Both the position numbers and the translations under genes were made by a program. DNA of 59,853 nt, counting the filler. It is 3 parts of 3 records of this genome, joined end to end, with 100 filler letters (N's around TTAATTAATTAA, not from the genome) between each part and the next. Parts side by side here need not be neighbours in the genome. Positions count along the whole stretch, not along the records: positions 46,506 to 59,853 come from DRR723986_11077; 2 more parts are not named here. One strand, written 5' to 3'. Numbering within the stretch: position 1 is the stretch's first letter; every line of letters starts with the position of its first letter. Positions 1 to 59,853 of the stretch are shown here, in pieces. Under the pieces are notes generated by a model. It was not told the DNA's origin and searched no databases. It worked only from the letters and a program-made list of their open reading frames with translations.

Positions 1-136
1 GTGCCAGTATGGAGTCAAAAGCAAAAAAGGGTAGTTTAAACTTAAGAATCGAGGCCGCTTCAGCCTTTCCCGCCAGTACGGGAGGCTTCGGTCATCGGTC
101 ATCCAGCCAGAAAAGCAAAGATTCTAATGTGACTGG
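1..136. repeat. Imperfect direct repeat, copy A (left end of contig 1)
   Basis: 1-60 matches 28804-28863 at 52/60 positions; the tail gaaaagcaaagattctaatgtgactgg matches gataagcaaaaaatctaaggtgactgg at the other contig end. Confidence 0.85.
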
Positions 137-358
137 AATCATAACGGATAATCATTAAAGTTTTAAGCGCATAACACTGTGTTACATGATTAAGAAAAAT
201 CAGTTTGGGACGAACAGGAAATCTAGAGAATAGTTCTTTGCATTTTCGCCTCTAAATTTCAGGGATTACCTGCTTTTCGAAAACGAATCATCACTACCCT
301 GCTTTGATTCTTATTTTAACCTCTCCACCCAAACTTATCTGGGATTTTCACAAAAAGG

Positions 359-685
359 TTATGCTAAAATATACTCCAATTCTTCCATGCAGATCAAACA
401 GGCGTTTGCGCACTCTTGAAATTCCACTAGTTCATGCTGTTTGAATTCATTAAAACAAATTTCACAGGTTTGATAGGTCTGATTCATTACGCGACCTCTA
501 TCGAGCTTAGCTGACTCACAAGCATCTAGACATTCCACACAGATATCGATGCATTCTTTCGCCTTTTCAATGCATTTTTCCATACCAGGGGAGTTCCTAT
601 GCTCAGATACTAGTTGATGACAATTTCGAATGCATCGCTCCAGCGCTAGTGTACAGTTACTTTTTAATTGAATAAAACGGGTCAT
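359..685 (-). CDS. Cys-rich four-helix-bundle copper-binding protein (DUF326/Csp3-like)
   Basis: 108 aa with repeated CxxxC/CxxC motifs on helices (CIRNC, CIDICVECLDAC, CEIC, CANACLIC); no signal peptide. Confidence 0.7.
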   Translation of the reverse strand: MTRFIQLKSNCTLALERCIRNCHQLVSEHRNSPGMEKCIEKAKECIDICVECLDACESAKLDRGRVMNQTYQTCEICFNEFKQHELVEFQECANACLICMEELEYILA

Positions 686-913
686 GGCTAAAAGGTTAAT
701 TCCAATATCAGGAAACCAAATAACCCGCCATTTTAATGCAGAAAGACTAATAGGTGTTTAAATAAATATTAAGGCCACTAATCGTTTCTTAATTGATTTT
801 AAGATAAAGTTTTAATGGGAAAATTCTTCTCAAAATGGTGCATTCATTCCATTAGCATTCAACTTGTTTTGACATGGAAGTTTTCGAAATATATCTATCA
901 ACTAAAGAAAATT

Positions 914-1285
914 TTATTGAGAAATATCTTCCAAAGTCCCGTTTAGCCACTTACTACATTCGTGATCGGAATACCAAACATTCCCTATTGCATGCACCTT
1001 TCTTTTTACACCCGTCATAGGATTTACAATGGTATATTCAATATCGTACTCGCCCCTAGACTCAATGGTTAAAGCACTCTGAATTGCAACTTTTACACGT
1101 TCTCTATCCTCAGGTACGATAGCATTAATTGCCATCTCGAGATCAAACTCATCTTTGGCTTCTAACCCAAACCAGGTTTTAAGCCTCTCATTGGCAAAAA
1201 AACTATTAGTGACTGGATTGTAATTCCACGTGGCTAATTCATCAGAACCTGCAGGAACATTTATAAAGTCTTTTACTTCTTTCAT
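914..1285 (-). CDS. Stand-alone PAS (PAS_3/PAC) domain protein, possibly a remnant
   Basis: IVPEDRERV...YDIEYTI...VHAIG...LNGTLEDIS is a PAS/PAC signature; no output domain. Confidence 0.65.
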   Translation of the reverse strand: MKEVKDFINVPAGSDELATWNYNPVTNSFFANERLKTWFGLEAKDEFDLEMAINAIVPEDRERVKVAIQSALTIESRGEYDIEYTIVNPMTGVKRKVHAIGNVWYSDHECSKWLNGTLEDISQ

Positions 1286-1909
1286 TTTCTAGATTTTAAA
1301 TTCCTTTATAATGATCATTCAATATACTACTTGTCTTAAAAATATACACGGTAAAGTATAGAAAGCCCATAAGTAAGTACTTCTGTACACTCCTACTCTA
1401 TGCAATTCATCTATTGAAAAAACCTTAAACTCTCTCAAAAAGGCAGATTTACTTAAAGTTACTAATCTAAACTAGGTAATAGATCTTCGGTAATCACTTT
1501 GGGAGTCTACATGGATCTGAAAGCGATATTGCAGTTGCAGACACCCCTTTGCTCCTCCCTTTTTTCTCGCTCATGAGAGCTGACTTGTTTGAAAGTAACA
1601 TCCTAAGGCTAAATTGCTTCCCTTCTTTCCTATGGCATTTCTCAGTACCTCTTTTACAGATAGTTGAAAAGGTCTGTTTGATTGGTTTTTTCACTTCATT
1701 CTTCCTAGTTATTGTGTATTGGTTTGGTTTTTTTTAACCTTGACAGCTTGTCACTTTCTCTAATTGAGAAGATCAAGCTAAATTGGAGGATAAAAAATGA
1801 AGTAAAGATTCAAATAAACACCTTTTGGGAAAAGACAGGTACCAAACCCATTTTTTGGGGGCGATAGAAAACACAGCTGTTGTCATTATTTTCTGGAATA
1901 TCCATACTT

Positions 1910-1945
1910 AAAAAAATCAGGGTCGATGTTTTTCGACCCAGATTT
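1910..1945 (-). terminator. Rho-independent terminator of the first SusCD operon
   Basis: Minus strand reads aaatctgggtcga-aaaaca-tcgaccctgattttttt, about 20 nt downstream of the stop at 1966. Confidence 0.7.
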
Positions 1946-1965
1946 CTTTCAATTAGGTTAACTAG

Positions 1966-3039
1966 TTACTGCCCATACACGGTGAATTCTCCCAAGTGTG
2001 TGAAATTATATGGTCCCTCAGTAGCCACCATTTTTATGTACCTCATTTCAGGATTGGAACTTAGGCGGTATTTTTGACCAGCATTGGTTTGATTGTCAAA
2101 ATCAAATTCTCCAAGTACATCCCAGGTTTCATTATCCATACTACCTTCTATTCGGAATTTGGTCATTCCTGTTCCATTATTTTGTCTTCGGAATAATTCC
2201 ACTCTACTCACGACCCTTATTTCCATCATGTCAATAGTGAAATGGTGTGGAAAAGGTGGTGAGGCTCCATTCCATTGAGAGTGCCAAAAGGAATTCACAT
2301 TTCCATCTATGGCAAAAATTGCCTTACCATTTGATGGTCCTTCTCCGCTTGCTTCTTCAGAGGAAAAGTCTACAATTTCCCAATTACTTTTATCAATCAT
2401 TACTTCAGCATAAGGAGCCAGTGTAAACGATTTTTCCTGGGAACGTGATCCAGATACATTGGCGGTATAAACGACGAAGGTTTGCTCTGCAAGAGAAGCA
2501 TCTGTGATTTCTCCCGACCCTTGGATTGCACTGGAATTAAAAACCTCTGTCTGAAGTTGGCCGTTTTTATCCAGGTATTTAACGTTTACAGCTACTTCCC
2601 CTTCTGTTACATTTTCCCATAAAACTTTTATGCTTCCAAAATCCGGAACAAGGGATATAGTTTCGGCCACAAATAAATATGGTGGCTTATTTGGGGTCAG
2701 AGAGATTATTTGCGGGCTGGAAAGATTTCCATTTTTGTCCCCGAGACTTATTCCAAAATCATACGTACGCTCTTCCAAACCCGAAATCACAGCTTTTTCT
2801 GCAAATTCACTGAATTTAGCATGCTTGCTTTCGCCTGCTGTATTTAAGTAAGATACATTGACAAAGACTACGTTTGGATCCTGCGGAAAATCCCATGTGA
2901 ATATAGCTTCTCCGTACCCAGATTCTGCTTGAATATTCTCCAGTGTTTCAGGTAGTATTACTTTTTCATCTTCCATACAAGAAGTAGTAAAACCCAAGAC
3001 CGAAACTGCGTATAGATACTTAATCATTCGATTTTTCAT
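1966..3039 (-). CDS. PUL surface lipoprotein with Ig/FN3-like domains and C-terminal F5/8 type C (discoidin/CBM32-like) domain
   Basis: Lipobox GFTTSC; C-terminal AIDGNVNSFWHSQW...PHHFTIDM...RYIKM discoidin motif; lies downstream of susD; ATG at 3039 chosen. Confidence 0.8.
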   Translation of the reverse strand: MKNRMIKYLYAVSVLGFTTSCMEDEKVILPETLENIQAESGYGEAIFTWDFPQDPNVVFVNVSYLNTAGESKHAKFSEFAEKAVISGLEERTYDFGISLGDKNGNLSSPQIISLTPNKPPYLFVAETISLVPDFGSIKVLWENVTEGEVAVNVKYLDKNGQLQTEVFNSSAIQGSGEITDASLAEQTFVVYTANVSGSRSQEKSFTLAPYAEVMIDKSNWEIVDFSSEEASGEGPSNGKAIFAIDGNVNSFWHSQWNGASPPFPHHFTIDMMEIRVVSRVELFRRQNNGTGMTKFRIEGSMDNETWDVLGEFDFDNQTNAGQKYRLSSNPEMRYIKMVATEGPYNFTHLGEFTVYGQ

Positions 3040-3050
3040 AGATTTAAAAT

Positions 3051-4877
3051 TTACCATCCTGGATTTTGAACTAAACTTTGGTTGATTTCCAGTTCGGAAA
3101 TTCTAATTGGGAACAAGTAATAAGAAGGTGAGTTGAATACCCTATTTTCCGTGTTAACAACTTTATAAAAATCCTCAGGAGAACTAGCAGTAATATTCAA
3201 TCCTTGGGCAGGTACATTAAATTCTTTGAGACCATCTTTCCATCTTCTTACATCCCATGTTCTATGTCCTTCAAAGGCTAACTCAATGCTTCTCTCCTGC
3301 TTGATAATATCCCGCATTTCTTCCTTGGTGAAAGAAGACTTACCAACTAAATTCCATGCTTCTGAGATGGTAGGAACTCCCGAACGCGTTCTAATTTTAT
3401 CCAAATAGGAGATTACCTCTGTGTGTCTGCTTGTACCATAATATTCATTTAATGCCTCAGCATAATCCAGGTAAAGTTCAGCCAGTCTCACTAAAGGCCA
3501 AGGGTAGTTTATTACCTGATTTTGGCTTGCAGTTATGATGGTTTCCGGATGAACGCCTTTTTGAACCAGATACCCTGTCGGTGAATAGTTATTTTGTCCA
3601 CTAGTCCAGCCATGTGCTTCTCCTTCTCTCATTTTCAGAAGGATCTCCGTGCCATTTGCCAGAAATGTACCTCTGTCAAATGCAATAGAAGCATAAAATC
3701 TAGGTTCTCTATTTCTGTGTAATACGATCGTACTATCTGCCATATCATAGCGGTCATTATAATCAAATGTTGGATCGACTTCTATAGGAAGACCATTTTC
3801 AGTATAGTAGGTCTCAACCATGGAGATTGAAGGTGCCTGACCATTATAGGCTTCGCCTGTTACTCTAGGCATGCTATGTCGCTGCCAACCATAATACCCC
3901 TCAGGCACACTGTACCCCCATATTAACTCATTGTTCCAAGGCTGAACCATTGAATACCGGTAATTGAATTTCCCTTGTTCCATTAGGCCTCCCACTACAG
4001 CACTGTGTTCATACAAAGCAATACCCATAGCTTCAGCTTGATCAATTGCTGTTTTGGTCTCTTCTGCGGCTCTCAACCATTTCTCTTCCGAATAACTGGT
4101 ATTCATCAGAGGCGTACCGTCTTTGTTTGTGAACCCATCATAGAATTCTGAGTTCCCGTTGAACAATGGGCTAGCTGCATAAAGTAACATCCTTGCTTTG
4201 ATAGATTGAGCTATTACCTTGTTCACTCTTCCTGCTTCGCTAGACGAAGCAATGCTAGTTGGCAACATGCTTATCGCTTCATCCAGCTTTGAAGCTATGA
4301 ATTCAACACATTCATCATATGGTTTTCTGGCTGCAAAGAAAACCTCATCTGGAGCATCAAAAGGCACCTCATTTTCCATCAATACTATTGGACCGTATTG
4401 GCGTAGTAGATTGAAATGATAGTAAGCTATCAAAAAAGTCGCCTCACCTTTCATTCGACTCACTTCCGATTCTGTAAAGCCTGGTGTTTTATCTATATTA
4501 TTTAGGAATATATAGCACTGTCTAATTCCATCGTACATATCAATCTCACCACTAGGTGTCCAATAATCAAAAAATGGATCTGTAGCATTCAACTCTCCAC
4601 GCATCATTCTTTTTGCATAGTAGAAGAATCTGTCCCACGGTGTTACCATTTCATCCGTTCCCCACAGTGCTATGGCATCAAACATAACGTTTTCCGGAGG
4701 CATGAAACCATATAGTGAATACAGGAAGTTCATCGCTTCATTAGGACGTTTAAACGCATCATCCACTGTACTCACATCATCAGGGACAATATCCAGGTAA
4801 TTACAGGAGGATACCAACAAAGCTCCTGCAATGGAAAGCCTTAAAACAACTTTATTAATCTTATATTTTATTGACAT
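3051..4877 (-). CDS. susD: RagB/SusD family nutrient-binding lipoprotein
   Basis: Lipobox LVSSCNYLDIVP; RLAELYLDYAEALNE, ERSIELAFEGHR, C-terminal QNPGW; start moved to the ATG at 4877. Confidence 0.92.
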   Translation of the reverse strand: MSIKYKINKVVLRLSIAGALLVSSCNYLDIVPDDVSTVDDAFKRPNEAMNFLYSLYGFMPPENVMFDAIALWGTDEMVTPWDRFFYYAKRMMRGELNATDPFFDYWTPSGEIDMYDGIRQCYIFLNNIDKTPGFTESEVSRMKGEATFLIAYYHFNLLRQYGPIVLMENEVPFDAPDEVFFAARKPYDECVEFIASKLDEAISMLPTSIASSSEAGRVNKVIAQSIKARMLLYAASPLFNGNSEFYDGFTNKDGTPLMNTSYSEEKWLRAAEETKTAIDQAEAMGIALYEHSAVVGGLMEQGKFNYRYSMVQPWNNELIWGYSVPEGYYGWQRHSMPRVTGEAYNGQAPSISMVETYYTENGLPIEVDPTFDYNDRYDMADSTIVLHRNREPRFYASIAFDRGTFLANGTEILLKMREGEAHGWTSGQNNYSPTGYLVQKGVHPETIITASQNQVINYPWPLVRLAELYLDYAEALNEYYGTSRHTEVISYLDKIRTRSGVPTISEAWNLVGKSSFTKEEMRDIIKQERSIELAFEGHRTWDVRRWKDGLKEFNVPAQGLNITASSPEDFYKVVNTENRVFNSPSYYLFPIRISELEINQSLVQNPGW

Positions 4878-4891
4878 TATTTCTTTCGCTT

Positions 4892-7800
4892 TTAAAGGTT
4901 TATTTGAACACCAATATTCATCACTCGTTGTGGCGGATAACCCAGACCATTTCCCCCTCCTTGCTCCGGATCCCAAAGCTTGAATTTGCTGAATGTGAGG
5001 AGGTTTACCCCATTAGAGTAGAAGCGTACTTTTGGATTGTATTGGTACCCTATTTCTGCATTTTTTAAACGCACAAACGCACCATCACGAAGCCACCAAG
5101 AAGAGTTTTGTGTGTTATTTGGGTTTTCAAATTCAGAAAGTCTAGGATAGAATGCGTTGAAATTTTGATTATCTTCTGTCCAATAATCATCTGCTATTGC
5201 CTTCAATACATTTCTTTCGTTTTGTGCAAATGGCTGAATGTCATTGATGAAGAAGGAGACATTAGCCACCCCCTGGAAAAGCACTCCTACATCAAATTTT
5301 TTGTAGATGACATTCACTCCAAAGCCATAAGTAATTTCAGGAACAGTTGGGTGACCCATAGGCACGCGGTCGTTTGCATCAATTTGATCAAAACCATCAT
5401 ATTCTTTGGACACATCGGTGTATTTGATGTCACCAGGATAATATTGACCACTAAACGTTTGAGTAGAAGATGCATCGATCTCGGCTTGATCCAGAAATAA
5501 GCGCTCTGCTTGTAATCCCCAAAGTTGATTGATGGACTGCCCTACTCTAGATAGATAAGGATATAGTCTGTTTGGCTCATCTATTTCCAATATTTTATTT
5601 CTGGCAAAAGTGAAAGTACCCCTTGTCGAAATGGTTAAATCTCTGTTGACAGACTGGACATAGGCCAAAGTCAAATCAAGACCTTTATTCTCCACTTTAC
5701 CCAAATTGGCATAAGGCTTGGCATCCCCCACTCCTATAGTACCTGGTACAGTATTCCTTTGCATGAAAATTCCGCTCCTTATCTCCTTGAAAATATCAAT
5801 ATTTAACATGAGCTTACTAAAAAGCTCTACATCCATTCCAAGATTCAATTTCTTCCCTTCTTCCCACGTGATATCAGGATTTGCATAGCGGTTAATAAGC
5901 ACTCCGTTTCTATAGTTGTCAAAATTTTGTCCAAAAGTATATCCATTACCAGCTTCCAAATTTACATTACTCAAATAAGGGAAGCGTTCGTTACCAATAC
6001 GGTCATTTCCGGAAAAACCAAATGAACCTCTTAACTTTAGGAGACTAAATGTATTGGTAAGTCCCGAGAAGAATTCCTCATTACTTAACACATACCCGAA
6101 TGCAACTGAGGGAAAGAAACCGAAGCGTTTCCCTTGGATAAAGTTTTCAGAACCATTGTAGCCGAAATTTGCTTCCAAAAGGTAACGTTCGTCATAGGCA
6201 TATGTAACCCTACCAGAAATCCCTTGATTTCTACTCGGAAGAGAACCAGTCAAATCACCACCCACAATGTTGGTGTTGAACTGACGTTGCAGGTATACCA
6301 GAAGACCACCTATATCATGTTTTTCAAAGGATCTTGTATAATTTAAAGAAGCTTGGAAGTAGAGGGATCGATCTCCATTGTTAGCCCCAGATTGCGCCAG
6401 AGCTTCCCGTCCACCTTGGCCAATTAGCGCTAAGTTATAGTCATATTGCCCTGTGGCTTCGTTAAATTCATACCCGCTCATTTCATAAAAATAAGGTTCA
6501 TAAGATCTTGTTATTTCAGAGGAAGTCCAGTTCTTAAAGGAAGCCATTCCTGAAAATGAAAGTCCTTCGGTGATGACATCTAAGTTTTGCTTTAGCCTTA
6601 ATGTCGACAATAGCGTAGAGTTATTTCTTTCCTTGTAGCCTTTTACCAAATCAGCGTAAGGATTGTAGAAGGCATTGTTGACGAAACCACCGGTTTTATT
6701 TCCAAACCAGATGTAACCTGTTTCCTCCTGAGCAGGATAAGTTTTTGGGAATCTCACTGGGTTTGAATTCATTACATTTCCAAAAATCCCTGAAGCATCC
6801 ACTGCAGGACCATTATAGTCAATAATGTCTGCGTTAATGTTAAGCTCCATTTCTGTGGTAGGCGTTACATTGACTGTGATGTTGTTCACAAAATTGTATC
6901 GATTTTGATCAATGTTATTATTGAAATCATTGACATCTGTCTTCTTTAATATCCCTTGATCTTTATAATAAGAAACCGCCATGTAATATCGGGCCATCTT
7001 CCCTCCTCCGCGAACGTTCACATTGGCATATTGACGGGTGGAATAGTCTTTAAACAATTCATCCATCCAGTTAACATTAGGAAAGACATATGGATCTAAG
7101 CCATCCCGAGTGCCTAATATTTTGTCTTCTGTATATTTAGGTGGCTGAAAAGGATTCTGATTTCTTCGCGCAGTATTATACATCTCCATGAAAGAAACCG
7201 CATCAGTAAACTCAGGGAGTTGAGTAGGTCCCATAAAGGAGTTTTCCATCATAATATTCACTTGAGGCTTGTCTAGGATTTCCCCTCTTTTTGTCTCAAT
7301 CAGTATAACACCATTTGCACCTCTAGCTCCATAAATGGCCGTAGCTGAAGCATCTTTCAGAATCGAGAAATTTTCAATATTCATGGGGTCAATACTGTTC
7401 ATATCACCAATTGAAATCTCAATTCCATCCATAAAAACTAAGGGATTTGTATTACCAAAGGTTGCGAGTCCTCTGATCCAAAACTGAGCTGCATCCCTTC
7501 CTGGCTCCCCAGATCGCTGTACTGCTACAACTCCCGAAAGTCTACCGGCAAAGGACTGAGAAAGATTTGAAGTAGGGATCTTCAATTCTCTTGGCTTAAT
7601 AGTAGTCACAGAGCCTACTACAGATACTTTTTTTTGCTCCCCAAACCCCACCACAACTACTTCATCCAATGCCGCTTGATCGTCTTCTAATACGATCTCA
7701 TAAATACTTGAGGCACCAATCCTCACTTCCTGAGTCTGGTAACTGACAAATGAAACTCGAATTACAGGGTTGATAGTGGTGAGTTTTAAACTAAACTTAC

Positions 7801-8290
7801 CATCATTGTCTGTGACTGTACCATTGGTAGTTCCCACTTCCAGAATATTTGCTCCTGGAATAGATAACCCTTCGCTGTCGTATACTACCCCGGTAATCAC
7901 TCGCTCAGCAGAATACTGATTGCTTTTAGTGACAGCTACTACATTTATGGTCTTGTTAATTTGCTTAAACTGTAAGTTTGCCTTTTCCCCCAGATAGGAA
8001 AGGACTTCTTCCAATGGAGTATTGACAAATTTCTTACTGATTCTTATCTCAGAATTGAGATCACTTTTGTCATAAGAAAATTTCAATTCGGTTTTCGATT
8101 CAATGACGTCAAAAGCCTCCTCGATAGTATTCTTTTGAAAAACGAGGTCCACGTTTAGGGTATTTATGGAATTACCCTTTTGATTATCAATGGATCCTGC
8201 CATTAAGAATCCTACTCCTAGTACTTGAAATGTGAGCCAGAAGGCAGCACATTTCAATACCAAATGAGTTTTTGGTAAAATTAAAATCAT
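4892..8290 (-). CDS. susC: SusC/RagA TonB-dependent transporter with N-terminal STN signalling domain
   Basis: STN-like N-terminus, LDEVVVVGFG, ILKDASATAIYGARGANGVILIETKRG, C-terminal YPPQRVMNIGVQINL. Confidence 0.95.
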   Translation of the reverse strand: MILILPKTHLVLKCAAFWLTFQVLGVGFLMAGSIDNQKGNSINTLNVDLVFQKNTIEEAFDVIESKTELKFSYDKSDLNSEIRISKKFVNTPLEEVLSYLGEKANLQFKQINKTINVVAVTKSNQYSAERVITGVVYDSEGLSIPGANILEVGTTNGTVTDNDGKFSLKLTTINPVIRVSFVSYQTQEVRIGASSIYEIVLEDDQAALDEVVVVGFGEQKKVSVVGSVTTIKPRELKIPTSNLSQSFAGRLSGVVAVQRSGEPGRDAAQFWIRGLATFGNTNPLVFMDGIEISIGDMNSIDPMNIENFSILKDASATAIYGARGANGVILIETKRGEILDKPQVNIMMENSFMGPTQLPEFTDAVSFMEMYNTARRNQNPFQPPKYTEDKILGTRDGLDPYVFPNVNWMDELFKDYSTRQYANVNVRGGGKMARYYMAVSYYKDQGILKKTDVNDFNNNIDQNRYNFVNNITVNVTPTTEMELNINADIIDYNGPAVDASGIFGNVMNSNPVRFPKTYPAQEETGYIWFGNKTGGFVNNAFYNPYADLVKGYKERNNSTLLSTLRLKQNLDVITEGLSFSGMASFKNWTSSEITRSYEPYFYEMSGYEFNEATGQYDYNLALIGQGGREALAQSGANNGDRSLYFQASLNYTRSFEKHDIGGLLVYLQRQFNTNIVGGDLTGSLPSRNQGISGRVTYAYDERYLLEANFGYNGSENFIQGKRFGFFPSVAFGYVLSNEEFFSGLTNTFSLLKLRGSFGFSGNDRIGNERFPYLSNVNLEAGNGYTFGQNFDNYRNGVLINRYANPDITWEEGKKLNLGMDVELFSKLMLNIDIFKEIRSGIFMQRNTVPGTIGVGDAKPYANLGKVENKGLDLTLAYVQSVNRDLTISTRGTFTFARNKILEIDEPNRLYPYLSRVGQSINQLWGLQAERLFLDQAEIDASSTQTFSGQYYPGDIKYTDVSKEYDGFDQIDANDRVPMGHPTVPEITYGFGVNVIYKKFDVGVLFQGVANVSFFINDIQPFAQNERNVLKAIADDYWTEDNQNFNAFYPRLSEFENPNNTQNSSWWLRDGAFVRLKNAEIGYQYNPKVRFYSNGVNLLTFSKFKLWDPEQGGGNGLGYPPQRVMNIGVQINL

Positions 8291-8357
8291 ACTTTTGTGA
8301 AGTTTTTAATGAATTATTCGGTTTGTTAAAAATTCAAGGCCTATATAGGCTAAGTTT

Positions 8358-8391
8358 GAGGGGGATAATGGCCGTTATTCCCCTCTTTTTT
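8358..8391 (+). terminator. Hairpin plus T-run oriented antisense to the fecR-susC operon
   Basis: gagggggataa-tggccg-ttattcccctc followed by tttttt on the + strand, inside the intergenic region of a minus-strand operon. Confidence 0.55.
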
Positions 8392-8425
8392 AAAGGATAC
8401 CTCGAAAGCTGTTTCATTTTATTTT

Positions 8426-9502
8426 TTAATTTAGGTGTAAGTGGACTTGATTATTTTTCTTAATTGTGAATGAGAAGCCTTTGACAAATCCAATACTGGA
8501 TAAAACATCTTCAAGCTGTTCCCCTTCAAAGGTTCCTGTATAATGCCAATCATCTTGAGTCTGCAATTCATTGTCAATGAAAATTTCTACTCCATACCAC
8601 ATTTCTATTTTCTGAAACACTTCACTACTGGAAGCATTTTTAAAAAACAAAACATCTCTTCGCCAAGCTGTAACTTCTTCTAGATCAAAGCTTTCTTTAA
8701 TGAAAGACAAGGTGCCTACCGCATCCGATACTACCTGTTCCCCAGGAAGTAAGGAAATACTTTCTTTGGATCCTGAGTCATCAGATATATCTACTCCAAC
8801 TTTTCCGGTAACAAGAGAAATGCTTACTTTTTCTTTTCCCTGCTTTATATTGAAAGATGTACCCAAAGCAGTTGTTACGGTCCTACCAGTAATTACTCTA
8901 AATGGTCTTTTTCTATCCTCAGCAACCTCAAAATAGGCCTCTCCTTCCATCACCACTATTCTAGCTGTATCACTGAAAAATTGCTGATAGCTTAGCTTTC
9001 CTCCCGAGTTAAGAACCACCTTGCTACCATCACTCAAAATAGCAGTGAGACGCTGACCTTTAGCTGTTTCTTTGGTGATATAGTCACCAAAATCTGCATT
9101 ATTAGAACTTTTCAATACTGAATTCCACAAACCTAAGCCTGCCAATGATAGAATAGCGATGCTAACTGCTGCGACCCATACATACATGGATTTCCCCGAT
9201 TTCTTTTGCTTCGTGACAATGCTAATTGGTACTACATTTCGTCTTTCTCCATCTTCTATATTGTCTAAAATTCTTTGGTGAAGTATTGAAATTCTTTTAT
9301 GCTCAATTTTTGGAGCCTCAAATGATAGGAGTTCAATTTGCTCCTTTGCCTCATTCGCAAGAATTAATAAGTTGGGATTACGATCCAATAGCCTGTCCCA
9401 ATCCACATGGCTGTCGCGACCTTTCACCCAATTAATGAAGGATTCATCAGTCAAAAAATCCTGAATAGTATAATCGATGTACAGCTTATTTGATTTTTTC
9501 AA
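8426..9502 (-). CDS. fecR: FecR-family anti-sigma factor
   Basis: DFLTDESFINWV N-terminus, one TM helix, LSDGSKVVLNSGGKL, GEAYFEV, LGTSFNI; TTG start. Confidence 0.9.
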   Translation of the reverse strand: MKKSNKLYIDYTIQDFLTDESFINWVKGRDSHVDWDRLLDRNPNLLILANEAKEQIELLSFEAPKIEHKRISILHQRILDNIEDGERRNVVPISIVTKQKKSGKSMYVWVAAVSIAILSLAGLGLWNSVLKSSNNADFGDYITKETAKGQRLTAILSDGSKVVLNSGGKLSYQQFFSDTARIVVMEGEAYFEVAEDRKRPFRVITGRTVTTALGTSFNIKQGKEKVSISLVTGKVGVDISDDSGSKESISLLPGEQVVSDAVGTLSFIKESFDLEEVTAWRRDVLFFKNASSSEVFQKIEMWYGVEIFIDNELQTQDDWHYTGTFEGEQLEDVLSSIGFVKGFSFTIKKNNQVHLHLN

Positions 9503-9677
9503 GGCAATAAATTGGTATTTACTTACCTCTATAATCCAATAACCCTTCAGATTACTCCCTACTTTTTTTAAAAAAACAATAATAATTTAGAAAGAGGTTG
9601 TTTTAGCAGGGTCTCCACAAAATATAAATAAGCTGGTTTTGCCGGTAAGCTGCGATTATAAACCCGAAATAATTCCC

Positions 9678-10253
9678 TTATTTTTTCAATTGTTTCCTTA
9701 GAATAATCATTGCTTTCGACAGGGTATTATAAACTGCTTTAGTATCAAGTTCGACCACCTCGCTTATTTCAGCAATACTTAAGTCATTATAATACTTGAG
9801 ATAAACCACCTCCTTTTGCCGGGAACTTAATTTCTTAAAACAAAAATTGAGACTGGCAATCTGATCTCTTTGGTTATCATCAAAAACCAGATTAGACTCT
9901 AAAGAAGCATCGAATTCCACCACAGTTCCTGAAAATATGCTTCCAAAAATTGATTCTCTTTTCGCGGCTTTTTTCATCATTTTCACCAACTCTCTGCGGA
10001 AACAAGCAATCAGGTAATATCTGACATTATTAGTAGATTTTAGTTGCTCCTTTTTTTGCCAAATTCTTGAAAAAACTTCCTGGACACAATCGTCAATCAT
10101 CTGTTGATCTTTTGTAAGACTATGACCATAGCTAATCAGGTAATCCACATGGTGATTAAAAATAAAATTAAAAGCATCTAAATCCCCACCTTTCATGAAT
10201 TCCCAAACTTGGGCATCATCAATAGTAGAATATGAAAGATTTGATAAATGCAT
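9678..10253 (-). CDS. ECF-family RNA polymerase sigma-70 factor
   Basis: DDCVQEVFSRIW region 2; LSSRQKEVVYLKYYNDLSIAEISEVV region 4; adjacent to fecR. Confidence 0.92.
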   Translation of the reverse strand: MHLSNLSYSTIDDAQVWEFMKGGDLDAFNFIFNHHVDYLISYGHSLTKDQQMIDDCVQEVFSRIWQKKEQLKSTNNVRYYLIACFRRELVKMMKKAAKRESIFGSIFSGTVVEFDASLESNLVFDDNQRDQIASLNFCFKKLSSRQKEVVYLKYYNDLSIAEISEVVELDTKAVYNTLSKAMIILRKQLKK

Positions 10254-10646
10254 TAAAGAAGAATTTGAAAACCCATACCATTACACTCAGAAGTTTCTAT
10301 CTCGATATTGAAATAGATAAAAAGAAAATGTAATCAATAAATTAATTTGTGAAATTTTAGTTGAAAGGCATTAAGATATATGAAGTTTTTAGAAAAGTCA
10401 ACATATGATTTTTACTCACTAGCTGTATCATGGATAAAGTGAAAAAATGCCACACTATTTTAATTGATTAACCGTAATTTCTAAGGAAAACTAATGGCAC
10501 CAAATTTAAAGTGGAGAATCACTTTAGCTTTTTTTTAACCTTGATAGCTTGAGGCCTGCACTACCTGCAAGGAAAGGGTACAAACGAGCAACAGCATTGG
10601 CGCATCTAAAATCAAAAAAATCAATTTCCCTAGTAGAATCTACCGT

Positions 10647-11390
10647 TCAGGATTTCAAAAATGATTCACAGGCTTTGACAAAGGCATCTTTCCTACGAAC
10701 AGAAATTTCCAATTTCAATCCATTGGATAAGGTTACATACCCTGATTTTGAATAACCTTTGATGAAATTCAAATTAATAAGATGGGAATTATGGATTCTG
10801 AAAAACCCAAAATCTAACAACAGCCCCTCAAAGTACTTCAGTGTTTTAGAAACAGTATATTTTTTCCCATCCTTGGAAAACACGTGGGTATAATTAATAG
10901 CAGCCTCACATCTTAAAATGTCCTGAATTGACAGAAATTCAAAGCCATCTTTGGTAGGTAAACTGATTTTCTTTGAATTGGGTAGCTGGGAAATATGTCC
11001 CATTAGCACATCTACCCTTTCTTTAAGCTGCTTTTGATGCATTTTATCTGTGGCCTTTTGAAATGCCACTAGAAAATCCTGCCTATCGATAGGCTTCAAT
11101 AAGTAATCAACAGCCGAAAACCGAAAAGCATCTAAAGCATATTGTTCATATGAAGTGGTAAAAACCAGACAAAAATCAACGTATTCACTTCCTGAAAGCA
11201 CCTCAAAGCCGGTTCTATTTCCTAGCATCACATCCAAGAATACCAAATCCGGCCTGTGAATTTCCAGTCCTTCAATTGCAGAATCAACAGAATCAAAGCA
11301 AACTATAACGGATGATTTCTGATATGGCTTCAAAAAAGCAAGGATGCGATCTGTGCAATGTTGCTCGTCATCAATTATTGCTATTGTCAT
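10647..11390 (-). CDS. LytTR-family response regulator
   Basis: REC domain (IIDDE, DLVFLDV, DYLLKP) plus LytTR domain (FFRIHNSHLINL, ISVRRK); ATG at 11390. Confidence 0.92.
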   Translation of the reverse strand: MTIAIIDDEQHCTDRILAFLKPYQKSSVIVCFDSVDSAIEGLEIHRPDLVFLDVMLGNRTGFEVLSGSEYVDFCLVFTTSYEQYALDAFRFSAVDYLLKPIDRQDFLVAFQKATDKMHQKQLKERVDVLMGHISQLPNSKKISLPTKDGFEFLSIQDILRCEAAINYTHVFSKDGKKYTVSKTLKYFEGLLLDFGFFRIHNSHLINLNFIKGYSKSGYVTLSNGLKLEISVRRKDAFVKACESFLKS

Positions 11391-11398
11391 TTCCCAAG

Positions 11399-13168
11399 TC
11401 AAAAGGCAAGATGTAAAGGTAAAATGATTTCCACACGTGTTCCTGAAGCCGAAGTATTATCGATTATGCGGAGCTCACCCTGAAATCCATATTTTTCTCG
11501 AAGGATTTTGATACGGCTTTCAGTGATTGATACTCCCATGGATTTTTTCTCAGTATCACTATTTTTATTATTTCTTCCTACTCCATTATCTTGTACGGAG
11601 CAGAGCAATTTATCTTTTTCCTTCTTAAAATTAATTTCAATCAGACCTTTTTCCTGCATTCCTAGAAAAGCATGCCAGATACAATTTTCTATAAATGGCT
11701 GTAGAATCATCGGTGGAACCAAAATATTGCCTGGCTCCAAGTCTTCTGAAATGTTGATTTGGTAAGTAAATTTACCTGCTTGTCTTTTACTCTCCACCTG
11801 CAGGTATAATTCCAAAAATCTAATATCATCACTCAGCTGAATTTCATTCAAAGCAGAATTTTCCAAAACCATTCTCATAAGTTTCCCAAACTTGGAAAGG
11901 TAGTCCTGTGCTGCATCAGCGTCATTTTTTAAAATATAATCCCCAATGGAATTCAAGGAATTAAATATAAAATGAGGGTTCATCTGAGACCTGAGGGCCT
12001 TTAGTTCAGTTTCCGAAACCAACGCCTTGAAATCGGCTTCCTTCTTTGCTGTCAAGGCATCTCTGCGTCGCATGTAAAAATAGCTGGCGATCAACAAACC
12101 TGTCAGGATTAATATACCTGTCCAGAGGGTGTATTTCCTGACCAATTTTTGCTTTTCGATTTCGGCAGCAGCTTGAGTTCTTTCTTTTTCAAAATCAAAA
12201 GCCATTTGCTTCCTATTGATCTCCACACGGCGGTTCTGATTATTCAAACTATCCTTCAAAGTAGAAAAGCTACGGTATGCATCCAATGCCTCTTTGAAGT
12301 TTCCCTCGGCGGCATAAATATCTGACAAGGTGCCCCATGCAGATTTTTGAATAAAAAGATTCCCTTGTATCAAGCTGTATTCCAGAGATTCCTGAGCTAG
12401 TGCAGCCGCGTTTTCCAAATCCCCTGTTCCAAGATAGGCCATCGCTGCATTGGCATAGGCAGTGGGTTTTACAAAATCAATTTCAAGCGAATCAACCAGT
12501 TTTAGACTTTTTTCTGCTGTCGTAATCGACTGCTCAGGTTGACCAGCCTGGAAATAGGTCAAAGAAAGGTTGCTGTACAAATTGGCTTGCTGAGTAGGAT
12601 TGGTGTTTATCTGCGCATGCTCCAGCCCCTTGCTGAAATAGAAAATAGCTGAATCATACATTTTTAGAGATCCATAAATATTTCCAATATTCAGGATCGC
12701 CGTCAATTCGGCAGCTGCACTGTTATCAGAAACCTCCCTAAACAAGTCAAGTGCCTTTTTATACTCTTCCTGTTCGTAATAAATGGTAGCTATATTCCCT
12801 TTTATCCCCCACTGGTATTCATTTAGATGAGCATGTGACTCTGCCAGGTTAAGAGCCTGAAGGTAATAGTCCAAGGCCTTAAATGGGTTGGAAAACGTGT
12901 ATTGATAGATCAATCCAAGTCGTTCATCAGCCATCAAAACACCTTTCTGATATCCTAAAATTTCAGCAGCCGACAAAGTTTGCAAAGCCATATCCAACAA
13001 ATTGCTATCAGCAGTAATTGAAAAAAGGTTTTTCTTCAGATAATCATTTCTCTGATCAATCAGAATAGAGTCCTTTTGGGAAAGTTGGTGGATATCCAGA
13101 GCCAGAGTATCCTGGTCAACCAGCAGGAAAAAATCAAGGAAAAATACCAGTACAAGATAGAAGCCCAT
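11399..13168 (-). CDS. TPR-repeat sensor histidine kinase (LytS/His_kinase type)
   Basis: TPR repeats, TM helix, LKALRSQMNPHFIFNSLNSI, PPMILQPFIENCIWH, DNGVG. Confidence 0.92.
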   Translation of the reverse strand: MGFYLVLVFFLDFFLLVDQDTLALDIHQLSQKDSILIDQRNDYLKKNLFSITADSNLLDMALQTLSAAEILGYQKGVLMADERLGLIYQYTFSNPFKALDYYLQALNLAESHAHLNEYQWGIKGNIATIYYEQEEYKKALDLFREVSDNSAAAELTAILNIGNIYGSLKMYDSAIFYFSKGLEHAQINTNPTQQANLYSNLSLTYFQAGQPEQSITTAEKSLKLVDSLEIDFVKPTAYANAAMAYLGTGDLENAAALAQESLEYSLIQGNLFIQKSAWGTLSDIYAAEGNFKEALDAYRSFSTLKDSLNNQNRRVEINRKQMAFDFEKERTQAAAEIEKQKLVRKYTLWTGILILTGLLIASYFYMRRRDALTAKKEADFKALVSETELKALRSQMNPHFIFNSLNSIGDYILKNDADAAQDYLSKFGKLMRMVLENSALNEIQLSDDIRFLELYLQVESKRQAGKFTYQINISEDLEPGNILVPPMILQPFIENCIWHAFLGMQEKGLIEINFKKEKDKLLCSVQDNGVGRNNKNSDTEKKSMGVSITESRIKILREKYGFQGELRIIDNTSASGTRVEIILPLHLAF

Positions 13169-13311
13169 ATCAACGAGAAAAGCTCCTGTAAATTAAAGCT
13201 TTAGAACAAAAAATAAGTCATTCTATACAATTAATCTATCAAAGTCTACAGGAAATAAATTGCTCTTTCACTGCATTTCATTCAGGTTTAAATTTATCAA
13301 AAAGCCTAGAA

Positions 13312-13779
13312 ATGGAGATTCAAAAAATTCAAACGTATTTTTCAAAACCAGAAAAGGTTCTTTTGGGTGCCTGTGTAGCCACAGCTAGTAAAACCGGACT
13401 CTCGATCATCGCAATTAGGATAATGATTTTGGTCCTTACCATTTTCTATATACCCATTGGTCTACTACTCTATCTCGGATTATTCCTAGGACTGGTTTTG
13501 AATAAAGGGAAGACACTAACTTTTGCCCTTTTCGGGACACTGATCGGCATTCCCTTGAGTTATTATTTTCAGCCTGAGGTAGTGCAAAACTGGAGAGGCG
13601 GATCAGGTGTTTTTGGATACTTAAAAAACTTCCTGAGCATGGTGGAAGAATATGATCGCTTGGTCGGAAATGGTTGGGCATTAGTTCAGAACATGCTGTT
13701 GGCCATAGTGGTAACCACTCTTATTGGAGGTGCTATTGGATATTATTTGGATAAGAAAAACAAAACAAATCCCTCATGA
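13312..13779 (+). CDS. PspC-like N-terminal domain membrane protein
   Basis: KVLLGACVATASKTGLS..IRIM..VLT resembles PspC (LLGVCxGLAxxxG..VR); three or more hydrophobic segments. Confidence 0.55.
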   Translation: MEIQKIQTYFSKPEKVLLGACVATASKTGLSIIAIRIMILVLTIFYIPIGLLLYLGLFLGLVLNKGKTLTFALFGTLIGIPLSYYFQPEVVQNWRGGSGVFGYLKNFLSMVEEYDRLVGNGWALVQNMLLAIVVTTLIGGAIGYYLDKKNKTNPS

Positions 13780-14360
13780 AAAAATCCCTTATTTATACGC
13801 TGCTGCTTGCAAGCACTACTTTTTTGCTGGCTTGTTCCAGTGAAGACGATTCGCTGCCCAAAGCCTCAGAATATTACTTCAGCTTCAAAGTAAATGGTCA
13901 AGCTATGGACTATCCTTATCAACCTGAAAGCCAGATTAATCTAACAGGAGGCATTTATTTTGACGGAGTTAATGAATTAAATATCATGCAACTTTCAGGA
14001 AGTAAAGACATTTTTCAGCCCCTCAAAAATCAAGTGGTTTTCAGATTAGAGAATATAGAGGAATTTAAAGAAGGGACTAAGTATACAAATATACCGTCCA
14101 ATGGCTTCTTAGTTGCCCACTCCTTTTTATTTGGATATTATGACGAAAACGGTAAAAGCTTTCTTGCTTCTAAAAACAGTCCTCTTGCATCCCTCTGGGA
14201 TTCCGTTGAGATTGAGTTTAGTGAAATTAATGCGAATGGAATCACAGGAAGTTTTTCAGGAACTGCCTTAAATTATGATAGCAGCACCGGGATGAATGTA
14301 CTCACTGGGAAAGTGGAAATTACCGAGGGAAAATTCCATGTGCCAAGAAATAATGAATAA
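13776..14360 (+). CDS. Hypothetical beta-rich lipoprotein
   Basis: Lipobox LLACSSEDD; FSFKVNG and ITGSFSG...ITEGKF motifs common in Bacteroidota lipoproteins; ATGA overlap with upstream gene. Confidence 0.75.
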   Translation: MKKSLIYTLLLASTTFLLACSSEDDSLPKASEYYFSFKVNGQAMDYPYQPESQINLTGGIYFDGVNELNIMQLSGSKDIFQPLKNQVVFRLENIEEFKEGTKYTNIPSNGFLVAHSFLFGYYDENGKSFLASKNSPLASLWDSVEIEFSEINANGITGSFSGTALNYDSSTGMNVLTGKVEITEGKFHVPRNNE

Positions 14361-14451
14361 GGTTGGGAAATTGCTAATAGAACCACAGCATAAGTACTTC
14401 CAACAACCACCGAATTATTTATTTTTCAATAAAATCGATACGGAAATAGTT

Positions 14452-17400
14452 TTAGGTATTGACAGGCAAATCAATAACTAGCAAACATCCATGATTGGGT
14501 TGATTCTCAATAGTAAATGAGCCTTTAAGCATCTGAACTTTTGCTTCAATCCCAACTAAGCCCATTCCCCAGTCTTTTCGTTCTTTTTGAATACCAATTC
14601 CATCATCCTCGACTGTAATATTCAAAGTGTCCTCATGATTTATTAATTGAACTCGAAGATGTTTTGCAGAAGCATGTTTCAGCACATTTTGTATAAGCTC
14701 CTGACAGATCCTATACACTGTTAACTCAATTTGATCTTCTAACCTTCTTTCAAACCCAAGAACCTGAAGTTCTGCAATAATTGGCGTCGATTCATTTATA
14801 TCCTCTATCAGTGACTGCAAAGCAGAAGGCAGGCCAAATCTCCTCAAAGATACCGGTGACATATGATGCGCAATTTTCCTCACCTCTCCTATGGCAGCAT
14901 CCAGTTTATCCAAGGTTTCTTTTCCCTCCTGTAGCAGATGATTTTCATCGTACTTATCAAACATATTTGCCAAGCGAATTTTTATAGTGGAAAGTTGCGA
15001 TCCCAAGCTGTCGTGCAACTCGCCGGCAATCCTCTCTCGCTCATATTCCTGTACTTTCAGCAAGTCTTTAATGTGAACATTTTTCTGCTTCTCAATTAAA
15101 GTCATTAGATCCTGTTTTTGCTCTACTTCCAATTTAATCTCCTGGTTAAGCAATAAGCTCCTTTCATAGATCCTGGCATTTTCTAGAATTATTCCGCCTT
15201 GACTTGCTAGAATACGAACCCAGCGTATAATTTCATTGGAGTAATTAGCACTACAAAAACTACTTTCCAAGTAAATGATCATAGAGAGGCTATCTGAAAT
15301 CCCTACCGGGAAAATCATGCAGGATTTAATTCCAGTCTCATTGAGTAATCGAAGTTGCGGGAACCCATTATCAATTTCCAAATCATCGAAAATTAGGGGA
15401 GACTTTGTGCGGTACGACATCAGAAAAATTCCAGACAAATCAATTGCTCCAAAAATTTCCCGATTTCTTAAAGGTTTATTGAGGAGCTGCATTTCTCCCT
15501 TTTGGCCAAATTGCCCTTTCTCCTCTATTAATTGTATAGCCGCACCACTGGACGCAGAAATCCTAAGTAGGATTGTCAACAGTTTCTTTGAGATAAGCTC
15601 TGCATCCATTTCACCACCAAGTTCCCTTAGAATATTTTCTATATCCAAAGGATTGTTTTCCCTGATACTTGAATCAAATAAAAATGAGTATTGCCTCACC
15701 AGCTGCCTAACTTTTCTTTTTGCCTCCCACAATTCATAATTGTTAACTGATTCCAGGAAATAAAGCTTTGCTGAGTCGTAGTCTTTCTTTGCCAGGTAAT
15801 ATTTTCCGGTCAACTCATTGGATAAGGCAGCTTGATAAAGATTACTTCCGGCAAACTGACATGCTTGTTTATAATCCTGTTCTACCTGTAATTCATTTGC
15901 TCCCGATATTCTCCCAATTTCTGCTTTAAGTAACCAATAGTCAGAAGCATAGTTAGCTGCTGCATGATTATACCATGCGTTTAAGTCCCTAAAAACGCCT
16001 TTCAGCCAGGCTAGATTTTCCCGCTTCTCCTCCTCTTGCAGGTTACCCCAGTTCTGAGTTATAGAAAAACTCAGAATCAGAATATTTGCCGGCACTAAGG
16101 GGGAGGCTTCTTGTAATTTCTTGTTTTGATTTGCTTCCTCAGCGCAAGCTTTTGCCTGGTCGTAGTATCCAAAAAGGAAAAAATACCTTGCCAGTACGTA
16201 GTTTCTGTAGAATCGCTCCTCCTGCAAAGTCAGCTTTGCCGCCAGGCCACCTGGATGCTGTTTAGGAAGGGATAGAAAAGGGCTTTCAGTAGTCAAATAC
16301 CGAATCAACTCCTTTTGGTAATGCGTGATATAGTAGGTCAACTCCATACCAGGATATGATTCCCTGAAATCGAAAGATAAAAGTCCTGATATTGGTTTTC
16401 CACTTATAAAATGAAGATTAAAAAGGTGTGTTTTGAGGATGTATAAGCCAATAAGATCACCGGACTTTCTTCCAACTTCCATTCCTTCCTGCAAAAGAAT
16501 CGTGCTCTCATCAAAAGCTCTTTTCCATGGTTGAATATAAAATGCAAAAACCCCCAGCACTCTACATCTGTATTGAAGATCTTCTAGGGCTGTATTAATA
16601 TCAAGCCCCATTTTCCCAAATTCATATCCCCCGGTAAGATCCCCTGCAATAATCCGCATTCTTCCATAACTCACATATCCAATTGTACTTACATTGGGAA
16701 GCTTAAAGTATCGCGAACGCAAAATAAGCTGCAAGGCAGCCCAAGTCATCAAAGCTTCCGAAGTATGGTGCATCGCCATGCCTCCTATGTACAGCAACCT
16801 AAGAATAGACGATTGCCTTTCATCTTCTTCTTGTTCAAAAAGGGCATCAATTTTTGAACTTTGCAGAGAGACATGCTTTTGAAAAACCTGGATTTGCTTA
16901 GTAAGTTCCTGATCATTTGAAGGTATGTCAATACCGAGTTCCCCTAATATTTCCTGAAGAATAACAACAGCTTTTCGATATCGGCCCAAGTGGTTATTTA
17001 TGACAATCTTTAACTCAAAGGCTTCAGCTCTATGCTTTTGGATACTTAGATGCTCAATCAAAAAATCCAATTTGATTTCAGCTAAATCATATTCCCCAAG
17101 CAAGTATTCAATTTTAGCACTTTCTATATGTGCCTGAAAAAGAATTTCATTTACTTCATCCCATCGTAATCCTTTCAAAAGTTCAAGCGAAGCTTTTAAA
17201 AATATCTTTGCTTGGGAATATGCGTTTTCATCCTTCTGAAGCTTTGCTACTTCCAACAAGATAGTTGCCGCATGCACTTTCTCTCCGGTCTGGGAAATAC
17301 TGTCGGTTCCAAATTGTAAATGTTGGGCTATAATGACCTTATCAGAGTTGCTTAAAAGGCTAAAATTATCCCTGAGTAAAACTTTTGCCAGTTGAAAGTG

Positions 17401-18585
17401 ATAGAATGATTTTTGTTTATTCGTGAGTCCGGAATAAATAAATTCCCGAAAATAACTTTCAGAAAACAAATATTTTCCATGATTAACCACTAATATCCCA
17501 TCGGAAATAAGATGTGCTAAAACGCTTTTAGCATCAGGAATATCAGCACAAAGGTGTTCAAGGTCATTTTCGGAAAGTTGTTCTGCACAGGCATTCAATC
17601 CTACAATTTTTTTAGCTGAATCAGAAAGGGAATTTAATCGCTCCTGATAAAATTGGGTAGAGTTAACACCCTGAAATCGAGCCTTTATCTCTGTGACATT
17701 GCCTCTCCAGCCCTCTTTGTCTTTCACCAGGAGTTTTTCCTGAACAAGCGCATCAACCAAGGTGGTCAATAGTGCTGGGTTCCCTTTCCCCAATTGATGA
17801 ATCAACTGGCTCGCAGTTAATTCACATTTCCCTCCCAACAGTTGCTCTATAAAAAGCCGGCTTTGATCTAGGGTAAATTCTCCCAATTCTATCCTTTGAA
17901 TATGCTTTTGGTCAAAGCCGAGTGAACCAATTAATTGATCAACTTGCCCTAAATCTTCTTCAGAATCACGAACTGCGCCTAACCAAAGCAACTTGGATGG
18001 GGGAATGTGTGTGAGTAGGTATTGCAGTAAGTTTGCACTGGAACCATCAATCCACTGCAAATCATCTGTAAAAAGAATCAGTACCCGATCTGAAAAATCA
18101 CTGAAATATTCAAAAAATACTTTAAAAAGGTAATACAGCTGATTTTCCATTTTTGGTGTATTGGAAATCTCTTGCTTGCCCCCTTTAGGTACGAGCATCG
18201 TCAGTTCAGGAATATATTCACACATCAAAGCGAAATTTTCCCCCAATGCAAGACTTAAACCTTCCGAAAACGAAACGAACGTGTCAGGGTCCATCTCTCT
18301 GAACTTGGTTCTTAAGTAATTTCCAATTGCCAATTTCAAACCTGCGTAGGGAACATGTTGAAGTTGGGGCGATTGACTGCTGATCAACACATCAAAGCTT
18401 GAGTTTTGTAGGTATTTTTCTATTAAAAAAGTCTTGCCGGCACCTGTTTTACCGATAATTACTGCCCCATTCCATAAGGTATTCGAAGGGTGAAGCATCC
18501 TCTTCAAATATCCATCCAACTGGTCGAGTAAAAGATTATGAATGGATAGGTCTTCTGGAACACTAGGTGGGAATGAGCTTTGCAT
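14452..18585 (-). CDS. STAND/AAA_16 ATPase - helical repeat - GAF - HisKA_3 histidine kinase, with no N-terminal Ser/Thr kinase domain
   Basis: Walker A IIGKTGAGKT near residue 45; Walker B LILFTDDLQWID; GNP motif; GAF (IKSCMIFPV..IIYLES); ERERIAGELHDSLG; EDDGIG and GMGL boxes. Confidence 0.88.
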   Translation of the reverse strand: MQSSFPPSVPEDLSIHNLLLDQLDGYLKRMLHPSNTLWNGAVIIGKTGAGKTFLIEKYLQNSSFDVLISSQSPQLQHVPYAGLKLAIGNYLRTKFREMDPDTFVSFSEGLSLALGENFALMCEYIPELTMLVPKGGKQEISNTPKMENQLYYLFKVFFEYFSDFSDRVLILFTDDLQWIDGSSANLLQYLLTHIPPSKLLWLGAVRDSEEDLGQVDQLIGSLGFDQKHIQRIELGEFTLDQSRLFIEQLLGGKCELTASQLIHQLGKGNPALLTTLVDALVQEKLLVKDKEGWRGNVTEIKARFQGVNSTQFYQERLNSLSDSAKKIVGLNACAEQLSENDLEHLCADIPDAKSVLAHLISDGILVVNHGKYLFSESYFREFIYSGLTNKQKSFYHFQLAKVLLRDNFSLLSNSDKVIIAQHLQFGTDSISQTGEKVHAATILLEVAKLQKDENAYSQAKIFLKASLELLKGLRWDEVNEILFQAHIESAKIEYLLGEYDLAEIKLDFLIEHLSIQKHRAEAFELKIVINNHLGRYRKAVVILQEILGELGIDIPSNDQELTKQIQVFQKHVSLQSSKIDALFEQEEDERQSSILRLLYIGGMAMHHTSEALMTWAALQLILRSRYFKLPNVSTIGYVSYGRMRIIAGDLTGGYEFGKMGLDINTALEDLQYRCRVLGVFAFYIQPWKRAFDESTILLQEGMEVGRKSGDLIGLYILKTHLFNLHFISGKPISGLLSFDFRESYPGMELTYYITHYQKELIRYLTTESPFLSLPKQHPGGLAAKLTLQEERFYRNYVLARYFFLFGYYDQAKACAEEANQNKKLQEASPLVPANILILSFSITQNWGNLQEEEKRENLAWLKGVFRDLNAWYNHAAANYASDYWLLKAEIGRISGANELQVEQDYKQACQFAGSNLYQAALSNELTGKYYLAKKDYDSAKLYFLESVNNYELWEAKRKVRQLVRQYSFLFDSSIRENNPLDIENILRELGGEMDAELISKKLLTILLRISASSGAAIQLIEEKGQFGQKGEMQLLNKPLRNREIFGAIDLSGIFLMSYRTKSPLIFDDLEIDNGFPQLRLLNETGIKSCMIFPVGISDSLSMIIYLESSFCSANYSNEIIRWVRILASQGGIILENARIYERSLLLNQEIKLEVEQKQDLMTLIEKQKNVHIKDLLKVQEYERERIAGELHDSLGSQLSTIKIRLANMFDKYDENHLLQEGKETLDKLDAAIGEVRKIAHHMSPVSLRRFGLPSALQSLIEDINESTPIIAELQVLGFERRLEDQIELTVYRICQELIQNVLKHASAKHLRVQLINHEDTLNITVEDDGIGIQKERKDWGMGLVGIEAKVQMLKGSFTIENQPNHGCLLVIDLPVNT

Positions 18586-18706
18586 CTAAACTAAATGAAA
18601 ATTAAGAAATACACTTAGTGCTAAACTAAGAAGCAAAACAAGGAGTTGGTATATTTTTAGGGGGAATTATAATACCGGGAAGCTAGAATTCTAACAGATC
18701 AAGCTG

Positions 18707-19519
18707 TCAACCTAAGGAATATGCGGTGATGGCATCATTCACAGAGCCATGAATCTCCAATAGTTCGGCAGCCTTTTCATAAGATAAAGATGGTATTTCT
18801 GAAATAAGCATCCGTACTCCTCTATCAACAAGTTTGGTATTGCTGAGCTGCATATGAACCATCTTATTGCCTTTCACTTTCCCTAAACGAATCATAAGAC
18901 TAGTACTGATCATGTTCAGGATCATTTTCTGTGCAGTACCTGACTTCATTCTTGTGCTTCCAGTGACAAACTCAGCTCCAACCTCCACTTCTATGGGGTG
19001 GATTGCATAGGCAGAAATAGGTGCATGGGAATTGCATGAAATACTTGCTGTCATAATCCCCTGCTTTCTTGCTTCTTTAAGTCCACCAAGTACGTATGGG
19101 GTTTTGCCTGATGCGGCAATTCCTATAACTGTATCATTCTGGTTTAACTTATACTTGGAAAGGTCTATCCAAGCTTGATTTACATCATCTTCCGCTCCTT
19201 CGACAGCAGACCTTATGGCTTTATCGCCTCCTGCTATCAACCCAACGATCAAATCCGGGGAAGCTCCAAAGGTTGGGGGTATTTCAGATGCATCCAGCAC
19301 GCCTAATCTTCCGGATGTGCCTGCGCCTATGTAAAACAGTCTCCCTCCAGCATTGAAATTTACAACCAACTTTTCTACAAGCTTTTCAAGCTGAGGAATT
19401 ACCTGCTGGACAGCGAGTGCTACTTTTTGATCTTCTTGATTGATAGATTCCAACAACTCCCCTAAAGGCATGGATTCTAAATTATCGTAGGAAGAAGGAG
19501 ATTCGGTAGCAAGATTCAT
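18707..19519 (-). CDS. murQ: N-acetylmuramic acid 6-phosphate etherase
   Basis: GAGTSGRLGVLDASEIPPTFG, AVEGAED, GIAASGKTPYV, EFVTGSTRMKSGTAQK, GNKMV. Confidence 0.95.
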   Translation of the reverse strand: MNLATESPSSYDNLESMPLGELLESINQEDQKVALAVQQVIPQLEKLVEKLVVNFNAGGRLFYIGAGTSGRLGVLDASEIPPTFGASPDLIVGLIAGGDKAIRSAVEGAEDDVNQAWIDLSKYKLNQNDTVIGIAASGKTPYVLGGLKEARKQGIMTASISCNSHAPISAYAIHPIEVEVGAEFVTGSTRMKSGTAQKMILNMISTSLMIRLGKVKGNKMVHMQLSNTKLVDRGVRMLISEIPSLSYEKAAELLEIHGSVNDAITAYSLG

Positions 19520-19546
19520 TGATATCAGGGAGTGGAAGGGATTTCT

Positions 19547-20404
19547 TTAATAATTAGCGAAGGTATGGCAATGATAATTTACGAGACCATCCATTGGGCG
19601 CTGCTCTATTTTTTGGATGGATTCTCCAAACTCATCAGCAACAGCCTTCAGGTGGAAAGCAAAATGGTAGGCTATAGAACCTGTAAATACAAGGGGAACA
19701 GATTTGTGGGATTTTCTATACGGCATAATATAATATTCAAAAAACTGCCGGAAATTCTGGTAAATAATTGAATGTATGACTGGGTTAGAAGCGTTTTTGA
19801 GTAGAAATGGAGTAAATGAGGCCAAAAATCGATTGGCTTGGGGCTGGTTGTAAATCTTATCCAGAATCATGCGTTGATTCAGGTCATACTCCCTAAAGAA
19901 TTCTTCTCGAAGGTCATCCCCCAGATTACCCTGAAGCAGTTCACGAATGAGATCTCTACATAATACTGTGCCGCTACCGTAGTCTCCCAGAATGAAACCC
20001 AAAGAAGGGACACTACCTATAATATCTTTTCCATCGTACAAACAGGAATTTGCTCCTGTCCCCAAAATGCAAGCAATGCCTGTTTCTCCCTGGAGTAAAC
20101 TTCTTGCCGCTCCCAATATATCACCGTTTACCTCGGCAGGTACTTGGGCTGGAAACAATTCATCCAGAACTCCTGCCAATTCAGCTGCTTTAGAAGGATG
20201 TCCACAGCCTGCCCCATAAAAAATAACTTTACCCACATCTGAAACCTTATCCAGCACCTTATTTCTAAGTTCTTTTTTGATTTCATCTGCGGCCAGAAAA
20301 TAGGGATTAAGTCCTTTTGATTTGAGGGATACTAAGCATTCACCTGATTTATCTATTAGTCTCCAATCAGTCTTAGTAGACCCACTATCTGCCAATAAAA
20401 GCAT
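19547..20404 (-). CDS. BadF/BcrAD-type N-acetyl-amino-sugar kinase (MurK/NagK-like)
   Basis: ADSGSTKTDW, GLNPYF, FYGAGC, ILGTGANSC, LGFILGDYGSG; directly upstream of murQ. Confidence 0.85.
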   Translation of the reverse strand: MLLLADSGSTKTDWRLIDKSGECLVSLKSKGLNPYFLAADEIKKELRNKVLDKVSDVGKVIFYGAGCGHPSKAAELAGVLDELFPAQVPAEVNGDILGAARSLLQGETGIACILGTGANSCLYDGKDIIGSVPSLGFILGDYGSGTVLCRDLIRELLQGNLGDDLREEFFREYDLNQRMILDKIYNQPQANRFLASFTPFLLKNASNPVIHSIIYQNFRQFFEYYIMPYRKSHKSVPLVFTGSIAYHFAFHLKAVADEFGESIQKIEQRPMDGLVNYHCHTFANY

Positions 20405-20487
20405 TCAGTAGTAATTTAATAGGAAAGAGCCTAGGCATAACCGAAGCTACATGATGTACAAATATGTTTTGAATAAGAAGAATTGCC

Positions 20488-20523
20488 ATCCCTGAAAATA
20501 GGGATTTGTCATAATCACCAGTG
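20488..20523 (-). promoter_or_regulatory. Putative NarL/LuxR operator upstream of kinase-murQ-HK operon
   Basis: Minus strand reads cactggtgatt-N7-atccctattttcagggat; near-identical to 21525-21560. Confidence 0.7.
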
Positions 20524-20584
20524 ATTATAATTGGCTAAGTTACCTTGCCTAAAGGTGGTAGAAGAAAAATGAAAAAGTATCCTA

Positions 20585-21220
20585 TTAACTAATCAGACCT
20601 TTTTTGTAGGCATTATTTACTAACTCAGCAGTATTTTTTGCCTTTAACTTATAGAGTAAGTTTTTCCGGTGAGTTTCTACCGTATTCTTACTGATAAAAA
20701 GTTTCTCGCCTATTTCAAGCGTAGTAAGTCCAATAGCAATGCATTCCAACACTTCGGTCTCCCTTCCGGATAGCCGTTCATTTACCTCGTATTTGGAAGA
20801 ATCCTTCAAAAAACTGGTCAATAGGATTTTACTCACTTCCTCACTGACATAGCTCTCACCGCTATGAATTGAGTGAATGGCATCAACTAGATCTTTTTTA
20901 CCGGTATTTTTAAGTATGTAACCACTAGCACCGCTTTTTAGCATATCCGAAATAAAGTGTCGGTCCCTATGCATGGAAAGACCAAGAATTTTAAGTTTCT
21001 TATTTGTTCTACTTAGCTCTTTTGTTGCTTCCACCCCATCCATTTCAGGCATGTTCACATCCATTATCACCAGATCAACCTGATTTTCCTTGCAATGCCG
21101 AATAGCTTCTTTTCCATTACAGGCTTCACCCACTACTTTTATCCCAGGCAGGTCTTTCAACAAGGCCCTTAAACCATCGATGAACATTTGATGGTCATCG
21201 GCTATCAGCACATTAATCAT
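20585..21220 (-). CDS. NarL/LuxR-family response regulator
   Basis: LIADDHQM, DLVIMDVNMP, GYILKN, LSGRETEVL..IGEKLFISKNTVETHRKNL. Confidence 0.93.
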   Translation of the reverse strand: MINVLIADDHQMFIDGLRALLKDLPGIKVVGEACNGKEAIRHCKENQVDLVIMDVNMPEMDGVEATKELSRTNKKLKILGLSMHRDRHFISDMLKSGASGYILKNTGKKDLVDAIHSIHSGESYVSEEVSKILLTSFLKDSSKYEVNERLSGRETEVLECIAIGLTTLEIGEKLFISKNTVETHRKNLLYKLKAKNTAELVNNAYKKGLIS

Positions 21221-21524
21221 AGTGTAAAAATTTAATAGTAAACTCTCTCCTCTACTTCAAGAGACTAATAGTAGTAGGTATTTATTGAATCCGACAACAA
21301 ATTTCCACCAACGGAATTCTCAATTATTCAAGACCCATCTTATCCTTTAAGTGGACTGGAATGCCTAACACTGCGATTTCTTTACTTACAAATTTTGAAT
21401 AAACAGGCCAAAAGCACTTTCACAGTGTCTATTGACCTATTTACGTTTAGTGATGATGAATTCTGTAATGCCTTAGAATGGTATATCATACACTCCATAA
21501 GTTAACTAATCTACCCTTATTTAG

Positions 21525-21560
21525 CACTAGTGATTTATTAATATCCCTGTTTTCAGGGAT
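21525..21560 (+). promoter_or_regulatory. Putative NarL/LuxR operator upstream of the second susC
   Basis: cactagtgatt-N7-atccctgttttcagggat; contains the perfect 7-4-7 inverted repeat ATCCCTG-tttt-CAGGGAT. Confidence 0.7.
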
Positions 21561-21709
21561 TGAATAGGCTCATTTTTTAGAAAGATTTGAACGTGAAATA
21601 ATCGTGGGTTTACAAAAATTGAATTCAAGGAAAAACTTCCACTTGTTTTTACTGCTGTAGTATAACTCCACTTTTAATTCATTAAACACTATTCAACTCA
21701 ATTAATTAA

Positions 21710-24700
21710 ATGTTTAACATGAAAAAACTTTTACATTGTTCGTTTGTGACGATGTGTTTTCTCCTGTTTCATTTTCAGGTTAATGCCCAGTCCTTAAATG
21801 TGACTGGAACCATAAGCAGTGCTGAAGATGGGATATCATTACCGGGAGCAAGCATTTTGGTCAAGGGAACCACTAAAGGTGTCACCTCGGACATCGATGG
21901 AAAATACCAGATAACTGTAGAAAAAGGTCAGGTACTGGTATTCAGTTTTATAGGTTTGGTCAGCCAAGAAAGGATGATCGATGTAGGCGGAACTCTTGAT
22001 ATAGTTTTAGAGCCTGATGCTCAGGCGCTTTATGAATTCGTAGTAGTCGGTTATGGTACACAAAAACGCAGTGACCTGACTGGAGCTGTATCATCAGTAG
22101 ACACCAAGGTACTGGAGTCACGACCAATTACAGATGTGGCACGTGGACTGCAAGGTTCCACTCCTGGCCTTACTATCACCACTCCAAGTGGTCAGATCGG
22201 ACAAAATCCAACGATAAGACTACGAGGAACGGTAGGTACATTAAGTAATTCAGGGGGAGCCCAGCCGCTTATTTTGGTGGATAACGTGGAAATTCCAAAC
22301 CTCCAGTTAGTTAACCCTGAAGATATTGAATCGATCTCTGTATTAAAGGATGCGGCTTCTTCCTCCATTTATGGGTCTAGAGGTGCTTGGGGTGTGATTC
22401 TGATCACTACCAAAAAAGGTAAAAAAGGAGAAGCTCCAAAAATCAGTTATTCAAACAACTTCGCTTGGGCAACTCCTACCGTTACTCCTACCATTGCCAA
22501 TGCAGCAGATGGAGCGGAAATGGCTTTTAAAGCACTACAGCGAACTAACCCTTCCACCAACGTATTTGGTGTTGTAGGTATGTATTTCGACGAAATCGGT
22601 ATACAAAAAATGCGTGACTGGGAAGCTCAGTATGGTGGCCAAAACCTCGGAAATGAAATGGTCATAGGAAGAGATTTTGAAGTTAGAGACGGTAGATTAT
22701 TCTTTTACCGCCCATGGGATGCTGGTGACATGTTTATGAAAAACTGGACACCTCAACAGAAACATGACCTATCCGTAGCTGGTGGCTCTGAAAAAACAAC
22801 ATACAGACTTGGTGTAGGTTACCTTGGTCAGAACGGTGTGCTCAAAGTAAACCCTGATGAATTCAACCGTTATACTGCTGATTTAAGCGTAAGTAGTCAG
22901 GTAACTGATTGGATGGAAGTAAGAGGAGGTGTTCTCTACAGTAATACAAAGTTCACCAGACCTTTCTACTTCTCAAGTGAGACATATGATCCATGGTATT
23001 ATCTTCTCAGATGGCCTAAAAACTACCCTTATGGTACCTATGAAGGACAGCCATTCCGAAGTGCTATCACTGAGGTGCAGCAGGCAAAAATGAATGAGCA
23101 AAACACCTCTCTTACCCGCCTTAACTTAGGAACTACCATAACTCCATTGAAAGGTTTGTCTATCGTAGCGAATTACACCTTTGATTCTCAAAACTTCCAT
23201 GACCACCAAACTGGTGGAGTCGTATCAGCCTATAATTTTTGGTCTACAGGAGCAAACCTTCAAAACGCACCTTATACCAGTGCATCTTATAACCGTGTTC
23301 AATATGCTTCTTCCTGGAGTAATAGAAACGTAGGAAAAGCATTTGCTACGTATGAGAAAATGTTTGGCGACCATTCATTGAAAGCTATGGTTGGTGGAGA
23401 TATAGAAGCCTATGAATACTGGTACCACAGCTCCCAAAGAAGAGATTTGATGGATCTGGACAGAGGGGAACTTGACCTTGCTTCCGGTGACCAGTTTGTC
23501 GATGGATCAAGAAACCAGTGGTCAACTGCAGGTGCTTTTAGCCGACTAAACTATAACTATAAAGGTAAATACTTCCTGGAATTGAACGGCAGATATGATG
23601 GATCTTCAAGATTGTCGCCTACAGAAAGATGGGCATTTTTCCCATCCATGTCCGCAGGATATGTAATCTCTGAAGAATCATTTTTCGAGCCCGTATCCAG
23701 TGTCATTTCCTTCTTGAAACTTCGTGGATCATGGGGAGCAATAGGAAATCAAAATGCTTACCTACGAGATATATACAGAATAATGGGTTCCACCTCTTCT
23801 GGCTGGTTGCTGGGTGCGAACAATCAATTAACATTCGGTACTCCTGGAGCACTTCCTTCTTCCCTTACTTGGGAGACGGTAACTACCTTGGATTTAGGAT
23901 TTGATGCCAGGTTCTTCAAAGATAAATTCGGGGTTTCCTTCGATTGGTATAACAGAACCACTAGTGACATGCATAGTGCTGGTGAAGTCCTACCAGCCTC
24001 TTATGGAACCTCTGCGACTAAGCAGAATTTTGGCGAACTGGAGACAAAAGGCTGGGAACTGGCACTGGATTACACGCATGGATTTACCAATGGATTAAAT
24101 TTAAATGCAACGGTAGTTCTTTCTGATTACAAGGAAACTATAACAGAATTTGCAGATAACACAAGTATCTATTCTAACCGTCCGGGTAGAGTAATCGGAG
24201 ATATCTGGGGTTATGAGACAGACCGATTATTCACAGAGGATGATTTCGTGAAAGATGGCAATGGAGAATTAGTGTTGGACAATGGAAAATATGTACTCAA
24301 AGAAGGTATTCCTTCCCAATCCTTGTACGAAAGCGGCTGGTTCTATTATGGCCCAGGTGATGTAAAATATAAAGACCTGAATGGAGATGGTGAACTCACT
24401 TTTGGTCAAAATACGGAAGAGGATCATGGGGATCTTAAAGTAATCGGTAATTCCACCCCTAGATACCAATACGGTGTACGTCTAGGAATGGACTTCAAAG
24501 GAATAGATCTGAGCTTTTTCATTCAAGGCGTAGGTAAAAGAGACTATTGGGCAAACGGTCCAATTATGATCCCTGGTTACAGACCGGGAGAAGCTTGGTT
24601 CTCACATCAATTGGACTATTGGAGCGAAGATAATCCAGATGCATTTTACCCACGTCCAACCAATGCACTTCAATCTAATAATGCTAAAAACTTCCTTCCT

Positions 24701-24970
24701 CAGACCAGATATTTACTTGATTTATCTTACATGAGAATGAAGAATATCACCTTGGGTTACTCCCTTCCTTCTTCGTTGATTTCTAAGATTAGCGTGGATA
24801 AAGTAAGAGTTTATGTATCCGGAGAAAACCTATTTGAGATTGACAAATTAGACCTGCCATTGGATCCTGAAGTGGATTATACTTCTGCAGGAAGTAACGA
24901 CTCGAACACCTTTGGAAGAGTTTACCCATATAGCAGAACCCTGTCATTTGGTCTACAGGTCACCTTTTAA
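21710..24970 (+). CDS. susC: SusC/RagA TonB-dependent transporter
   Basis: EFVVVGYGTQK, VLKDAASSSIYGSRGAWGVILITTKKG, C-terminal YPYSRTLSFGLQVTF. Confidence 0.95.
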   Translation: MFNMKKLLHCSFVTMCFLLFHFQVNAQSLNVTGTISSAEDGISLPGASILVKGTTKGVTSDIDGKYQITVEKGQVLVFSFIGLVSQERMIDVGGTLDIVLEPDAQALYEFVVVGYGTQKRSDLTGAVSSVDTKVLESRPITDVARGLQGSTPGLTITTPSGQIGQNPTIRLRGTVGTLSNSGGAQPLILVDNVEIPNLQLVNPEDIESISVLKDAASSSIYGSRGAWGVILITTKKGKKGEAPKISYSNNFAWATPTVTPTIANAADGAEMAFKALQRTNPSTNVFGVVGMYFDEIGIQKMRDWEAQYGGQNLGNEMVIGRDFEVRDGRLFFYRPWDAGDMFMKNWTPQQKHDLSVAGGSEKTTYRLGVGYLGQNGVLKVNPDEFNRYTADLSVSSQVTDWMEVRGGVLYSNTKFTRPFYFSSETYDPWYYLLRWPKNYPYGTYEGQPFRSAITEVQQAKMNEQNTSLTRLNLGTTITPLKGLSIVANYTFDSQNFHDHQTGGVVSAYNFWSTGANLQNAPYTSASYNRVQYASSWSNRNVGKAFATYEKMFGDHSLKAMVGGDIEAYEYWYHSSQRRDLMDLDRGELDLASGDQFVDGSRNQWSTAGAFSRLNYNYKGKYFLELNGRYDGSSRLSPTERWAFFPSMSAGYVISEESFFEPVSSVISFLKLRGSWGAIGNQNAYLRDIYRIMGSTSSGWLLGANNQLTFGTPGALPSSLTWETVTTLDLGFDARFFKDKFGVSFDWYNRTTSDMHSAGEVLPASYGTSATKQNFGELETKGWELALDYTHGFTNGLNLNATVVLSDYKETITEFADNTSIYSNRPGRVIGDIWGYETDRLFTEDDFVKDGNGELVLDNGKYVLKEGIPSQSLYESGWFYYGPGDVKYKDLNGDGELTFGQNTEEDHGDLKVIGNSTPRYQYGVRLGMDFKGIDLSFFIQGVGKRDYWANGPIMIPGYRPGEAWFSHQLDYWSEDNPDAFYPRPTNALQSNNAKNFLPQTRYLLDLSYMRMKNITLGYSLPSSLISKISVDKVRVYVSGENLFEIDKLDLPLDPEVDYTSAGSNDSNTFGRVYPYSRTLSFGLQVTF

Positions 24971-24982
24971 ATTGATAGCACG

Positions 24983-26689
24983 ATGAAACTTAGAATAATA
25001 GCACTCGCTCTCAGCTTCTTTGCACTTTCCAGTTGTGAAGATTTTCTGGAAAAACCACCATTAGACAGTCTTACGGATGAGACGTATTGGACCAATGAAA
25101 GCAATGTCAGAAGTTTTTCATGGGGATTTTATACTGCCTACTTTAGTGGGTATGGCTCAGGCTATACCTGGGGTAAATTCTTCTCCGGACAAACCTTAAA
25201 TGATGACTTCGCCCCTTCAAGTCCAAGTCAATTCAGAAGAACTGTCCCAACGGCAGCTACAAGTGGATATTGGAACTTCTCTTATGTGAGAAAGGCAAAC
25301 ATTTTTCTTGATAGAGTACAAACAGTTCCAATGGATGAAGAGGCAATTCTACATTGGTCAGGGGTAGCTCGCTTCTTTAGAGCTTTAGAATACTTTGATT
25401 TGGTTAAGCAGTTTGGAGATGTTCCTTGGTATGATGAAGAACTAAGTGAGTCAGATCCAGAAATGCTATACAGACCTAGAGATTCCCGGGAATATGTCAT
25501 GGACAGAGTCTTGGAAGATTTCGAGTTCGCTGCAGAAAATGTGCGCATAGACGATGGTAACGATGGTCAGACCGTAAACAGAGCGGTAGTACTAGCCCTG
25601 ATGTCCAGAGTATTTCTATTTGAAGGCACTTGGCAGAAATACCATAACAGTAACAACGAAAAAGCAAAAGAATACTTGGAAGCCTCTAAAAGTGCAGCTG
25701 CTGAGTTGATCAGCACCGGAGGTTTCTCTTTGGGTAATTACCGGGAAGTATTTAATTCATTGAATTTGACAGGTAATCCTGAGGTGATTCTTTTCAGACA
25801 TTACGAACCTGGAATCTTAACCCATGCATTGAATTCTTATAACAACATGGAGCCTCAGACGGGGGTATCTAAAGATGCCATCGAAGCTTACTTGGCTGAT
25901 GATGGGCTTCCTATTGGTTTGTCCTCAGTTTATCAAGGAGACAAAGGCATAGAGAATGTAATGGCCAATAGGGATCCAAGAATGTATGAAACCCTTGTTT
26001 CTGATGAATTGAGATTGAATGGTATAGCTTCGAATTACAGCACCACCGGCTATGCGACTCACAAATTCCTCAATGAGGTGATTAAAGATGAACCGGAAGG
26101 AAGCTCTAATCTGAACTACACGGATTCTCCTGTTATACGATTTGGTGAAGTATTGATCAACTACGCAGAGGCTGCTGCGGAACTGGCATCAGTTGGCGGA
26201 GCTGCACTAACGCAGGCAGACATTGACATGTCTGTTAATGTGCTCCGTGACAGACCGGGAATAATGTTACCGCATCTTGAAATTATGGGCACTGAGGTAG
26301 CGGTTAATGGAATGGTTTATGACGATCCTGCCAGAGATCCCGAAATCCCTTCTATAATTTGGGAAATCCGTCGTGAAAGAAGAATTGAATTGATGATGGA
26401 AGGATTCCGAACTGATGACCTTGCGCGATGGGCAAAGTATGAGTACACCGATACAGAAGGAAACTCAGACATCAATCGTGGTGCTTGGATCAGAAAAGCA
26501 GATTATCCTGCACTTCAAAGTAGCGTTACACTAACTGAAGGTGAAGAAGGATACATCATCCCTGCGACAGCAGCAGTATCCCAACGTTTGTTTGAAGATC
26601 CCAAAGTGTACCTAGATCCTATTCCATTAGATCAAATTACACTTTACCAGGAAAAAGGCGTGACATTAACACAAAATCCAGGTTGGTAA
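24983..26689 (+). CDS. susD: RagB/SusD family lipoprotein
   Basis: Lipobox LSSCEDFL; RFGEVLINYAEA, RRERRIELMMEGFR, QNPGW. Confidence 0.93.
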   Translation: MKLRIIALALSFFALSSCEDFLEKPPLDSLTDETYWTNESNVRSFSWGFYTAYFSGYGSGYTWGKFFSGQTLNDDFAPSSPSQFRRTVPTAATSGYWNFSYVRKANIFLDRVQTVPMDEEAILHWSGVARFFRALEYFDLVKQFGDVPWYDEELSESDPEMLYRPRDSREYVMDRVLEDFEFAAENVRIDDGNDGQTVNRAVVLALMSRVFLFEGTWQKYHNSNNEKAKEYLEASKSAAAELISTGGFSLGNYREVFNSLNLTGNPEVILFRHYEPGILTHALNSYNNMEPQTGVSKDAIEAYLADDGLPIGLSSVYQGDKGIENVMANRDPRMYETLVSDELRLNGIASNYSTTGYATHKFLNEVIKDEPEGSSNLNYTDSPVIRFGEVLINYAEAAAELASVGGAALTQADIDMSVNVLRDRPGIMLPHLEIMGTEVAVNGMVYDDPARDPEIPSIIWEIRRERRIELMMEGFRTDDLARWAKYEYTDTEGNSDINRGAWIRKADYPALQSSVTLTEGEEGYIIPATAAVSQRLFEDPKVYLDPIPLDQITLYQEKGVTLTQNPGW

Positions 26690-26710
26690 TCAGTTTACAT
26701 TAAATAAAAC

Positions 26711-26749
26711 ATGTCCTTCTTTCAATCAACGAAAGAAGGACATTTTTTT
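26711..26749 (+). terminator. Rho-independent terminator or attenuator after susD
   Basis: 13-bp stem atgtccttctttc/gaaagaaggacat, 7-nt loop, T-run. Confidence 0.8.
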
Positions 26750-26780
26750 AGCTTACAATTCATCATAAAGTACATTTTCC

Positions 26781-28622
26781 ATGAAGAAAATACTCATTCT
26801 CCTTTTCCTATTAAAATTTGATATCGCTCAAGCTCAAGATTTTAAGTTTGCATTCATTTCGGACACGCACATTGGTTCTCCTAACGGAGTTGCGGAAGAG
26901 GATTTGAAAAGAACGGTCTCGGATATCAATTCTTTGGGAAACATGGATTTTGCAATTGTCACCGGTGACATTACCGAAATGGGTACTAATGAGGAAATTT
27001 CTACCGCCAAGAAATTATTGGATGAGCTAGCCATCCCTTACTATGTAATTCCAGGGAATCACGATACAGGATGGTCAGAATCCGGAGGAGTAAGTTTTAT
27101 CACTACTTTTGGTTACGACAAATTCGCCTTTGAGCACAAAGGATTCAAGTTCATAGGAACTGCTTCTGGTCCTTACGTCCGTATGTCGGACGGCCACATA
27201 CCGAGAGATGCAGTCGTTTGGTTGGATTCTGTGCTAAATGCCATTCCAGCTAATCAGCCTATCATTAATGCAAACCATTATCCACTAAACAACAGCTTGG
27301 ACAACTGGTTTGAGATGACAGACCGATTAAAAAAGCACAATACTCAATTCTCCATCTGTGGTCATGGCCATGCAAATAAAGCCTTGAATTTTGAAGGAAT
27401 TCCTGGAGCTATGGGGAGATCAAACCTGCGGGCCAAAGATGAAATCGGGGGATATACTATTGTTGAAATCACCGATGATACTGCCTTTTTCTCTGAAAGA
27501 ACACCTGGAGTAAAAACCCAGGATCCTTGGAGAGAAATAGCGCTAAATACAAGAAACTACGAAGATTCAACTACCGATCCTAGGCCAGATTATAGTATCA
27601 ATGAGCAATATCCTCAGGTAAAATCGAAATGGAGTTATCATTCTTCTGCGAATGTTATTTCAACTCCTTTAGTAAAGGATGGAAAAGTGTTTTTCGGTAA
27701 CAGCCTGGGTAAGTTTGAAGCATTGAATGCAGAAACAGGTAAAGTTAACTGGTCTTTTCAAACCAATGGAGGCATCTTTTCCTCTCCTTCTGCCTTCGAA
27801 GATTTAGTCATATTTGGATCCGGTGATGGGAACATCTATGCCTTGAATTCAGCCAATGGAAATTTAAAATGGAAGGCAACTACAGGTTCTGCAGTTTTGG
27901 GATCCCCTATTATTCAGGAAGATGTAGTTTACATAGGTGGAAGTGATGGTAAATTCAGAGCGCTGGATGCTGCAAGCGGTAGCGTTAAGTGGGAGTTCGA
28001 AGGTATCCAAGGTGCTGTAGTCAGCAAACCTTTGTTATCTGATGGCCTGGTAATTTTTGGTGCTTGGGACAAAAACCTCTATGCTCTGGATCAACAGACC
28101 GGAGATCTCAAATGGAGCTGGAATAATGGTTCACCCAACCGAATGTACTCCCCTGCCATGTGCATACCGGTTGCTGCAAATGGCACCGTATTCATCGTCG
28201 CCCCAGACCGTTACCTAACTTCCTTGGATGTGCATACTGGTGACGAACTATGGCGAAGTAATGAGGCGACAGTCCGTGAATCAATAGGTATTTCTGAAGA
28301 TAAAAAGTGGATATACGGTAAAACAATGAATGATGAAATTGTCGCGTACCCTACGAGCCGGGAAAAATCCCAAGTCGCTTGGAGAATGGATGCTGGCTTT
28401 GGGTATGAGCATGTACCCTCTATGTTGGTGGAAAAAGATGGTAAGGTATATTTTGGCACAAAGAACAGCACAGTATATAGCATCAATCCAACAACCCAAA
28501 CTACCAACTGGGCACATAAAATTGATAACTCAATGGCAAATACCGTAAATGTAGTATCTGAGCATTCCTTGGTAGTAGCTACAATGGATGGAAAAATGGA
28601 GTGGTTGGAGTTTGTCCCTTAA
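26781..28622 (+). CDS. Secreted calcineurin-like metallophosphoesterase fused to a PQQ-like beta-propeller
   Basis: Signal peptide; SDTH, TGD, GNHD, GHGH motifs; repeated ALxAxxGxxxW propeller blades. Confidence 0.88.
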   Translation: MKKILILLFLLKFDIAQAQDFKFAFISDTHIGSPNGVAEEDLKRTVSDINSLGNMDFAIVTGDITEMGTNEEISTAKKLLDELAIPYYVIPGNHDTGWSESGGVSFITTFGYDKFAFEHKGFKFIGTASGPYVRMSDGHIPRDAVVWLDSVLNAIPANQPIINANHYPLNNSLDNWFEMTDRLKKHNTQFSICGHGHANKALNFEGIPGAMGRSNLRAKDEIGGYTIVEITDDTAFFSERTPGVKTQDPWREIALNTRNYEDSTTDPRPDYSINEQYPQVKSKWSYHSSANVISTPLVKDGKVFFGNSLGKFEALNAETGKVNWSFQTNGGIFSSPSAFEDLVIFGSGDGNIYALNSANGNLKWKATTGSAVLGSPIIQEDVVYIGGSDGKFRALDAASGSVKWEFEGIQGAVVSKPLLSDGLVIFGAWDKNLYALDQQTGDLKWSWNNGSPNRMYSPAMCIPVAANGTVFIVAPDRYLTSLDVHTGDELWRSNEATVRESIGISEDKKWIYGKTMNDEIVAYPTSREKSQVAWRMDAGFGYEHVPSMLVEKDGKVYFGTKNSTVYSINPTTQTTNWAHKIDNSMANTVNVVSEHSLVVATMDGKMEWLEFVP

Positions 28623-28803
28623 GGATTAATGCTCCATTTACAGCCTCCCATTCACTTCACTAACGCAGGTCTTTCATTAGATCCATCAATAAATCAACCC
28701 CAGTCAAGTAGTCGCTCAGCTTTTCAAAAAACACATTTCAATCCACGATAAAAACCCGTTTCAAATGCTTCCTGATAATTATTCAATATCATTAGCCGCT
28801 TTT

Positions 28804-28911
28804 GTACCGGTATGGAGTCAAAAGCAGAAAAGAATAGGTTAAACTTAGGAATTGAGGCCGCTTCTGACATCAGCCTTCCTTCCTGATAAGCAAAAAATCT
28901 AAGGTGACTGG
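28804..28911. repeat. Imperfect direct repeat, copy B (right end of contig 1)
   Basis: Aligns with 1-136; copy A carries an extra internal segment. Confidence 0.85.
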
Positions 28912-29011
28912 NNNNNNNNNNNNNNNNNNNNNNNNNNNNNNNNNNNNNNNNNNNNTTAATTAATTAANNNNNNNNNNNNNNNNNNNNNNNNNNNNNNNNN
29001 NNNNNNNNNNN
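28912..29011. other. Artificial contig linker (N44-TTAATTAATTAA-N44)
   Basis: N runs flanking a six-frame stop spacer. Confidence 0.98.
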
Positions 29012-29640
29012 CCTAAAATCAAATTAACATCCATGGATGTTCCTTTTTGAGGGAATACAAAACGTAATTGATTGTCTTCAGAATAGTCGAAATCTCCATA
29101 CTTTTTCAATCCTTTTTGATACATTACTTCTTGATGTGCCAGCATTTCATCCCATGGAAAAAGTTCATCTCCCGCATCCGAATATTCTTCACCATTACAG
29201 TAATAGAAATTAAAGGTATAATCGCATGCAGGCCCGCAACCAACAGCCATTCTCCCAACTAAATCTAAGCCATCTGCCATTCTAAACATCACATATTCTA
29301 TCCAGCCTTCCATTCCCCCTCTTATACTCACAAAACCACCTTTAACATCCTTGGTTTCATAAAACAAATGGCATTTTTCATTTGGATCATTCCAATCTAT
29401 TTGATCTTGTTTATCCACGATACATGCATCCTCAAAAAACTCGGCATAATCATCAACATTCCAACCTGATGGGTCAATGTTAACTTCTTCTGAACTTGTA
29501 AGTGCTGTTTCGCCGCTTGTTGAATCCTCAATATTGGTAGTAAATTCGGCATTCTCACTGATTTCTTTATCTTCTTGTGAATTAGATTCACCACAAGCAA
29601 AGAAAAATAGACTAATTGGGATGTAAATTAATTTTTTCAT
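29012..29640 (-). CDS. Hypothetical acidic lipoprotein, 3' end truncated by the contig break
   Basis: Lipobox FFFACGES; frame runs into the N-linker. Confidence 0.7.
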
Positions 29641-29945
29641 TGATTTGATTTTGAACTTGCTATTAAGTCAGTACTCCACGCTTCAGGCTTTGCGTTAAAC
29701 CAATCTTTTACTTTGGGCCAAACCATTCCAAACAATTCTGTTTGGCGATAAGCATCTAATGAAGATTGTGCATCCCAAGTACTGTAGGTGAAAAACACTC
29801 CCGAAGATTCCTTATCTCTCAACAACCTCACTTCTGAGCAACCTGGCTGAGCAGCTATTTGATCTTTAATATTAGAAAAAAACGTTTGAAACTCGTCACA
29901 ACGATCAAGTTTGAAAGTCATTTTAACAATTCGTTGAATGGCCAT
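29637..29945 (-). CDS. Antibiotic biosynthesis monooxygenase (ABM) family protein
   Basis: RIVKMTF...PGC...FFTYSTW..LDAYRQTELF..VW. Confidence 0.85.
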   Translation of the reverse strand: MAIQRIVKMTFKLDRCDEFQTFFSNIKDQIAAQPGCSEVRLLRDKESSGVFFTYSTWDAQSSLDAYRQTELFGMVWPKVKDWFNAKPEAWSTDLIASSKSNQ

Positions 29946-29948
29946 AAT

Positions 29949-30815
29949 CTATTCTTTCGGAAATAATGATTCAATATTATCTTTCGAGCCTTTTGGATGA
30001 AATTCGATTCGAATGACATCCTTCACGTGTAATCCTAACAAAGATGCCGCTCCTCCTCCATTCCCTTGAACGCCTTTATTTATAGCAATTTCTAAAAATC
30101 CATTATCATTAAAAATCGCCAATTTTTCGCCCATGGGTACGTCATAGTAATTGCTTGAAATATTTTCAATGAAATAACGCGAATTTTTGAAATAGATAGT
30201 GAACGGATTCCCTGAGCCAACTTCATTAAACAATCGTTCCGTGATATTCACAATCAAATTCCCGTATTTATCTTCATGTATTACCGTTCCTTTTATCAAA
30301 TCTTTTTGAATCGTAGGTTGAGTCGTAAAAGCTTTCCGGATATTCGGAAAATCTTCCCCCATTGTTTTAGGATCTGTGCCATTTGACAAGGCCACTATCG
30401 CAGGAACATAAATATTTCTTGTGGGGAATCTCAATTGTGCTTTAGCGCTAAAATCATCCAACCGTATAACTACCTCTGCTTCCTCAAAATTATTTAACAA
30501 CGAAAAAATACCATTATCACAGCCAATAAAAAATTGATTTTTCAATTTCATTATAAGTGGATACAAATTGTTTTCTCCACTTCCAATTGAAATATGAGGC
30601 AAGCTATCTACACCTAAAAAATGAATTGTTCCATCTGGAAAATCATCCATCACATTATTCACATAATAGGCGGCCTGCGCAATGTTAAATGGTTGAACGT
30701 CATGAGAAATATCAACGACTTGACAATAATCTATTTTAGATAATAATTGCCCTTTTAACGCAGCAACATAATGGTCTTTTAAACCGAGATCCGTTGTAAG
30801 GGTAATTATTCTCAT
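29949..30815 (-). CDS. SAM hydrolase / SAM-dependent halogenase family (DUF62)
   Basis: ITLTTDLG.KDHYVAALKG, DISHDVQPF, FPDGTIH, DNG, DKYGNL, GFLEIAIN. Confidence 0.9.
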   Translation of the reverse strand: MRIITLTTDLGLKDHYVAALKGQLLSKIDYCQVVDISHDVQPFNIAQAAYYVNNVMDDFPDGTIHFLGVDSLPHISIGSGENNLYPLIMKLKNQFFIGCDNGIFSLLNNFEEAEVVIRLDDFSAKAQLRFPTRNIYVPAIVALSNGTDPKTMGEDFPNIRKAFTTQPTIQKDLIKGTVIHEDKYGNLIVNITERLFNEVGSGNPFTIYFKNSRYFIENISSNYYDVPMGEKLAIFNDNGFLEIAINKGVQGNGGGAASLLGLHVKDVIRIEFHPKGSKDNIESLFPKE

Positions 30816-30944
30816 TTTCTATTTTTCGCTACGTTTGACAAATTAACCAATAACGTGGTATACAAGCGAGTTTTTTTTAATTTTAACCAAAATTAATTTT
30901 AATTTTTACTCCATTTAGTCAATTGAAAATAATTAATTAACATT

Positions 30945-31880
30945 TTGCAAGAGAAAATTATTGAAATCACAGGTATTGATCCAGTTATAATACTTGGTGT
31001 AAACGATCAAAAATTGAAAGTAATCAAGAATTATTTTCCAAAACTAAAAATCGTTTCTAGAGGAAATCAGTTAAAGGTACTCGGTGAACCTGAGGTTATT
31101 GAAGCCTTTGAACAAAAGTTTGAATTGCTATTGAAGCATATCAACCGTTATAATGCCTTGACAGAAGGCAATATTGAGAATTTAATGTTGCAAGATGAAA
31201 AGACTATTCCCTTCAAAGATCATGGTGAAATAATTGTACATGGTAACGGAGGTTCTGCGATAAAAGCAAGAACTGCCAACCAACGAAAGCTGGTAAAAGC
31301 AAGCCAAGAGAACGATATGGTTTTTGCCATTGGTCCAGCTGGAACAGGTAAAACTTATACTTCTGTAGCCTTAGCGGTTAGAGCATTAAAAAACAAAGAA
31401 GTTAGGCGAATTATTTTGACTAGACCAGCTGTTGAGGCTGGAGAAAATCTCGGTTTTTTGCCTGGAGATTTACGCGAAAAATTGGATCCTTACATGCAGC
31501 CTTTGTATGACGGATTACGAGATATGATTCCAGCTGAAAAATTAGCAGAATATGTTGAACATGGGATTATAGAAATTGCACCTTTAGCCTTTATGCGAGG
31601 TAGAACGTTGGATAAAGCTTTTGTAATTTTAGATGAGGCGCAGAATACCACTACCGCTCAGATGAAGATGTTCTTAACAAGAATGGGGCAATCGGCTAAA
31701 TTCATTATTACGGGTGATTTAACCCAAATTGACTTACCTAGAAATCAGAGTTCAGGACTCGTAATGGCTTCAAATTCATTGAAAAACATTGAAGGAATTG
31801 GAATCGTAGAACTGGATGAAAATGATGTGATTAGACATAAACTGGTTAAGAAAATTATTCATGCTTTAAAAGACGTCTAA
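30945..31880 (+). CDS. phoH: PhoH-family ATPase
   Basis: GPAGTGKT, RPAVEAGENLGFLPGD, APLAFMRGRTL, DEAQN; TTG start. Confidence 0.95.
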   Translation: MQEKIIEITGIDPVIILGVNDQKLKVIKNYFPKLKIVSRGNQLKVLGEPEVIEAFEQKFELLLKHINRYNALTEGNIENLMLQDEKTIPFKDHGEIIVHGNGGSAIKARTANQRKLVKASQENDMVFAIGPAGTGKTYTSVALAVRALKNKEVRRIILTRPAVEAGENLGFLPGDLREKLDPYMQPLYDGLRDMIPAEKLAEYVEHGIIEIAPLAFMRGRTLDKAFVILDEAQNTTTAQMKMFLTRMGQSAKFIITGDLTQIDLPRNQSSGLVMASNSLKNIEGIGIVELDENDVIRHKLVKKIIHALKDV

Positions 31881-31972
31881 ACGCTATTAAAAACTTCGTC
31901 ATATTGTGAATAAAATTCTGGATTAAGCGGGGATTTTCAAACTAACTTTGCGCATACCTTAATTCGAACGCA

Positions 31973-32920
31973 ATGAATGCAGTAAAGTCTACCACTTTTA
32001 ATTTTCCTGGTCAAAAATCAGTTTATAACGGTAAAGTCAGAGATGTCTATTTTCTAGAAAACGATTTGTTAGTCATTGTGGCTTCTGATCGGATATCTGC
32101 ATTCGACCATATTTTGCACGAGGCCATTCCTTATAAAGGCCAAGTTTTGAATCAGCTGGCCGCTAAAATGCTCAAAGCAACTGCCGACATTGTTCCGAAT
32201 TGGTTATTAGACACACCTGACCCAATGGTTGCTGTTGGTCATCACTGTGAGCCCTATAAAATAGAAATGGTAATTCGCGGATACATGTCGGGCCATGCTG
32301 CTAGAGAATACAAAGCAGGAAGAAGATTGCTTTGTGGCGTTGAAATGCCTGAGGGCATGAAAGAGAACGACAAGTTTCCTTCACCAATTATCACTCCTGC
32401 AACAAAGGCTGAAGAAGGACATGACGAAGACATTTCAAGAGAAGACATTATTGCTCAAAACATAGTTTCAAAAGAGGAATATGAGCAATTAGAAAAGTAC
32501 ACCTATGCTCTATACGAGAGAGGAACGCAGCTCGCTGCAGAGAAAGGCTTAATTCTGGTGGATACCAAATATGAGTTTGGTAAAAAAGATGGAAAAATCT
32601 ATCTGATAGATGAAATTCACACGCCTGATTCTTCACGTTATTTCTATGCTGACGGTTATGAAGAGCGCCAAGCTAATGGAGAAAAGCAAAAACAACTTTC
32701 TAAAGAGTTTGTTAGAGAATGGTTGATTGCACATAACTTTCAAGGATTGGATGGCCAAACATTGCCGCATATGCCCGAAGATTTTGTAAATTCCGTGACA
32801 GAAAGATACATTGAATTGTACGAAAAAATTATCGGTGAGAAATTCGTAAAAGCTGATAATGCTAATATTGAAAACAGAATTGAAAATAACGTATTAAATA
32901 ACTTACAACATGTGGGATAA
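31973..32920 (+). CDS. purC: SAICAR synthetase
   Basis: [45 protein letters not shown]. Confidence 0.96.
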
Positions 32921-33479
32921 ACTTTTTGGAATACTTTTTTTAGGACTCTTAGCATCTTGTGGATCAGAAACTGCTAGCGATCAATCAAATTCTAACATTG
33001 AAATGGAAGATACCGTTTCAAATTATGAAATTACGCCTGAAGACATAATAGAAAAAGGACCCAACGAATTTGAATGGATAGAAAATGTTTTAACCTATGA
33101 AGGAAAAGATCCTGATTCTGACATTTCTTTAGCACTAATGATTTCGGGGATTAGAGACACTTTAGAATTGTTCACCATTTGGACTTTCCCATCAGAAGTA
33201 GGTGAAGCAACTAAAAATATGGTAGGATACCCTGAAAATGTCGTGGCCAGCAAAGGCAATTATTACTCTGACGATTTTATTGCTATCCAAGAAGTTAGTA
33301 ATGAAAAGTACGACATCTTGCTTGGACAGCCTTACAACGATACGGTGTCAATTGAAGGCACAATAGGCTTAATAGAATTAAAAAATGGGATGATCAATTA
33401 CTCGATTAATTTGCCCGAAGACCAAGAAGCTTTTCACAAATTTGGAGAAACAAGTCCTTGGCCAAATTTTGATGAATAA
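32910..33479 (+). CDS. Hypothetical acidic lipoprotein
   Basis: Lipobox LLASCGS; co-directional, overlaps the purC stop. Confidence 0.65.
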
Positions 33480-33498
33480 TCAACCCAAATAAAAGACT

Positions 33499-33960
33499 AT
33501 GCAACAAACAAACTTCCTTAGAACGAATAAAATTATTTACTTGGCTTTGCTCGTTGGCATGCTGTTGTTTGCTGGAATCGCGTTTTTCCTAAACGAAAAT
33601 AATCGCATTTTAAAAATAGATTCTGAGAATCCCTTCTCCTTTGTTGTGCCTGTTGTTTTATTTGCCGGTATTGCTGCAAGTAAGTTTATGTTCAACACCT
33701 TGATGAAGAAAATGGAACATGCTAAAAATTTACAGCAGAAAATTGGCATTTACACTTCGAGCTCACTCATCCAATACGCGCTTATCGAAGGTCCTGTGCT
33801 CCTTTGCATTGTCACCTTCATGATGTCTGGCAACTTGTTCTTTATCATATTTATGTTTGCCGGCGTTCTTTACTATTTGAGCTTAATGCCCAACCCAGAT
33901 AAAATTGCTAAGCAAATGAACCTTAGCTATGACGAAAAGGGTGAATTAGGAATAAAATAA
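33499..33960 (+). CDS. Hypothetical four-TM membrane protein
   Basis: Four hydrophobic segments; IQYALIEGP motif. Confidence 0.7.
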   Translation: MQQTNFLRTNKIIYLALLVGMLLFAGIAFFLNENNRILKIDSENPFSFVVPVVLFAGIAASKFMFNTLMKKMEHAKNLQQKIGIYTSSSLIQYALIEGPVLLCIVTFMMSGNLFFIIFMFAGVLYYLSLMPNPDKIAKQMNLSYDEKGELGIK

Positions 33961-33963
33961 TTT

Positions 33964-35256
33964 TTATAGCTCAATCAATTCTTGATACGATAAATACGTC
34001 CCTTTTAAAAAGATACCCTCCATTTTTTTAGCATTTTCAATGTTTTCTAAAGGATTGGCATTCAATAATAACAAATCGGATTGAGCACCAACTTTGACCT
34101 GACCCCATTGAGCCGTTTCTCCCAACATTTCGGCTAAATTATAGCAAGCAGCCTGAATTAAATCGTCATTTGCAACTCCTAATTGAGCATGTTGGGCCAA
34201 TTCTAAATGATAATCAAAACCAGGAATCATATATTCATCTGAGGCGTCAGGCCCAATCAATAACTTTCCCCCATTGCTGTAAACCGCTTGCAAATTGGAT
34301 TGCTGTTTTTTAAAGTAATCTAAAATCCTTTTTTTGTAGAGTCCGATTTGTTCTTCAGGTCGGTTGTTCATTTTAGCTAAAGATTTCTCCCATTCGATTA
34401 TAGTGGCTTCTGAAACATAATTAACGCCCTCTTTTTTTCTTAATTGAGGCGTTGATCTGCTTAGCGCATAGGTCCAACTCAAAGTTGCGCAATGGTAAAT
34501 TTTTGCCTCATCCAGCTCTTTGATAATTCGAACTAACTCTTCCCTATTGGTATAGGTTGATAGCCCACCCATGTGTTCAATTGATTGATAAATTCCCGAA
34601 TTCACAATCTCAGACAAACTGACATTTGGAGGACAATGTCCTGCCAAAGGAATATTATGCGACTTTGCCAGCTGAATGATCGTTTGAAGGCTACTCAACG
34701 AATCCACTCCTAAAATCTTAATAAAATCAAACCCCAATTGCTTTTGTCGTTCAACAAAGTTTGCCAACGAATCAAGTGAAAAATTCATCCCCTCTTCTAT
34801 CGGAACAGATCCTAGAATCAACCTTGGACAGAAATCATCATCTTGATCAATTTCTAAATGCCATTCTTCACCCCGCATGGAACGCAAGGTGGTAACACCG
34901 TTCATTAAATTCATTTTGAAAAAGTTCTTCAATTCTTTCTTTTCTGGAAGATGAACATGGGCGTCTGCAAATGAAGGCAAGAGGTATTTCCCTGTTCCGT
35001 CAATCACATTACCTTTTTCGATATACAAATCTCCTGTTGGCACTTCAACCTCAGAATGATCACTGATTTGAACAATCTCACCACAATTAATGACAACATC
35101 TTGGTTGGTTAACATGTTATCACCATTACCAGGAATTACATTAACGTTTTCAATCGTGTAGACACAAGGTATGGCAATCCTTCCAGACAACTTTTCTTGT
35201 CCGAAGCTCAATAAAGCAACGATTAAAAAACATATTATGCTAAAGCTCTTTTTCAT
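33964..35256 (-). CDS. Secreted amidohydrolase-family metalloenzyme
   Basis: IDGTGKYLLP, DAHVH, GVTTLR, GHC, SIEH, GPDA, DLLLLNANPL. Confidence 0.88.
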   Translation of the reverse strand: MKKSFSIICFLIVALLSFGQEKLSGRIAIPCVYTIENVNVIPGNGDNMLTNQDVVINCGEIVQISDHSEVEVPTGDLYIEKGNVIDGTGKYLLPSFADAHVHLPEKKELKNFFKMNLMNGVTTLRSMRGEEWHLEIDQDDDFCPRLILGSVPIEEGMNFSLDSLANFVERQKQLGFDFIKILGVDSLSSLQTIIQLAKSHNIPLAGHCPPNVSLSEIVNSGIYQSIEHMGGLSTYTNREELVRIIKELDEAKIYHCATLSWTYALSRSTPQLRKKEGVNYVSEATIIEWEKSLAKMNNRPEEQIGLYKKRILDYFKKQQSNLQAVYSNGGKLLIGPDASDEYMIPGFDYHLELAQHAQLGVANDDLIQAACYNLAEMLGETAQWGQVKVGAQSDLLLLNANPLENIENAKKMEGIFLKGTYLSYQELIEL

Positions 35257-35367
35257 GAGATGATTTTAAAAATACACTGAAATATTTCATTCAGAACAGA
35301 TTAACTAAGATATTTGCTTAAACTTTTAAGGTAAACTTTACGTATATCTTTTGCAAAGGCGATACTA

Positions 35368-36327
35368 ATGAAAAAAACTCTACTACTCATATTTTTGGGA
35401 CTTTTTAACCTTATTCTAACAGCTCAGGTCAACTTAGATAGCGGCTTGGTCGCTCATTATCCTTTTGATGGAAACGCAAACGATCTCAGCACAAATGCCA
35501 TTAACGGTACTCCTTACAATGCGGTTTATTCAACTGGGGTTTATGGCGTTCCAAACACCTCCATTTTATTTAACGGAAGTGACACTTCGTATACCGATTG
35601 TGGACCTGATAACAGAGGAATCACGGACACCATTGCAATAGGCGTTTTTGTGAGAACCACTTTTAACGGAATTGGTGATATAGTGAGTAAATACGATCCA
35701 GGTTCAGATGAAGGCTATCACTTTCAAATTAGCCTGGGTAAAATTCGCTTAGCCGGTCGAGACGGCTCAGGAAACTATCGTCAAACCGGTTTTTCGTCAA
35801 CTGCAATTAACGACAGCTCATGGCATCACATTATTGGCGTTGTTCAAGGCAATACTTGGCTGTTATATGTTGATTGTAATTTAGAAGGTGCCCAATCAAA
35901 TGCTACCATGAATCCTGATATCAGTTCAGTTGCAGAGTTGGGCATTGGAAAAGATGTTTTTTCGAATCAAAAGTTCTTGGACTGTGAAGTGGATGAAGTA
36001 CGAATCTATAATCGACCCTTAACGTCTGACGAAAGAGATTCATTATGTGCTACGGCAGTTTTTGCCTCAAGCGAACAACCAATAGTATCAGAACAACACT
36101 TGAACATATATCCTAATCCTGCTAATGATCAAATTGCAATCGCTGCCACATCAACGCTTGAACACTCCGTGATTGAAATATTCGATATGATGGGACGTAG
36201 AGTTTTGGTAGAAAATCAGCCCAAATCAACTGCAATTATTGACATTGCGCACTTGCAAGCAGGGAACTACGTAGTAAAAATCACAGATAAAAACCAAATT
36301 GCAACCGCTTTATTCGTTAAGCGATAA
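35368..36327 (+). CDS. LamG-like jellyroll protein with T9SS type A C-terminal sorting domain
   Basis: GLVAHYPFDGNAND, WHHIIGV, DEVRIYNRPLT; IYPNPA...GNYVVKI...FVKR. Confidence 0.88.
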   Translation: MKKTLLLIFLGLFNLILTAQVNLDSGLVAHYPFDGNANDLSTNAINGTPYNAVYSTGVYGVPNTSILFNGSDTSYTDCGPDNRGITDTIAIGVFVRTTFNGIGDIVSKYDPGSDEGYHFQISLGKIRLAGRDGSGNYRQTGFSSTAINDSSWHHIIGVVQGNTWLLYVDCNLEGAQSNATMNPDISSVAELGIGKDVFSNQKFLDCEVDEVRIYNRPLTSDERDSLCATAVFASSEQPIVSEQHLNIYPNPANDQIAIAATSTLEHSVIEIFDMMGRRVLVENQPKSTAIIDIAHLQAGNYVVKITDKNQIATALFVKR

Positions 36328-36329
36328 AA

Positions 36330-36830
36330 ATGGAAATCAACTTACGGCCCATAAAAAATGATGATCTCGATAATCTGGTTAAATATGCTGGTAACAAGAA
36401 GATATTCGACAATTTAACTGATCAATTCCCACATCCTTTCACGGCGGATGCTGGTAAAAACTTCATCAATAAAATACGGAAAGTTGAACCACATCATGTA
36501 TTAGCAATTGACCATGAAGGCGAATTAATTGGTGCTATTGGCGTTCACCCTCAAGCTGATGTCTATTGCAAAAATGCTGAAATGGGCTATTGGGTAGCCG
36601 AAGAATTCTGGGGCCAAGGTGTCATCAGCCAAGCAATTCCTAAAATGGTGGACTATGGTTTTGAAAAGTTTGATTTTACACGAATTTTTGCGCGCCCCTA
36701 TGGCAGAAATGTCGCCTCTCAAAAGGCTTTGGAGAAATCTGGTTTTGTTCTAGAAGCTACGCTGGAAAAGACTTTTTATAAAAATGGAAGGTTTGAAGAT
36801 GAGCTTATTTATGCCATCAGACGAAAATAA
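36330..36830 (+). CDS. GNAT acetyltransferase, RimJ/RimL type
   Basis: AEMGYWVAEEFWGQG, NVASQKALEKSGF. Confidence 0.9.
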   Translation: MEINLRPIKNDDLDNLVKYAGNKKIFDNLTDQFPHPFTADAGKNFINKIRKVEPHHVLAIDHEGELIGAIGVHPQADVYCKNAEMGYWVAEEFWGQGVISQAIPKMVDYGFEKFDFTRIFARPYGRNVASQKALEKSGFVLEATLEKTFYKNGRFEDELIYAIRRK

Positions 36831-36856
36831 ACCCTACTTTTAGCTAAAATTATTTC

Positions 36857-37435
36857 ATGAGCGTTTTAGCAATTTTACAAGAGCGAAGTGGCAACAGTTG
36901 CGAACTTTGCACAGGTACAGATGGACTTTCAACTTATCATGTTCCTCCACAATCATCTAACGAAACTCAAGATAACACGATTTTTACTTGTGCTACTTGT
37001 AAATCTCAAATTGAAGAGCCAGAAAGTATAGACAGTAATCACTGGCGTTGCTTGAACGACTCAATGTGGAGCGAAATTTCAGCAGTGAAAGTTGTTGCAT
37101 ATCGTATGTTAAGTCTGATGAAATCAGAAGGCTGGCCTCAAGACCTATTGGATATGATGTATTTAGAGGAGGATGATTTGAAATGGGCTCAATCCACTTT
37201 ACTTGCCGAAGGTGAAGAAGCAATCATACACAAGGACAGTAATGGTGTAAAACTTAATGCAGGTGACAGTGTTGTGTTAATTAAAGATTTAGATGTTAAG
37301 GGAGCTGGTTTCACTGCAAAACGTGGAACAGCAGTTAGAAACATCTCTCTGGATGCTAATGATGCCACTCATATTGAAGGCAGAGTAAATGGTCAGCACA
37401 TTGTTATTTTGACGCAATACGTTAAGAAAACCTAA
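36857..37435 (+). CDS. PhnA-domain protein with N-terminal Zn-binding Cys pairs
   Basis: CELC...CATC; DSNGVKLNAGDSVVLIKDLDVKGAGFTAKRGT. Confidence 0.88.
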   Translation: MSVLAILQERSGNSCELCTGTDGLSTYHVPPQSSNETQDNTIFTCATCKSQIEEPESIDSNHWRCLNDSMWSEISAVKVVAYRMLSLMKSEGWPQDLLDMMYLEEDDLKWAQSTLLAEGEEAIIHKDSNGVKLNAGDSVVLIKDLDVKGAGFTAKRGTAVRNISLDANDATHIEGRVNGQHIVILTQYVKKT

Positions 37436-37827
37436 GAGAAGTTTTCTTGAACAATGCGATCTATCACCTCCTTGGTAAGGGGCTTAGAAATGAGTTCTTT
37501 GGCTAATCGCTGCTTGGTAAGTGATTCAAAATCCTTTTGTTGATTTGTACCAGAAACTAAGACTATTGTAGATGAAAAGTCCTCAAAAGCTTCGTCAATT
37601 TCGTCAATCCATTCATACCCATCCATCTCAGGCATATGAATATCCAAGAAAATTAAATCAGGTAATTTCGTGCCTGTCTCGGCATCTGAAATTATTTGAT
37701 CGAGCGCCTGCTGAGCATTGGTGAAACAGGTAACTTCTCCAATTCTATTGTTTTGTTTTGCCACTTTAGTTGTCATTAAATTATTCATTTCAGAATCATC
37801 AACGATCATCAACTTTAAAGTTTCCAT
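37432..37827 (-). CDS. Single-domain response regulator (CheY-like)
   Basis: MIVDD, PDLIFLDIHMPEMDG, ISKPL. Confidence 0.88.
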   Translation of the reverse strand: METLKLMIVDDSEMNNLMTTKVAKQNNRIGEVTCFTNAQQALDQIISDAETGTKLPDLIFLDIHMPEMDGYEWIDEIDEAFEDFSSTIVLVSGTNQQKDFESLTKQRLAKELISKPLTKEVIDRIVQENFS

Positions 37828-37964
37828 ATTACATTCTTTTTAATCAAAGCAGCTAATCTTGGAAAACTATCTGCATTGCAATCTAACAATTTCAGGACAA
37901 AATTAAGCAGATTAATTTGGTGAGTTATTACCAACTGTCACAAATAACTATAACTTGAACGAAT

Positions 37965-39410
37965 TTATGGTTCTTCCTGAACTTCTACCTTTTTCTTCGG
38001 ATATTTTAAATCCAACATGACAATGATTGCAGTGAATCCCCAAACCGGTATAGTAGCTTTATCTGTATCTAAATAATTATTGAGAATTCCATGCGCGAAA
38101 TAAGTCACCAATCCTAAAAACAAGGATAACATGAGGTTTCTCATAGGACCGTGAGGCATTCGGATATAGAGCATAATTGCAGTATAACAGATATAAGCCA
38201 CTAAAGCAATCATTAAAAGCATTCCAATCAAGCCTTGCTCAGACAATGGCCCAAGGTATTCTGAATGGGCATTACCTCTGTTACCTGAATTCGTTGAAAT
38301 AATCGTTTTACCTGATGACAATTGAAAGGGCGCATAAACCATAGCATAAGTCCCAGGCCCCCAGCCCATCATTGGGCGTTCTTGCCATAAACGCACTGCA
38401 CAACCCCAACGGTTCAAACGCTCAAGATTTGAGGCGTCAGTGGTGACGTTCGTCATAGACTCTAAACGCTCGTTCATATTCTCCGTGGCATGTTCTGATC
38501 TATTTTTCTCTGCAGCATGCATCAAATCTGTCCATGAGGCGGCAATATAAATTCCAGCAGCCGCACCTAAAACGGCCAAGTACTTAAATTTTACCTTAAA
38601 TCGAATTAATCCATACACAATTAAAGCTCCAAATAAAGTGATCCAAGCTGCTCTTGTATAAGACATGATAATAGCGAAACCAAATAACACGATAAGTGCT
38701 ATCAATGTGATTTGCACCAGTTGCGAATTTTTACGTCCTAGCAGTACCCCAAAAAACACGGGATAAACTAAAGCCAAGATGGCTCCATATGAAGTGTGAT
38801 CTTTAAAGAAAGGGAACATTACCCAATGACCTGTTTCTTCATCAAAACCGTTCATAGCGTGATTCGTCAAAGTGTATAAAACCACTATTGTCAATGACCC
38901 TATAAACAAGCCTAAAAACCAATTGATGCGGCTTTCTTTCTGAAAAAAGAGTACACCGTAAAAGTAAATTGGAATGATGAACCAAAGCTTTGTGAGTAAG
39001 AACTTTAACGAAACCAGAGGAAATTCAGAAGTTACACATGTCAAGGCTATCCATAACAATTGAAGGATAAAAATGATAGTAACGGGATGTTTAATAAAGC
39101 GAACATCAAATTGATTTTTGCGCAATTGATTGTAGGTAATCAGCAAGAGCATTCCAAATAACAAGGGCTCAGTTGGTAAAAACAGACCAATATCCCCGCC
39201 AACAAACTCTTCTATATTTACGGATAAAGGGGTAAAGAGAATGATAAAATAAAAGAGCTGCTCAAAATGATACAGGGCTACATAAACCAGTATCAATCCT
39301 AAAGGAAGTGCGTTTAAAAAAAGCTCACCCCGCCAAATCAAATACAAATCGGCCACAATAAAAAGCGCCGAAAACAAATAAATCGTTTTATTTTGAAGCA
39401 ATGCCTGCAC
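37965..39410 (-). CDS. O-antigen ligase/Wzy_C family membrane protein
   Basis: Multi-TM; SYTRAAW, GWGPG, NAHSEYL..LSEQGLIG. Confidence 0.85.
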   Translation of the reverse strand: MQALLQNKTIYLFSALFIVADLYLIWRGELFLNALPLGLILVYVALYHFEQLFYFIILFTPLSVNIEEFVGGDIGLFLPTEPLLFGMLLLITYNQLRKNQFDVRFIKHPVTIIFILQLLWIALTCVTSEFPLVSLKFLLTKLWFIIPIYFYGVLFFQKESRINWFLGLFIGSLTIVVLYTLTNHAMNGFDEETGHWVMFPFFKDHTSYGAILALVYPVFFGVLLGRKNSQLVQITLIALIVLFGFAIIMSYTRAAWITLFGALIVYGLIRFKVKFKYLAVLGAAAGIYIAASWTDLMHAAEKNRSEHATENMNERLESMTNVTTDASNLERLNRWGCAVRLWQERPMMGWGPGTYAMVYAPFQLSSGKTIISTNSGNRGNAHSEYLGPLSEQGLIGMLLMIALVAYICYTAIMLYIRMPHGPMRNLMLSLFLGLVTYFAHGILNNYLDTDKATIPVWGFTAIIVMLDLKYPKKKVEVQEEP

Positions 39411-39419
39411 GTGAAGAAC

Positions 39420-40412
39420 TTAACCTACGGTTTTCTTCAATTCACGAATTTTCTCAATAGCCAATAAAGCAAATACCGCAAATAAGAAAGTTGCCATGGT
39501 AGCAACAATCACTATAACTGCTCTTTTTGGCTTTGCCTTTTTATCTGGCACTTCTGCCATTGAATGACGAATGGTTTGTTGAATATTGGTATGTGCATAC
39601 TGATGCGCTTGATCGTTCACATCCAATATATTTGAATACCTCAAACTAAAGAATTCGGATAAATTCGAGTAGATATCGTAATCAGAACCATATTTCTGTG
39701 ATGCATCAATCTTGTTTTTAATCTCTTTAGCCAGGTCATTTTTACCTGCTTTTAGTGCCGTCAAATAATCTGAATACAACCGACTTCGTGTTTCTTGATT
39801 CACCACTCCACTATCACTCAAGATTTTCATTTTATCTGAATAATCTCCCATCTCAGTTTTGATCAATTCTACTTCGCTCTGAATGGCATACATAGGACCA
39901 ACAGAACGTGTTCTAATCATTCTGTTCATTACGGTATCCACCAATCGAACAATATCATTTGCCATATCTGCAGCATATTGCGGGTCATAATCGTACACAT
40001 CAATAGTAATTGAATTGTATCGCGTTCTGTTGAACTGAATATTTCCTTCGTAAGCTTTTTGAAATTTAGCCATTGACTGTGATGCATTTGTATCAATATC
40101 ATAATGTGCATACAAATCATACTTTATAGTCAAACTGTCTCTAATTTCAGGAGATTGCAAAACTTGAAGTAAACGCTCAGCGTCTGCTTCATCACCAAAT
40201 TCTACTACTGAATTTCGTCCTGTACCCTGAAAATCAACTGAATTTGATCGTGTTGGAAATACAATTGCAGTTGCCTTGTAATAAGGCGTCATCATAATAG
40301 AAACCACAACTGAAGCCACCATGGCTATTGCGGTTATAATAATTAGCACTTTTCTTTTTTTATATAAAAATGCAATGAGTTCTCCTGAGTTAAAACTAGG
40401 GTCTTGATTCAT
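39420..40412 (-). CDS. Wzz/chain-length determinant family protein
   Basis: N- and C-terminal TM helices, PYYKATA, AEVPDKKAKPKRAVIV. Confidence 0.85.
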   Translation of the reverse strand: MNQDPSFNSGELIAFLYKKRKVLIIITAIAMVASVVVSIMMTPYYKATAIVFPTRSNSVDFQGTGRNSVVEFGDEADAERLLQVLQSPEIRDSLTIKYDLYAHYDIDTNASQSMAKFQKAYEGNIQFNRTRYNSITIDVYDYDPQYAADMANDIVRLVDTVMNRMIRTRSVGPMYAIQSEVELIKTEMGDYSDKMKILSDSGVVNQETRSRLYSDYLTALKAGKNDLAKEIKNKIDASQKYGSDYDIYSNLSEFFSLRYSNILDVNDQAHQYAHTNIQQTIRHSMAEVPDKKAKPKRAVIVIVATMATFLFAVFALLAIEKIRELKKTVG

Positions 40413-40528
40413 GGTTATTTAATTTGGTCAACAAAAGTAACGATTTCCTATTCAGGATTTCAATTCTACGAACTTTTACCCTAACGCAGCAAGACTTAAT
40501 TTCGTATTTTTGAGTCAAACATTTTTTA

Positions 40529-43090
40529 ATGAAACGTAATCTCATCTGGACAGTTCTATTTAGTGGACTGGTAATTACCTATTTAACTTTTAGCCCAACA
40601 TCTACTATCTCAGAAGATAAAAATTCGAATGATCCGATTGAACGCAGCATTCCAATTCCAACTCAGGTCAATGACAAAATGGCCAATGAAGAAGAGTATG
40701 AAAATCGCAAAGAGATGTACATTGAGATGATTCATAGCAATGGGCATGACATTGATTGGAGAGCAATTAATGCAGCAAATTTTGCCGAAAGATCAGAATG
40801 GGTTCAGCAAATGAAAGCTTCAAAAGTGCAATTGCAATATGCAAATGGTGAAATTGCTGGTGAATGGTTTGAAAGAGGTGCTACAGATCAAGCCGGAAAC
40901 GTAAGGACGACAGCTTTTGACGCACAAAGCGAAGCAGTTTATGCTGTTTCAGATGGCGGAATTTTATGGAAAGGAAATATCAATGGCAGCAGTTGGGAAT
41001 CATTGAATGACCATGTTTTATTTGCTCCTCATGTTTTACAAACCATCCGTTTGGCTGATGGCACTCTTAGAATATTAGCAGCAAGCGGTCGAATAATCAC
41101 CTATTCAGATGATGACGGGCAAACTTGGACGGATGCAATTGGTTTCTCAGGACCTAACGGAGGCCGTGGAGTTGATTTGTATCAATTAAATGATAACGAC
41201 AGTACAATTTTATATTTATATCAGGATATTTCATGGACTGGAGTTGCAACGAGCAAATTGGCTATTTCTACTGACCACGGAGCATCATTCAACATCCTTC
41301 AAAATATGCAGGAAAATAGCGGAGACCGAGTATCAATGTCTTGGCCGATAGGATCTTCAATTGCCTACATTTTAGATGGCCAAGATGACCTGTACAGATT
41401 TGAAGGTGGTGCTATGATTCCTGTAGCAAGCGGATTGAACATGGGAGGCAATTTTGAAGCTCAAATTGAAGCCGTGATCACAGCAACAGATACCATTTTG
41501 TATGCATTGATGAATCATGACGATTTATGGAAATCAACGGATGCAGGACAAAGTTTTAGCAACGTTGGACCTTTACCGACCAATACTTGGGATTGTGGAT
41601 TTGGTGTTTCAACAGACAATCCGGATGTTTTGTTTTATGGAGAAGTGAACATTTATCAGTCGTTAGACGGTGGACAGAACTGGCATGAGCAACATTATTG
41701 GGGAGATTATTACTCTGATGTTGTGAACAATATTCACGCAGATATCATGGAGTTTGAGAACTATAAAAAATCAGATGGAACTAGTTTCAATTTAATTTGT
41801 AATCACGGTGGAATTAATATTTCTTATGATGGTTTGACCACTACTACGAATGTAGGTTTGTTAGATTTAAATGTCAGTCAATCGTATGACGTTGCCACGA
41901 GTCCTTTTAACTCAGCTTTTATTTTTAGTGGAACACAAGATCAAGGTTTGCAAAGGGCTAGTAATGGAACTGCTACTACACCGGTAGCATTTGAACAAAT
42001 CATTTCAGGCGATTACGGTCAACAACAGTTTTGTAATAACGGGCAATCGTTTTGGACTCAGTATCCTGGGGCAGACTTCTCTTATTACGCAGATCCCCTC
42101 ACCGCTAATTGGTCAGATTATTGGTTCGATATTGATGGCAATGACATGCCGAATGTCAACTGGATTGTTCCAACGGGATCTTCTCCTGACCCAGCAGACG
42201 ATTGGATTTTAGTTGGAGGAGGATCGGCAGACGGAGGGTCTGGATCATACTTGATAAAACTTGAAAATTTAGGTACAACCGCTCAAGCCACCAATTTTCC
42301 ATTCGACTTTTTAGCAGATGCCGGCGAGCCGATTGGTGCTATTGAAACAACGCCGCTTAACTATGATAAATGGTATGTGGTTACTGAAAATGGTCATTTC
42401 TATCATTCTGAAGATGCAGGTCAATCATGGACTGCATCACAAACTACACCGGGATCAAACTGGATTTGGTCGGCGGATATTTACGCTTCTCGATTAACTG
42501 AAGGACTAGTATTTGTTGGTGGAACAAATTACGTGAGCAAAAATGTTTACATGTCAACTGATGGAGGACAAACATTTACCGGCATTGATAACGGCATGCC
42601 AAACACCATGTGTCATGAATTAACTATGGATGCCGAAGAGCGTTTTCTATTTGCAGCTACTGATGCTGGACCATACATGTACAGTATGATGCAAGATGAA
42701 TGGTTTTATTTGGCAGGCACTGAAGCACCTATTCAGGCTTATGTCTCGGTAGAGTATGTTGAAAACGAAAATGTAGTAAGATATGCCACCTATGGTAGAG
42801 GAATTTGGGATTTTAAAATTGCAGATTTGGCATCTATTGAGGATGAGGCATTGGAGAATGCAACTATGAACCCTTATCCAAACCCGTCAGCAAACGGTAT
42901 TTTCAATATCAACGCCACTGAATACAGCTTAGTTAAAATTGTTGATATGCAAGGCAAAGTTGTAGCCGAAACGCCACTTTTACCTGGATTGAATCCACTT
43001 AATTTGAGTTTCTTACAAGCAGGTAGTTATTTGATGGTGGGAACTGACAGGCACGGTAGAGTAATTCGAGAGAAGTTAATTGTGCGATAA
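40529..43090 (+). CDS. BNR/Asp-box (VPS10-like) beta-propeller protein with T9SS sorting domain
   Basis: Asp-boxes SDDDGQTW, STDHGASF, STDAGQSF, SLDGGQNW, SEDAGQSW, STDGGQTF; ATYGRGIW; PYPNPS...KLIVR. Confidence 0.88.
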   Translation: MKRNLIWTVLFSGLVITYLTFSPTSTISEDKNSNDPIERSIPIPTQVNDKMANEEEYENRKEMYIEMIHSNGHDIDWRAINAANFAERSEWVQQMKASKVQLQYANGEIAGEWFERGATDQAGNVRTTAFDAQSEAVYAVSDGGILWKGNINGSSWESLNDHVLFAPHVLQTIRLADGTLRILAASGRIITYSDDDGQTWTDAIGFSGPNGGRGVDLYQLNDNDSTILYLYQDISWTGVATSKLAISTDHGASFNILQNMQENSGDRVSMSWPIGSSIAYILDGQDDLYRFEGGAMIPVASGLNMGGNFEAQIEAVITATDTILYALMNHDDLWKSTDAGQSFSNVGPLPTNTWDCGFGVSTDNPDVLFYGEVNIYQSLDGGQNWHEQHYWGDYYSDVVNNIHADIMEFENYKKSDGTSFNLICNHGGINISYDGLTTTTNVGLLDLNVSQSYDVATSPFNSAFIFSGTQDQGLQRASNGTATTPVAFEQIISGDYGQQQFCNNGQSFWTQYPGADFSYYADPLTANWSDYWFDIDGNDMPNVNWIVPTGSSPDPADDWILVGGGSADGGSGSYLIKLENLGTTAQATNFPFDFLADAGEPIGAIETTPLNYDKWYVVTENGHFYHSEDAGQSWTASQTTPGSNWIWSADIYASRLTEGLVFVGGTNYVSKNVYMSTDGGQTFTGIDNGMPNTMCHELTMDAEERFLFAATDAGPYMYSMMQDEWFYLAGTEAPIQAYVSVEYVENENVVRYATYGRGIWDFKIADLASIEDEALENATMNPYPNPSANGIFNINATEYSLVKIVDMQGKVVAETPLLPGLNPLNLSFLQAGSYLMVGTDRHGRVIREKLIVR

Positions 43091-43092
43091 TT

Positions 43093-43116
43093 TTCGTTCA
43101 CGTAGCGTAGCCGAGG
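43093..43116 (-). repeat. REP-like short repeat (cctcggctacgct..gtgaacga)
   Basis: Reverse complement nearly identical to 46362-46385. Confidence 0.65.
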
Positions 43117-43155
43117 AAAAGAGAAGTTATTGCACTCAAGAGGACTTTTATTATG

Positions 43156-43194
43156 ACGCAAAGTTTCACAAAGGTTTCGCAAAGACTCGCGAAG
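43156..43194 (+). repeat. Short tandem CRCRAAG repeat, about 4 units
   Basis: acgcaaag-tttcacaaag-gtttcgcaaag-actcgcgaag. Confidence 0.55.
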
Positions 43195-43241
43195 AAGCCT
43201 GTCGAAATCGTGCCAATAAGGAGCAAAACTAAATTCCCCAA

Positions 43242-43649
43242 TCAATAACTTTTCTCTTCCAATCTTGTTGAAATCCACCAGTAGGTACCTTGAGCATCTC
43301 TAACACCTGCTTGTCGATCACCGTAGTCCATATCCTGTGCTTCAAACACAGATTCACAGCCATAGTCTAAGGCTCGATTATAGGTAGCTTCAACATTATT
43401 CACATACAAATACAAGGCTGTTTTCATACCCATAAATGGCCCAGTTGCTTGCGAAATCATAATATTTGTGTTCCCTATAGTCAGTACAGAGTTTGCAATT
43501 ACTCCTGGTTCACGCTCAGTTCTACTTAACTCTTCAGCAAAAAACACTGTTTTTAAAAAGTCAATATACGCTGGCGCATCTTCAACAAAAAGGTAAGTGC
43601 TCACCGAATTAAATCCTTCTGGAATAAATGTTTTATAAAGTTCGTTCAT
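43242..43649 (-). CDS. VOC/glyoxalase (PhnB-like) protein
   Basis: YLFVEDA..IDFLKTVF, LYLYV..V..YNRAL, YGDRQAGVRDAQGTYWWIS. Confidence 0.88.
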   Translation of the reverse strand: MNELYKTFIPEGFNSVSTYLFVEDAPAYIDFLKTVFFAEELSRTEREPGVIANSVLTIGNTNIMISQATGPFMGMKTALYLYVNNVEATYNRALDYGCESVFEAQDMDYGDRQAGVRDAQGTYWWISTRLEEKSY

Positions 43650-43846
43650 GATTTAAATATAGAATTAAATGAGCGAGTTACTTTGAGATATTTTATATCC
43701 TATGGGGTAGAAAGATAATTTGAGAAGGGATCCATTGAGGTCAAAGCATAATGTTAAACCATGTTAATTCCGAACGAATCAAAATTGCGTTGTGGTAACT
43801 TTATTCGCTTAGCCAAGTTTATACTGCATACAACATCCACCTACTT

Positions 43847-44560
43847 ATGAAAACGTACTTTCGATTTGATTATCTTTTATTACTCTTTTTCAGTTTTAAT
43901 TCTTGTCAAACAGACCAAGAAAAATACGATTTAAAAACTGGCCAAACAGAAGTGAGTAGTACGGATGAAATCGATAGTATTCTGAATCAATTTCCTTCTA
44001 TAAAATACAGCGAACTCCCCTCGAGCTATCATGAGTATTCAGATCCTTATTCCAATTTCAAAGATCAACTCTGGAATTCAGAATATTTAATTGTAAAGGG
44101 GGAAGAAGTTTTTCAATACGTTGTTGGTAAAAGTAGAATTGATGATTTTCTATCTAGTGATGGTTATCACAAAGAAAATTTAGAAAATATTGAAGCCAAT
44201 AAACTTCAATTTTGGCTAGTGGATAAAAAAATGCTGTATATGATTTTAGAATTCATACATACTTTAGAAGAAAAAGGTCTAAACAAATATGGTTTTTATG
44301 TGCGAGAAAGCCACAGACATCCTAAGCTCAATAAAATGAGAGGAGGCGCTTCAAAAAGCCAACATCTATTTGGTAAAGCAGCTGATCTAGTTATTGAAGA
44401 CATCAATAATGACGGCAAAAAAAACGCAGAAGACAAAGCAATTGCTCTAGAAATTCTTGAGGCTATTGTTGGAAATAATGGTGGCATGGGATTATATCCA
44501 GGAACAATGACAATCCATATAGACAGTAGAGGTTATCGTGCAAGATGGGATTCTTATTAA
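43847..44560 (+). CDS. Peptidase M15A-family (YcbK/DUF882-like) Zn peptidase, probable lipoprotein
   Basis: SHRHPKLN..GGASKSQHLFGKAAD...IHIDSRG; lipobox-like FNSC. Confidence 0.85.
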   Translation: MKTYFRFDYLLLLFFSFNSCQTDQEKYDLKTGQTEVSSTDEIDSILNQFPSIKYSELPSSYHEYSDPYSNFKDQLWNSEYLIVKGEEVFQYVVGKSRIDDFLSSDGYHKENLENIEANKLQFWLVDKKMLYMILEFIHTLEEKGLNKYGFYVRESHRHPKLNKMRGGASKSQHLFGKAADLVIEDINNDGKKNAEDKAIALEILEAIVGNNGGMGLYPGTMTIHIDSRGYRARWDSY

Positions 44561-44626
44561 TCAGGATTCAACGCAGATCTATAATCCTTTGTCTAAGATT
44601 TAACAATTCATAATTATCTTAGCGCC

Positions 44627-45031
44627 ATGTCAACTACCCAAGAAGAAATAAAAAGCATGATTTCTGAACTCATTGAATTGAGCAAAGTAGACGGTCATGT
44701 TTCGGATCAAGAAATAGGTTTCATTCAGCAAATTGGCAACATGATGGGCCTTGCAAACGAAGAAATTCTAGCACTTTTTAAAACTCCTGCACCCTTCAAT
44801 CCGCCAGATGAACATTTTGACAGAATTGTACAATTTCAACGCATGGTTTTGCTCATGAATGTAGACCAAGATGTGCATCCAAACGAATTGAATCACCTGA
44901 AATTAATGGGCATGAAATTAGGCTTAAACCCACATGCCGTGAATGAAGTTCTTGAAAAAATGGACGACTATCCTAACAACATGATACCGCCAGAAGATTT
45001 ATTAAAAATCTATAGCAAACACATGAACTAG
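44627..45031 (+). CDS. TerB-like protein
   Basis: KVDGHVSDQEIGFI and VDQDVHPNEL duplicated TerB motifs. Confidence 0.8.
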   Translation: MSTTQEEIKSMISELIELSKVDGHVSDQEIGFIQQIGNMMGLANEEILALFKTPAPFNPPDEHFDRIVQFQRMVLLMNVDQDVHPNELNHLKLMGMKLGLNPHAVNEVLEKMDDYPNNMIPPEDLLKIYSKHMN

Positions 45032-45033
45032 GC

Positions 45034-45930
45034 TTGAAAAAAATCGCCGAAATAACTGTTCCATTAGAAATTGACGACATTCGATTGTACGACTTTTGTC
45101 TTGAAAAATTTGCGCAACTCCCAAGTAGAAAATCTGTTAAAAAAGCAATAGATAAAGGCTGCATGCATGTGGACGGTGTTGCCCAAAAAACCGGCTATTG
45201 GCTCAAAGGTGGCGAGCTGATCAGTCTAATGGATTTAGAAAACAAACCTCCCAAACCATACGAATTAGACTTACCAATTGTATTTGAAGATGAACACCTC
45301 ATCATTGTAAACAAACCTGCAGGACTAGTGGTGAGCGGCAATCAATTCAAAACCTTGTTCAACGCGCTCTTTTATAATTTTACCTTGTCAAAAGAAGCAG
45401 ATGCTCTTCCTTGGCCCTTACCAGTTCACCGAATAGATCAAGCCACTTGCGGCTTAGTCATCTCAGCGAAAACCAAATCGGCTAGAATAAAAATGGGTGA
45501 GATTTTTGAAAAAAGATTAATACTTAAAACTTATCATGCCATTGCCATGGGCGATACGCCTGATACGTTTGCATCTCATCTTGAAATTGATGGTAAAGAA
45601 TCTCACACAAGCTTCACCAAAATCAAATCTGTAAAAAGCCTTCGTTCAAAAGATTTGAGCTTATTAAGAATCCATCCTAAAACGGGCAGAAGACATCAAA
45701 TTCGGAAGCATTTAGCCGCTTTAAATCATCCTATTTTGGGTGACGTCCTTTACGCCGGAGAAAGGCATACTTTAAAATATAAAGGCGTGTACTTAACTGC
45801 TTCAGCATTAGAATTTAAGCATCCCATTTCTCAAGAAAAACTTAAAATTGAGATTCCCATCCCTAAAAAATATGATAAACGATTAGAATCGGAACAAAAA
45901 AGATGGAATTTCAAAAATAAATGCGATTAG
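45034..45930 (+). CDS. RluA/RluD-family pseudouridine synthase with S4 domain
   Basis: IVNKPAGL, VHRIDQATCG, TGRRHQIRKHL, PILGDVLY; TTG start. Confidence 0.92.
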   Translation: MKKIAEITVPLEIDDIRLYDFCLEKFAQLPSRKSVKKAIDKGCMHVDGVAQKTGYWLKGGELISLMDLENKPPKPYELDLPIVFEDEHLIIVNKPAGLVVSGNQFKTLFNALFYNFTLSKEADALPWPLPVHRIDQATCGLVISAKTKSARIKMGEIFEKRLILKTYHAIAMGDTPDTFASHLEIDGKESHTSFTKIKSVKSLRSKDLSLLRIHPKTGRRHQIRKHLAALNHPILGDVLYAGERHTLKYKGVYLTASALEFKHPISQEKLKIEIPIPKKYDKRLESEQKRWNFKNKCD

Positions 45931-46062
45931 ATACGTATGGTTAAACACGCATTTCATAGAGATATATGTTAATTTCATCTAAAATTCTGAAATATTGTAA
46001 TTTAACTGACAACAATACGTCAAATAATATGTTATAATTGCAGTATATTAATAAGAATTGTT

Positions 46063-46233
46063 ATGGCAAGAAAGAAATCTAACGAAAAAGTAGAGAAGAT
46101 ATTAGCGGAAATTAAGAATTCAACGCCTAAATTCAAGTTAAAATTAGATAATAAAACAACTATTACTCTAAAGACACAAGAACAGGTGAACAAGTGGATG
46201 GAAATGTATCCGAAAGCTGAAGTTATCATATAA
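46063..46233 (+). CDS. Small basic protein, 56 aa (not in the ORF track)
   Basis: MARKKSNEKVEKILAEIKNSTPKFKLKLDNKTTITLKTQEQVNKWMEMYPKAEVII; followed directly by a terminator. Confidence 0.7.
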   Translation: MARKKSNEKVEKILAEIKNSTPKFKLKLDNKTTITLKTQEQVNKWMEMYPKAEVII

Positions 46234-46256
46234 CCGAATATCTTATAAATACTTGA

Positions 46257-46294
46257 AAATCCCGATTTGTCTCAGACAGGTCGGGATTTTTTTT
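46257..46294 (+). terminator. Rho-independent terminator
   Basis: aaaatcccgatttgtc-tca-gacaggtcgggatttt followed by a T-run. Confidence 0.8.
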
Positions 46295-46389
46295 GTAATC
46301 TCGGCTCCGCTCGATTACCAAAATTATTTGAGCTTTTGCCATTTGATAATTTGTTAGTTCCCCTCGGCTACGCTCGGTGAACGAGAACT
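46295..46389 (+). repeat. Two REP-like hairpins with a ctcggct(c/a)cgctcg core
   Basis: gtaatc-tcggctccgctc-gattac (46295-46318) and agttc-ccctcggctacgctcggtgaacga-gaact. Confidence 0.65.
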
Positions 46390-46405
46390 GTTAATGCCTG
46401 CACTA

Positions 46406-46505
46406 NNNNNNNNNNNNNNNNNNNNNNNNNNNNNNNNNNNNNNNNNNNNTTAATTAATTAANNNNNNNNNNNNNNNNNNNNNNNNNNNNNNNNNNNNNNN
46501 NNNNN
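46406..46505. other. Artificial contig linker
   Basis: N44-TTAATTAATTAA-N44. Confidence 0.98.
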
Positions 46506-46522
46506 TGTTAGCCCTAAGGGCT
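46506..46522. repeat. Palindromic repeat tgttagccc-taa-gggct at the start of contig 3
   Basis: Related copies at 59593-59617 and 59841-59853. Confidence 0.7.
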
Positions 46523-46647
46523 GTGAGCCGAAAATGCACGGGTCTTGAGATTCAAGACCGAGAAACAAATTTTTGAGATTCAATGCAGAAATCTCAAGTC
46601 GCCTGGGACTCTAAACCAGGCACAATTCAACAACGAGGGCTGCCACA

Positions 46648-47109
46648 ATGCCGGCTTTAGGCACTGATCTAAAAGTTTTACCAGGTTTTGCAGCACATGA
46701 TGCCGCCGAAATCGACCTGACTCTGCGCCAGCGGCCTGGACGTGGAAGCATTGTCTCCGCCCCGTCGGAGAACTTTGATCTGGACCTCGTTGCCGGTCGT
46801 GAAAATGTGGCGCAGTCGCTGGTGTTGCGCCTGTTAACGCCGCAAGGATCGCTGGCGGCGCTGGGACACGCCAACTACGGCTCGCGCCTGGGTGAACTGA
46901 TTGGTCGCAATAAAACCACGGCCCTGCGCAACCTGTGCCGCGCCTACATCCTGGAATGTGTAGCTCAGGAGCCGCGTGTGCAAGATTCTGCGATTGAACT
47001 GGCATTTGATCCGCAGAGCGAGACCGCCTCTACTTTTGTTTTTACGCTCGCCGTGCAGCCAATTGACGGTGGCGATCCCCTTGGAATTTCACTGGAGCTG
47101 GGACTATGA
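46648..47109 (+). CDS. GPW/gp25-like baseplate (sheath initiator) protein
   Basis: ENVAQSLVLRLLTPQG...HANYGSRLGELIG...VAQEPRV matches the gp25 pattern. Confidence 0.85.
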   Translation: MPALGTDLKVLPGFAAHDAAEIDLTLRQRPGRGSIVSAPSENFDLDLVAGRENVAQSLVLRLLTPQGSLAALGHANYGSRLGELIGRNKTTALRNLCRAYILECVAQEPRVQDSAIELAFDPQSETASTFVFTLAVQPIDGGDPLGISLELGL

Positions 47110-48830
47110 CGTATACGCCGCGCAATTACGAGCAAATCGTTCGCGACGTTTTGACGACGCTGACCGGGGGAACAGTACGGGAGTCTTTGACCGCACCCGC
47201 AAACCCCGAAGAAGTTTTGGTTCCGACCAAACTGAAAGAACGGCCGGTGCGCCGGATTTCACATCTGGAAGGCACGATTCTCTCAGCTAATGGTGCCGAA
47301 CTGCCGTATCGCTTCACCGCAGCAGACTTTGAATTGATTTCTGCCGATGGTGATGCCGCCAATCCCGACAGCATCCAGTTTCGCGCCGAAGGCCGCAAAC
47401 CGAAACCCGGTTCAACGCTGGTAGTTAACTACTATCCTGTACAGACCGACGCTACGCCGCTGACGGATATCAGTGTCGGTTCGGTTGTGCGTACCGTGCT
47501 GGAGACCATCGCACGTGAACAGGCGACGGCATATTTGAACCTGGAACACATTTACAAGTCAGCCTTTCTGGAAAGTGCCGAAGGACAGTCGCTTGACAAA
47601 GTTGTAGCCCTTGTCGGCGTGCAGCGCATGCAGGCCGGACATCCGGTGGCTAAACTGCGTGTGCAGCGTCGTGAAGGTGTCTCCGGCAGAATTACAGTTC
47701 CAGCGAATACCGCCGTCACCGACGATAACGGTGCGCGTTATATCACCAAAACCAGCACTACGCTGGAAGCCTATGAAAGCACGCGTGATATTTCCGTGCG
47801 CGGCGAGTCCGCCGCAACGGCCGTGGTTGAAGCGGGAAAGTTAACACGCCTTGAAACATTGATCGCCGGAATTTCCGAAGTCACTAATCCGGATGCTTCA
47901 CATAATCTGAACGCTCCGGAGACTGATCCCGATTTGCGTATCCGTACTAAAACGGCACTCAAAGGCAATGTGCGCGGAACGATGGATGCCATGCGTTATG
48001 GCCTGCTGGCCGTGGACGGTGTTAAAGATGTCTCTATCGTCGAAAATCCCAACGGCGTGCCCGGCGAGCTGAGTATCAGCATCGCAAGCACCGGCGATGC
48101 TGCCGACGTACTTCCTTTTGTGCGCCGCCGCGTGGAGGAATTGCGACCCGTTGGAATTCGTGTATTGCCAATTGGAGAAACAGCCAAACGTATTGTCACT
48201 GTTTCGGTTAACCTTATCCTGGCCGGCACGGGAGTGATTGAAAGTGAACTCGAAGCACTTAAACAGGGAGTGCAGGCGCGCCTGAATACCTACTTTGAAT
48301 CAATTGCTGCAGGTGCAATGATTCGGCGTTCGCGCATGTTAACTGCCGCAATGCAGGACGACGCGCTGGCAGACCTGCAAATTTCCCTGGAAGCGCAGGG
48401 TGAAGCTCCGGTAGAAGAACTCCAGCTGGCCGACGGTGAAACACTTGAGATAGCCGGAATCGTGTTTGGATCAATCGCGAGTGAATCCGCGCCCGACACG
48501 GCGGTCACGTCCAAAGTCAGTGCTTTCATTCCTGTTATGCTGGAGGCCGGAACAACAAGTGCCGACGCTGAAGCGACACTCAAAACGGCGTACGAAGCAT
48601 TTTTGGTGACGCGCTCAGCGCAGAGTCCACTGGCGGTGGATGGATTAATGACTGCCCTGCGCGACGACACACGTTATACGATTCTGCGCGCAGAAGTAAG
48701 CGTGACGGTGGAAACACATGACGGGCGTTTTGCACAGCTGCGCGACGGACTGGGCGTTTATACGCCAATCACAGATGAAACTCTGCTAGCCGAAGCGTTT
48801 AACATTGACATCCGCGAAGAGGGGGCCTGA
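47106..48830 (+). CDS. Baseplate J/gp47-like wedge protein
   Basis: GSVVRTVLE, AEGQSLDKVVALVGVQR, ETDPDLRIR, GTMDAM..AVDGV, RPVGIRV; ATGA overlap with the gp25-like gene. Confidence 0.88.
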   Translation: MTYTPRNYEQIVRDVLTTLTGGTVRESLTAPANPEEVLVPTKLKERPVRRISHLEGTILSANGAELPYRFTAADFELISADGDAANPDSIQFRAEGRKPKPGSTLVVNYYPVQTDATPLTDISVGSVVRTVLETIAREQATAYLNLEHIYKSAFLESAEGQSLDKVVALVGVQRMQAGHPVAKLRVQRREGVSGRITVPANTAVTDDNGARYITKTSTTLEAYESTRDISVRGESAATAVVEAGKLTRLETLIAGISEVTNPDASHNLNAPETDPDLRIRTKTALKGNVRGTMDAMRYGLLAVDGVKDVSIVENPNGVPGELSISIASTGDAADVLPFVRRRVEELRPVGIRVLPIGETAKRIVTVSVNLILAGTGVIESELEALKQGVQARLNTYFESIAAGAMIRRSRMLTAAMQDDALADLQISLEAQGEAPVEELQLADGETLEIAGIVFGSIASESAPDTAVTSKVSAFIPVMLEAGTTSADAEATLKTAYEAFLVTRSAQSPLAVDGLMTALRDDTRYTILRAEVSVTVETHDGRFAQLRDGLGVYTPITDETLLAEAFNIDIREEGA

Positions 48831-48831
48831 C

Positions 48832-50253
48832 GTGGCGCATTTAAACGACATGTTGGCGCGTCTCCCGCAGCTTTACCGCGAAGGTGAAGTGGTTGCCGGT
48901 CTTGTGGGGCAGGCGGCTACCCAGATTGAGATTTTGGACGAAGACGCACGTGAAGTTCAGCGCGCACATTGGTTTAACCAGGCCCTGGAAATTGAAGAAG
49001 TTGAGAAGCTGGCCGCCGTGCTGGATATTCCGCACGAGAATTGGCAGGTCCTGGGCGAATACCGCGCCTGGGTACACGCTTTGCGTGATGCGCTTCTTAA
49101 ACACGGAGCTGTTACCGTTAAAGCCGCCGTATTTTTTGTGGCGAATTACACAAATGCGTTTCAGCGTGCGCTGGACTTCAGAACGGTTTTACCATTATCT
49201 GTTGATCCATCGGTTTGGTACAGATTTCCAACACCAATTGACAGCGACCCGCCGGCGGCGGCCGATGAGATGTTTAGTCCATCTGCTTGGCGTGATGCGC
49301 TGCATCGCAATCAGGCGGCACTGGTTGAAAACCCGCCGATTCCGCGTATTCAGCGGGCACCGAGCGAAGGTGGCATAGAGCCGCTGCATCGATTTGTTGT
49401 TAAAAATCGCGGACTGGACAGTAGTTACTCCGGCGCACTTATGCTCGGTTTGCCATCCGGTCCTGAATATGCGCCGGCGCTGATCAACTTAACAAGTGGC
49501 GATGGCATCGTGTATCTGGGTGCCGTGCCGCCGGGAGCGCGTCTCTGGATTCGCGCAGATGAAAATGGCGTGGCTTCAGCTTTGCTGGAAGGTGAAGACG
49601 TTAGCGATCGCTTGCGCTCGATTGCCGGAGTGACGCCCGGAACAGCCTGGTCAGTTGAAGACGCTCAGTCTCCGGCGCATGCGCTGAAAATGCTGCCGGG
49701 TGATAACGATATCTGGTTCCTGCCGATCGCACATTTTGATGTGCCCGGCCTTGACCGATTTTTGCTGGCTCTGGCCGACTTAACATTAGAGCAGGGGCGT
49801 TGGGATACGACCAAGTTTGACCACTCCCTGTTTTATCAGGATCCGGCCGCACGCCTGCACATTAGCTGGTCAGAAACACGGCCGGGTTGTTATCGGATCG
49901 ATTTACCGGCAGGCTGGATGACAAGTCCCGCGCCGCGCGGTGAGTCGGAAGTACAAGATGAAAATTCTTCACCAGGTGCGCTGCATGCTGCACTTGCGGA
50001 ATCACTGGCTGAGCGTCAGCGACTGGTTTTCTCGTTGAACGAAGGTGTGCAGCGCCTGCGCCCGGCGGGCGTGGAAGCCGCAGTTGTTTTACACCCGTTT
50101 AAGGAAGTCCAGGGTAACAGCGAACGAATGACGGGTTACCTGCCGCGCCGTATAAGCGCTCCAGGGCCTGGAGGTGCCGACCGTTTGATCGACAGCGAAG
50201 GTTTGTTTGGTGTCAGCGAATTTAACAATTCAATTTTTGATGGCGGAGACTGA
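48832..50253 (+). CDS. Baseplate wedge gpI/gp48-like protein with inserted beta domain
   Basis: LPQLYR..EKLAAVLDI..EYRAWV..GAVT at the N-terminus and LRPAGV near the C-terminus; follows gpJ; GTG start after a purine-rich RBS. Confidence 0.6.
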   Translation: MAHLNDMLARLPQLYREGEVVAGLVGQAATQIEILDEDAREVQRAHWFNQALEIEEVEKLAAVLDIPHENWQVLGEYRAWVHALRDALLKHGAVTVKAAVFFVANYTNAFQRALDFRTVLPLSVDPSVWYRFPTPIDSDPPAAADEMFSPSAWRDALHRNQAALVENPPIPRIQRAPSEGGIEPLHRFVVKNRGLDSSYSGALMLGLPSGPEYAPALINLTSGDGIVYLGAVPPGARLWIRADENGVASALLEGEDVSDRLRSIAGVTPGTAWSVEDAQSPAHALKMLPGDNDIWFLPIAHFDVPGLDRFLLALADLTLEQGRWDTTKFDHSLFYQDPAARLHISWSETRPGCYRIDLPAGWMTSPAPRGESEVQDENSSPGALHAALAESLAERQRLVFSLNEGVQRLRPAGVEAAVVLHPFKEVQGNSERMTGYLPRRISAPGPGGADRLIDSEGLFGVSEFNNSIFDGGD

Positions 50254-50255
50254 TA

Positions 50256-50756
50256 ATGCGAGCAACCGTGCACATTGATTTGCGCGACGCCGAAGGGAAA
50301 ATCCTCGGCAGCCGTTTTGCGCGTAACAGCGTAATGCGCGGCGGCGCCACGCTTATTGCCAATCTTTTCACCGGTGCTGGTGCGCCGAGCTGGAAGATGG
50401 GAGTAGGTGTGAACGACGCACCGGAACCGGATACGTTCGAAAGTACCGGACTAACTGCGCCCGGCGAAGCCGACGATGCTTTGGTCGGCGGAACTGAAGT
50501 GGATATTCCGGCCGAGAATTTTAGCGTGACGCTGGACGAAGAGCGGCGCGTGGCACTGGTCACGGTGCGCGGTACAATGCCGCACACTGCGGCGGTCGGC
50601 AAAGTCCGCGAGGCGGGCCTGATTGCCAACACCGGTGGTGGGGACGTACTCTACAATCGCGTCACCTTTGCGCCGATTGACAAGCGCGACAACCATGAAT
50701 TGACACTCTTCTGGGAAGTGACCTTCCCATACGGAGATTTGCATGCCTTGTTCTGA
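50256..50756 (+). CDS. Stand-alone tail-fibre attachment/collar-like domain protein
   Basis: NSVMRGG..LIA, MGVG, VREAGL, LYNRVTF..IDK...LTLFWEVTF resembles the N-terminal domain of myophage tail fibres. Confidence 0.6.
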   Translation: MRATVHIDLRDAEGKILGSRFARNSVMRGGATLIANLFTGAGAPSWKMGVGVNDAPEPDTFESTGLTAPGEADDALVGGTEVDIPAENFSVTLDEERRVALVTVRGTMPHTAAVGKVREAGLIANTGGGDVLYNRVTFAPIDKRDNHELTLFWEVTFPYGDLHALF

Positions 50757-50910
50757 TGACGCATCGCAACATTGCGCCACTGCCTGATTTCAGGAAGGAC
50801 AAGTGACTGCGGTGGCAGAGGATTGAGACTATCTCAATTACTTCCAGTTGCTGACACGGTGACAAACAAAATTGGCTTTAATGCAAGGCAAACTCATAAA
50901 GGAATTCACT

Positions 50911-51876
50911 ATGAAATCCGCATTCCAAATACAGCTATCCGGTTATGCGCGCGCCAATCGCGACGCGTCCGTGATATTAACAAATGAATCTACCGGCAAA
51001 AAGTTAACACGTAAACCCTTCCTTGACGGACGTTTGGTAGTGCGTGACCTGGACCCAGGCTTCTATAATATGGAAGTGCGCCACCCCAATTTATTCCGTC
51101 CGGTAGATTTGCGCCGTGTGCGTCTGTTTCCGCAGCCGCAGCCCACGCGTATCAGCATTCCAGTGCCTGAGGACCTGTTTGTAGACAGCCCCATCGAAGA
51201 TATTCCAGACGCGAATCTGGGGCCTGTGCAGGAGAGTTCCAAGGCGGTGGCCGAGCAAATTTCGAGTATCGGGACCAAAAGCCCTGGTGAGGTAATCCGC
51301 GCAGCTGATTTTAATCTGTTAACAGGTGCAATTGGCGATTTGGCGGGTGCCGTGCTGGAGTTAACCAATCTGGTTTCGCCGCGTGGACATGATCATCCGG
51401 AGATCGCCGTTAAAATTTCTGAAGTTCAGGATAACCTGCGTCGTTTTGCCGAAGCATATGGCCAAAGTTTGCTTGAACTACGCCGTGAAATTGAACTGCA
51501 AAACCTGAAAGGCCAGGCGGAATCGGCACTGGATGAAGCCGGTGCGAAAGACGATGACTACGCCGATATTCGCGGCCGCATCACCGACCTGGTTAAGTCT
51601 TCACAAAGCAACACCGCCGTGTTTACGAATAAACTGGCAAAGTTTGGCACCGTGATGCAAACCAAGATTGCGCAGCTGGCCGAACAGTCGAACGACCCCG
51701 TACAGTATATGCAGAAGCCGGTTGTACAGGAACTGCAGGCCTCAGCCCAGCAATATTCGCTGGCCGGAACGCTGGTGCAGCCCGAAGCCGAGTTACGGAC
51801 TTATCAGCGTACTACTACGACGTCCGGCGGCCGCAAATTCTCAAATATCTTCACCCAGAAAGTTAATAAACTCTGA
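50911..51876 (+). CDS. Putative fibre/accessory protein: beta-sandwich, GxxIxAxxxNxL...HxH module, coiled coil
   Basis: RBS aagga before the ATG at 50911; LDPGFYNMEVRHP resembles a carboxypeptidase-regulatory-like domain; PGEVIRAADFNLL...GHDH. Confidence 0.55.
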   Translation: MKSAFQIQLSGYARANRDASVILTNESTGKKLTRKPFLDGRLVVRDLDPGFYNMEVRHPNLFRPVDLRRVRLFPQPQPTRISIPVPEDLFVDSPIEDIPDANLGPVQESSKAVAEQISSIGTKSPGEVIRAADFNLLTGAIGDLAGAVLELTNLVSPRGHDHPEIAVKISEVQDNLRRFAEAYGQSLLELRREIELQNLKGQAESALDEAGAKDDDYADIRGRITDLVKSSQSNTAVFTNKLAKFGTVMQTKIAQLAEQSNDPVQYMQKPVVQELQASAQQYSLAGTLVQPEAELRTYQRTTTTSGGRKFSNIFTQKVNKL

Positions 51877-51887
51877 CGAGGCTCAGC

Positions 51888-53579
51888 ATGCCAAACGCCA
51901 GCGAACTAACGCGCCTGACGGCCCTGCTTAACCGTTTAATTCCCCTCGCAGATGTTAAGCGTGGAGACTTAATTACAGCCGACAACTGGAACCAGTTGGT
52001 GGGGACACTCATTGAGGTCTCACAGATTGTCCTGGCTGAAGGTGCCAACAACAGCGTACTGCCACACGAACACCAGGACGAAGTTAAACTGGCATGGCTG
52101 GAACCACAGCTACGCCAGTTGATACAGGCCGGTCCACTTAGTGACCCAGCCAGTAAATCGGCATTAACGAATGTAGAGCGTGCCGTTGAACGGCTGCGCG
52201 AGCGCCTGATTCAAACAGATCAGGATTTAAGCAGCCTGCGTAAGCGCCTGGACGAGGTCCGCACACTTGATCTACAGCGAGAAAATGAGGTGATTGGCAT
52301 CCGCCGTTCGGTTGACGGCCTGGCCGATGCACGCAAGGACGTCTTTGATCTGCGCGCCTCTCTCGACACCATCAAAACTGGAGTGGCCGTTGCCCTTGAA
52401 GCCAGTGACAAGTTTACGGTTGACAACGAAATCGTAGATTTTACCGTGCTGCTCGACCGTGTTAACTCAGTTGAGGAACTCTTCCAAAACCTGAAGTTAG
52501 CTGATGGGACGCTGCTTGATGCCAAAGTCTTCGACAATCGTCTGGCCGAGTTTGCCAATAAATTTATTGACGAAGATGAGTTGCGCGAAGCGCTCGAAGG
52601 CCGCAGCATCGAAATACCTGAAAGTGCGATATCCGGCCTGCGGGATGAGTTGGAAGGCAGTGTGCTGGCGGCCTCGCGCGAGGAATGGACGACGGCAATT
52701 AACAATCTGGACGGCAGAATTCGCGATTGGGCCGATGCCGAAATTGCACAAAGAGTTGCGCCGATTGATAAACGTTCGCGCAACAACCAGACGGCGGTCA
52801 ACGAAGCTATTGGACCGACCAGTGGCTTTAACCGCCAACAACTGGACTATATGGTGAAATTCTTTGGTGAACAGTTTGGCGATGAGTTCACACCTCCGAA
52901 ACGACTCCTGGGGGTAACTCGGGTAGGCGGATTAAGCGAAGAACCTGTCGTTGCTGGAAGCCGCACAGCATCAATTGCCGAAGATGAACTGCACAAAACA
53001 ATTGCCGAAGCTACGCGGGTACAGGTAGAGGAAATGCTCCCGGCCGCCGTAAGCGCCGCCGTTAATACTGCAGTCGCAGTTTCAGTAAGTAACGCCGTAG
53101 AAACTAGCGTTAAAGCCGCCGTTGACTCAGCGCTCAACAGTCGTCTAAATTCGGCGGTAAATGCAGCTGTCAGCTCCTCGGTTAATACTGCCGTTAACGC
53201 CGCGATCAGCAATTCACTTAATAAAGCAGTGAATTCGGCAGTTGAGAGATCAGTGGGCATGGCCGTTGAAAATGCCATGCAGGACAGCATGAAAACTATG
53301 TCCGGACAAATGCGCGAGTTGGTCCAGGTCGAAGTCAAACGCCAGGTGGCCGAAGGTGGCTCCGAGGCACGCAATGACAGCCGCAGTCGCGAGGTTCGGC
53401 GCGATGACCTGACTAAAATCAGTGGTCTTGGTGATTCGCTGGTCAAACGACTCAACACATCCGGCATCACAAGTTTTGAACAGTTGGCCGAATCCGACCC
53501 GCGTGAAATTGCCAAAATACTACGCCGTTCTCTCATAGATTCACAACGAATCGTGCGCGACGCAAAACGCCTGATATAG
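51888..53579 (+). CDS. Putative coiled-coil fibre protein with 4-residue repeats and C-terminal helix-hairpin-helix domain
   Basis: RGDLITADNWNQL...PHEH; long coiled coil; (xAVx)n tract; DDLTKISGLGDSLVKRLNTSGITSFEQLA. Confidence 0.65.
   Translation: MPNASELTRLTALLNRLIPLADVKRGDLITADNWNQLVGTLIEVSQIVLAEGANNSVLPHEHQDEVKLAWLEPQLRQLIQAGPLSDPASKSALTNVERAVERLRERLIQTDQDLSSLRKRLDEVRTLDLQRENEVIGIRRSVDGLADARKDVFDLRASLDTIKTGVAVALEASDKFTVDNEIVDFTVLLDRVNSVEELFQNLKLADGTLLDAKVFDNRLAEFANKFIDEDELREALEGRSIEIPESAISGLRDELEGSVLAASREEWTTAINNLDGRIRDWADAEIAQRVAPIDKRSRNNQTAVNEAIGPTSGFNRQQLDYMVKFFGEQFGDEFTPPKRLLGVTRVGGLSEEPVVAGSRTASIAEDELHKTIAEATRVQVEEMLPAAVSAAVNTAVAVSVSNAVETSVKAAVDSALNSRLNSAVNAAVSSSVNTAVNAAISNSLNKAVNSAVERSVGMAVENAMQDSMKTMSGQMRELVQVEVKRQVAEGGSEARNDSRSREVRRDDLTKISGLGDSLVKRLNTSGITSFEQLAESDPREIAKILRRSLIDSQRIVRDAKRLI
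53043..53295 (+). repeat. Intragenic 12-nt/4-aa periodic repeat, about 20 units
   Basis: AAVS AAVN TAVA VSVS NAVE TSVK AAVD SALN SRLN SAVN AAVS SSVN TAVN AAIS NSLN KAVN SAVE RSVG MAVE NAMQ. Confidence 0.85.
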
Positions 53580-53715
53580 GCGATGGTGTGACACCAATGC
53601 GGTTAACAACAGTCACCATCCATTCCGCTAATTAACACATGCGGCATTCCTGAATGAAACCTCAGCGGAATGATGTTAAACGCTCCTATCCAGCGAGCAA
53701 ATGTAAGGCAGCAGT

Positions 53716-54651
53716 ATGATTTCCGAATTTCAGACACGTCTGGCCGAAGTCCTCGGTGCACGCCTTCCCGGTCCGTTTACCGGACGTGTGCATGTGGCGC
53801 CCTTGCCGGAAGGACTGGTTGACCCGGACACGCCCGCACTGCGCATCGGGGTTGCTGCTGCCGCTCCGCGTGCCACCGGTTTTGGTGGTGGCGCATTTAT
53901 GCAGGTTGTTAAGGGCGCAAGTTCACCGCGGCGAGTATTGGCCTTAACATGTCAGGTTCGTGTTGAAGTTTTTCCACTTTTGTCGGGCAGCGCTTCCGAC
54001 CGTGTTAACCAAATGCGATTGTTGGAGGCCGCAGCTTTTGAATTGGGTGCGGCTGATATTCGCGATGGTGCCGCATTTGACGACCAGGGCACACCCGATC
54101 CCGGTTTTTTGGTGCATAAATTGCACTTAACAGATATGTCTGCTCCCTTTGGCGCGCAAGTTGAAACGACTGACCCTGCGCCGCGCATGGACTTAACATT
54201 GGAACTGGAAGGCTGGTTCTGGCCGGTTGGTCAGCCGGGCGTTACCGGTGTTGAGATCCAGGAAACGCGCATTCGTGGTGTAGCGCTGCCGGTGGCACTC
54301 GAAGCTGCCGAAACCTTATTTGCCGGTGGCGCTTCGGTTGCATACACCTTGCGTGTTGGATCGTTGGCACAGCCCCTGGCAGCCAGTCAACCCGGGCCGG
54401 CACTTGGCGCGGACTTCCAAAGTATTGTGATTGGTTTACGTGGCGGTGGCAGTTTAAGTTCGGTGGATGCACTGCCAGACAGCACAGCTGAGAAACTGTT
54501 AATTAACGTTTCTGCCGGTACTTGCAGCTTTTTGCTTGTCCCGCCGGCGGAGGCCGGGAAGTTGGACCTGCAAGTGTCACTTGACAACGGCCAGAGTGAG
54601 GCCGGCTTGCAGTTTGCAGAGTTCAGGCTCACCGTAGAGGAGGGCAGCTGA
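53716..54651 (+). CDS. Hypothetical protein, possibly tail terminator/cap-like (Pvc16/DUF4255-like)
   Basis: N-terminal helix, proline loop, strand pattern and helix (QMRLLEAAAFEL) resemble tail terminators; context only otherwise. Confidence 0.4.
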   Translation: MISEFQTRLAEVLGARLPGPFTGRVHVAPLPEGLVDPDTPALRIGVAAAAPRATGFGGGAFMQVVKGASSPRRVLALTCQVRVEVFPLLSGSASDRVNQMRLLEAAAFELGAADIRDGAAFDDQGTPDPGFLVHKLHLTDMSAPFGAQVETTDPAPRMDLTLELEGWFWPVGQPGVTGVEIQETRIRGVALPVALEAAETLFAGGASVAYTLRVGSLAQPLAASQPGPALGADFQSIVIGLRGGGSLSSVDALPDSTAEKLLINVSAGTCSFLLVPPAEAGKLDLQVSLDNGQSEAGLQFAEFRLTVEEGS

Positions 54652-56309
54652 TGAATGCCCAGTCTCTGACAAATGAATTGACCTCGGCACTTGAAGCCGC
54701 TGTGGTTGACATGAACTCATGGTTCCCGACGGCACGTGAACTTGAGCAGATGTCCTGGGTGCGCGCCACTTTGCCGGTTGTTATGCAGACGATCACCTTT
54801 AGTGATGCAGCGCATACTTTTGGTGTGAACTGGGCTGCAGCCGCAGGTGCCACGCGCGTAGAAATTGACGCAACAAATACTGCCGGATCGGCAGCCGACC
54901 CCGCGCCAAACCTTGTCAAGATTGGGCCTTCGGGCATTCGTATGTCGCTGGACAACTTGCAGCTTAACAACTCGAGCCCACATCAGTTAATTTCGAATGC
55001 AAAGCCGACGCGTTTTGTGAGTCTGCGCCTGCAAAACTTACGCCGCGAAGACGATGCGGACAAAGAGCTCAAGTCGGACAGTGACCTGAGTGGCGGATTG
55101 CGTCTGGTGCTCTCGCAGAAAATTCCAAATGGCGAGTGGGTGCCGGTGTACACGGTACCGGCGATTCCCGCAGATGGAGTTATGCCCGCCATGTTTAGTG
55201 GTGCCAGTTTCAGGGACCGTGTTGTGCGCTTTCCAGCGATACAGGCAAGTGAAATTCGTCTGAGCCTGGTGACGGGTTCGCGCCCGGAGAGTTTCCAGAT
55301 GAAAACCGCGCTGCTGGATGGCGTTAGCGGGACGGAGGAGGTCCTGCCCGCAGATTTGGAATTAACGGCGCCGTCGGGACAGGTCCAATGGGCTTTTCCC
55401 GGAGAAATGCCGGCTGGCACGGCTTCGAACTACGTGGACCTGCGCAATGCCGTCAGCCTGGCTTTAAACGAAGATTTAACATCAGCTCTGGAGGAGCAAC
55501 GCGCACTTAACGTGCAGTTCGCTCTTAAGGGCAAAAGCGGTACAAGTGCCGCTTTTAGTTTTGGGCAGCCGCGTGGCTCCCTGCTGCGCGAACACAGAGG
55601 CATGCAGCGTTTTGAATTGCGTGGGGAAGAGACCATGCTGGACTTTGGTGACGCCTTGGACGCAAGCGCACCGCAGGAGGTATTTGCGGATTTGGCCGTT
55701 AAATACCTGGGAATGAAAGTCCTGGCCGTGCACTCGGATTTTCCGCTTGAGCCTGCTGAGCAAGTCGCCGGACAAGTGGTGGGAACATCCGATGTACTGC
55801 GAATTTTGGAAGAAGGTGCGCTGGCAGGGCGAGACGTCGCACAGCTGGCACTGGTAGGGCGCGCACCGGTAGACTGTGAAGTTGACGTTCAGCTGTTTAA
55901 GTACCAGGCCGGCGTGCTGGGAGATCCGCTGGGGATGCCTGCACGGCTGGAATTGACGGCTTCCGAAGACATTGGAACACACTGGCTGGACATCGCGGAG
56001 CTCGAAGACTGGGAAGGAGTTGTGGCTGTGCGCGCACATGCGCTCTCCGGCCGCTTTCTGTGGGCCGCACGCGAACAGCCGCTCTTGCGGATTGTAGTGC
56101 GCGATCCCGATCCGGGAGGTGCGATGTTGTATTTGCGCAACCGCGGAATCACCGCCAATCAATTTGGGATGGCCATTGAAGACGTCCAGCGGGACTGGCG
56201 CACCCAGAATTTTACGAGTCAGGTCTTCAGAAGCGCAATGCCGCAACTGTACAGTGATCTGTTTTTGACTGTGGATTTCACCGACCTGACCTTGAGGTAT
56301 CGCCGATGA
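54651..56309 (+). CDS. Hypothetical beta-rich protein (552 aa)
   Basis: Long ORF coupled to both neighbours (TGATG and ATGA overlaps); RBS gaggaggg. Confidence 0.7.
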   Translation: MNAQSLTNELTSALEAAVVDMNSWFPTARELEQMSWVRATLPVVMQTITFSDAAHTFGVNWAAAAGATRVEIDATNTAGSAADPAPNLVKIGPSGIRMSLDNLQLNNSSPHQLISNAKPTRFVSLRLQNLRREDDADKELKSDSDLSGGLRLVLSQKIPNGEWVPVYTVPAIPADGVMPAMFSGASFRDRVVRFPAIQASEIRLSLVTGSRPESFQMKTALLDGVSGTEEVLPADLELTAPSGQVQWAFPGEMPAGTASNYVDLRNAVSLALNEDLTSALEEQRALNVQFALKGKSGTSAAFSFGQPRGSLLREHRGMQRFELRGEETMLDFGDALDASAPQEVFADLAVKYLGMKVLAVHSDFPLEPAEQVAGQVVGTSDVLRILEEGALAGRDVAQLALVGRAPVDCEVDVQLFKYQAGVLGDPLGMPARLELTASEDIGTHWLDIAELEDWEGVVAVRAHALSGRFLWAAREQPLLRIVVRDPDPGGAMLYLRNRGITANQFGMAIEDVQRDWRTQNFTSQVFRSAMPQLYSDLFLTVDFTDLTLRYRR

Positions 56310-59300
56310 GTTTGCTCGATGACTTAAAAGGATTAAACATCGACGCCGTATTGACGGCGCGTGTTAACATTACGGCGAGCACGACGGATGCAGACGTTCA
56401 GGCCGTTGTGGACGGCGGATCCCTGACGCAGGTTCTGGGATCACTGGGCACGGCTATCGATGCAATTGTTAAAGGTGTCGATAATCCGGCTGCGCTCCTG
56501 GAGCCGCTCATGCAGGCCTTCCTGGCCGTGTTTGACGAGATTAAACCTGATGACTTTCCGCTGGATGATTACCGCGGAGCCATTGAAGCCGGCGCGCGTA
56601 TTCTGCTGGACCTTGCCGGAAATATTGGCGGCGACGTTTCAGAGATGAACTTTCCGGGAGGCAAACTCGGGGATCTGATGTCGCAGGCCGTCGGCTCGGT
56701 TTCGCGTTATGCGGAAGTTCAGCTGGATGGCGTCGGCAATATCAAAAGTGTCTTTGAATCGCTTGAAAACGGTGCACCTGGTGACCCTGCCGCTCTGGCT
56801 GAAATGATTGTAAGCCACCTGCTGCCATTTGACGTTAACGCTTTGAAGAGCGTGCGCGGTGGAGTCGATAGTGTCCTGAGCGGCATTCGCGATGTGAATA
56901 TCAGCAGCGATGCGGTGCAGACACTGGTTGTGGCATTCGACGGCGTCGCCATCGCCGCTGAGTCCAAAGACCGCGCCAGGCTGGATGCGGCGCTAACCGA
57001 TCTGGAACGGATACGCCAGAATACGCTGGTGGAATTGGAACGCGCGTTGGGGACGTTCAGCACTACTGTAGATGCAATTGACATTGGGCAATACCTGGGA
57101 GTAATTCAGCAGGGGGCCGATCTGATAAAAAGCGGCGAACGTGGAATCATCGATTTCCTGGAGCAGATGCGCCGCAATATGGCCTATGGGCGGCAGTTGA
57201 TTGAAAACGCCGATTCGGCGCAGTTGGCGGCCGCGGCGAATGATTTGTTTAATTATCTGGAAAACTTCCTGCAGGAAACGATTCAGAAGCCGATTGACCA
57301 GCAGGTTGAAAATCTCAAGAACTGGCTGCGCGGGCTACTCGCCAATATTCCGCTGCGCGAGTATCGCGCTAAACTGACGACTTTCATTCTGAGTATTGCC
57401 AAGGCAATCGAAGATGCTGACCTGGGGCAGTATGCCACGCAGGCGCGCGCCTTCCTGGATGAAATCGAAAATGTGATTGACAATTTTGATTTGGCGGCCG
57501 ACATCCAGTCTGCCGTGCAATCAGTTAATGCAACTCTTGACGGCTTTCTTAACACCGTTGGCGGTGAATTAACAAATATTGTTGGGGCAATCGAAGGTGT
57601 GGCTGCAGAGGCCGCCGGAATATTAACAACTGCGGCCGAGCACCTGGAGAAATTCCAGCAGACGGTTAACGAATTGACCGAGCTCTTAAACAGCCTTGAC
57701 GTTGAGCAGGCGGCTGAGCAGGTCGTGGCCAAACTTGCTGAATTGCGTCAGACGGCTGAGACTCTGCTTTCTGCCGCGCCACTGCCCGACGCCCTGCGAC
57801 CGGTGGTGGAACAGTTGGTAGCCGAGCTGGACGGCATTAATCTTGACGAAGTATTTGAGCCCGTGCACTCAGCGGTTGCGGACTTTGAGATTCCTGCCGA
57901 AACACTTGACCCGCTCTATGAAATCATCGAGGAAGCGGCCAAACTGATTGAAAATCTGATCACACCGGAGCTTATCAGTTCGATTGATGCTGAGATTAAG
58001 AAGATTACCGACGAGATTCGCAAGCTGGACCCGGCGGTGCTGCTGGCGGATCTGGACCAGTTTGTGCTGGATGCAGCGCAGTTCGTGCGCGAGCTGGATC
58101 CGCGCCCTCTCGTGGCTGAGATTCGCGAACCATATGATAAACTGCTTGAACTCTTTGACGCGGCACATCCGAATCAACTCCTCTCACCCGTATTTGACGC
58201 TTATGACTCTTTGCTGGGCGGTATAGAGCTGCCCGACAGTGATGGAGCCATACAGTCGATGAGTTCCGCTGTGTCTTCGGCGGGGCAGCAGGTCTCAAAT
58301 GCAATGACGCAGCCGATTCGGAGCATGGCGCCCGATGGTGCGATTGAAACGGTTGAAGACCCTGAGAACCCACCGGAGGAGCAAACGCAGGAGCCACCGA
58401 ACGTTGAAGAATTCAGACCCGGCGATGTCGTCCGCATGCTCGGCTGGGTGCCACAAAAACTGCGTGAAGGCCTTGAGGCTCTGAACGAAAGTGGCGCCGG
58501 TGACGCGGTCCGCGCAGTTGACAAATATTGCGGCGGACTGGCGCGCGATTTGCGCGCCGTGCAGGCCGAATTGTGGGCTGCCGAGGAACGCCTGGTCGAC
58601 CAGCTTGACATGCTGGTTCTGCCGCTGCGCGAAGCCCAGTTTAAGGCGCAAATTGCGATTCGCGTAAACTTTTCGAGCGATATCGTCGATCTGGAAATGA
58701 ATGCGATGATGCTTGCCGTAGCCAAGGCTGGACCGGGCGAGATGCGCCGATCTCTGGCTGTGGCGGCCGACGACACGCGTGAGCGTCTGCGCGTTCTGGT
58801 ACGCGGTAGTGGTGGTTCGCTGGGAGCGCTGCTCGAGCGTACGGCTACAGCACTTGAGGGCTGTTCGCTGGCGCAAATTGGCGATAATCTGGAGGGTTTG
58901 TTAAACGCACTGGATCCGGAACCGATAGCGAAGGAATTGGACGATCTGGTAGCCGCCGTGCTGCGTAAGGCGCCAGAGGTGGCCGCCGCAGTGGATGACG
59001 CGGTGCGCGTCAGTATTCAGCGTTTGCTGGACTTGTTAAAAGTGTACAATCCGCTCAACCAGGCCGAGAAGTTTTTGAGCGTGTTAGACGTTTTGCGCGA
59101 AGAGATAGATCTGCTCAATCCACGGCGCCTGGCCGCCGAGCTGGGAGAAGTCCATGCGGCAATTCGCACGACCATTAGCGCCTACGATCCTGGCGTCTTT
59201 GCGGAAGAAGTTTATGACGTGGTTGAGGCTGTAGCCAACAAACTCGAGAGTTTAACAATTGCGAATCTGGGGCTGGACTTAAGTTTCCTGGATACGTTGA

Positions 59301-59566
59301 TTGCGAATATCGAAGACCTCTCGCCGGCGCAAATTCTCTCGACGCTGGACACCGGTCTTGACGCTGTAGCTGAACGGATGCAGGCTCTGAATCTTAATGA
59401 ATTACTGGCAGCAATTAATGAGCTGCCTTCGGAAGTTGTACGCGCATTTGAGATTGCAGCAGAAGGCATTATCGCTGAAATCAGGAAACTGTTGGAAGCC
59501 ATAAAATACGTCAGCGCTGAGGGCAGCGCTTCGGTGTCTGCGAGTGCGTCATTGTCGGTTGGATGA
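56306..59566 (+). CDS. Large acidic all-alpha repeat protein (tape-measure-like candidate)
   Basis: 1086 aa of amphipathic helices broken by [LY][DN]P motifs; terminal gene of the cluster. Confidence 0.6.
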   Translation: MSLLDDLKGLNIDAVLTARVNITASTTDADVQAVVDGGSLTQVLGSLGTAIDAIVKGVDNPAALLEPLMQAFLAVFDEIKPDDFPLDDYRGAIEAGARILLDLAGNIGGDVSEMNFPGGKLGDLMSQAVGSVSRYAEVQLDGVGNIKSVFESLENGAPGDPAALAEMIVSHLLPFDVNALKSVRGGVDSVLSGIRDVNISSDAVQTLVVAFDGVAIAAESKDRARLDAALTDLERIRQNTLVELERALGTFSTTVDAIDIGQYLGVIQQGADLIKSGERGIIDFLEQMRRNMAYGRQLIENADSAQLAAAANDLFNYLENFLQETIQKPIDQQVENLKNWLRGLLANIPLREYRAKLTTFILSIAKAIEDADLGQYATQARAFLDEIENVIDNFDLAADIQSAVQSVNATLDGFLNTVGGELTNIVGAIEGVAAEAAGILTTAAEHLEKFQQTVNELTELLNSLDVEQAAEQVVAKLAELRQTAETLLSAAPLPDALRPVVEQLVAELDGINLDEVFEPVHSAVADFEIPAETLDPLYEIIEEAAKLIENLITPELISSIDAEIKKITDEIRKLDPAVLLADLDQFVLDAAQFVRELDPRPLVAEIREPYDKLLELFDAAHPNQLLSPVFDAYDSLLGGIELPDSDGAIQSMSSAVSSAGQQVSNAMTQPIRSMAPDGAIETVEDPENPPEEQTQEPPNVEEFRPGDVVRMLGWVPQKLREGLEALNESGAGDAVRAVDKYCGGLARDLRAVQAELWAAEERLVDQLDMLVLPLREAQFKAQIAIRVNFSSDIVDLEMNAMMLAVAKAGPGEMRRSLAVAADDTRERLRVLVRGSGGSLGALLERTATALEGCSLAQIGDNLEGLLNALDPEPIAKELDDLVAAVLRKAPEVAAAVDDAVRVSIQRLLDLLKVYNPLNQAEKFLSVLDVLREEIDLLNPRRLAAELGEVHAAIRTTISAYDPGVFAEEVYDVVEAVANKLESLTIANLGLDLSFLDTLIANIEDLSPAQILSTLDTGLDAVAERMQALNLNELLAAINELPSEVVRAFEIAAEGIIAEIRKLLEAIKYVSAEGSASVSASASLSVG

Positions 59567-59592
59567 TGTTGTTGGGTCTCAAGCTGGGCTCA

Positions 59593-59617
59593 AGCTGTTA
59601 GCCTAAGGCTAACAGCT
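59593..59617. repeat. Perfect palindrome agctgttagcc-taa-ggctaacagct after the last gene (REP-like or terminator)
   Basis: 11-bp stem, 3-nt loop; same core as both contig ends. Confidence 0.7.
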
Positions 59618-59840
59618 CAGCGTTTGGCAAACTTTAGAAGCCGCTGAGTTTTGGGATCGATAGAATGGCGTTGATCTGCGTCTGGATTCCGAATAACACT
59701 CGGTATTGCTTTCTAAATTATTGAGAATTCGACAATTGCAAGGCAAAATGGTTTTGCGGTTGGTGGTTTGGAGATTGAGTGGTGTGACTTTGGGTTTATC
59801 GGTTGAAGAATTGAAAACTCAATTTTTTACAACCGGGTCG

Positions 59841-59853
59841 AGCCCTTAGGGCT
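59841..59853. repeat. agcccttagggct, reverse complement of 46510-46522
   Basis: 13/13 match. Confidence 0.7.

Follow-up and report, generated by a model that had tools for sequence, protein, structure and literature searches.

A soluble STAND-TPR-GAF histidine kinase and a NarL-type regulator are encoded within a peptidoglycan-salvage locus of the DNA analysed here, a stretch of 59,853 nucleotides with filler included (the window). A conserved palindrome lies before susC and murK, which is new here, and a regulon link between the kinase and the cell-wall-salvage genes is probable. With moderate confidence, we favour a reading in which the kinase likely binds a wall-derived amino sugar in its TPR region and, by way of the regulator and the palindrome, likely turns on the susCD and murK(Q) promoters.

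Locus layout, neighbours and distribution

Table 1 Features of the locus, with positions counted along the window
Feature	Position	Strand	Basis
STAND-TPR-GAF-HisKA_3/HATPase sensor kinase, 1377 aa	14452-18585	-	ORF, Pfam and predicted fold
murQ, MurNAc-6-phosphate etherase; variable locus member	18707-19519	-	NCBIfam, neighbour survey
MurK-family (BadF/ASKHA) amino-sugar kinase, locus-specific paralogue	19547-20404	-	homology
Candidate -7 promoter box of murK, CATATTTG	20459-20466	-	1 mismatch to TAnnTTTG; 21 bp after palindrome
Palindromic candidate operator, 83 bp before murK start	20488-20505	.	motif
NarL/LuxR-type response regulator: receiver and GerE helix-turn-helix	20585-21220	-	Pfam, key residues
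Palindromic candidate operator, 149 bp before susC start	21543-21560	.	motif
Candidate -7 promoter box of susC, AAGATTTG	21582-21589	+	1 mismatch to TAnnTTTG; 21 bp after palindrome
susC TonB-dependent transporter	21710-24970	+	NCBIfam, neighbour survey
susD lipoprotein	24983-26689	+	Pfam SusD_RagB
Hairpin (13-14 bp) separating susD from phosphoesterase; resembles a terminator on both strands	26711-26743	.	terminator scan
Exported metallophosphoesterase fused to PQQ-like beta-propeller; accessory	26781-28622	+	Pfam, neighbour survey

All open reading frames of an earlier sequence-only reading were found where that reading had put them, and so were the gap of 121 bp between murQ and the kinase gene and the arrangement of the NarL regulator on one strand with susC-susD-phosphoesterase on the other. 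The sugar kinase-murQ pair that it described was also recovered: MurQ passes three NCBIfam models (scores of 367, 321 and 310 against cut-offs of 168, 255 and 302), and the sugar kinase belongs to the family of Tannerella MurK (E 2e-60). SusC scored 850 with TIGR04056 (cut-off 368) and, with the SusD_RagB protein, makes up a tandem susC-susD pair. For linked degradative enzymes, the window locus has the phosphoesterase only and no peptidoglycan hydrolase, and searches with SusD and the phosphoesterase gave no clue to the substrate. Terminator-like matches overall were at chance level (16 vs 15), and the window switches contig at the N spacer at 28912-29011. A TPR-kinase/LytTR pair and an ECF-FecR PUL at 1966-13168 were rejected as locus parts because they are not retained beside most orthologues.

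The nearest genome (G001) shows 99% identity to the locus across 16.9 kb, and a record of Algoriphagus winogradskyi (L039) carries the locus with 99% protein identity. The kinase was found in 11 of the 123 genomes of the genus, and the NarL regulator in the same 11. By sequence, the kinase orthologues form a small Cytophagales subfamily, its range outside the order resting on named matches and one profile search. A MurK-type kinase adjoins 33/38 loci in the window's family and 4/7 in a distant family, as against none of 24 control loci, and murQ is present at 15/38 orthologous loci and missing at 23/38. Thus, of the synteny with murQ and susCD that had been expected, the linkage to peptidoglycan salvage stands far above chance, but the constant partner of the kinase is the MurK-type kinase and not murQ. 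Of the 38 loci, 24 have a susC of the window's subfamily (at least 60% identity) and 10 have one of a second subfamily, and the phosphoesterase occurs at eight (first 20 kb).

Most relatives encode GH3-beta-lactamase, GHL10, amidases or NamZ alongside the kinase (GHL10 at 22/38 and GH3 at 13/38 loci). AmpG-like genes are also added in relatives' loci, and an inner-membrane carrier (SSF or AmpG-like) is encoded in some, the neighbour labels AmpG, AmpD and NagX lying below their NCBIfam cut-offs. The f18 paralogues L058, L059 and L061 have no murK alongside, and one sits next to nagB. The link between kinase and salvage genes persists down to 24% identity and through several rearrangements.

Sensor kinase and fold class

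Pfam placed AAA_16 (20-201), GAF_2 (998-1135), HisKA_3 (1182-1246) and HATPase_c (1287-1375) on the kinase, and no protein-kinase (Pkinase) domain anywhere in its 1377 residues. The predicted fold consists of an NBD (about 1-235), a helical domain and winged helix (about 236-390), an arm and TPR solenoid (about 391-975), the GAF domain (about 980-1140), a coiled coil, HisKA_3 and HATPase. The hydropathy peak over 19 residues (1.63) lies inside the modelled GAF domain, and therefore no membrane segment is indicated. Pfam, hydropathy and predicted fold thus bear out the soluble STAND, TPR-like, GAF and HisKA_3-HATPase protein first described from the letters, and the sensor region, for which a structure prediction had been proposed, came out as an all-helical TPR-like solenoid. 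A Ser/Thr kinase domain had been called absent, with Walker A near residue 45, and both points hold: Walker A is G45-T52, it lies within the first 80 residues in 85 of 89 near-full-length homologues, and the 121 bp upstream of the kinase contain stops in all three frames. The absence is therefore not an assembly artefact, and the stops rule out a frameshifted or split Ser/Thr kinase upstream.

Walker B is D174-D175 and the phospho-acceptor is H1191. Across 79 sequences, G50 and K51 are 100% conserved, D174 98% and D175 93%, and H1191, N1300, D1327, G1329, G1331, G1340 and G1342 are 100% conserved (intact H, N, G1 and G2 boxes). The GxP motif reads GNP in the window protein, but P270 is just 64% conserved; H396 of the winged helix is conserved, but the neighbouring motif is eroded, and one orthologue (L050) is missing the whole NTPase part. 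Judged from these residues, the ATPase is partly degenerate, and the eroded motifs and L050 suggest that the ATPase switch may be dispensable. Conservation is highest in the TPR solenoid, not in the GAF or NBD surface, with the conserved TPR residues placed by helix order and not on model coordinates; their pattern points to the TPR region as the likely ligand site.

Among solved structures the predicted fold resembled MalT and PH0952 most, and the top match was the entry of a MalT-MalY complex. Both proteins share with the kinase the order NBD, helical domain, winged helix, arm and TPR, at only 9-16% identity in the structural alignments. In MalT, maltotriose binds the TPR solenoid. MalT of Escherichia coli binds DNA itself, whereas the output of the window kinase is a GAF and histidine kinase with a separate regulator; MalT is a sugar-responsive STAND protein controlling a sugar uptake regulon (PMC6468293). 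Pfam gave AAA_16 as the only NTPase type and no LRR in the kinase, and NLRs were among the weaker fold matches. The term NLR-like therefore fits in the wide STAND sense and not in the strict one, the protein being a MalT-type TPR sensor. A kinase-profile search of solved structures returned P-loop fragments only, an ESM Atlas search only unnamed and generic TPR clusters, and a single-sequence structure model (pLDDT 39) was set aside.

The STAND-TPR-GAF core is the same by sequence as in the HstK/cbSTKIII dual Ser/Thr-His kinases, and a profile search with this core found 12,145 clusters with E values of 1e-30 or lower. Fungal Chk1 and Rhodococcus BpdS/BphS are of a similar dual-kinase type, BpdS/BphS with NarL-type partners. 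The HstK/cbSTKIII layout is Ser/Thr kinase, GAF, His kinase (PMC2176072), and the window kinase shares the GAF and then the C-terminal histidine kinase but differs in lacking the Ser/Thr kinase, in its separate branch, in its own conserved TPR residues and in its link to wall salvage. As the tree is unrooted, loss of the Ser/Thr kinase here is not separable from its gain elsewhere. BphST and BpdST induce catabolic genes (PMC10282184), and our literature search found no ligand described for any STAND-GAF-histidine kinase protein.

MurK and the candidate ligand

The MurK of the locus is a paralogue in its own right: it shares 34-35% identity with the housekeeping copy, and the housekeeping MurK-MurQ pair is also kept. 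Its position 142 is Y/W/F/Q instead of the Glu present in the housekeeping MurK and in the three solved relatives shown, and given this position its substrate may differ. The catalytic D95, the sugar contacts N119 and D141 and the ATP motifs are retained, and residues 133-135 are small (P-S-L vs S-P-L in Tannerella MurK). In Tannerella MurK the 133-135 pocket admits the lactyl group, and according to that paper MurNAc binding is not identifiable from sequence alone. Because a distinct paralogue is kept beside the housekeeping pair, the locus MurK may make the signal, by analogy with NAGK and NOD2. That the ligand is a wall-derived amino sugar bound in the TPR region we rate slightly above even; that it is specifically a phospho-ligand made by MurK is possible but on balance doubtful.

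The same regulon could respond to a generic amino-sugar phosphate (GlcNAc-6-P or GlcN-6-P), and so to any hexosamine source including chitin fragments rather than to the wall specifically. The many loci missing murQ agree with this, as do the sister paralogue L059, which adjoins two nagB genes, the GH9, polysaccharide deacetylase, and GNAT or NagX-like acetyltransferase genes of some loci, and human NAGK, which has the same fold and accepts GlcNAc and MurNAc (PMC9477735). We consider it unlikely, since amidases, NamZ, AmpG-like carriers and MurQ point to muramic acid and not chitin, and the locus MurK retains the small pocket of Tannerella MurK, a feature not diagnostic by sequence alone.

The signal might also arrive through protein contact or the GAF domain. 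MurK would then be a trigger enzyme holding the STAND kinase off until substrate is present, as MalY does with MalT, or the GAF domain would bind a small molecule, as is common among GAF domains. The retention of the locus MurK despite a housekeeping MurK, its lost Glu and the MalT-MalY entry as top match speak for such a route. The concentration of conserved residues in the TPR solenoid argues the other way, as do the catalytic, sugar-contact and ATP residues of MurK, which are those expected of an active enzyme; a weak sign in the same direction is that distances among MurK proteins follow those of the kinase less tightly than receiver-domain distances do (rho 0.84-0.88 vs 0.90-0.94). A complex prediction of MurK with kinase residues 12-690 scored 0.01, and as a run without alignments it carries no weight either way. 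Overall, we hold this route to be quite improbable.

Regulator, promoter box and proposed mechanism

The receiver residues of the regulator (D8, D9, D54 and K104) are intact, and its recognition helix TVETHRKNL is common to unrelated NarL proteins. The palindrome ATCCCTG-N4-CAGGGAT was found upstream of 34/34 susC and 32/34 murK genes, and at 61 of 66 palindrome sites the TTTG of the Bacteroidota -7 promoter box lies downstream at one fixed offset, although the weight matrix was trained on these same loci and the related genomes are not independent. The fixed offset is the geometry of an activator site, and the palindrome is a candidate activator box. With two mismatches allowed it occurs at chance level in the window (3 vs 2.34), and the murK-linked f18 loci L060 and L111 have no box before murK. 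A sigma-70 promoter scan was below chance, its model not being suited to Bacteroidota.

In other Algoriphagus genomes, a near-identical box with an AATT spacer flanks a LuxR-solo locus that is unrelated to this one, so this regulator is not the only one with such a box. A degenerate box matched in 59/123 genomes and was dropped as a co-occurrence test because its matches are mostly a tandem repeat and the LuxR-solo locus. Kinase-regulator distance correlation was likewise rejected as evidence of specificity, being high for all gene pairs. The similar LuxR-solo box and the widely shared recognition helix, together with the patchy distribution of the kinase and the many bacterial STANDs that sense phage proteins (PMC13581612), would suit a travelling kinase-regulator cassette that responds to a different cue (envelope damage, phage or nutrient state), or a box read by another LuxR-type protein. 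We regard this as very improbable: the murK and salvage link outlasts divergence and rearrangement, all exact genome-wide box matches in G079 and G074 fall in this locus (3/3 and 2/2), and the kinase has no PADLOC match and ends in a histidine kinase, not a toxic effector.

In the favoured peptidoglycan-salvage reading, SusC/SusD would import wall fragments, GH3-beta-lactamase, GHL10, amidases or NamZ would trim them where relatives encode these enzymes, and an SSF or AmpG-like inner-membrane carrier would bring in MurNAc or small muropeptides. MurK from the locus is predicted to add a phosphate at C6. MurNAc-6-phosphate or a 6-phospho-muropeptide is the most likely ligand, which would bind the TPR solenoid on its conserved polar side. 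Binding would release an autoinhibition relayed through the GAF domain and coiled coil, so that H1191 autophosphorylates and passes the phosphate to D54. Once phosphorylated, the regulator would occupy the box, at about -51 to -34, and bring sigma-A polymerase to the weak promoters. Since murK, murQ and probably the kinase gene lie on one strand behind one box, positive feedback may result, and a local or housekeeping MurQ would end the signal by turning MurNAc-6-P into GlcNAc-6-P.

Bacteroidota already offer a case of a muropeptide operon under two-component control, by a different regulator: the ampG-murTKQ genes of Tannerella forsythia for muropeptide and MurNAc scavenging are under GppX (PMC5388701). 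Both systems share MurNAc scavenging in Bacteroidota and a homologous MurK, whereas GppX, whose gene lies elsewhere, is a hybrid of kinase, receiver and AraC parts and the window has a STAND kinase and NarL regulator inside a SusCD locus, in free-living Cytophagales. Polysaccharide utilization loci in general share with it a susC-susD pair, degradative enzymes and a local regulator; their regulators are of the SusR, hybrid two-component and ECF types, and the types named in PMC13543919 include no cytoplasmic STAND kinase paired with a NarL regulator. Our literature search found no description of this system, although the STAND clade tables in the supplements of PMC13581612 may include the clade.

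In mammals, the ASKHA amino-sugar kinase NAGK phosphorylates the muramyl C6 and the STAND protein NOD2 responds (PMC9477735), direct binding being still open in that 2022 paper. By analogy, a kinase of the NAGK fold is the most constant neighbour of the window STAND sensor; NOD2 is a NACHT-LRR protein with immune output, whereas the window kinase combines a TPR sensor with an output predicted to be metabolic. It is a tentative and rather unlikely idea that this logic evolved independently in free-living Bacteroidota, with a dedicated MurK paralogue adding phosphate to C6 of scavenged muramic acid or muropeptides and the TPR solenoid of a STAND receptor reading this signal to switch on feeding on the cell walls of other bacteria. 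A ligand that is a phospho-muramyl compound made by MurK would give the parallel to NAGK-NOD2. If true, bacteria would have a STAND receptor for peptidoglycan, and phospho-muramyl recognition would gain a tractable model. STAND-GAF-histidine kinases make up over 12,000 clusters, a very large family, and this subfamily offers a candidate ligand class, pocket, partner regulator and promoter box, so that STAND gating of a histidine kinase becomes directly testable. The locus is a candidate for a mode of PUL control with cytoplasmic sensing, and it may also mark how Cytophagales of water and soil sense and consume bacterial cell-wall debris.

Domain content and spread of the kinase subfamily

An ORF check of the window confirmed all gene positions given by the sequence-only reading. 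In the Pfam search the kinase gave four domain matches and no protein-kinase domain; with Walker A at G45-T52, this bore out the earlier claim that the N-terminal Ser/Thr kinase is missing. Walker B lies at D174-D175, H1191 is the acceptor histidine, and a STAND-TPR fold is predicted. Walker A falls at most 80 residues from the start in 85 of 89 near-full-length homologues (the other four gave no motif match) and beyond residue 180 in 126 of 131 distant homologues. One orthologue (L050:4366-7311), whose length of 981 aa is shared by protein P0090, lacks the NTPase part and retains TPR, GAF and kinase, and murK, the regulator and the candidate operator boxes are all intact at its locus. Another (L084:456-4589, from a genome 63% complete) is broken by a single TAG stop, which may be a sequencing error.

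Table. Features of the window.
Feature	Position	Strand	Remarks
ECF-FecR-susC-susD locus and TPR-histidine kinase/LytTR pair	1966-13168		separate locus
Kinase ORF	14452-18585	-	AAA_16, GAF_2, HisKA_3, HATPase_c (Pfam)
Palindrome, candidate operator	20488-20505		83 bp before murK; read from intergenic DNA
Palindrome, candidate operator	21543-21560		149 bp before susC; read from intergenic DNA
Short repeat	28777-28911		contig end
First N spacer	28912-29011		
Second N spacer	46406-46505		

Residues 1-1000 as query returned 100 proteins of 37-99% identity, the named close matches all being Cytophagales; the next five carried a Ser/Thr kinase and reached 20-23%. A subfamily profile placed 18 clusters above a score drop, which is partly built in because subfamily members made the profile; 12,145 clusters reached E 1e-30 or better. 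The subfamily occurred in 11/123 genomes of the genus, 28/401 of the window's family (matches above 860 bits) and 4/31 of f18, a more distant family of the order, and the genomes sampled from 20 further families of the order yielded none. A maximum-likelihood tree was built from 32 selected rows; in it, the 11 murK-linked kinases lay on one side of a branch (support 92/92) and 15 Ser/Thr-kinase-bearing proteins grouped apart (100/100); as the tree is unrooted, it is compatible with either loss or gain of the Ser/Thr kinase. L064, L065 and L066 belong to a second STAND-GAF-HisKA_3 kinase family that also has no Ser/Thr kinase and formed its own branch; each member has an alpha/beta hydrolase on one side and a NarL regulator on the other.

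Gene neighbourhood of the orthologues

At the window's locus, murQ scored above three NCBIfam cut-offs and susC above that of TIGR04056, and the sugar kinase matched Tannerella MurK, its paralogue and two uncharacterised solved proteins (E 4e-67 to 6e-58). Genome G001 carries the locus at 99% identity, and it is also present in a named Algoriphagus winogradskyi record, where the ECF locus is not adjacent to the kinase. The N spacers join three contigs, so no DNA past 28911 is part of the kinase locus; GC climbs from about 0.37 to about 0.54 past the second spacer, and together these mark the window as a mix of unrelated pieces. The contig-end repeat has dozens of copies across G001, 70-89% identical.

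We fetched 20 kb around 38 orthologues of the window's family and seven of f18, and likewise around 24 Ser/Thr-kinase-bearing controls and three unrelated kinase-less STAND proteins, labelling neighbours by BLAST against references taken from these loci. Within the window's family at least one salvage gene was found in 35/38 loci: murK in 33 (four of the five without it are truncated by contig ends), the NarL regulator in 27 (29 with extensions), GHL10 in 22, murQ in 15, GH3-beta-lactamase in 13, SSF in 9 and two amidases in 8 and 7. The f18 loci gave NarL in 6/7 and murK in 4/7. Neither murK nor murQ occurred in the 24 controls, two of which had any salvage gene, and none of the three kinase-less STAND loci had one. 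The proposed synteny with murQ thus stood in part, holding well for murK and for murQ in a minority of loci. Pfam labels of neighbours comprised Amidase_2, GH3 with beta-lactamase, GHL10, NamZ (3 loci), SSF, MFS, GNAT, deacetylase with GH9, and NAGPA-phosphoesterase, while AmpG, AmpD and NagX were best matches scoring under cut-off. Gene order varies among Algoriphagus, other clades of the family and f18.

Three f18 paralogues of the kinase are unlinked to murK, and one adjoins nagB. Two of these paralogues (L059 and L061) have as neighbours an M50 peptidase, a lone Cas6-like gene and an asparagine synthase; L059 is the one beside nagB, of which it has two genes, and L061 has a weak box ahead of a D-Ala-D-Ala ligase and a PASTA gene. 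In one control (L113:585-3605), GHL10 and an AmpG-like gene lie some 3 kb away, by chance or as a relic.

Within the genus, the 11/123 genomes with the kinase are the same ones that have the regulator and the murK paralogue. A housekeeping murK-murQ pair separate from the locus was found in G001 (L068) and in 4/5 tested genomes whose locus lacks murQ. Position 142 is Y, W, F or Q in all 24 aligned linked MurKs; the three solved relatives shown, like the housekeeping copy, have Glu there. These results indicate that the constant unit is the kinase, regulator, special MurK and SusCD, with murQ optional.

A candidate operator and its promoter spacing

Across the window, the palindrome pattern with two mismatches allowed showed no excess over chance, so the operator case depends on conservation. 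A weight matrix, trained on the subfamily loci themselves, picked out 90 sites in 41/58 stretches from the subfamily, against 2 in the 28 from controls. Where genes had enough upstream DNA, the box preceded susC in 34/34 and murK in 32/34 cases (11 and 13 of 14 genera, respectively), and it was found at 0/5 housekeeping murK loci. TTTG begins exactly 26 bases past the box in 61/66 sites (background 0.8% per position), a fixed offset independent of matrix training. The Bacteroidota sigma-A box is described as TAnnTTTG at -12 to -5 (PMC9723704). Its first T is almost always absent from the subfamily promoters. Judged by this spacing, the palindrome would lie at about -51 to -34, an activator's place beside polymerase, known as the class II position.

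The box also precedes amidase genes, one such site lying about 16 kb from the core and without TTTG. Exact matches genome-wide fell inside the locus in 3/3 (G079), 2/2 (G074), 1/2 (G170), 0/1 (G629) and 2/6 cases (G001, the remaining four being one tandem repeat). Four tandem palindromes of 28-bp period stand at L146:8293-8394 (G001 C1), with a GFO oxidoreductase on one side and a divergent operon containing DUF3307 on the other; two to four copies are seen again in many of the genus's genomes.

Around a LuxR-solo gene stands a box that is nearly the same, with an AATT spacer; over 56 residues, the helix-turn-helix of this LuxR protein shares 61% identity with that of the locus regulator. This supports a LuxR-type protein as reader of the box, and it also shows that the box is not unique to the NarL-type regulator. 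The LuxR-solo gene, in L141-L145 (G215, G220, G256, G261, G216), encodes 250 aa with GerE only in Pfam; ATCCCTGAATTCAGGGAT stands there in three or four copies ahead of alpha/beta hydrolases, an esterase, DUF418 and a WD40-like protein. These loci are a separate small regulon with nearly the same box.

Proposed signalling route and known systems

Domain content and family structure were observed, as were linkage, co-occurrence and the box at its promoter spacing. Beyond these observations, we propose the following route. Wall fragments would be imported by SusCD and the sugar phosphorylated by MurK; the TPR solenoid would bind the ligand, phosphate would pass from H1191 to D54, the receiver Asp of the regulator, and activation would be exerted at the box. 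The murK-murQ-kinase genes would be under positive feedback, and MurQ would clear the signal. The regulon link is probable. That a wall-derived amino sugar binds in the TPR region is slightly favoured; the ligand may instead be a generic hexosamine-phosphate, control may come by protein contact or via GAF, or the signal may be something unrelated. That MurK itself makes a phospho-ligand is a tentative reading, built by analogy on NAGK, which produces the 6-phospho-muramyl agonist of NOD2 (PMC9477735).

The kinase is no NLR in the strict sense, and the earlier label "NLR-like" applies to it in the broad STAND sense alone. It resembles MalT but is wired to a two-component output. BphST and BpdST of Rhodococcus are similar in layout. 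Both systems govern catabolic genes (PMC10282184). HstK-type dual kinases have a core in common with the kinase (PMC2176072), but it lacks their Ser/Thr kinase. In Tannerella, the muropeptide operon answers to GppX, a hybrid regulator (PMC5388701); the phylum thus already has a known case of wall salvage under two-component control. Histidine kinases are unmentioned in the main text of a recent prokaryotic STAND survey (PMC13581612), and our literature search found no paper on the kinase/salvage-locus system. What stands here is a real, conserved regulatory module: a cell-wall scavenging locus with a cytoplasmic STAND-TPR histidine kinase dedicated to it, and with candidates for both the operator and the pocket.

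Follow-up and report, generated by a model that had tools for sequence, protein, structure and literature searches.

Contractile injection systems (CISs) attract interest as programmable tools for delivering proteins and for their part in microbial warfare and development, and genomes are being mined for them. In known contractile tails, gp25-like and J-like proteins are components of the wedge. R-type tailocins, whose genes include those for lysis and for SOS-type regulators, arose recently, each from a single phage lineage inside one genus.

In the sections of Chen 2019 (PMC6899500) available to us, the eCIS core set is given as Afp1/5, 2/3/4, 7, 8, 9, 11, 15 and 16. Both that survey and Li 2025, in the portions at hand, let an Afp15-like ATPase define a CIS and drop ATPase-less clusters as 'phage or pyocin'. 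The CIS of Streptomyces davawensis (Nagakubo et al. 2024, PMC11126660) follows another plan: as far as the available text goes, its sheath and tube are followed by a large, partly disordered protein, a tube initiator, a spike and a PAAR tip, and its hosts, monoderm and diderm, belong to distant phyla. The large protein is about 2,060 aa long, combines DUF4157 with a nuclease and is encoded by the largest gene of its cluster, which ends with a peptidoglycan-binding protein. The word 'ATPase' is absent from the main text as available.

Here we describe nine genes which, judging from sequence comparison, we are fairly confident form the distal half of a 16–17-gene operon for a head-less contractile injection particle. 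The cluster, known here from its genes alone, looks like an undescribed, horizontally spread CIS lineage; the literature we searched held no description of it.

Nine genes on a short contig

The window, by which we mean the whole stretch of DNA analysed (59,853 nucleotides), joins contigs end to end. A single 13.3-kb contig (46507-59853, GC 54.7%) is the sole carrier of all nine genes. The neighbouring contig is of Bacteroidota type, looks unrelated and has a GC content of 38.4%, and the step between the two values falls where the N runs stand; the contig break reported by the first-pass annotation is real. A 13-mer matches twice in the window, at the two ends of the contig, a number reached in 0 of 100 shuffles; it is probably a dispersed repeat where the assembly broke. 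The module is probably foreign to the Bacteroidota-type genome adjoining it, which bears on any claim about that organism, and because of the 16-point GC gap we name no host. The features are as follows.

46406..46506, no strand: artificial contig joint, N runs around TTAATTAATTAA with a stop-codon spacer; not biology
46510..46522, + strand: 13-nt near-palindrome at the contig start, its reverse complement ending the contig (59841-59853)
46648..47109, + strand: w1, 153 aa, gp25-like baseplate wedge protein / sheath initiator (PHROG 975, 2.7e-17)
47106..48830, + strand: w2, 574 aa, baseplate J / gp47 / gp6-like wedge protein (PHROG 6, 3.9e-39)
48805..50253, + strand: w3, 482 aa as listed, in the gpI/gp7/Afp12 position (conserved position in related loci)
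50256..50756, + strand: w4, 166 aa, small conserved stand-alone protein (PHROG 5417, unknown function, 2.1e-14)
50872..51876, + strand: w5, 334 aa as listed, fibre-like (HxH module, homologue alignment)
51888..53579, + strand: w6, 563 aa, fibre-like (HxH module, HHH_5)
53716..54651, + strand: w7, 311 aa, tail terminator / cap with a C-terminal beta-sandwich (predicted fold)
54651..56309, + strand: w8, 552 aa, all-beta with several sandwich domains (AlphaFold2 model, pLDDT 89.2)
56306..59566, + strand: w9, 1086 aa, tape-measure-like (PHROG 305 'tape measure', 1.7e-13)
59567..59853, no strand: non-coding end of the contig, GC 45%; holds a 17-nt palindrome (59597-59613) as well as the terminal 13-mer

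The first-pass annotation had described nine co-directional, mostly translationally coupled genes. All nine open reading frames lie on the plus strand where it had placed them; six of the eight junctions overlap or are at most 11 nt long, and at w4/w5 and w6/w7 the gaps exceed 100 nt. In Pfam, NCBIfam and PHROGs none of the nine proteins matches sheath, tube, VgrG, PAAR or AAA ATPase families, and none matches capsid, portal, terminase, lysis or integrase families, just as had been claimed. Hub and spike, like sheath and tube, are missing from the window's own contig. PHROG families are matched by six of the nine proteins.

The gp25-like label of w1 stands on its PHROG match, with Pfam scores under the cut-off (GPW_gp25 at 1.7e-5 and 24.9 bits against 27.2; Sheath_initiator at 1.4e-4); tblastn detected w1 in 79 of 80 related loci. 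For w2 the earlier name, gpJ-like, was well chosen: beyond its PHROG match, most of its 403 homologues, about 50% identical across phyla, carry PF04865. The window protein itself, 79% identical to the J of two related loci (L001 and L002), has no Pfam match. Calling w3 gpI-like, on the other hand, was premature. A relevant Pfam match is lacking in all 32 members of its family, PDB sequences give no match, and what points to a wedge protein, as we infer it to be, is its position together with a weak match to PHROG 1160 'baseplate protein' (E=0.0038) and weak Atlas leads (0.75-0.77) to Tail_P2_I, P1 gp16 and Baseplate_wedge. Judging from where the homologue alignment sets in, w3 perhaps starts at an internal ATG at 48850. 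The stand-alone fibre-collar domain assigned to w4 proved half right: the protein does stand alone, with only one longer homologue, but it has no match in Pfam (Collar included) or the PDB. A fibre adaptor would be our guess.

Two HxH proteins had been noted next, and rightly so. The HxH is invariant in 31 aligned sequences for w5 (G172, H173, H175 and E177) and 33 for w6 (W34, H60, H62 and W70), within a 56-residue module common to the two (hhalign probability 98%, E=1e-13). In w5, which may start at an internal ATG at 50911 (again from the onset of the homologue alignment), an N-terminal region with a weak beta-sandwich Pfam match at residues 30-75 precedes the DWN-HxH module, and a variable region, labelled coiled coil in the earlier annotation, follows it. 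In w6 the DWN-HxH module comes first; a long stretch of variable sequence follows, and at the C terminus sits a helix-hairpin-helix domain (HHH_5, 1.1e-6, residues 506-545), an ending found in only 8 of the 33 aligned homologues.

The possible cap protein, w7, has no match at the level of sequence. Its AlphaFold2 model (pLDDT 84.9), searched against the PDB with Foldseek, retrieved phage neck and terminator chains, the PlPVC1 cap (9qgn_A) and the pyocin R2 collar (6u5f_A), with probability 1.0 and target TM of 0.31-0.47. The predicted fold thus supports an N-terminal cap or terminator domain like those of Afp16, Pvc16 and the pyocin collar. For w8, the Foldseek matches were all of a generic, multi-domain kind (TM <=0.22), phage (minor) tail proteins making up many of them, and Atlas gave weak F5/F8-type-C and reelin leads; one might guess at a receptor-binding or decoration protein. 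The long helical protein at the end, w9, is tape-measure-like, and among 22 members of its family tape-measure PHROGs recur (305 in 12, 1272 in 9, 4200 in 7). Helical composition may contribute to these matches, and a PDB profile search gave coiled-coil noise only. Length varies little, from 1044 to 1140 aa (sd 15) among 143 full-length members, and the sequence evidence makes w9 a likely length ruler. The earlier remark that the last five genes do not resemble Afp13-15 needs qualifying on this account: w7, by fold, and w9, by PHROG profiles and constant length, have functional counterparts in Afp16 and Afp14.

The upstream half in related loci

Our set of related loci numbers 80, from 12 phyla, and across it 16 genes keep the same order on the same strand. 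Ahead of gp25 the relatives encode a sheath, a tube, a variable protein that is partly disordered (u3), a protein resembling a tube initiator (u4), a hub, a spike and a PAAR protein. Sheath and tube lie upstream of gp25, on the same strand, in 62 of the 80 loci, the other 18 holding too little upstream DNA; u4 is found in 68, the hub in 73 and the spike in 75 of the 80, some of them with short upstream DNA. Between spike and gp25 a PAAR-sized ORF is present in 73 of 75 loci, and all seven such ORFs tested score above the cut-off for PAAR_motif. One gene, ~565 or ~770 aa long, encodes the whole sheath, which matches PHROG 279 at 1.9e-27 and Pfam Phage_sheath_1C. The tube, placed by position, size and a weak PHROG 290 match, is the only tube gene recognised. 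The u3 protein measures 346-581 aa in 26 loci, and the four examined (L001, L004, L036 and L040) have no Pfam match, DUF4157 included; u4 has weak DUF6046, DNA_circ_N and Dit-like matches and none to LysM. Two neighbouring genes encode hub and spike separately; the hub has ~340 aa and is weakly Phage_GPD / Gp44-like, the spike has ~220 aa and matches Phage_base_V.

Set against this gene order, the contig break of the window falls inside the spacer between PAAR and gp25. The first-pass annotation had expected sheath, tube and spike beyond the break, and since the order is kept in relatives (at most 79% identical) the comparison of 80 loci, rather than the missing contig, supports it. Beyond w9 the relatives have a conserved 17th gene, of which the first 25-175 codons could be read and which is absent from the 59567..59853 tail of the window contig. 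Coverage of the flanks is 2-4 kb upstream and at most 550 nt downstream.

In 53 loci the upstream flanks hold unrelated cellular genes, and no ORF family is common to more than three of them. Among 116 upstream ORFs there is one marginal integrase and one transposase, and no match to capsid, portal, terminase or lysis families; with no conserved head genes upstream, the description 'headless' is supported, and on this upstream side no prophage head, portal or terminase gene adjoins the tail module. Nor were lysis genes found in the nine window genes or the seven upstream genes of L001. Some loci do have host-type regulators directly upstream: at L017, L021 and L029 these are sigma-54 activators, at L008 and L046 they are BTAD proteins. 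No AAA+ ATPase was seen among the 16 genes (nine window proteins, the upstream genes of L001 and representatives of other loci). The AAA+ genes present in two flanks are unrelated housekeeping genes. 'Atypical' was an apt word for a cluster with no AAA+ ATPase in 16 genes, with hub and spike apart, and with its front half in the order of phage Mu.

In the particle that we propose, wedges of gp25, J and w3 would gather around the hub and a PAAR-tipped spike, and w9 would set the length of the tube. The sheath would polymerise on gp25, its far end closed by w7, with accessory or binding roles for w4 and w8. The fibres, which end differently at the C terminus from one locus to the next, would bind the target; rearrangement of the baseplate would then trigger contraction of the sheath and drive the spike into the target.

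Phage tails, tailocins and Afp-type systems

The front half reads much like the tail of Mu (NC_000929): sheath, tube, X, gp43-like, gp44-like hub, gp45-like spike, gp46 (gp25-like), gp47 (J), a wedge gene and fibres. Could a Mu-like or other myovirus prophage, perhaps a defective one, have its tail module here and its head genes elsewhere? The Mu order, a hub and spike that are separate as in Mu and P2, the six PHROG matches and a cluster GC above that of the upstream flank (in 51 of 53 loci) would all suit such a reading, which we nevertheless consider very improbable. The upstream genes are cellular and unrelated, with the one marginal integrase and one transposase, and J is ~50% identical, in strict synteny, over 12 phyla. 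Among 50,697 phage records there is no close relative, the best of them aligning with a third of J at ~32% identity. Unlike Mu and P2, the cluster is not accompanied, in the flanks covered, by genes for a head, packaging, lysis or integration, has a PAAR gene, shows no recognisable chaperone gene between tube and u3, encodes its cap after the fibres and carries its tape-measure-like gene at the far end of the operon. The u3 slot, not that of w9, is where the tape-measure(-related) gene lies in Mu, in P2 and, on the available description, in the S. davawensis system, which counts against our reading of the cluster. Comparing profiles against individual Mu or P2 proteins was too insensitive to reveal homology, even in the case of J.

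With R-type tailocins such as pyocin R2 the cluster shares a head-less contractile tail, fibres, the lack of an ATPase and the collar fold matching w7. Unlike them it extends over 12 phyla, has varied host regulators upstream and no lysis gene in sight; a tailocin was rejected on that spread and on the lack of any holin, endolysin or spanin match in the cluster or its upstream flanks. The cluster is neither phage nor pyocin: no head or lysis genes are in view, and synteny and J identity hold across the phyla. A type VI secretion system was likewise set aside, as TssJLM, TssA, ClpV and TssB/C are absent from the 16 genes and the sheath is a single gene; the carriers, moreover, include monoderm Actinomycetota.

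The eCISs of Afp, PVC and AlgoCIS type resemble the cluster in their head-less set of sheath, tube and baseplate genes, in having fibre genes after gp25, J and a gene in the wedge position, and in the PAAR tip, the cap fold, the long tape-measure-like protein after the fibres and transfer across phyla. Unlike them, the cluster starts with the sheath and has its front half in Mu order, and its cap precedes the tape measure with an all-beta protein between. Against the core set, w1 and w2 answer to Afp9 and Afp11 by PHROG match and w7 to Afp16 on fold only; no Afp15 AAA+ ATPase occurs within the 16 genes, and in place of the fused VgrG-like hub-spike of Afp8 the relatives have separate genes. 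On gene content as read from the sequence, then, the cluster fails the Afp/PVC-type definition. That it is nonetheless an ordinary Afp/PVC-type eCIS, its ATPase and other core genes outside the stretch seen, would accord with a distal order (gp25, J, wedge position, fibres, cap and tape measure) that recalls Afp9-16, with the PAAR gene, with the PlPVC1-like fold of w7 and with DNA coverage that ends within gene 17. We think this highly unlikely, given the 16 genes without an AAA+ match, the split hub and spike, the single recognised tube gene beside a u4 with weak matches only, and an ATPase that is obligatory in the Chen 2019 and Li 2025 definitions as available to us. Among 72,556 plasmid records there is no close relative, J and sheath being absent from the tblastn matches listed; the sheath finds none at E <=1e-3, although the afp plasmid pADAP is presumed to be among the records.

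Tentatively, and at somewhat less than even confidence, we suggest a separate, phylum-spanning and host-regulated class of CIS: free of the AAA+ ATPase by which eCIS and T6SS are defined, with split hub and spike plus PAAR, a fixed-length ruler of ~1,084 residues at the end of the operon, and a fibre system new to the literature, in which paralogous DWN-HxH fibres with exchangeable tips (one a helix-hairpin-helix) are accompanied by w4 and w8. Surveys of eCISs would miss such a class because they discard ATPase-less clusters. If particles are made, this would be a large unexamined branch of the CISs, with its own fibre architecture and a candidate fixed-length ruler, and cultured carriers exist in which to test it.

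Hosts and spread

Carriers with complete genomes include Syntrophus buswellii DM-2 and Variovorax brevis. The carriers are monoderm and diderm, Actinomycetota and Chloroflexota among them, which is one reason to ask if the machine stays in the cytoplasm or on the envelope and acts on its producer (death, development, DNA release), which would liken it to Streptomyces CIS-Sc or the S. davawensis system more than to a released weapon. The lack of a lysis cassette in the window genes, the upstream genes of L001 and the 116 flank ORFs, the host-type regulators adjoining five loci, and the same sheath-tube-X-tube initiator-spike-PAAR layout and cross-phylum spread in the S. davawensis group, as described in the available text, speak for this. 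We hold it to be rather unlikely all the same, for the locus-variable C-termini of the two fibre-like proteins, together with the beta-sandwich protein, resemble parts for recognising a target. The u3 slot, moreover, holds 346-581 aa with no Pfam match in the four proteins examined, unlike the large DUF4157 nuclease of S. davawensis, and the largest gene of the cluster lies at the other end. By protein size in 26 loci and Pfam in these four proteins, no large, tape-measure-related DUF4157 nuclease effector was found upstream of the baseplate, and on the published description, as available, the cluster differs in this respect from the S. davawensis CIS. None of 11 S. davawensis-group species occurs in the 80 loci, and none of five carrier genera, taken from the loci or the w9 matches, in the PMC11126660 supplements at hand.

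The reading we prefer is a head-less injection particle, which may act outside the cell or inside its producer. Rather than as a prophage, the cluster behaves as a GC-rich island that moves by horizontal transfer and is regulated by the host. In the J tree the 12 phyla require 26 label changes against a minimum of 11, and at E <=1e-30 the w9 search brings in at least 202 representatives that have diverged from one another (50% identity).

Nine genes and the inferred half beyond the contig break

The right contig (46507-59853) holds nine + strand genes, w1 to w9, and no others. The first-pass annotation read them as a headless contractile-injection module, and its observation of nine genes is real. 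They are tightly packed, with six of the eight junctions overlapping or leaving a gap of 11 nt or less. Comparison of sequences supports the reading that w1-w9 are the distal half of a contractile system that has no head, is widespread and keeps strict synteny. The comparison comes from a scan of one genome per species, in which 144 pattern matches gave 85 confirmed loci, 80 of which were kept. When these were searched by tblastn with reference proteins, the order was uniform and on one strand: sheath, tube, u3 (a variable, partly disordered protein), u4 (a tube-initiator-like protein), hub, spike, gp25, J and then w3 to w9. Sheath and tube were found in 62 of the 80; the other 18 all begin less than 4.2 kb upstream of J, where the two genes would be out of reach.

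Profile matches of the upstream genes in relatives
Sheath: PHROG 279 at 1.9e-27, and Pfam sheath domains
Spike: Phage_base_V
Hub: weak matches to Phage_GPD and a Mu Gp44-like family
u4: weak matches to DUF6046 and DNA_circ_N

Between spike and gp25 lies an ORF of ~132 aa in 73 of 75 loci, and all seven of those tested score above the cut-off for PAAR_motif. Both loci lacking an ORF of this size are from Phytomonospora (L033 and L034), where the spike-gp25 gap is ~100 nt. The spacer between the PAAR and gp25 genes is 95 nt in L001, one of the related loci. Our own contig begins 141 nt before gp25, and the last part of that stretch resembles the L001 spacer by eye; this places the assembly break between PAAR and gp25, probably at a repeat. 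The earlier proposal that the other half (sheath, tube and spike) lies beyond the contig break thus holds by comparison with the 80 loci, and the break can be placed in the PAAR-gp25 spacer. One candidate for a tube gene in the left contig, a tblastn match at 23402-23548 (34% over 50 residues, E=0.003), sits inside a SusC-type TonB-dependent receptor gene (21710-24970) and was rejected as chance.

The sheath is ~565 aa in one deep clade of the J tree (47 rows, the window among them) and ~760-780 aa in the other (30 loci), where the cap, beta-sandwich and tape-measure genes are also more diverged. ORFs of matching size stand in the same order in all three of the long-sheath loci that we inspected.

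Proteins of the distal half and the question of the length ruler

Window proteins w1-w4, all on the + strand
w1: gp25-like, PHROG 975 at 2.7e-17; Pfam score below cut-off
w2: baseplate J protein, PHROG 6 at 3.9e-39
w3, 48805-50253: in the position of gpI, gp7 or Afp12, a putative role with weak leads
w4: 166 aa, nearly always a stand-alone protein

J has 403 homologues, typically 48-59% identical, many of them annotated as gp47/JayE. None of 32 members of the w3 family has a relevant Pfam match. Profile comparison of w3 with Mu gp48 and P2 gpI gave no match, a result that counts neither way since the method is so insensitive that J itself barely registered (probability 4% against Mu gp47 and 41% against P2 J). 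In the Atlas, the cluster nearest to w3 (score 0.91, with 175 of 256 language-model features in common) is a family without a name, made up of ~370-aa proteins that come for the most part from Archaea (Nitrososphaerota), which gives a lead to possible related baseplates in these organisms. As for w4, the label "collar" given to it at first is unsupported: PHROG 5417, of unknown function, is its only match. Searches of PDB sequences with profiles of w3, w4, w5, w7, w8 and w9 returned nothing, or coiled-coil noise only.

The two fibre-like proteins, w5 and w6, have in common a module of 56 residues that closes with an invariant HxH (hhalign probability 98.1%, E=1.1e-13); beyond this module, sequence variation is strong in both. 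At its C-terminus, the window's w6 has a helix-hairpin-helix domain that is present in only eight of 33 aligned homologues; the rest end differently, a pattern typical of exchangeable receptor-binding tips. The model of w7, the candidate cap or terminator (pLDDT 84.9), has a beta-sandwich after an N-terminal domain; in fold searches, that domain is matched at probability 1.0 by phage neck/terminator proteins, the PlPVC1 cap and the pyocin R2 collar. The model of w8 (pLDDT 89.2) consists of beta-sandwich domains in a row; fold searches of it against PDB and BFVD gave generic multi-sandwich matches only, at TM 0.22 or less, and an Atlas search gave weak leads only.

Which protein sets the length of the tube? 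The window's w9 is tape-measure-like (PHROG 305 at 1.7e-13), and tape-measure PHROGs recur among 22 members of its family: 305 in 12, 1272 in nine and 4200 in seven. The family is large, with 862 representatives at E ≤ 1e-3 and 202 at E ≤ 1e-30, and its length hardly changes (1044-1140 aa, median 1084, sd 15, in 143 full-length members). A length ruler would be expected to vary as little. The rival is u3, which ranges from 346 to 581 aa and shows little conservation; the L001 copy has a central part with much Pro, Ala and Gly that looks disordered by eye, and none of the four u3 proteins tested has a Pfam match. In Afp-type systems, the tape-measure gene comes after the fibre gene. Against w9 stands gene order elsewhere: the tape-measure or tape-measure-related gene of contractile phages and, in the available part of its description, of the S. 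davawensis system occupies the slot of u3, not that of w9. We favour w9 over u3 as the ruler, because its length is fixed, it matches tape-measure profiles and the length of u3 varies 1.7-fold. With w9 as the favoured ruler, u3 could alternatively be a plug, a chaperone or a cargo. At the customary ~1.5 Å of tail for each residue of the tape measure, w9 would correspond to a tail of ~160 nm and u3 to one of 50-90 nm. In an Ilumatobacteraceae MAG (L063, 18664-21770), the tape-measure-like gene is spread over at least two frames, which a frameshift or a sequencing error may explain.

Flanks, composition and host

What lies on either side of the cluster bears on whether it is a prophage. Upstream of the sheath, no ORF family is common to more than three of 53 loci, and none of 116 upstream ORFs (at least 140 aa) matches a capsid, portal, terminase or lysis family. 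The 116 include one each of a marginal integrase, a transposase and an HNH nuclease, and are otherwise genes of metabolism, transport and regulation. In phage and plasmid collections, the closest match to J is ~32% identical over one third of its length, and the sheath has no match there. Activators directly upstream of the sheath in three Acidobacteriota loci, and others there in two MAG loci, hint at expression controlled by the host.

Activators upstream of the sheath
L017, 1630-2988, same strand as sheath: sigma-54 enhancer-binding activator
L021, 1558-3006, same strand as sheath: sigma-54 enhancer-binding activator
L029, 1473-2771, same strand as sheath: sigma-54 enhancer-binding activator
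L008, 2148-3113, Chloroflexia MAG: BTAD-type activator
L046, 2179-2949, Mycobacteriaceae MAG: BTAD-type activator

On the downstream side, only 15-547 nt can be read past w9 in the relatives. In all six loci with 100 nt or more of sequence there, a + strand gene (gene 17) begins within ~70 nt of w9, with a conserved N-terminal motif, F-x-(I/L)-P-G-(T/S).

Gene 17 in relatives, + strand
L005: from 21617
L031: from 12966
L032: from about 21590
L036: 21181-21705
L040: from 21631
L044: from 21640

In L036, where 175 residues can be read, gene 17 matches nothing in Pfam, NCBIfam or PDB, and a by-eye reading of it as a YD-repeat protein was dropped on that account. The gene is absent from the last 287 nt of the window.

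The host of the cluster is a separate matter. The joint between 1-46405 and 46507-59853 is artificial, a spacer of N and six-frame-stop sequence with N runs around TTAATTAATTAA at about 46406-46506. The left contig (GC 38.4%, third-codon GC 0.29-0.39) resembles a Bacteroidota chromosome on account of its GC and its genes: two SusC/SusD pairs, a FecR with an ECF sigma factor, and Por_Secre_tail (type IX secretion) proteins. The right contig has a GC of 54.7% (third codon 0.53-0.64). Among the relatives, the GC of the cluster is higher than that of the upstream flank in 51 of 53 loci; the mean difference is +4.9 points and the largest +11.6 (examples are L001 and Syntrophus buswellii, L040, which rise from 51% to 62-63%). 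Such a difference fits an island gained through transfer. The gap between our two contigs, 16 points, exceeds every one of those 53. The right contig is possibly mis-binned, or possibly a very recent transfer, and we do not choose between the two.

The two ends of the right contig carry the same 13-nt near-palindrome (46510-46522 and 59841-59853) in inverted orientation, its only copies in the window, and past w9 there is a 17-nt palindrome (59597-59613). These resemble dispersed palindromic repeats, at which the assembly would have broken. A circular element was rejected, the inverted 13-mer being all that the two ends have in common. No RNA genes came up in Rfam and tRNA scans of the window, and promoter and terminator scans gave counts no better than shuffle level.

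Known systems and the spread of the cluster

In several defining features, the cluster does not fit the patterns known for eCIS, tailocins, T6SS or prophages. Its front half follows the tail gene order of phage Mu, and hub and spike are separate genes in its relatives, as they are in Mu and P2. The 16 gene products examined, in DNA that ends 15-547 nt past w9, include no match to AAA+ ATPase families. The available part of Chen 2019 (PMC6899500) includes Afp15 and a VgrG in the eCIS core set, and that of Li 2025 explicitly discards those clusters with fibre and tape measure but no ATPase. With no ATPase match and with hub and spike apart, the cluster falls outside these definitions and would be filtered out of such surveys. 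By layout and distribution, the closest described system, as far as the accessible portion of Nagakubo 2024 (PMC11126660) goes, is the S. davawensis group. Compared by description only, from that portion, the group has an upstream protein of ~2,060 aa with DUF4157 and a nuclease, and its cluster's last gene encodes a peptidoglycan-binding protein; our 80 loci include none of the 11 species listed for it there (PMC11126660). A full-text literature search found no published description of the present cluster, which is no proof that there is none.

The J tree (77 rows, four loci with short aligned segments having been left out) spans 12 phyla; 26 label changes are required, where 11 would be the fewest possible. 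Its pattern, as read from these sequences, is one of vertical runs within groups together with transfers between phyla. Carriers with complete or near-complete genomes include Syntrophus buswellii DM-2 (NZ_CP175563, around 2.66-2.69 Mb), Variovorax brevis J22R133, Phytomonospora endophytica YIM 65646, Plesiocystis pacifica SIR-1, Cellulomonas sp. PSBB021 and Nodosilinea sp. E11. The J proteins of a Hyphomicrobiales MAG and of an unclassified MAG, 79% identical to the window's, form its sister group, and its next relatives come from Ignavibacteria, Alphaproteobacteria and Kapaibacteriota.
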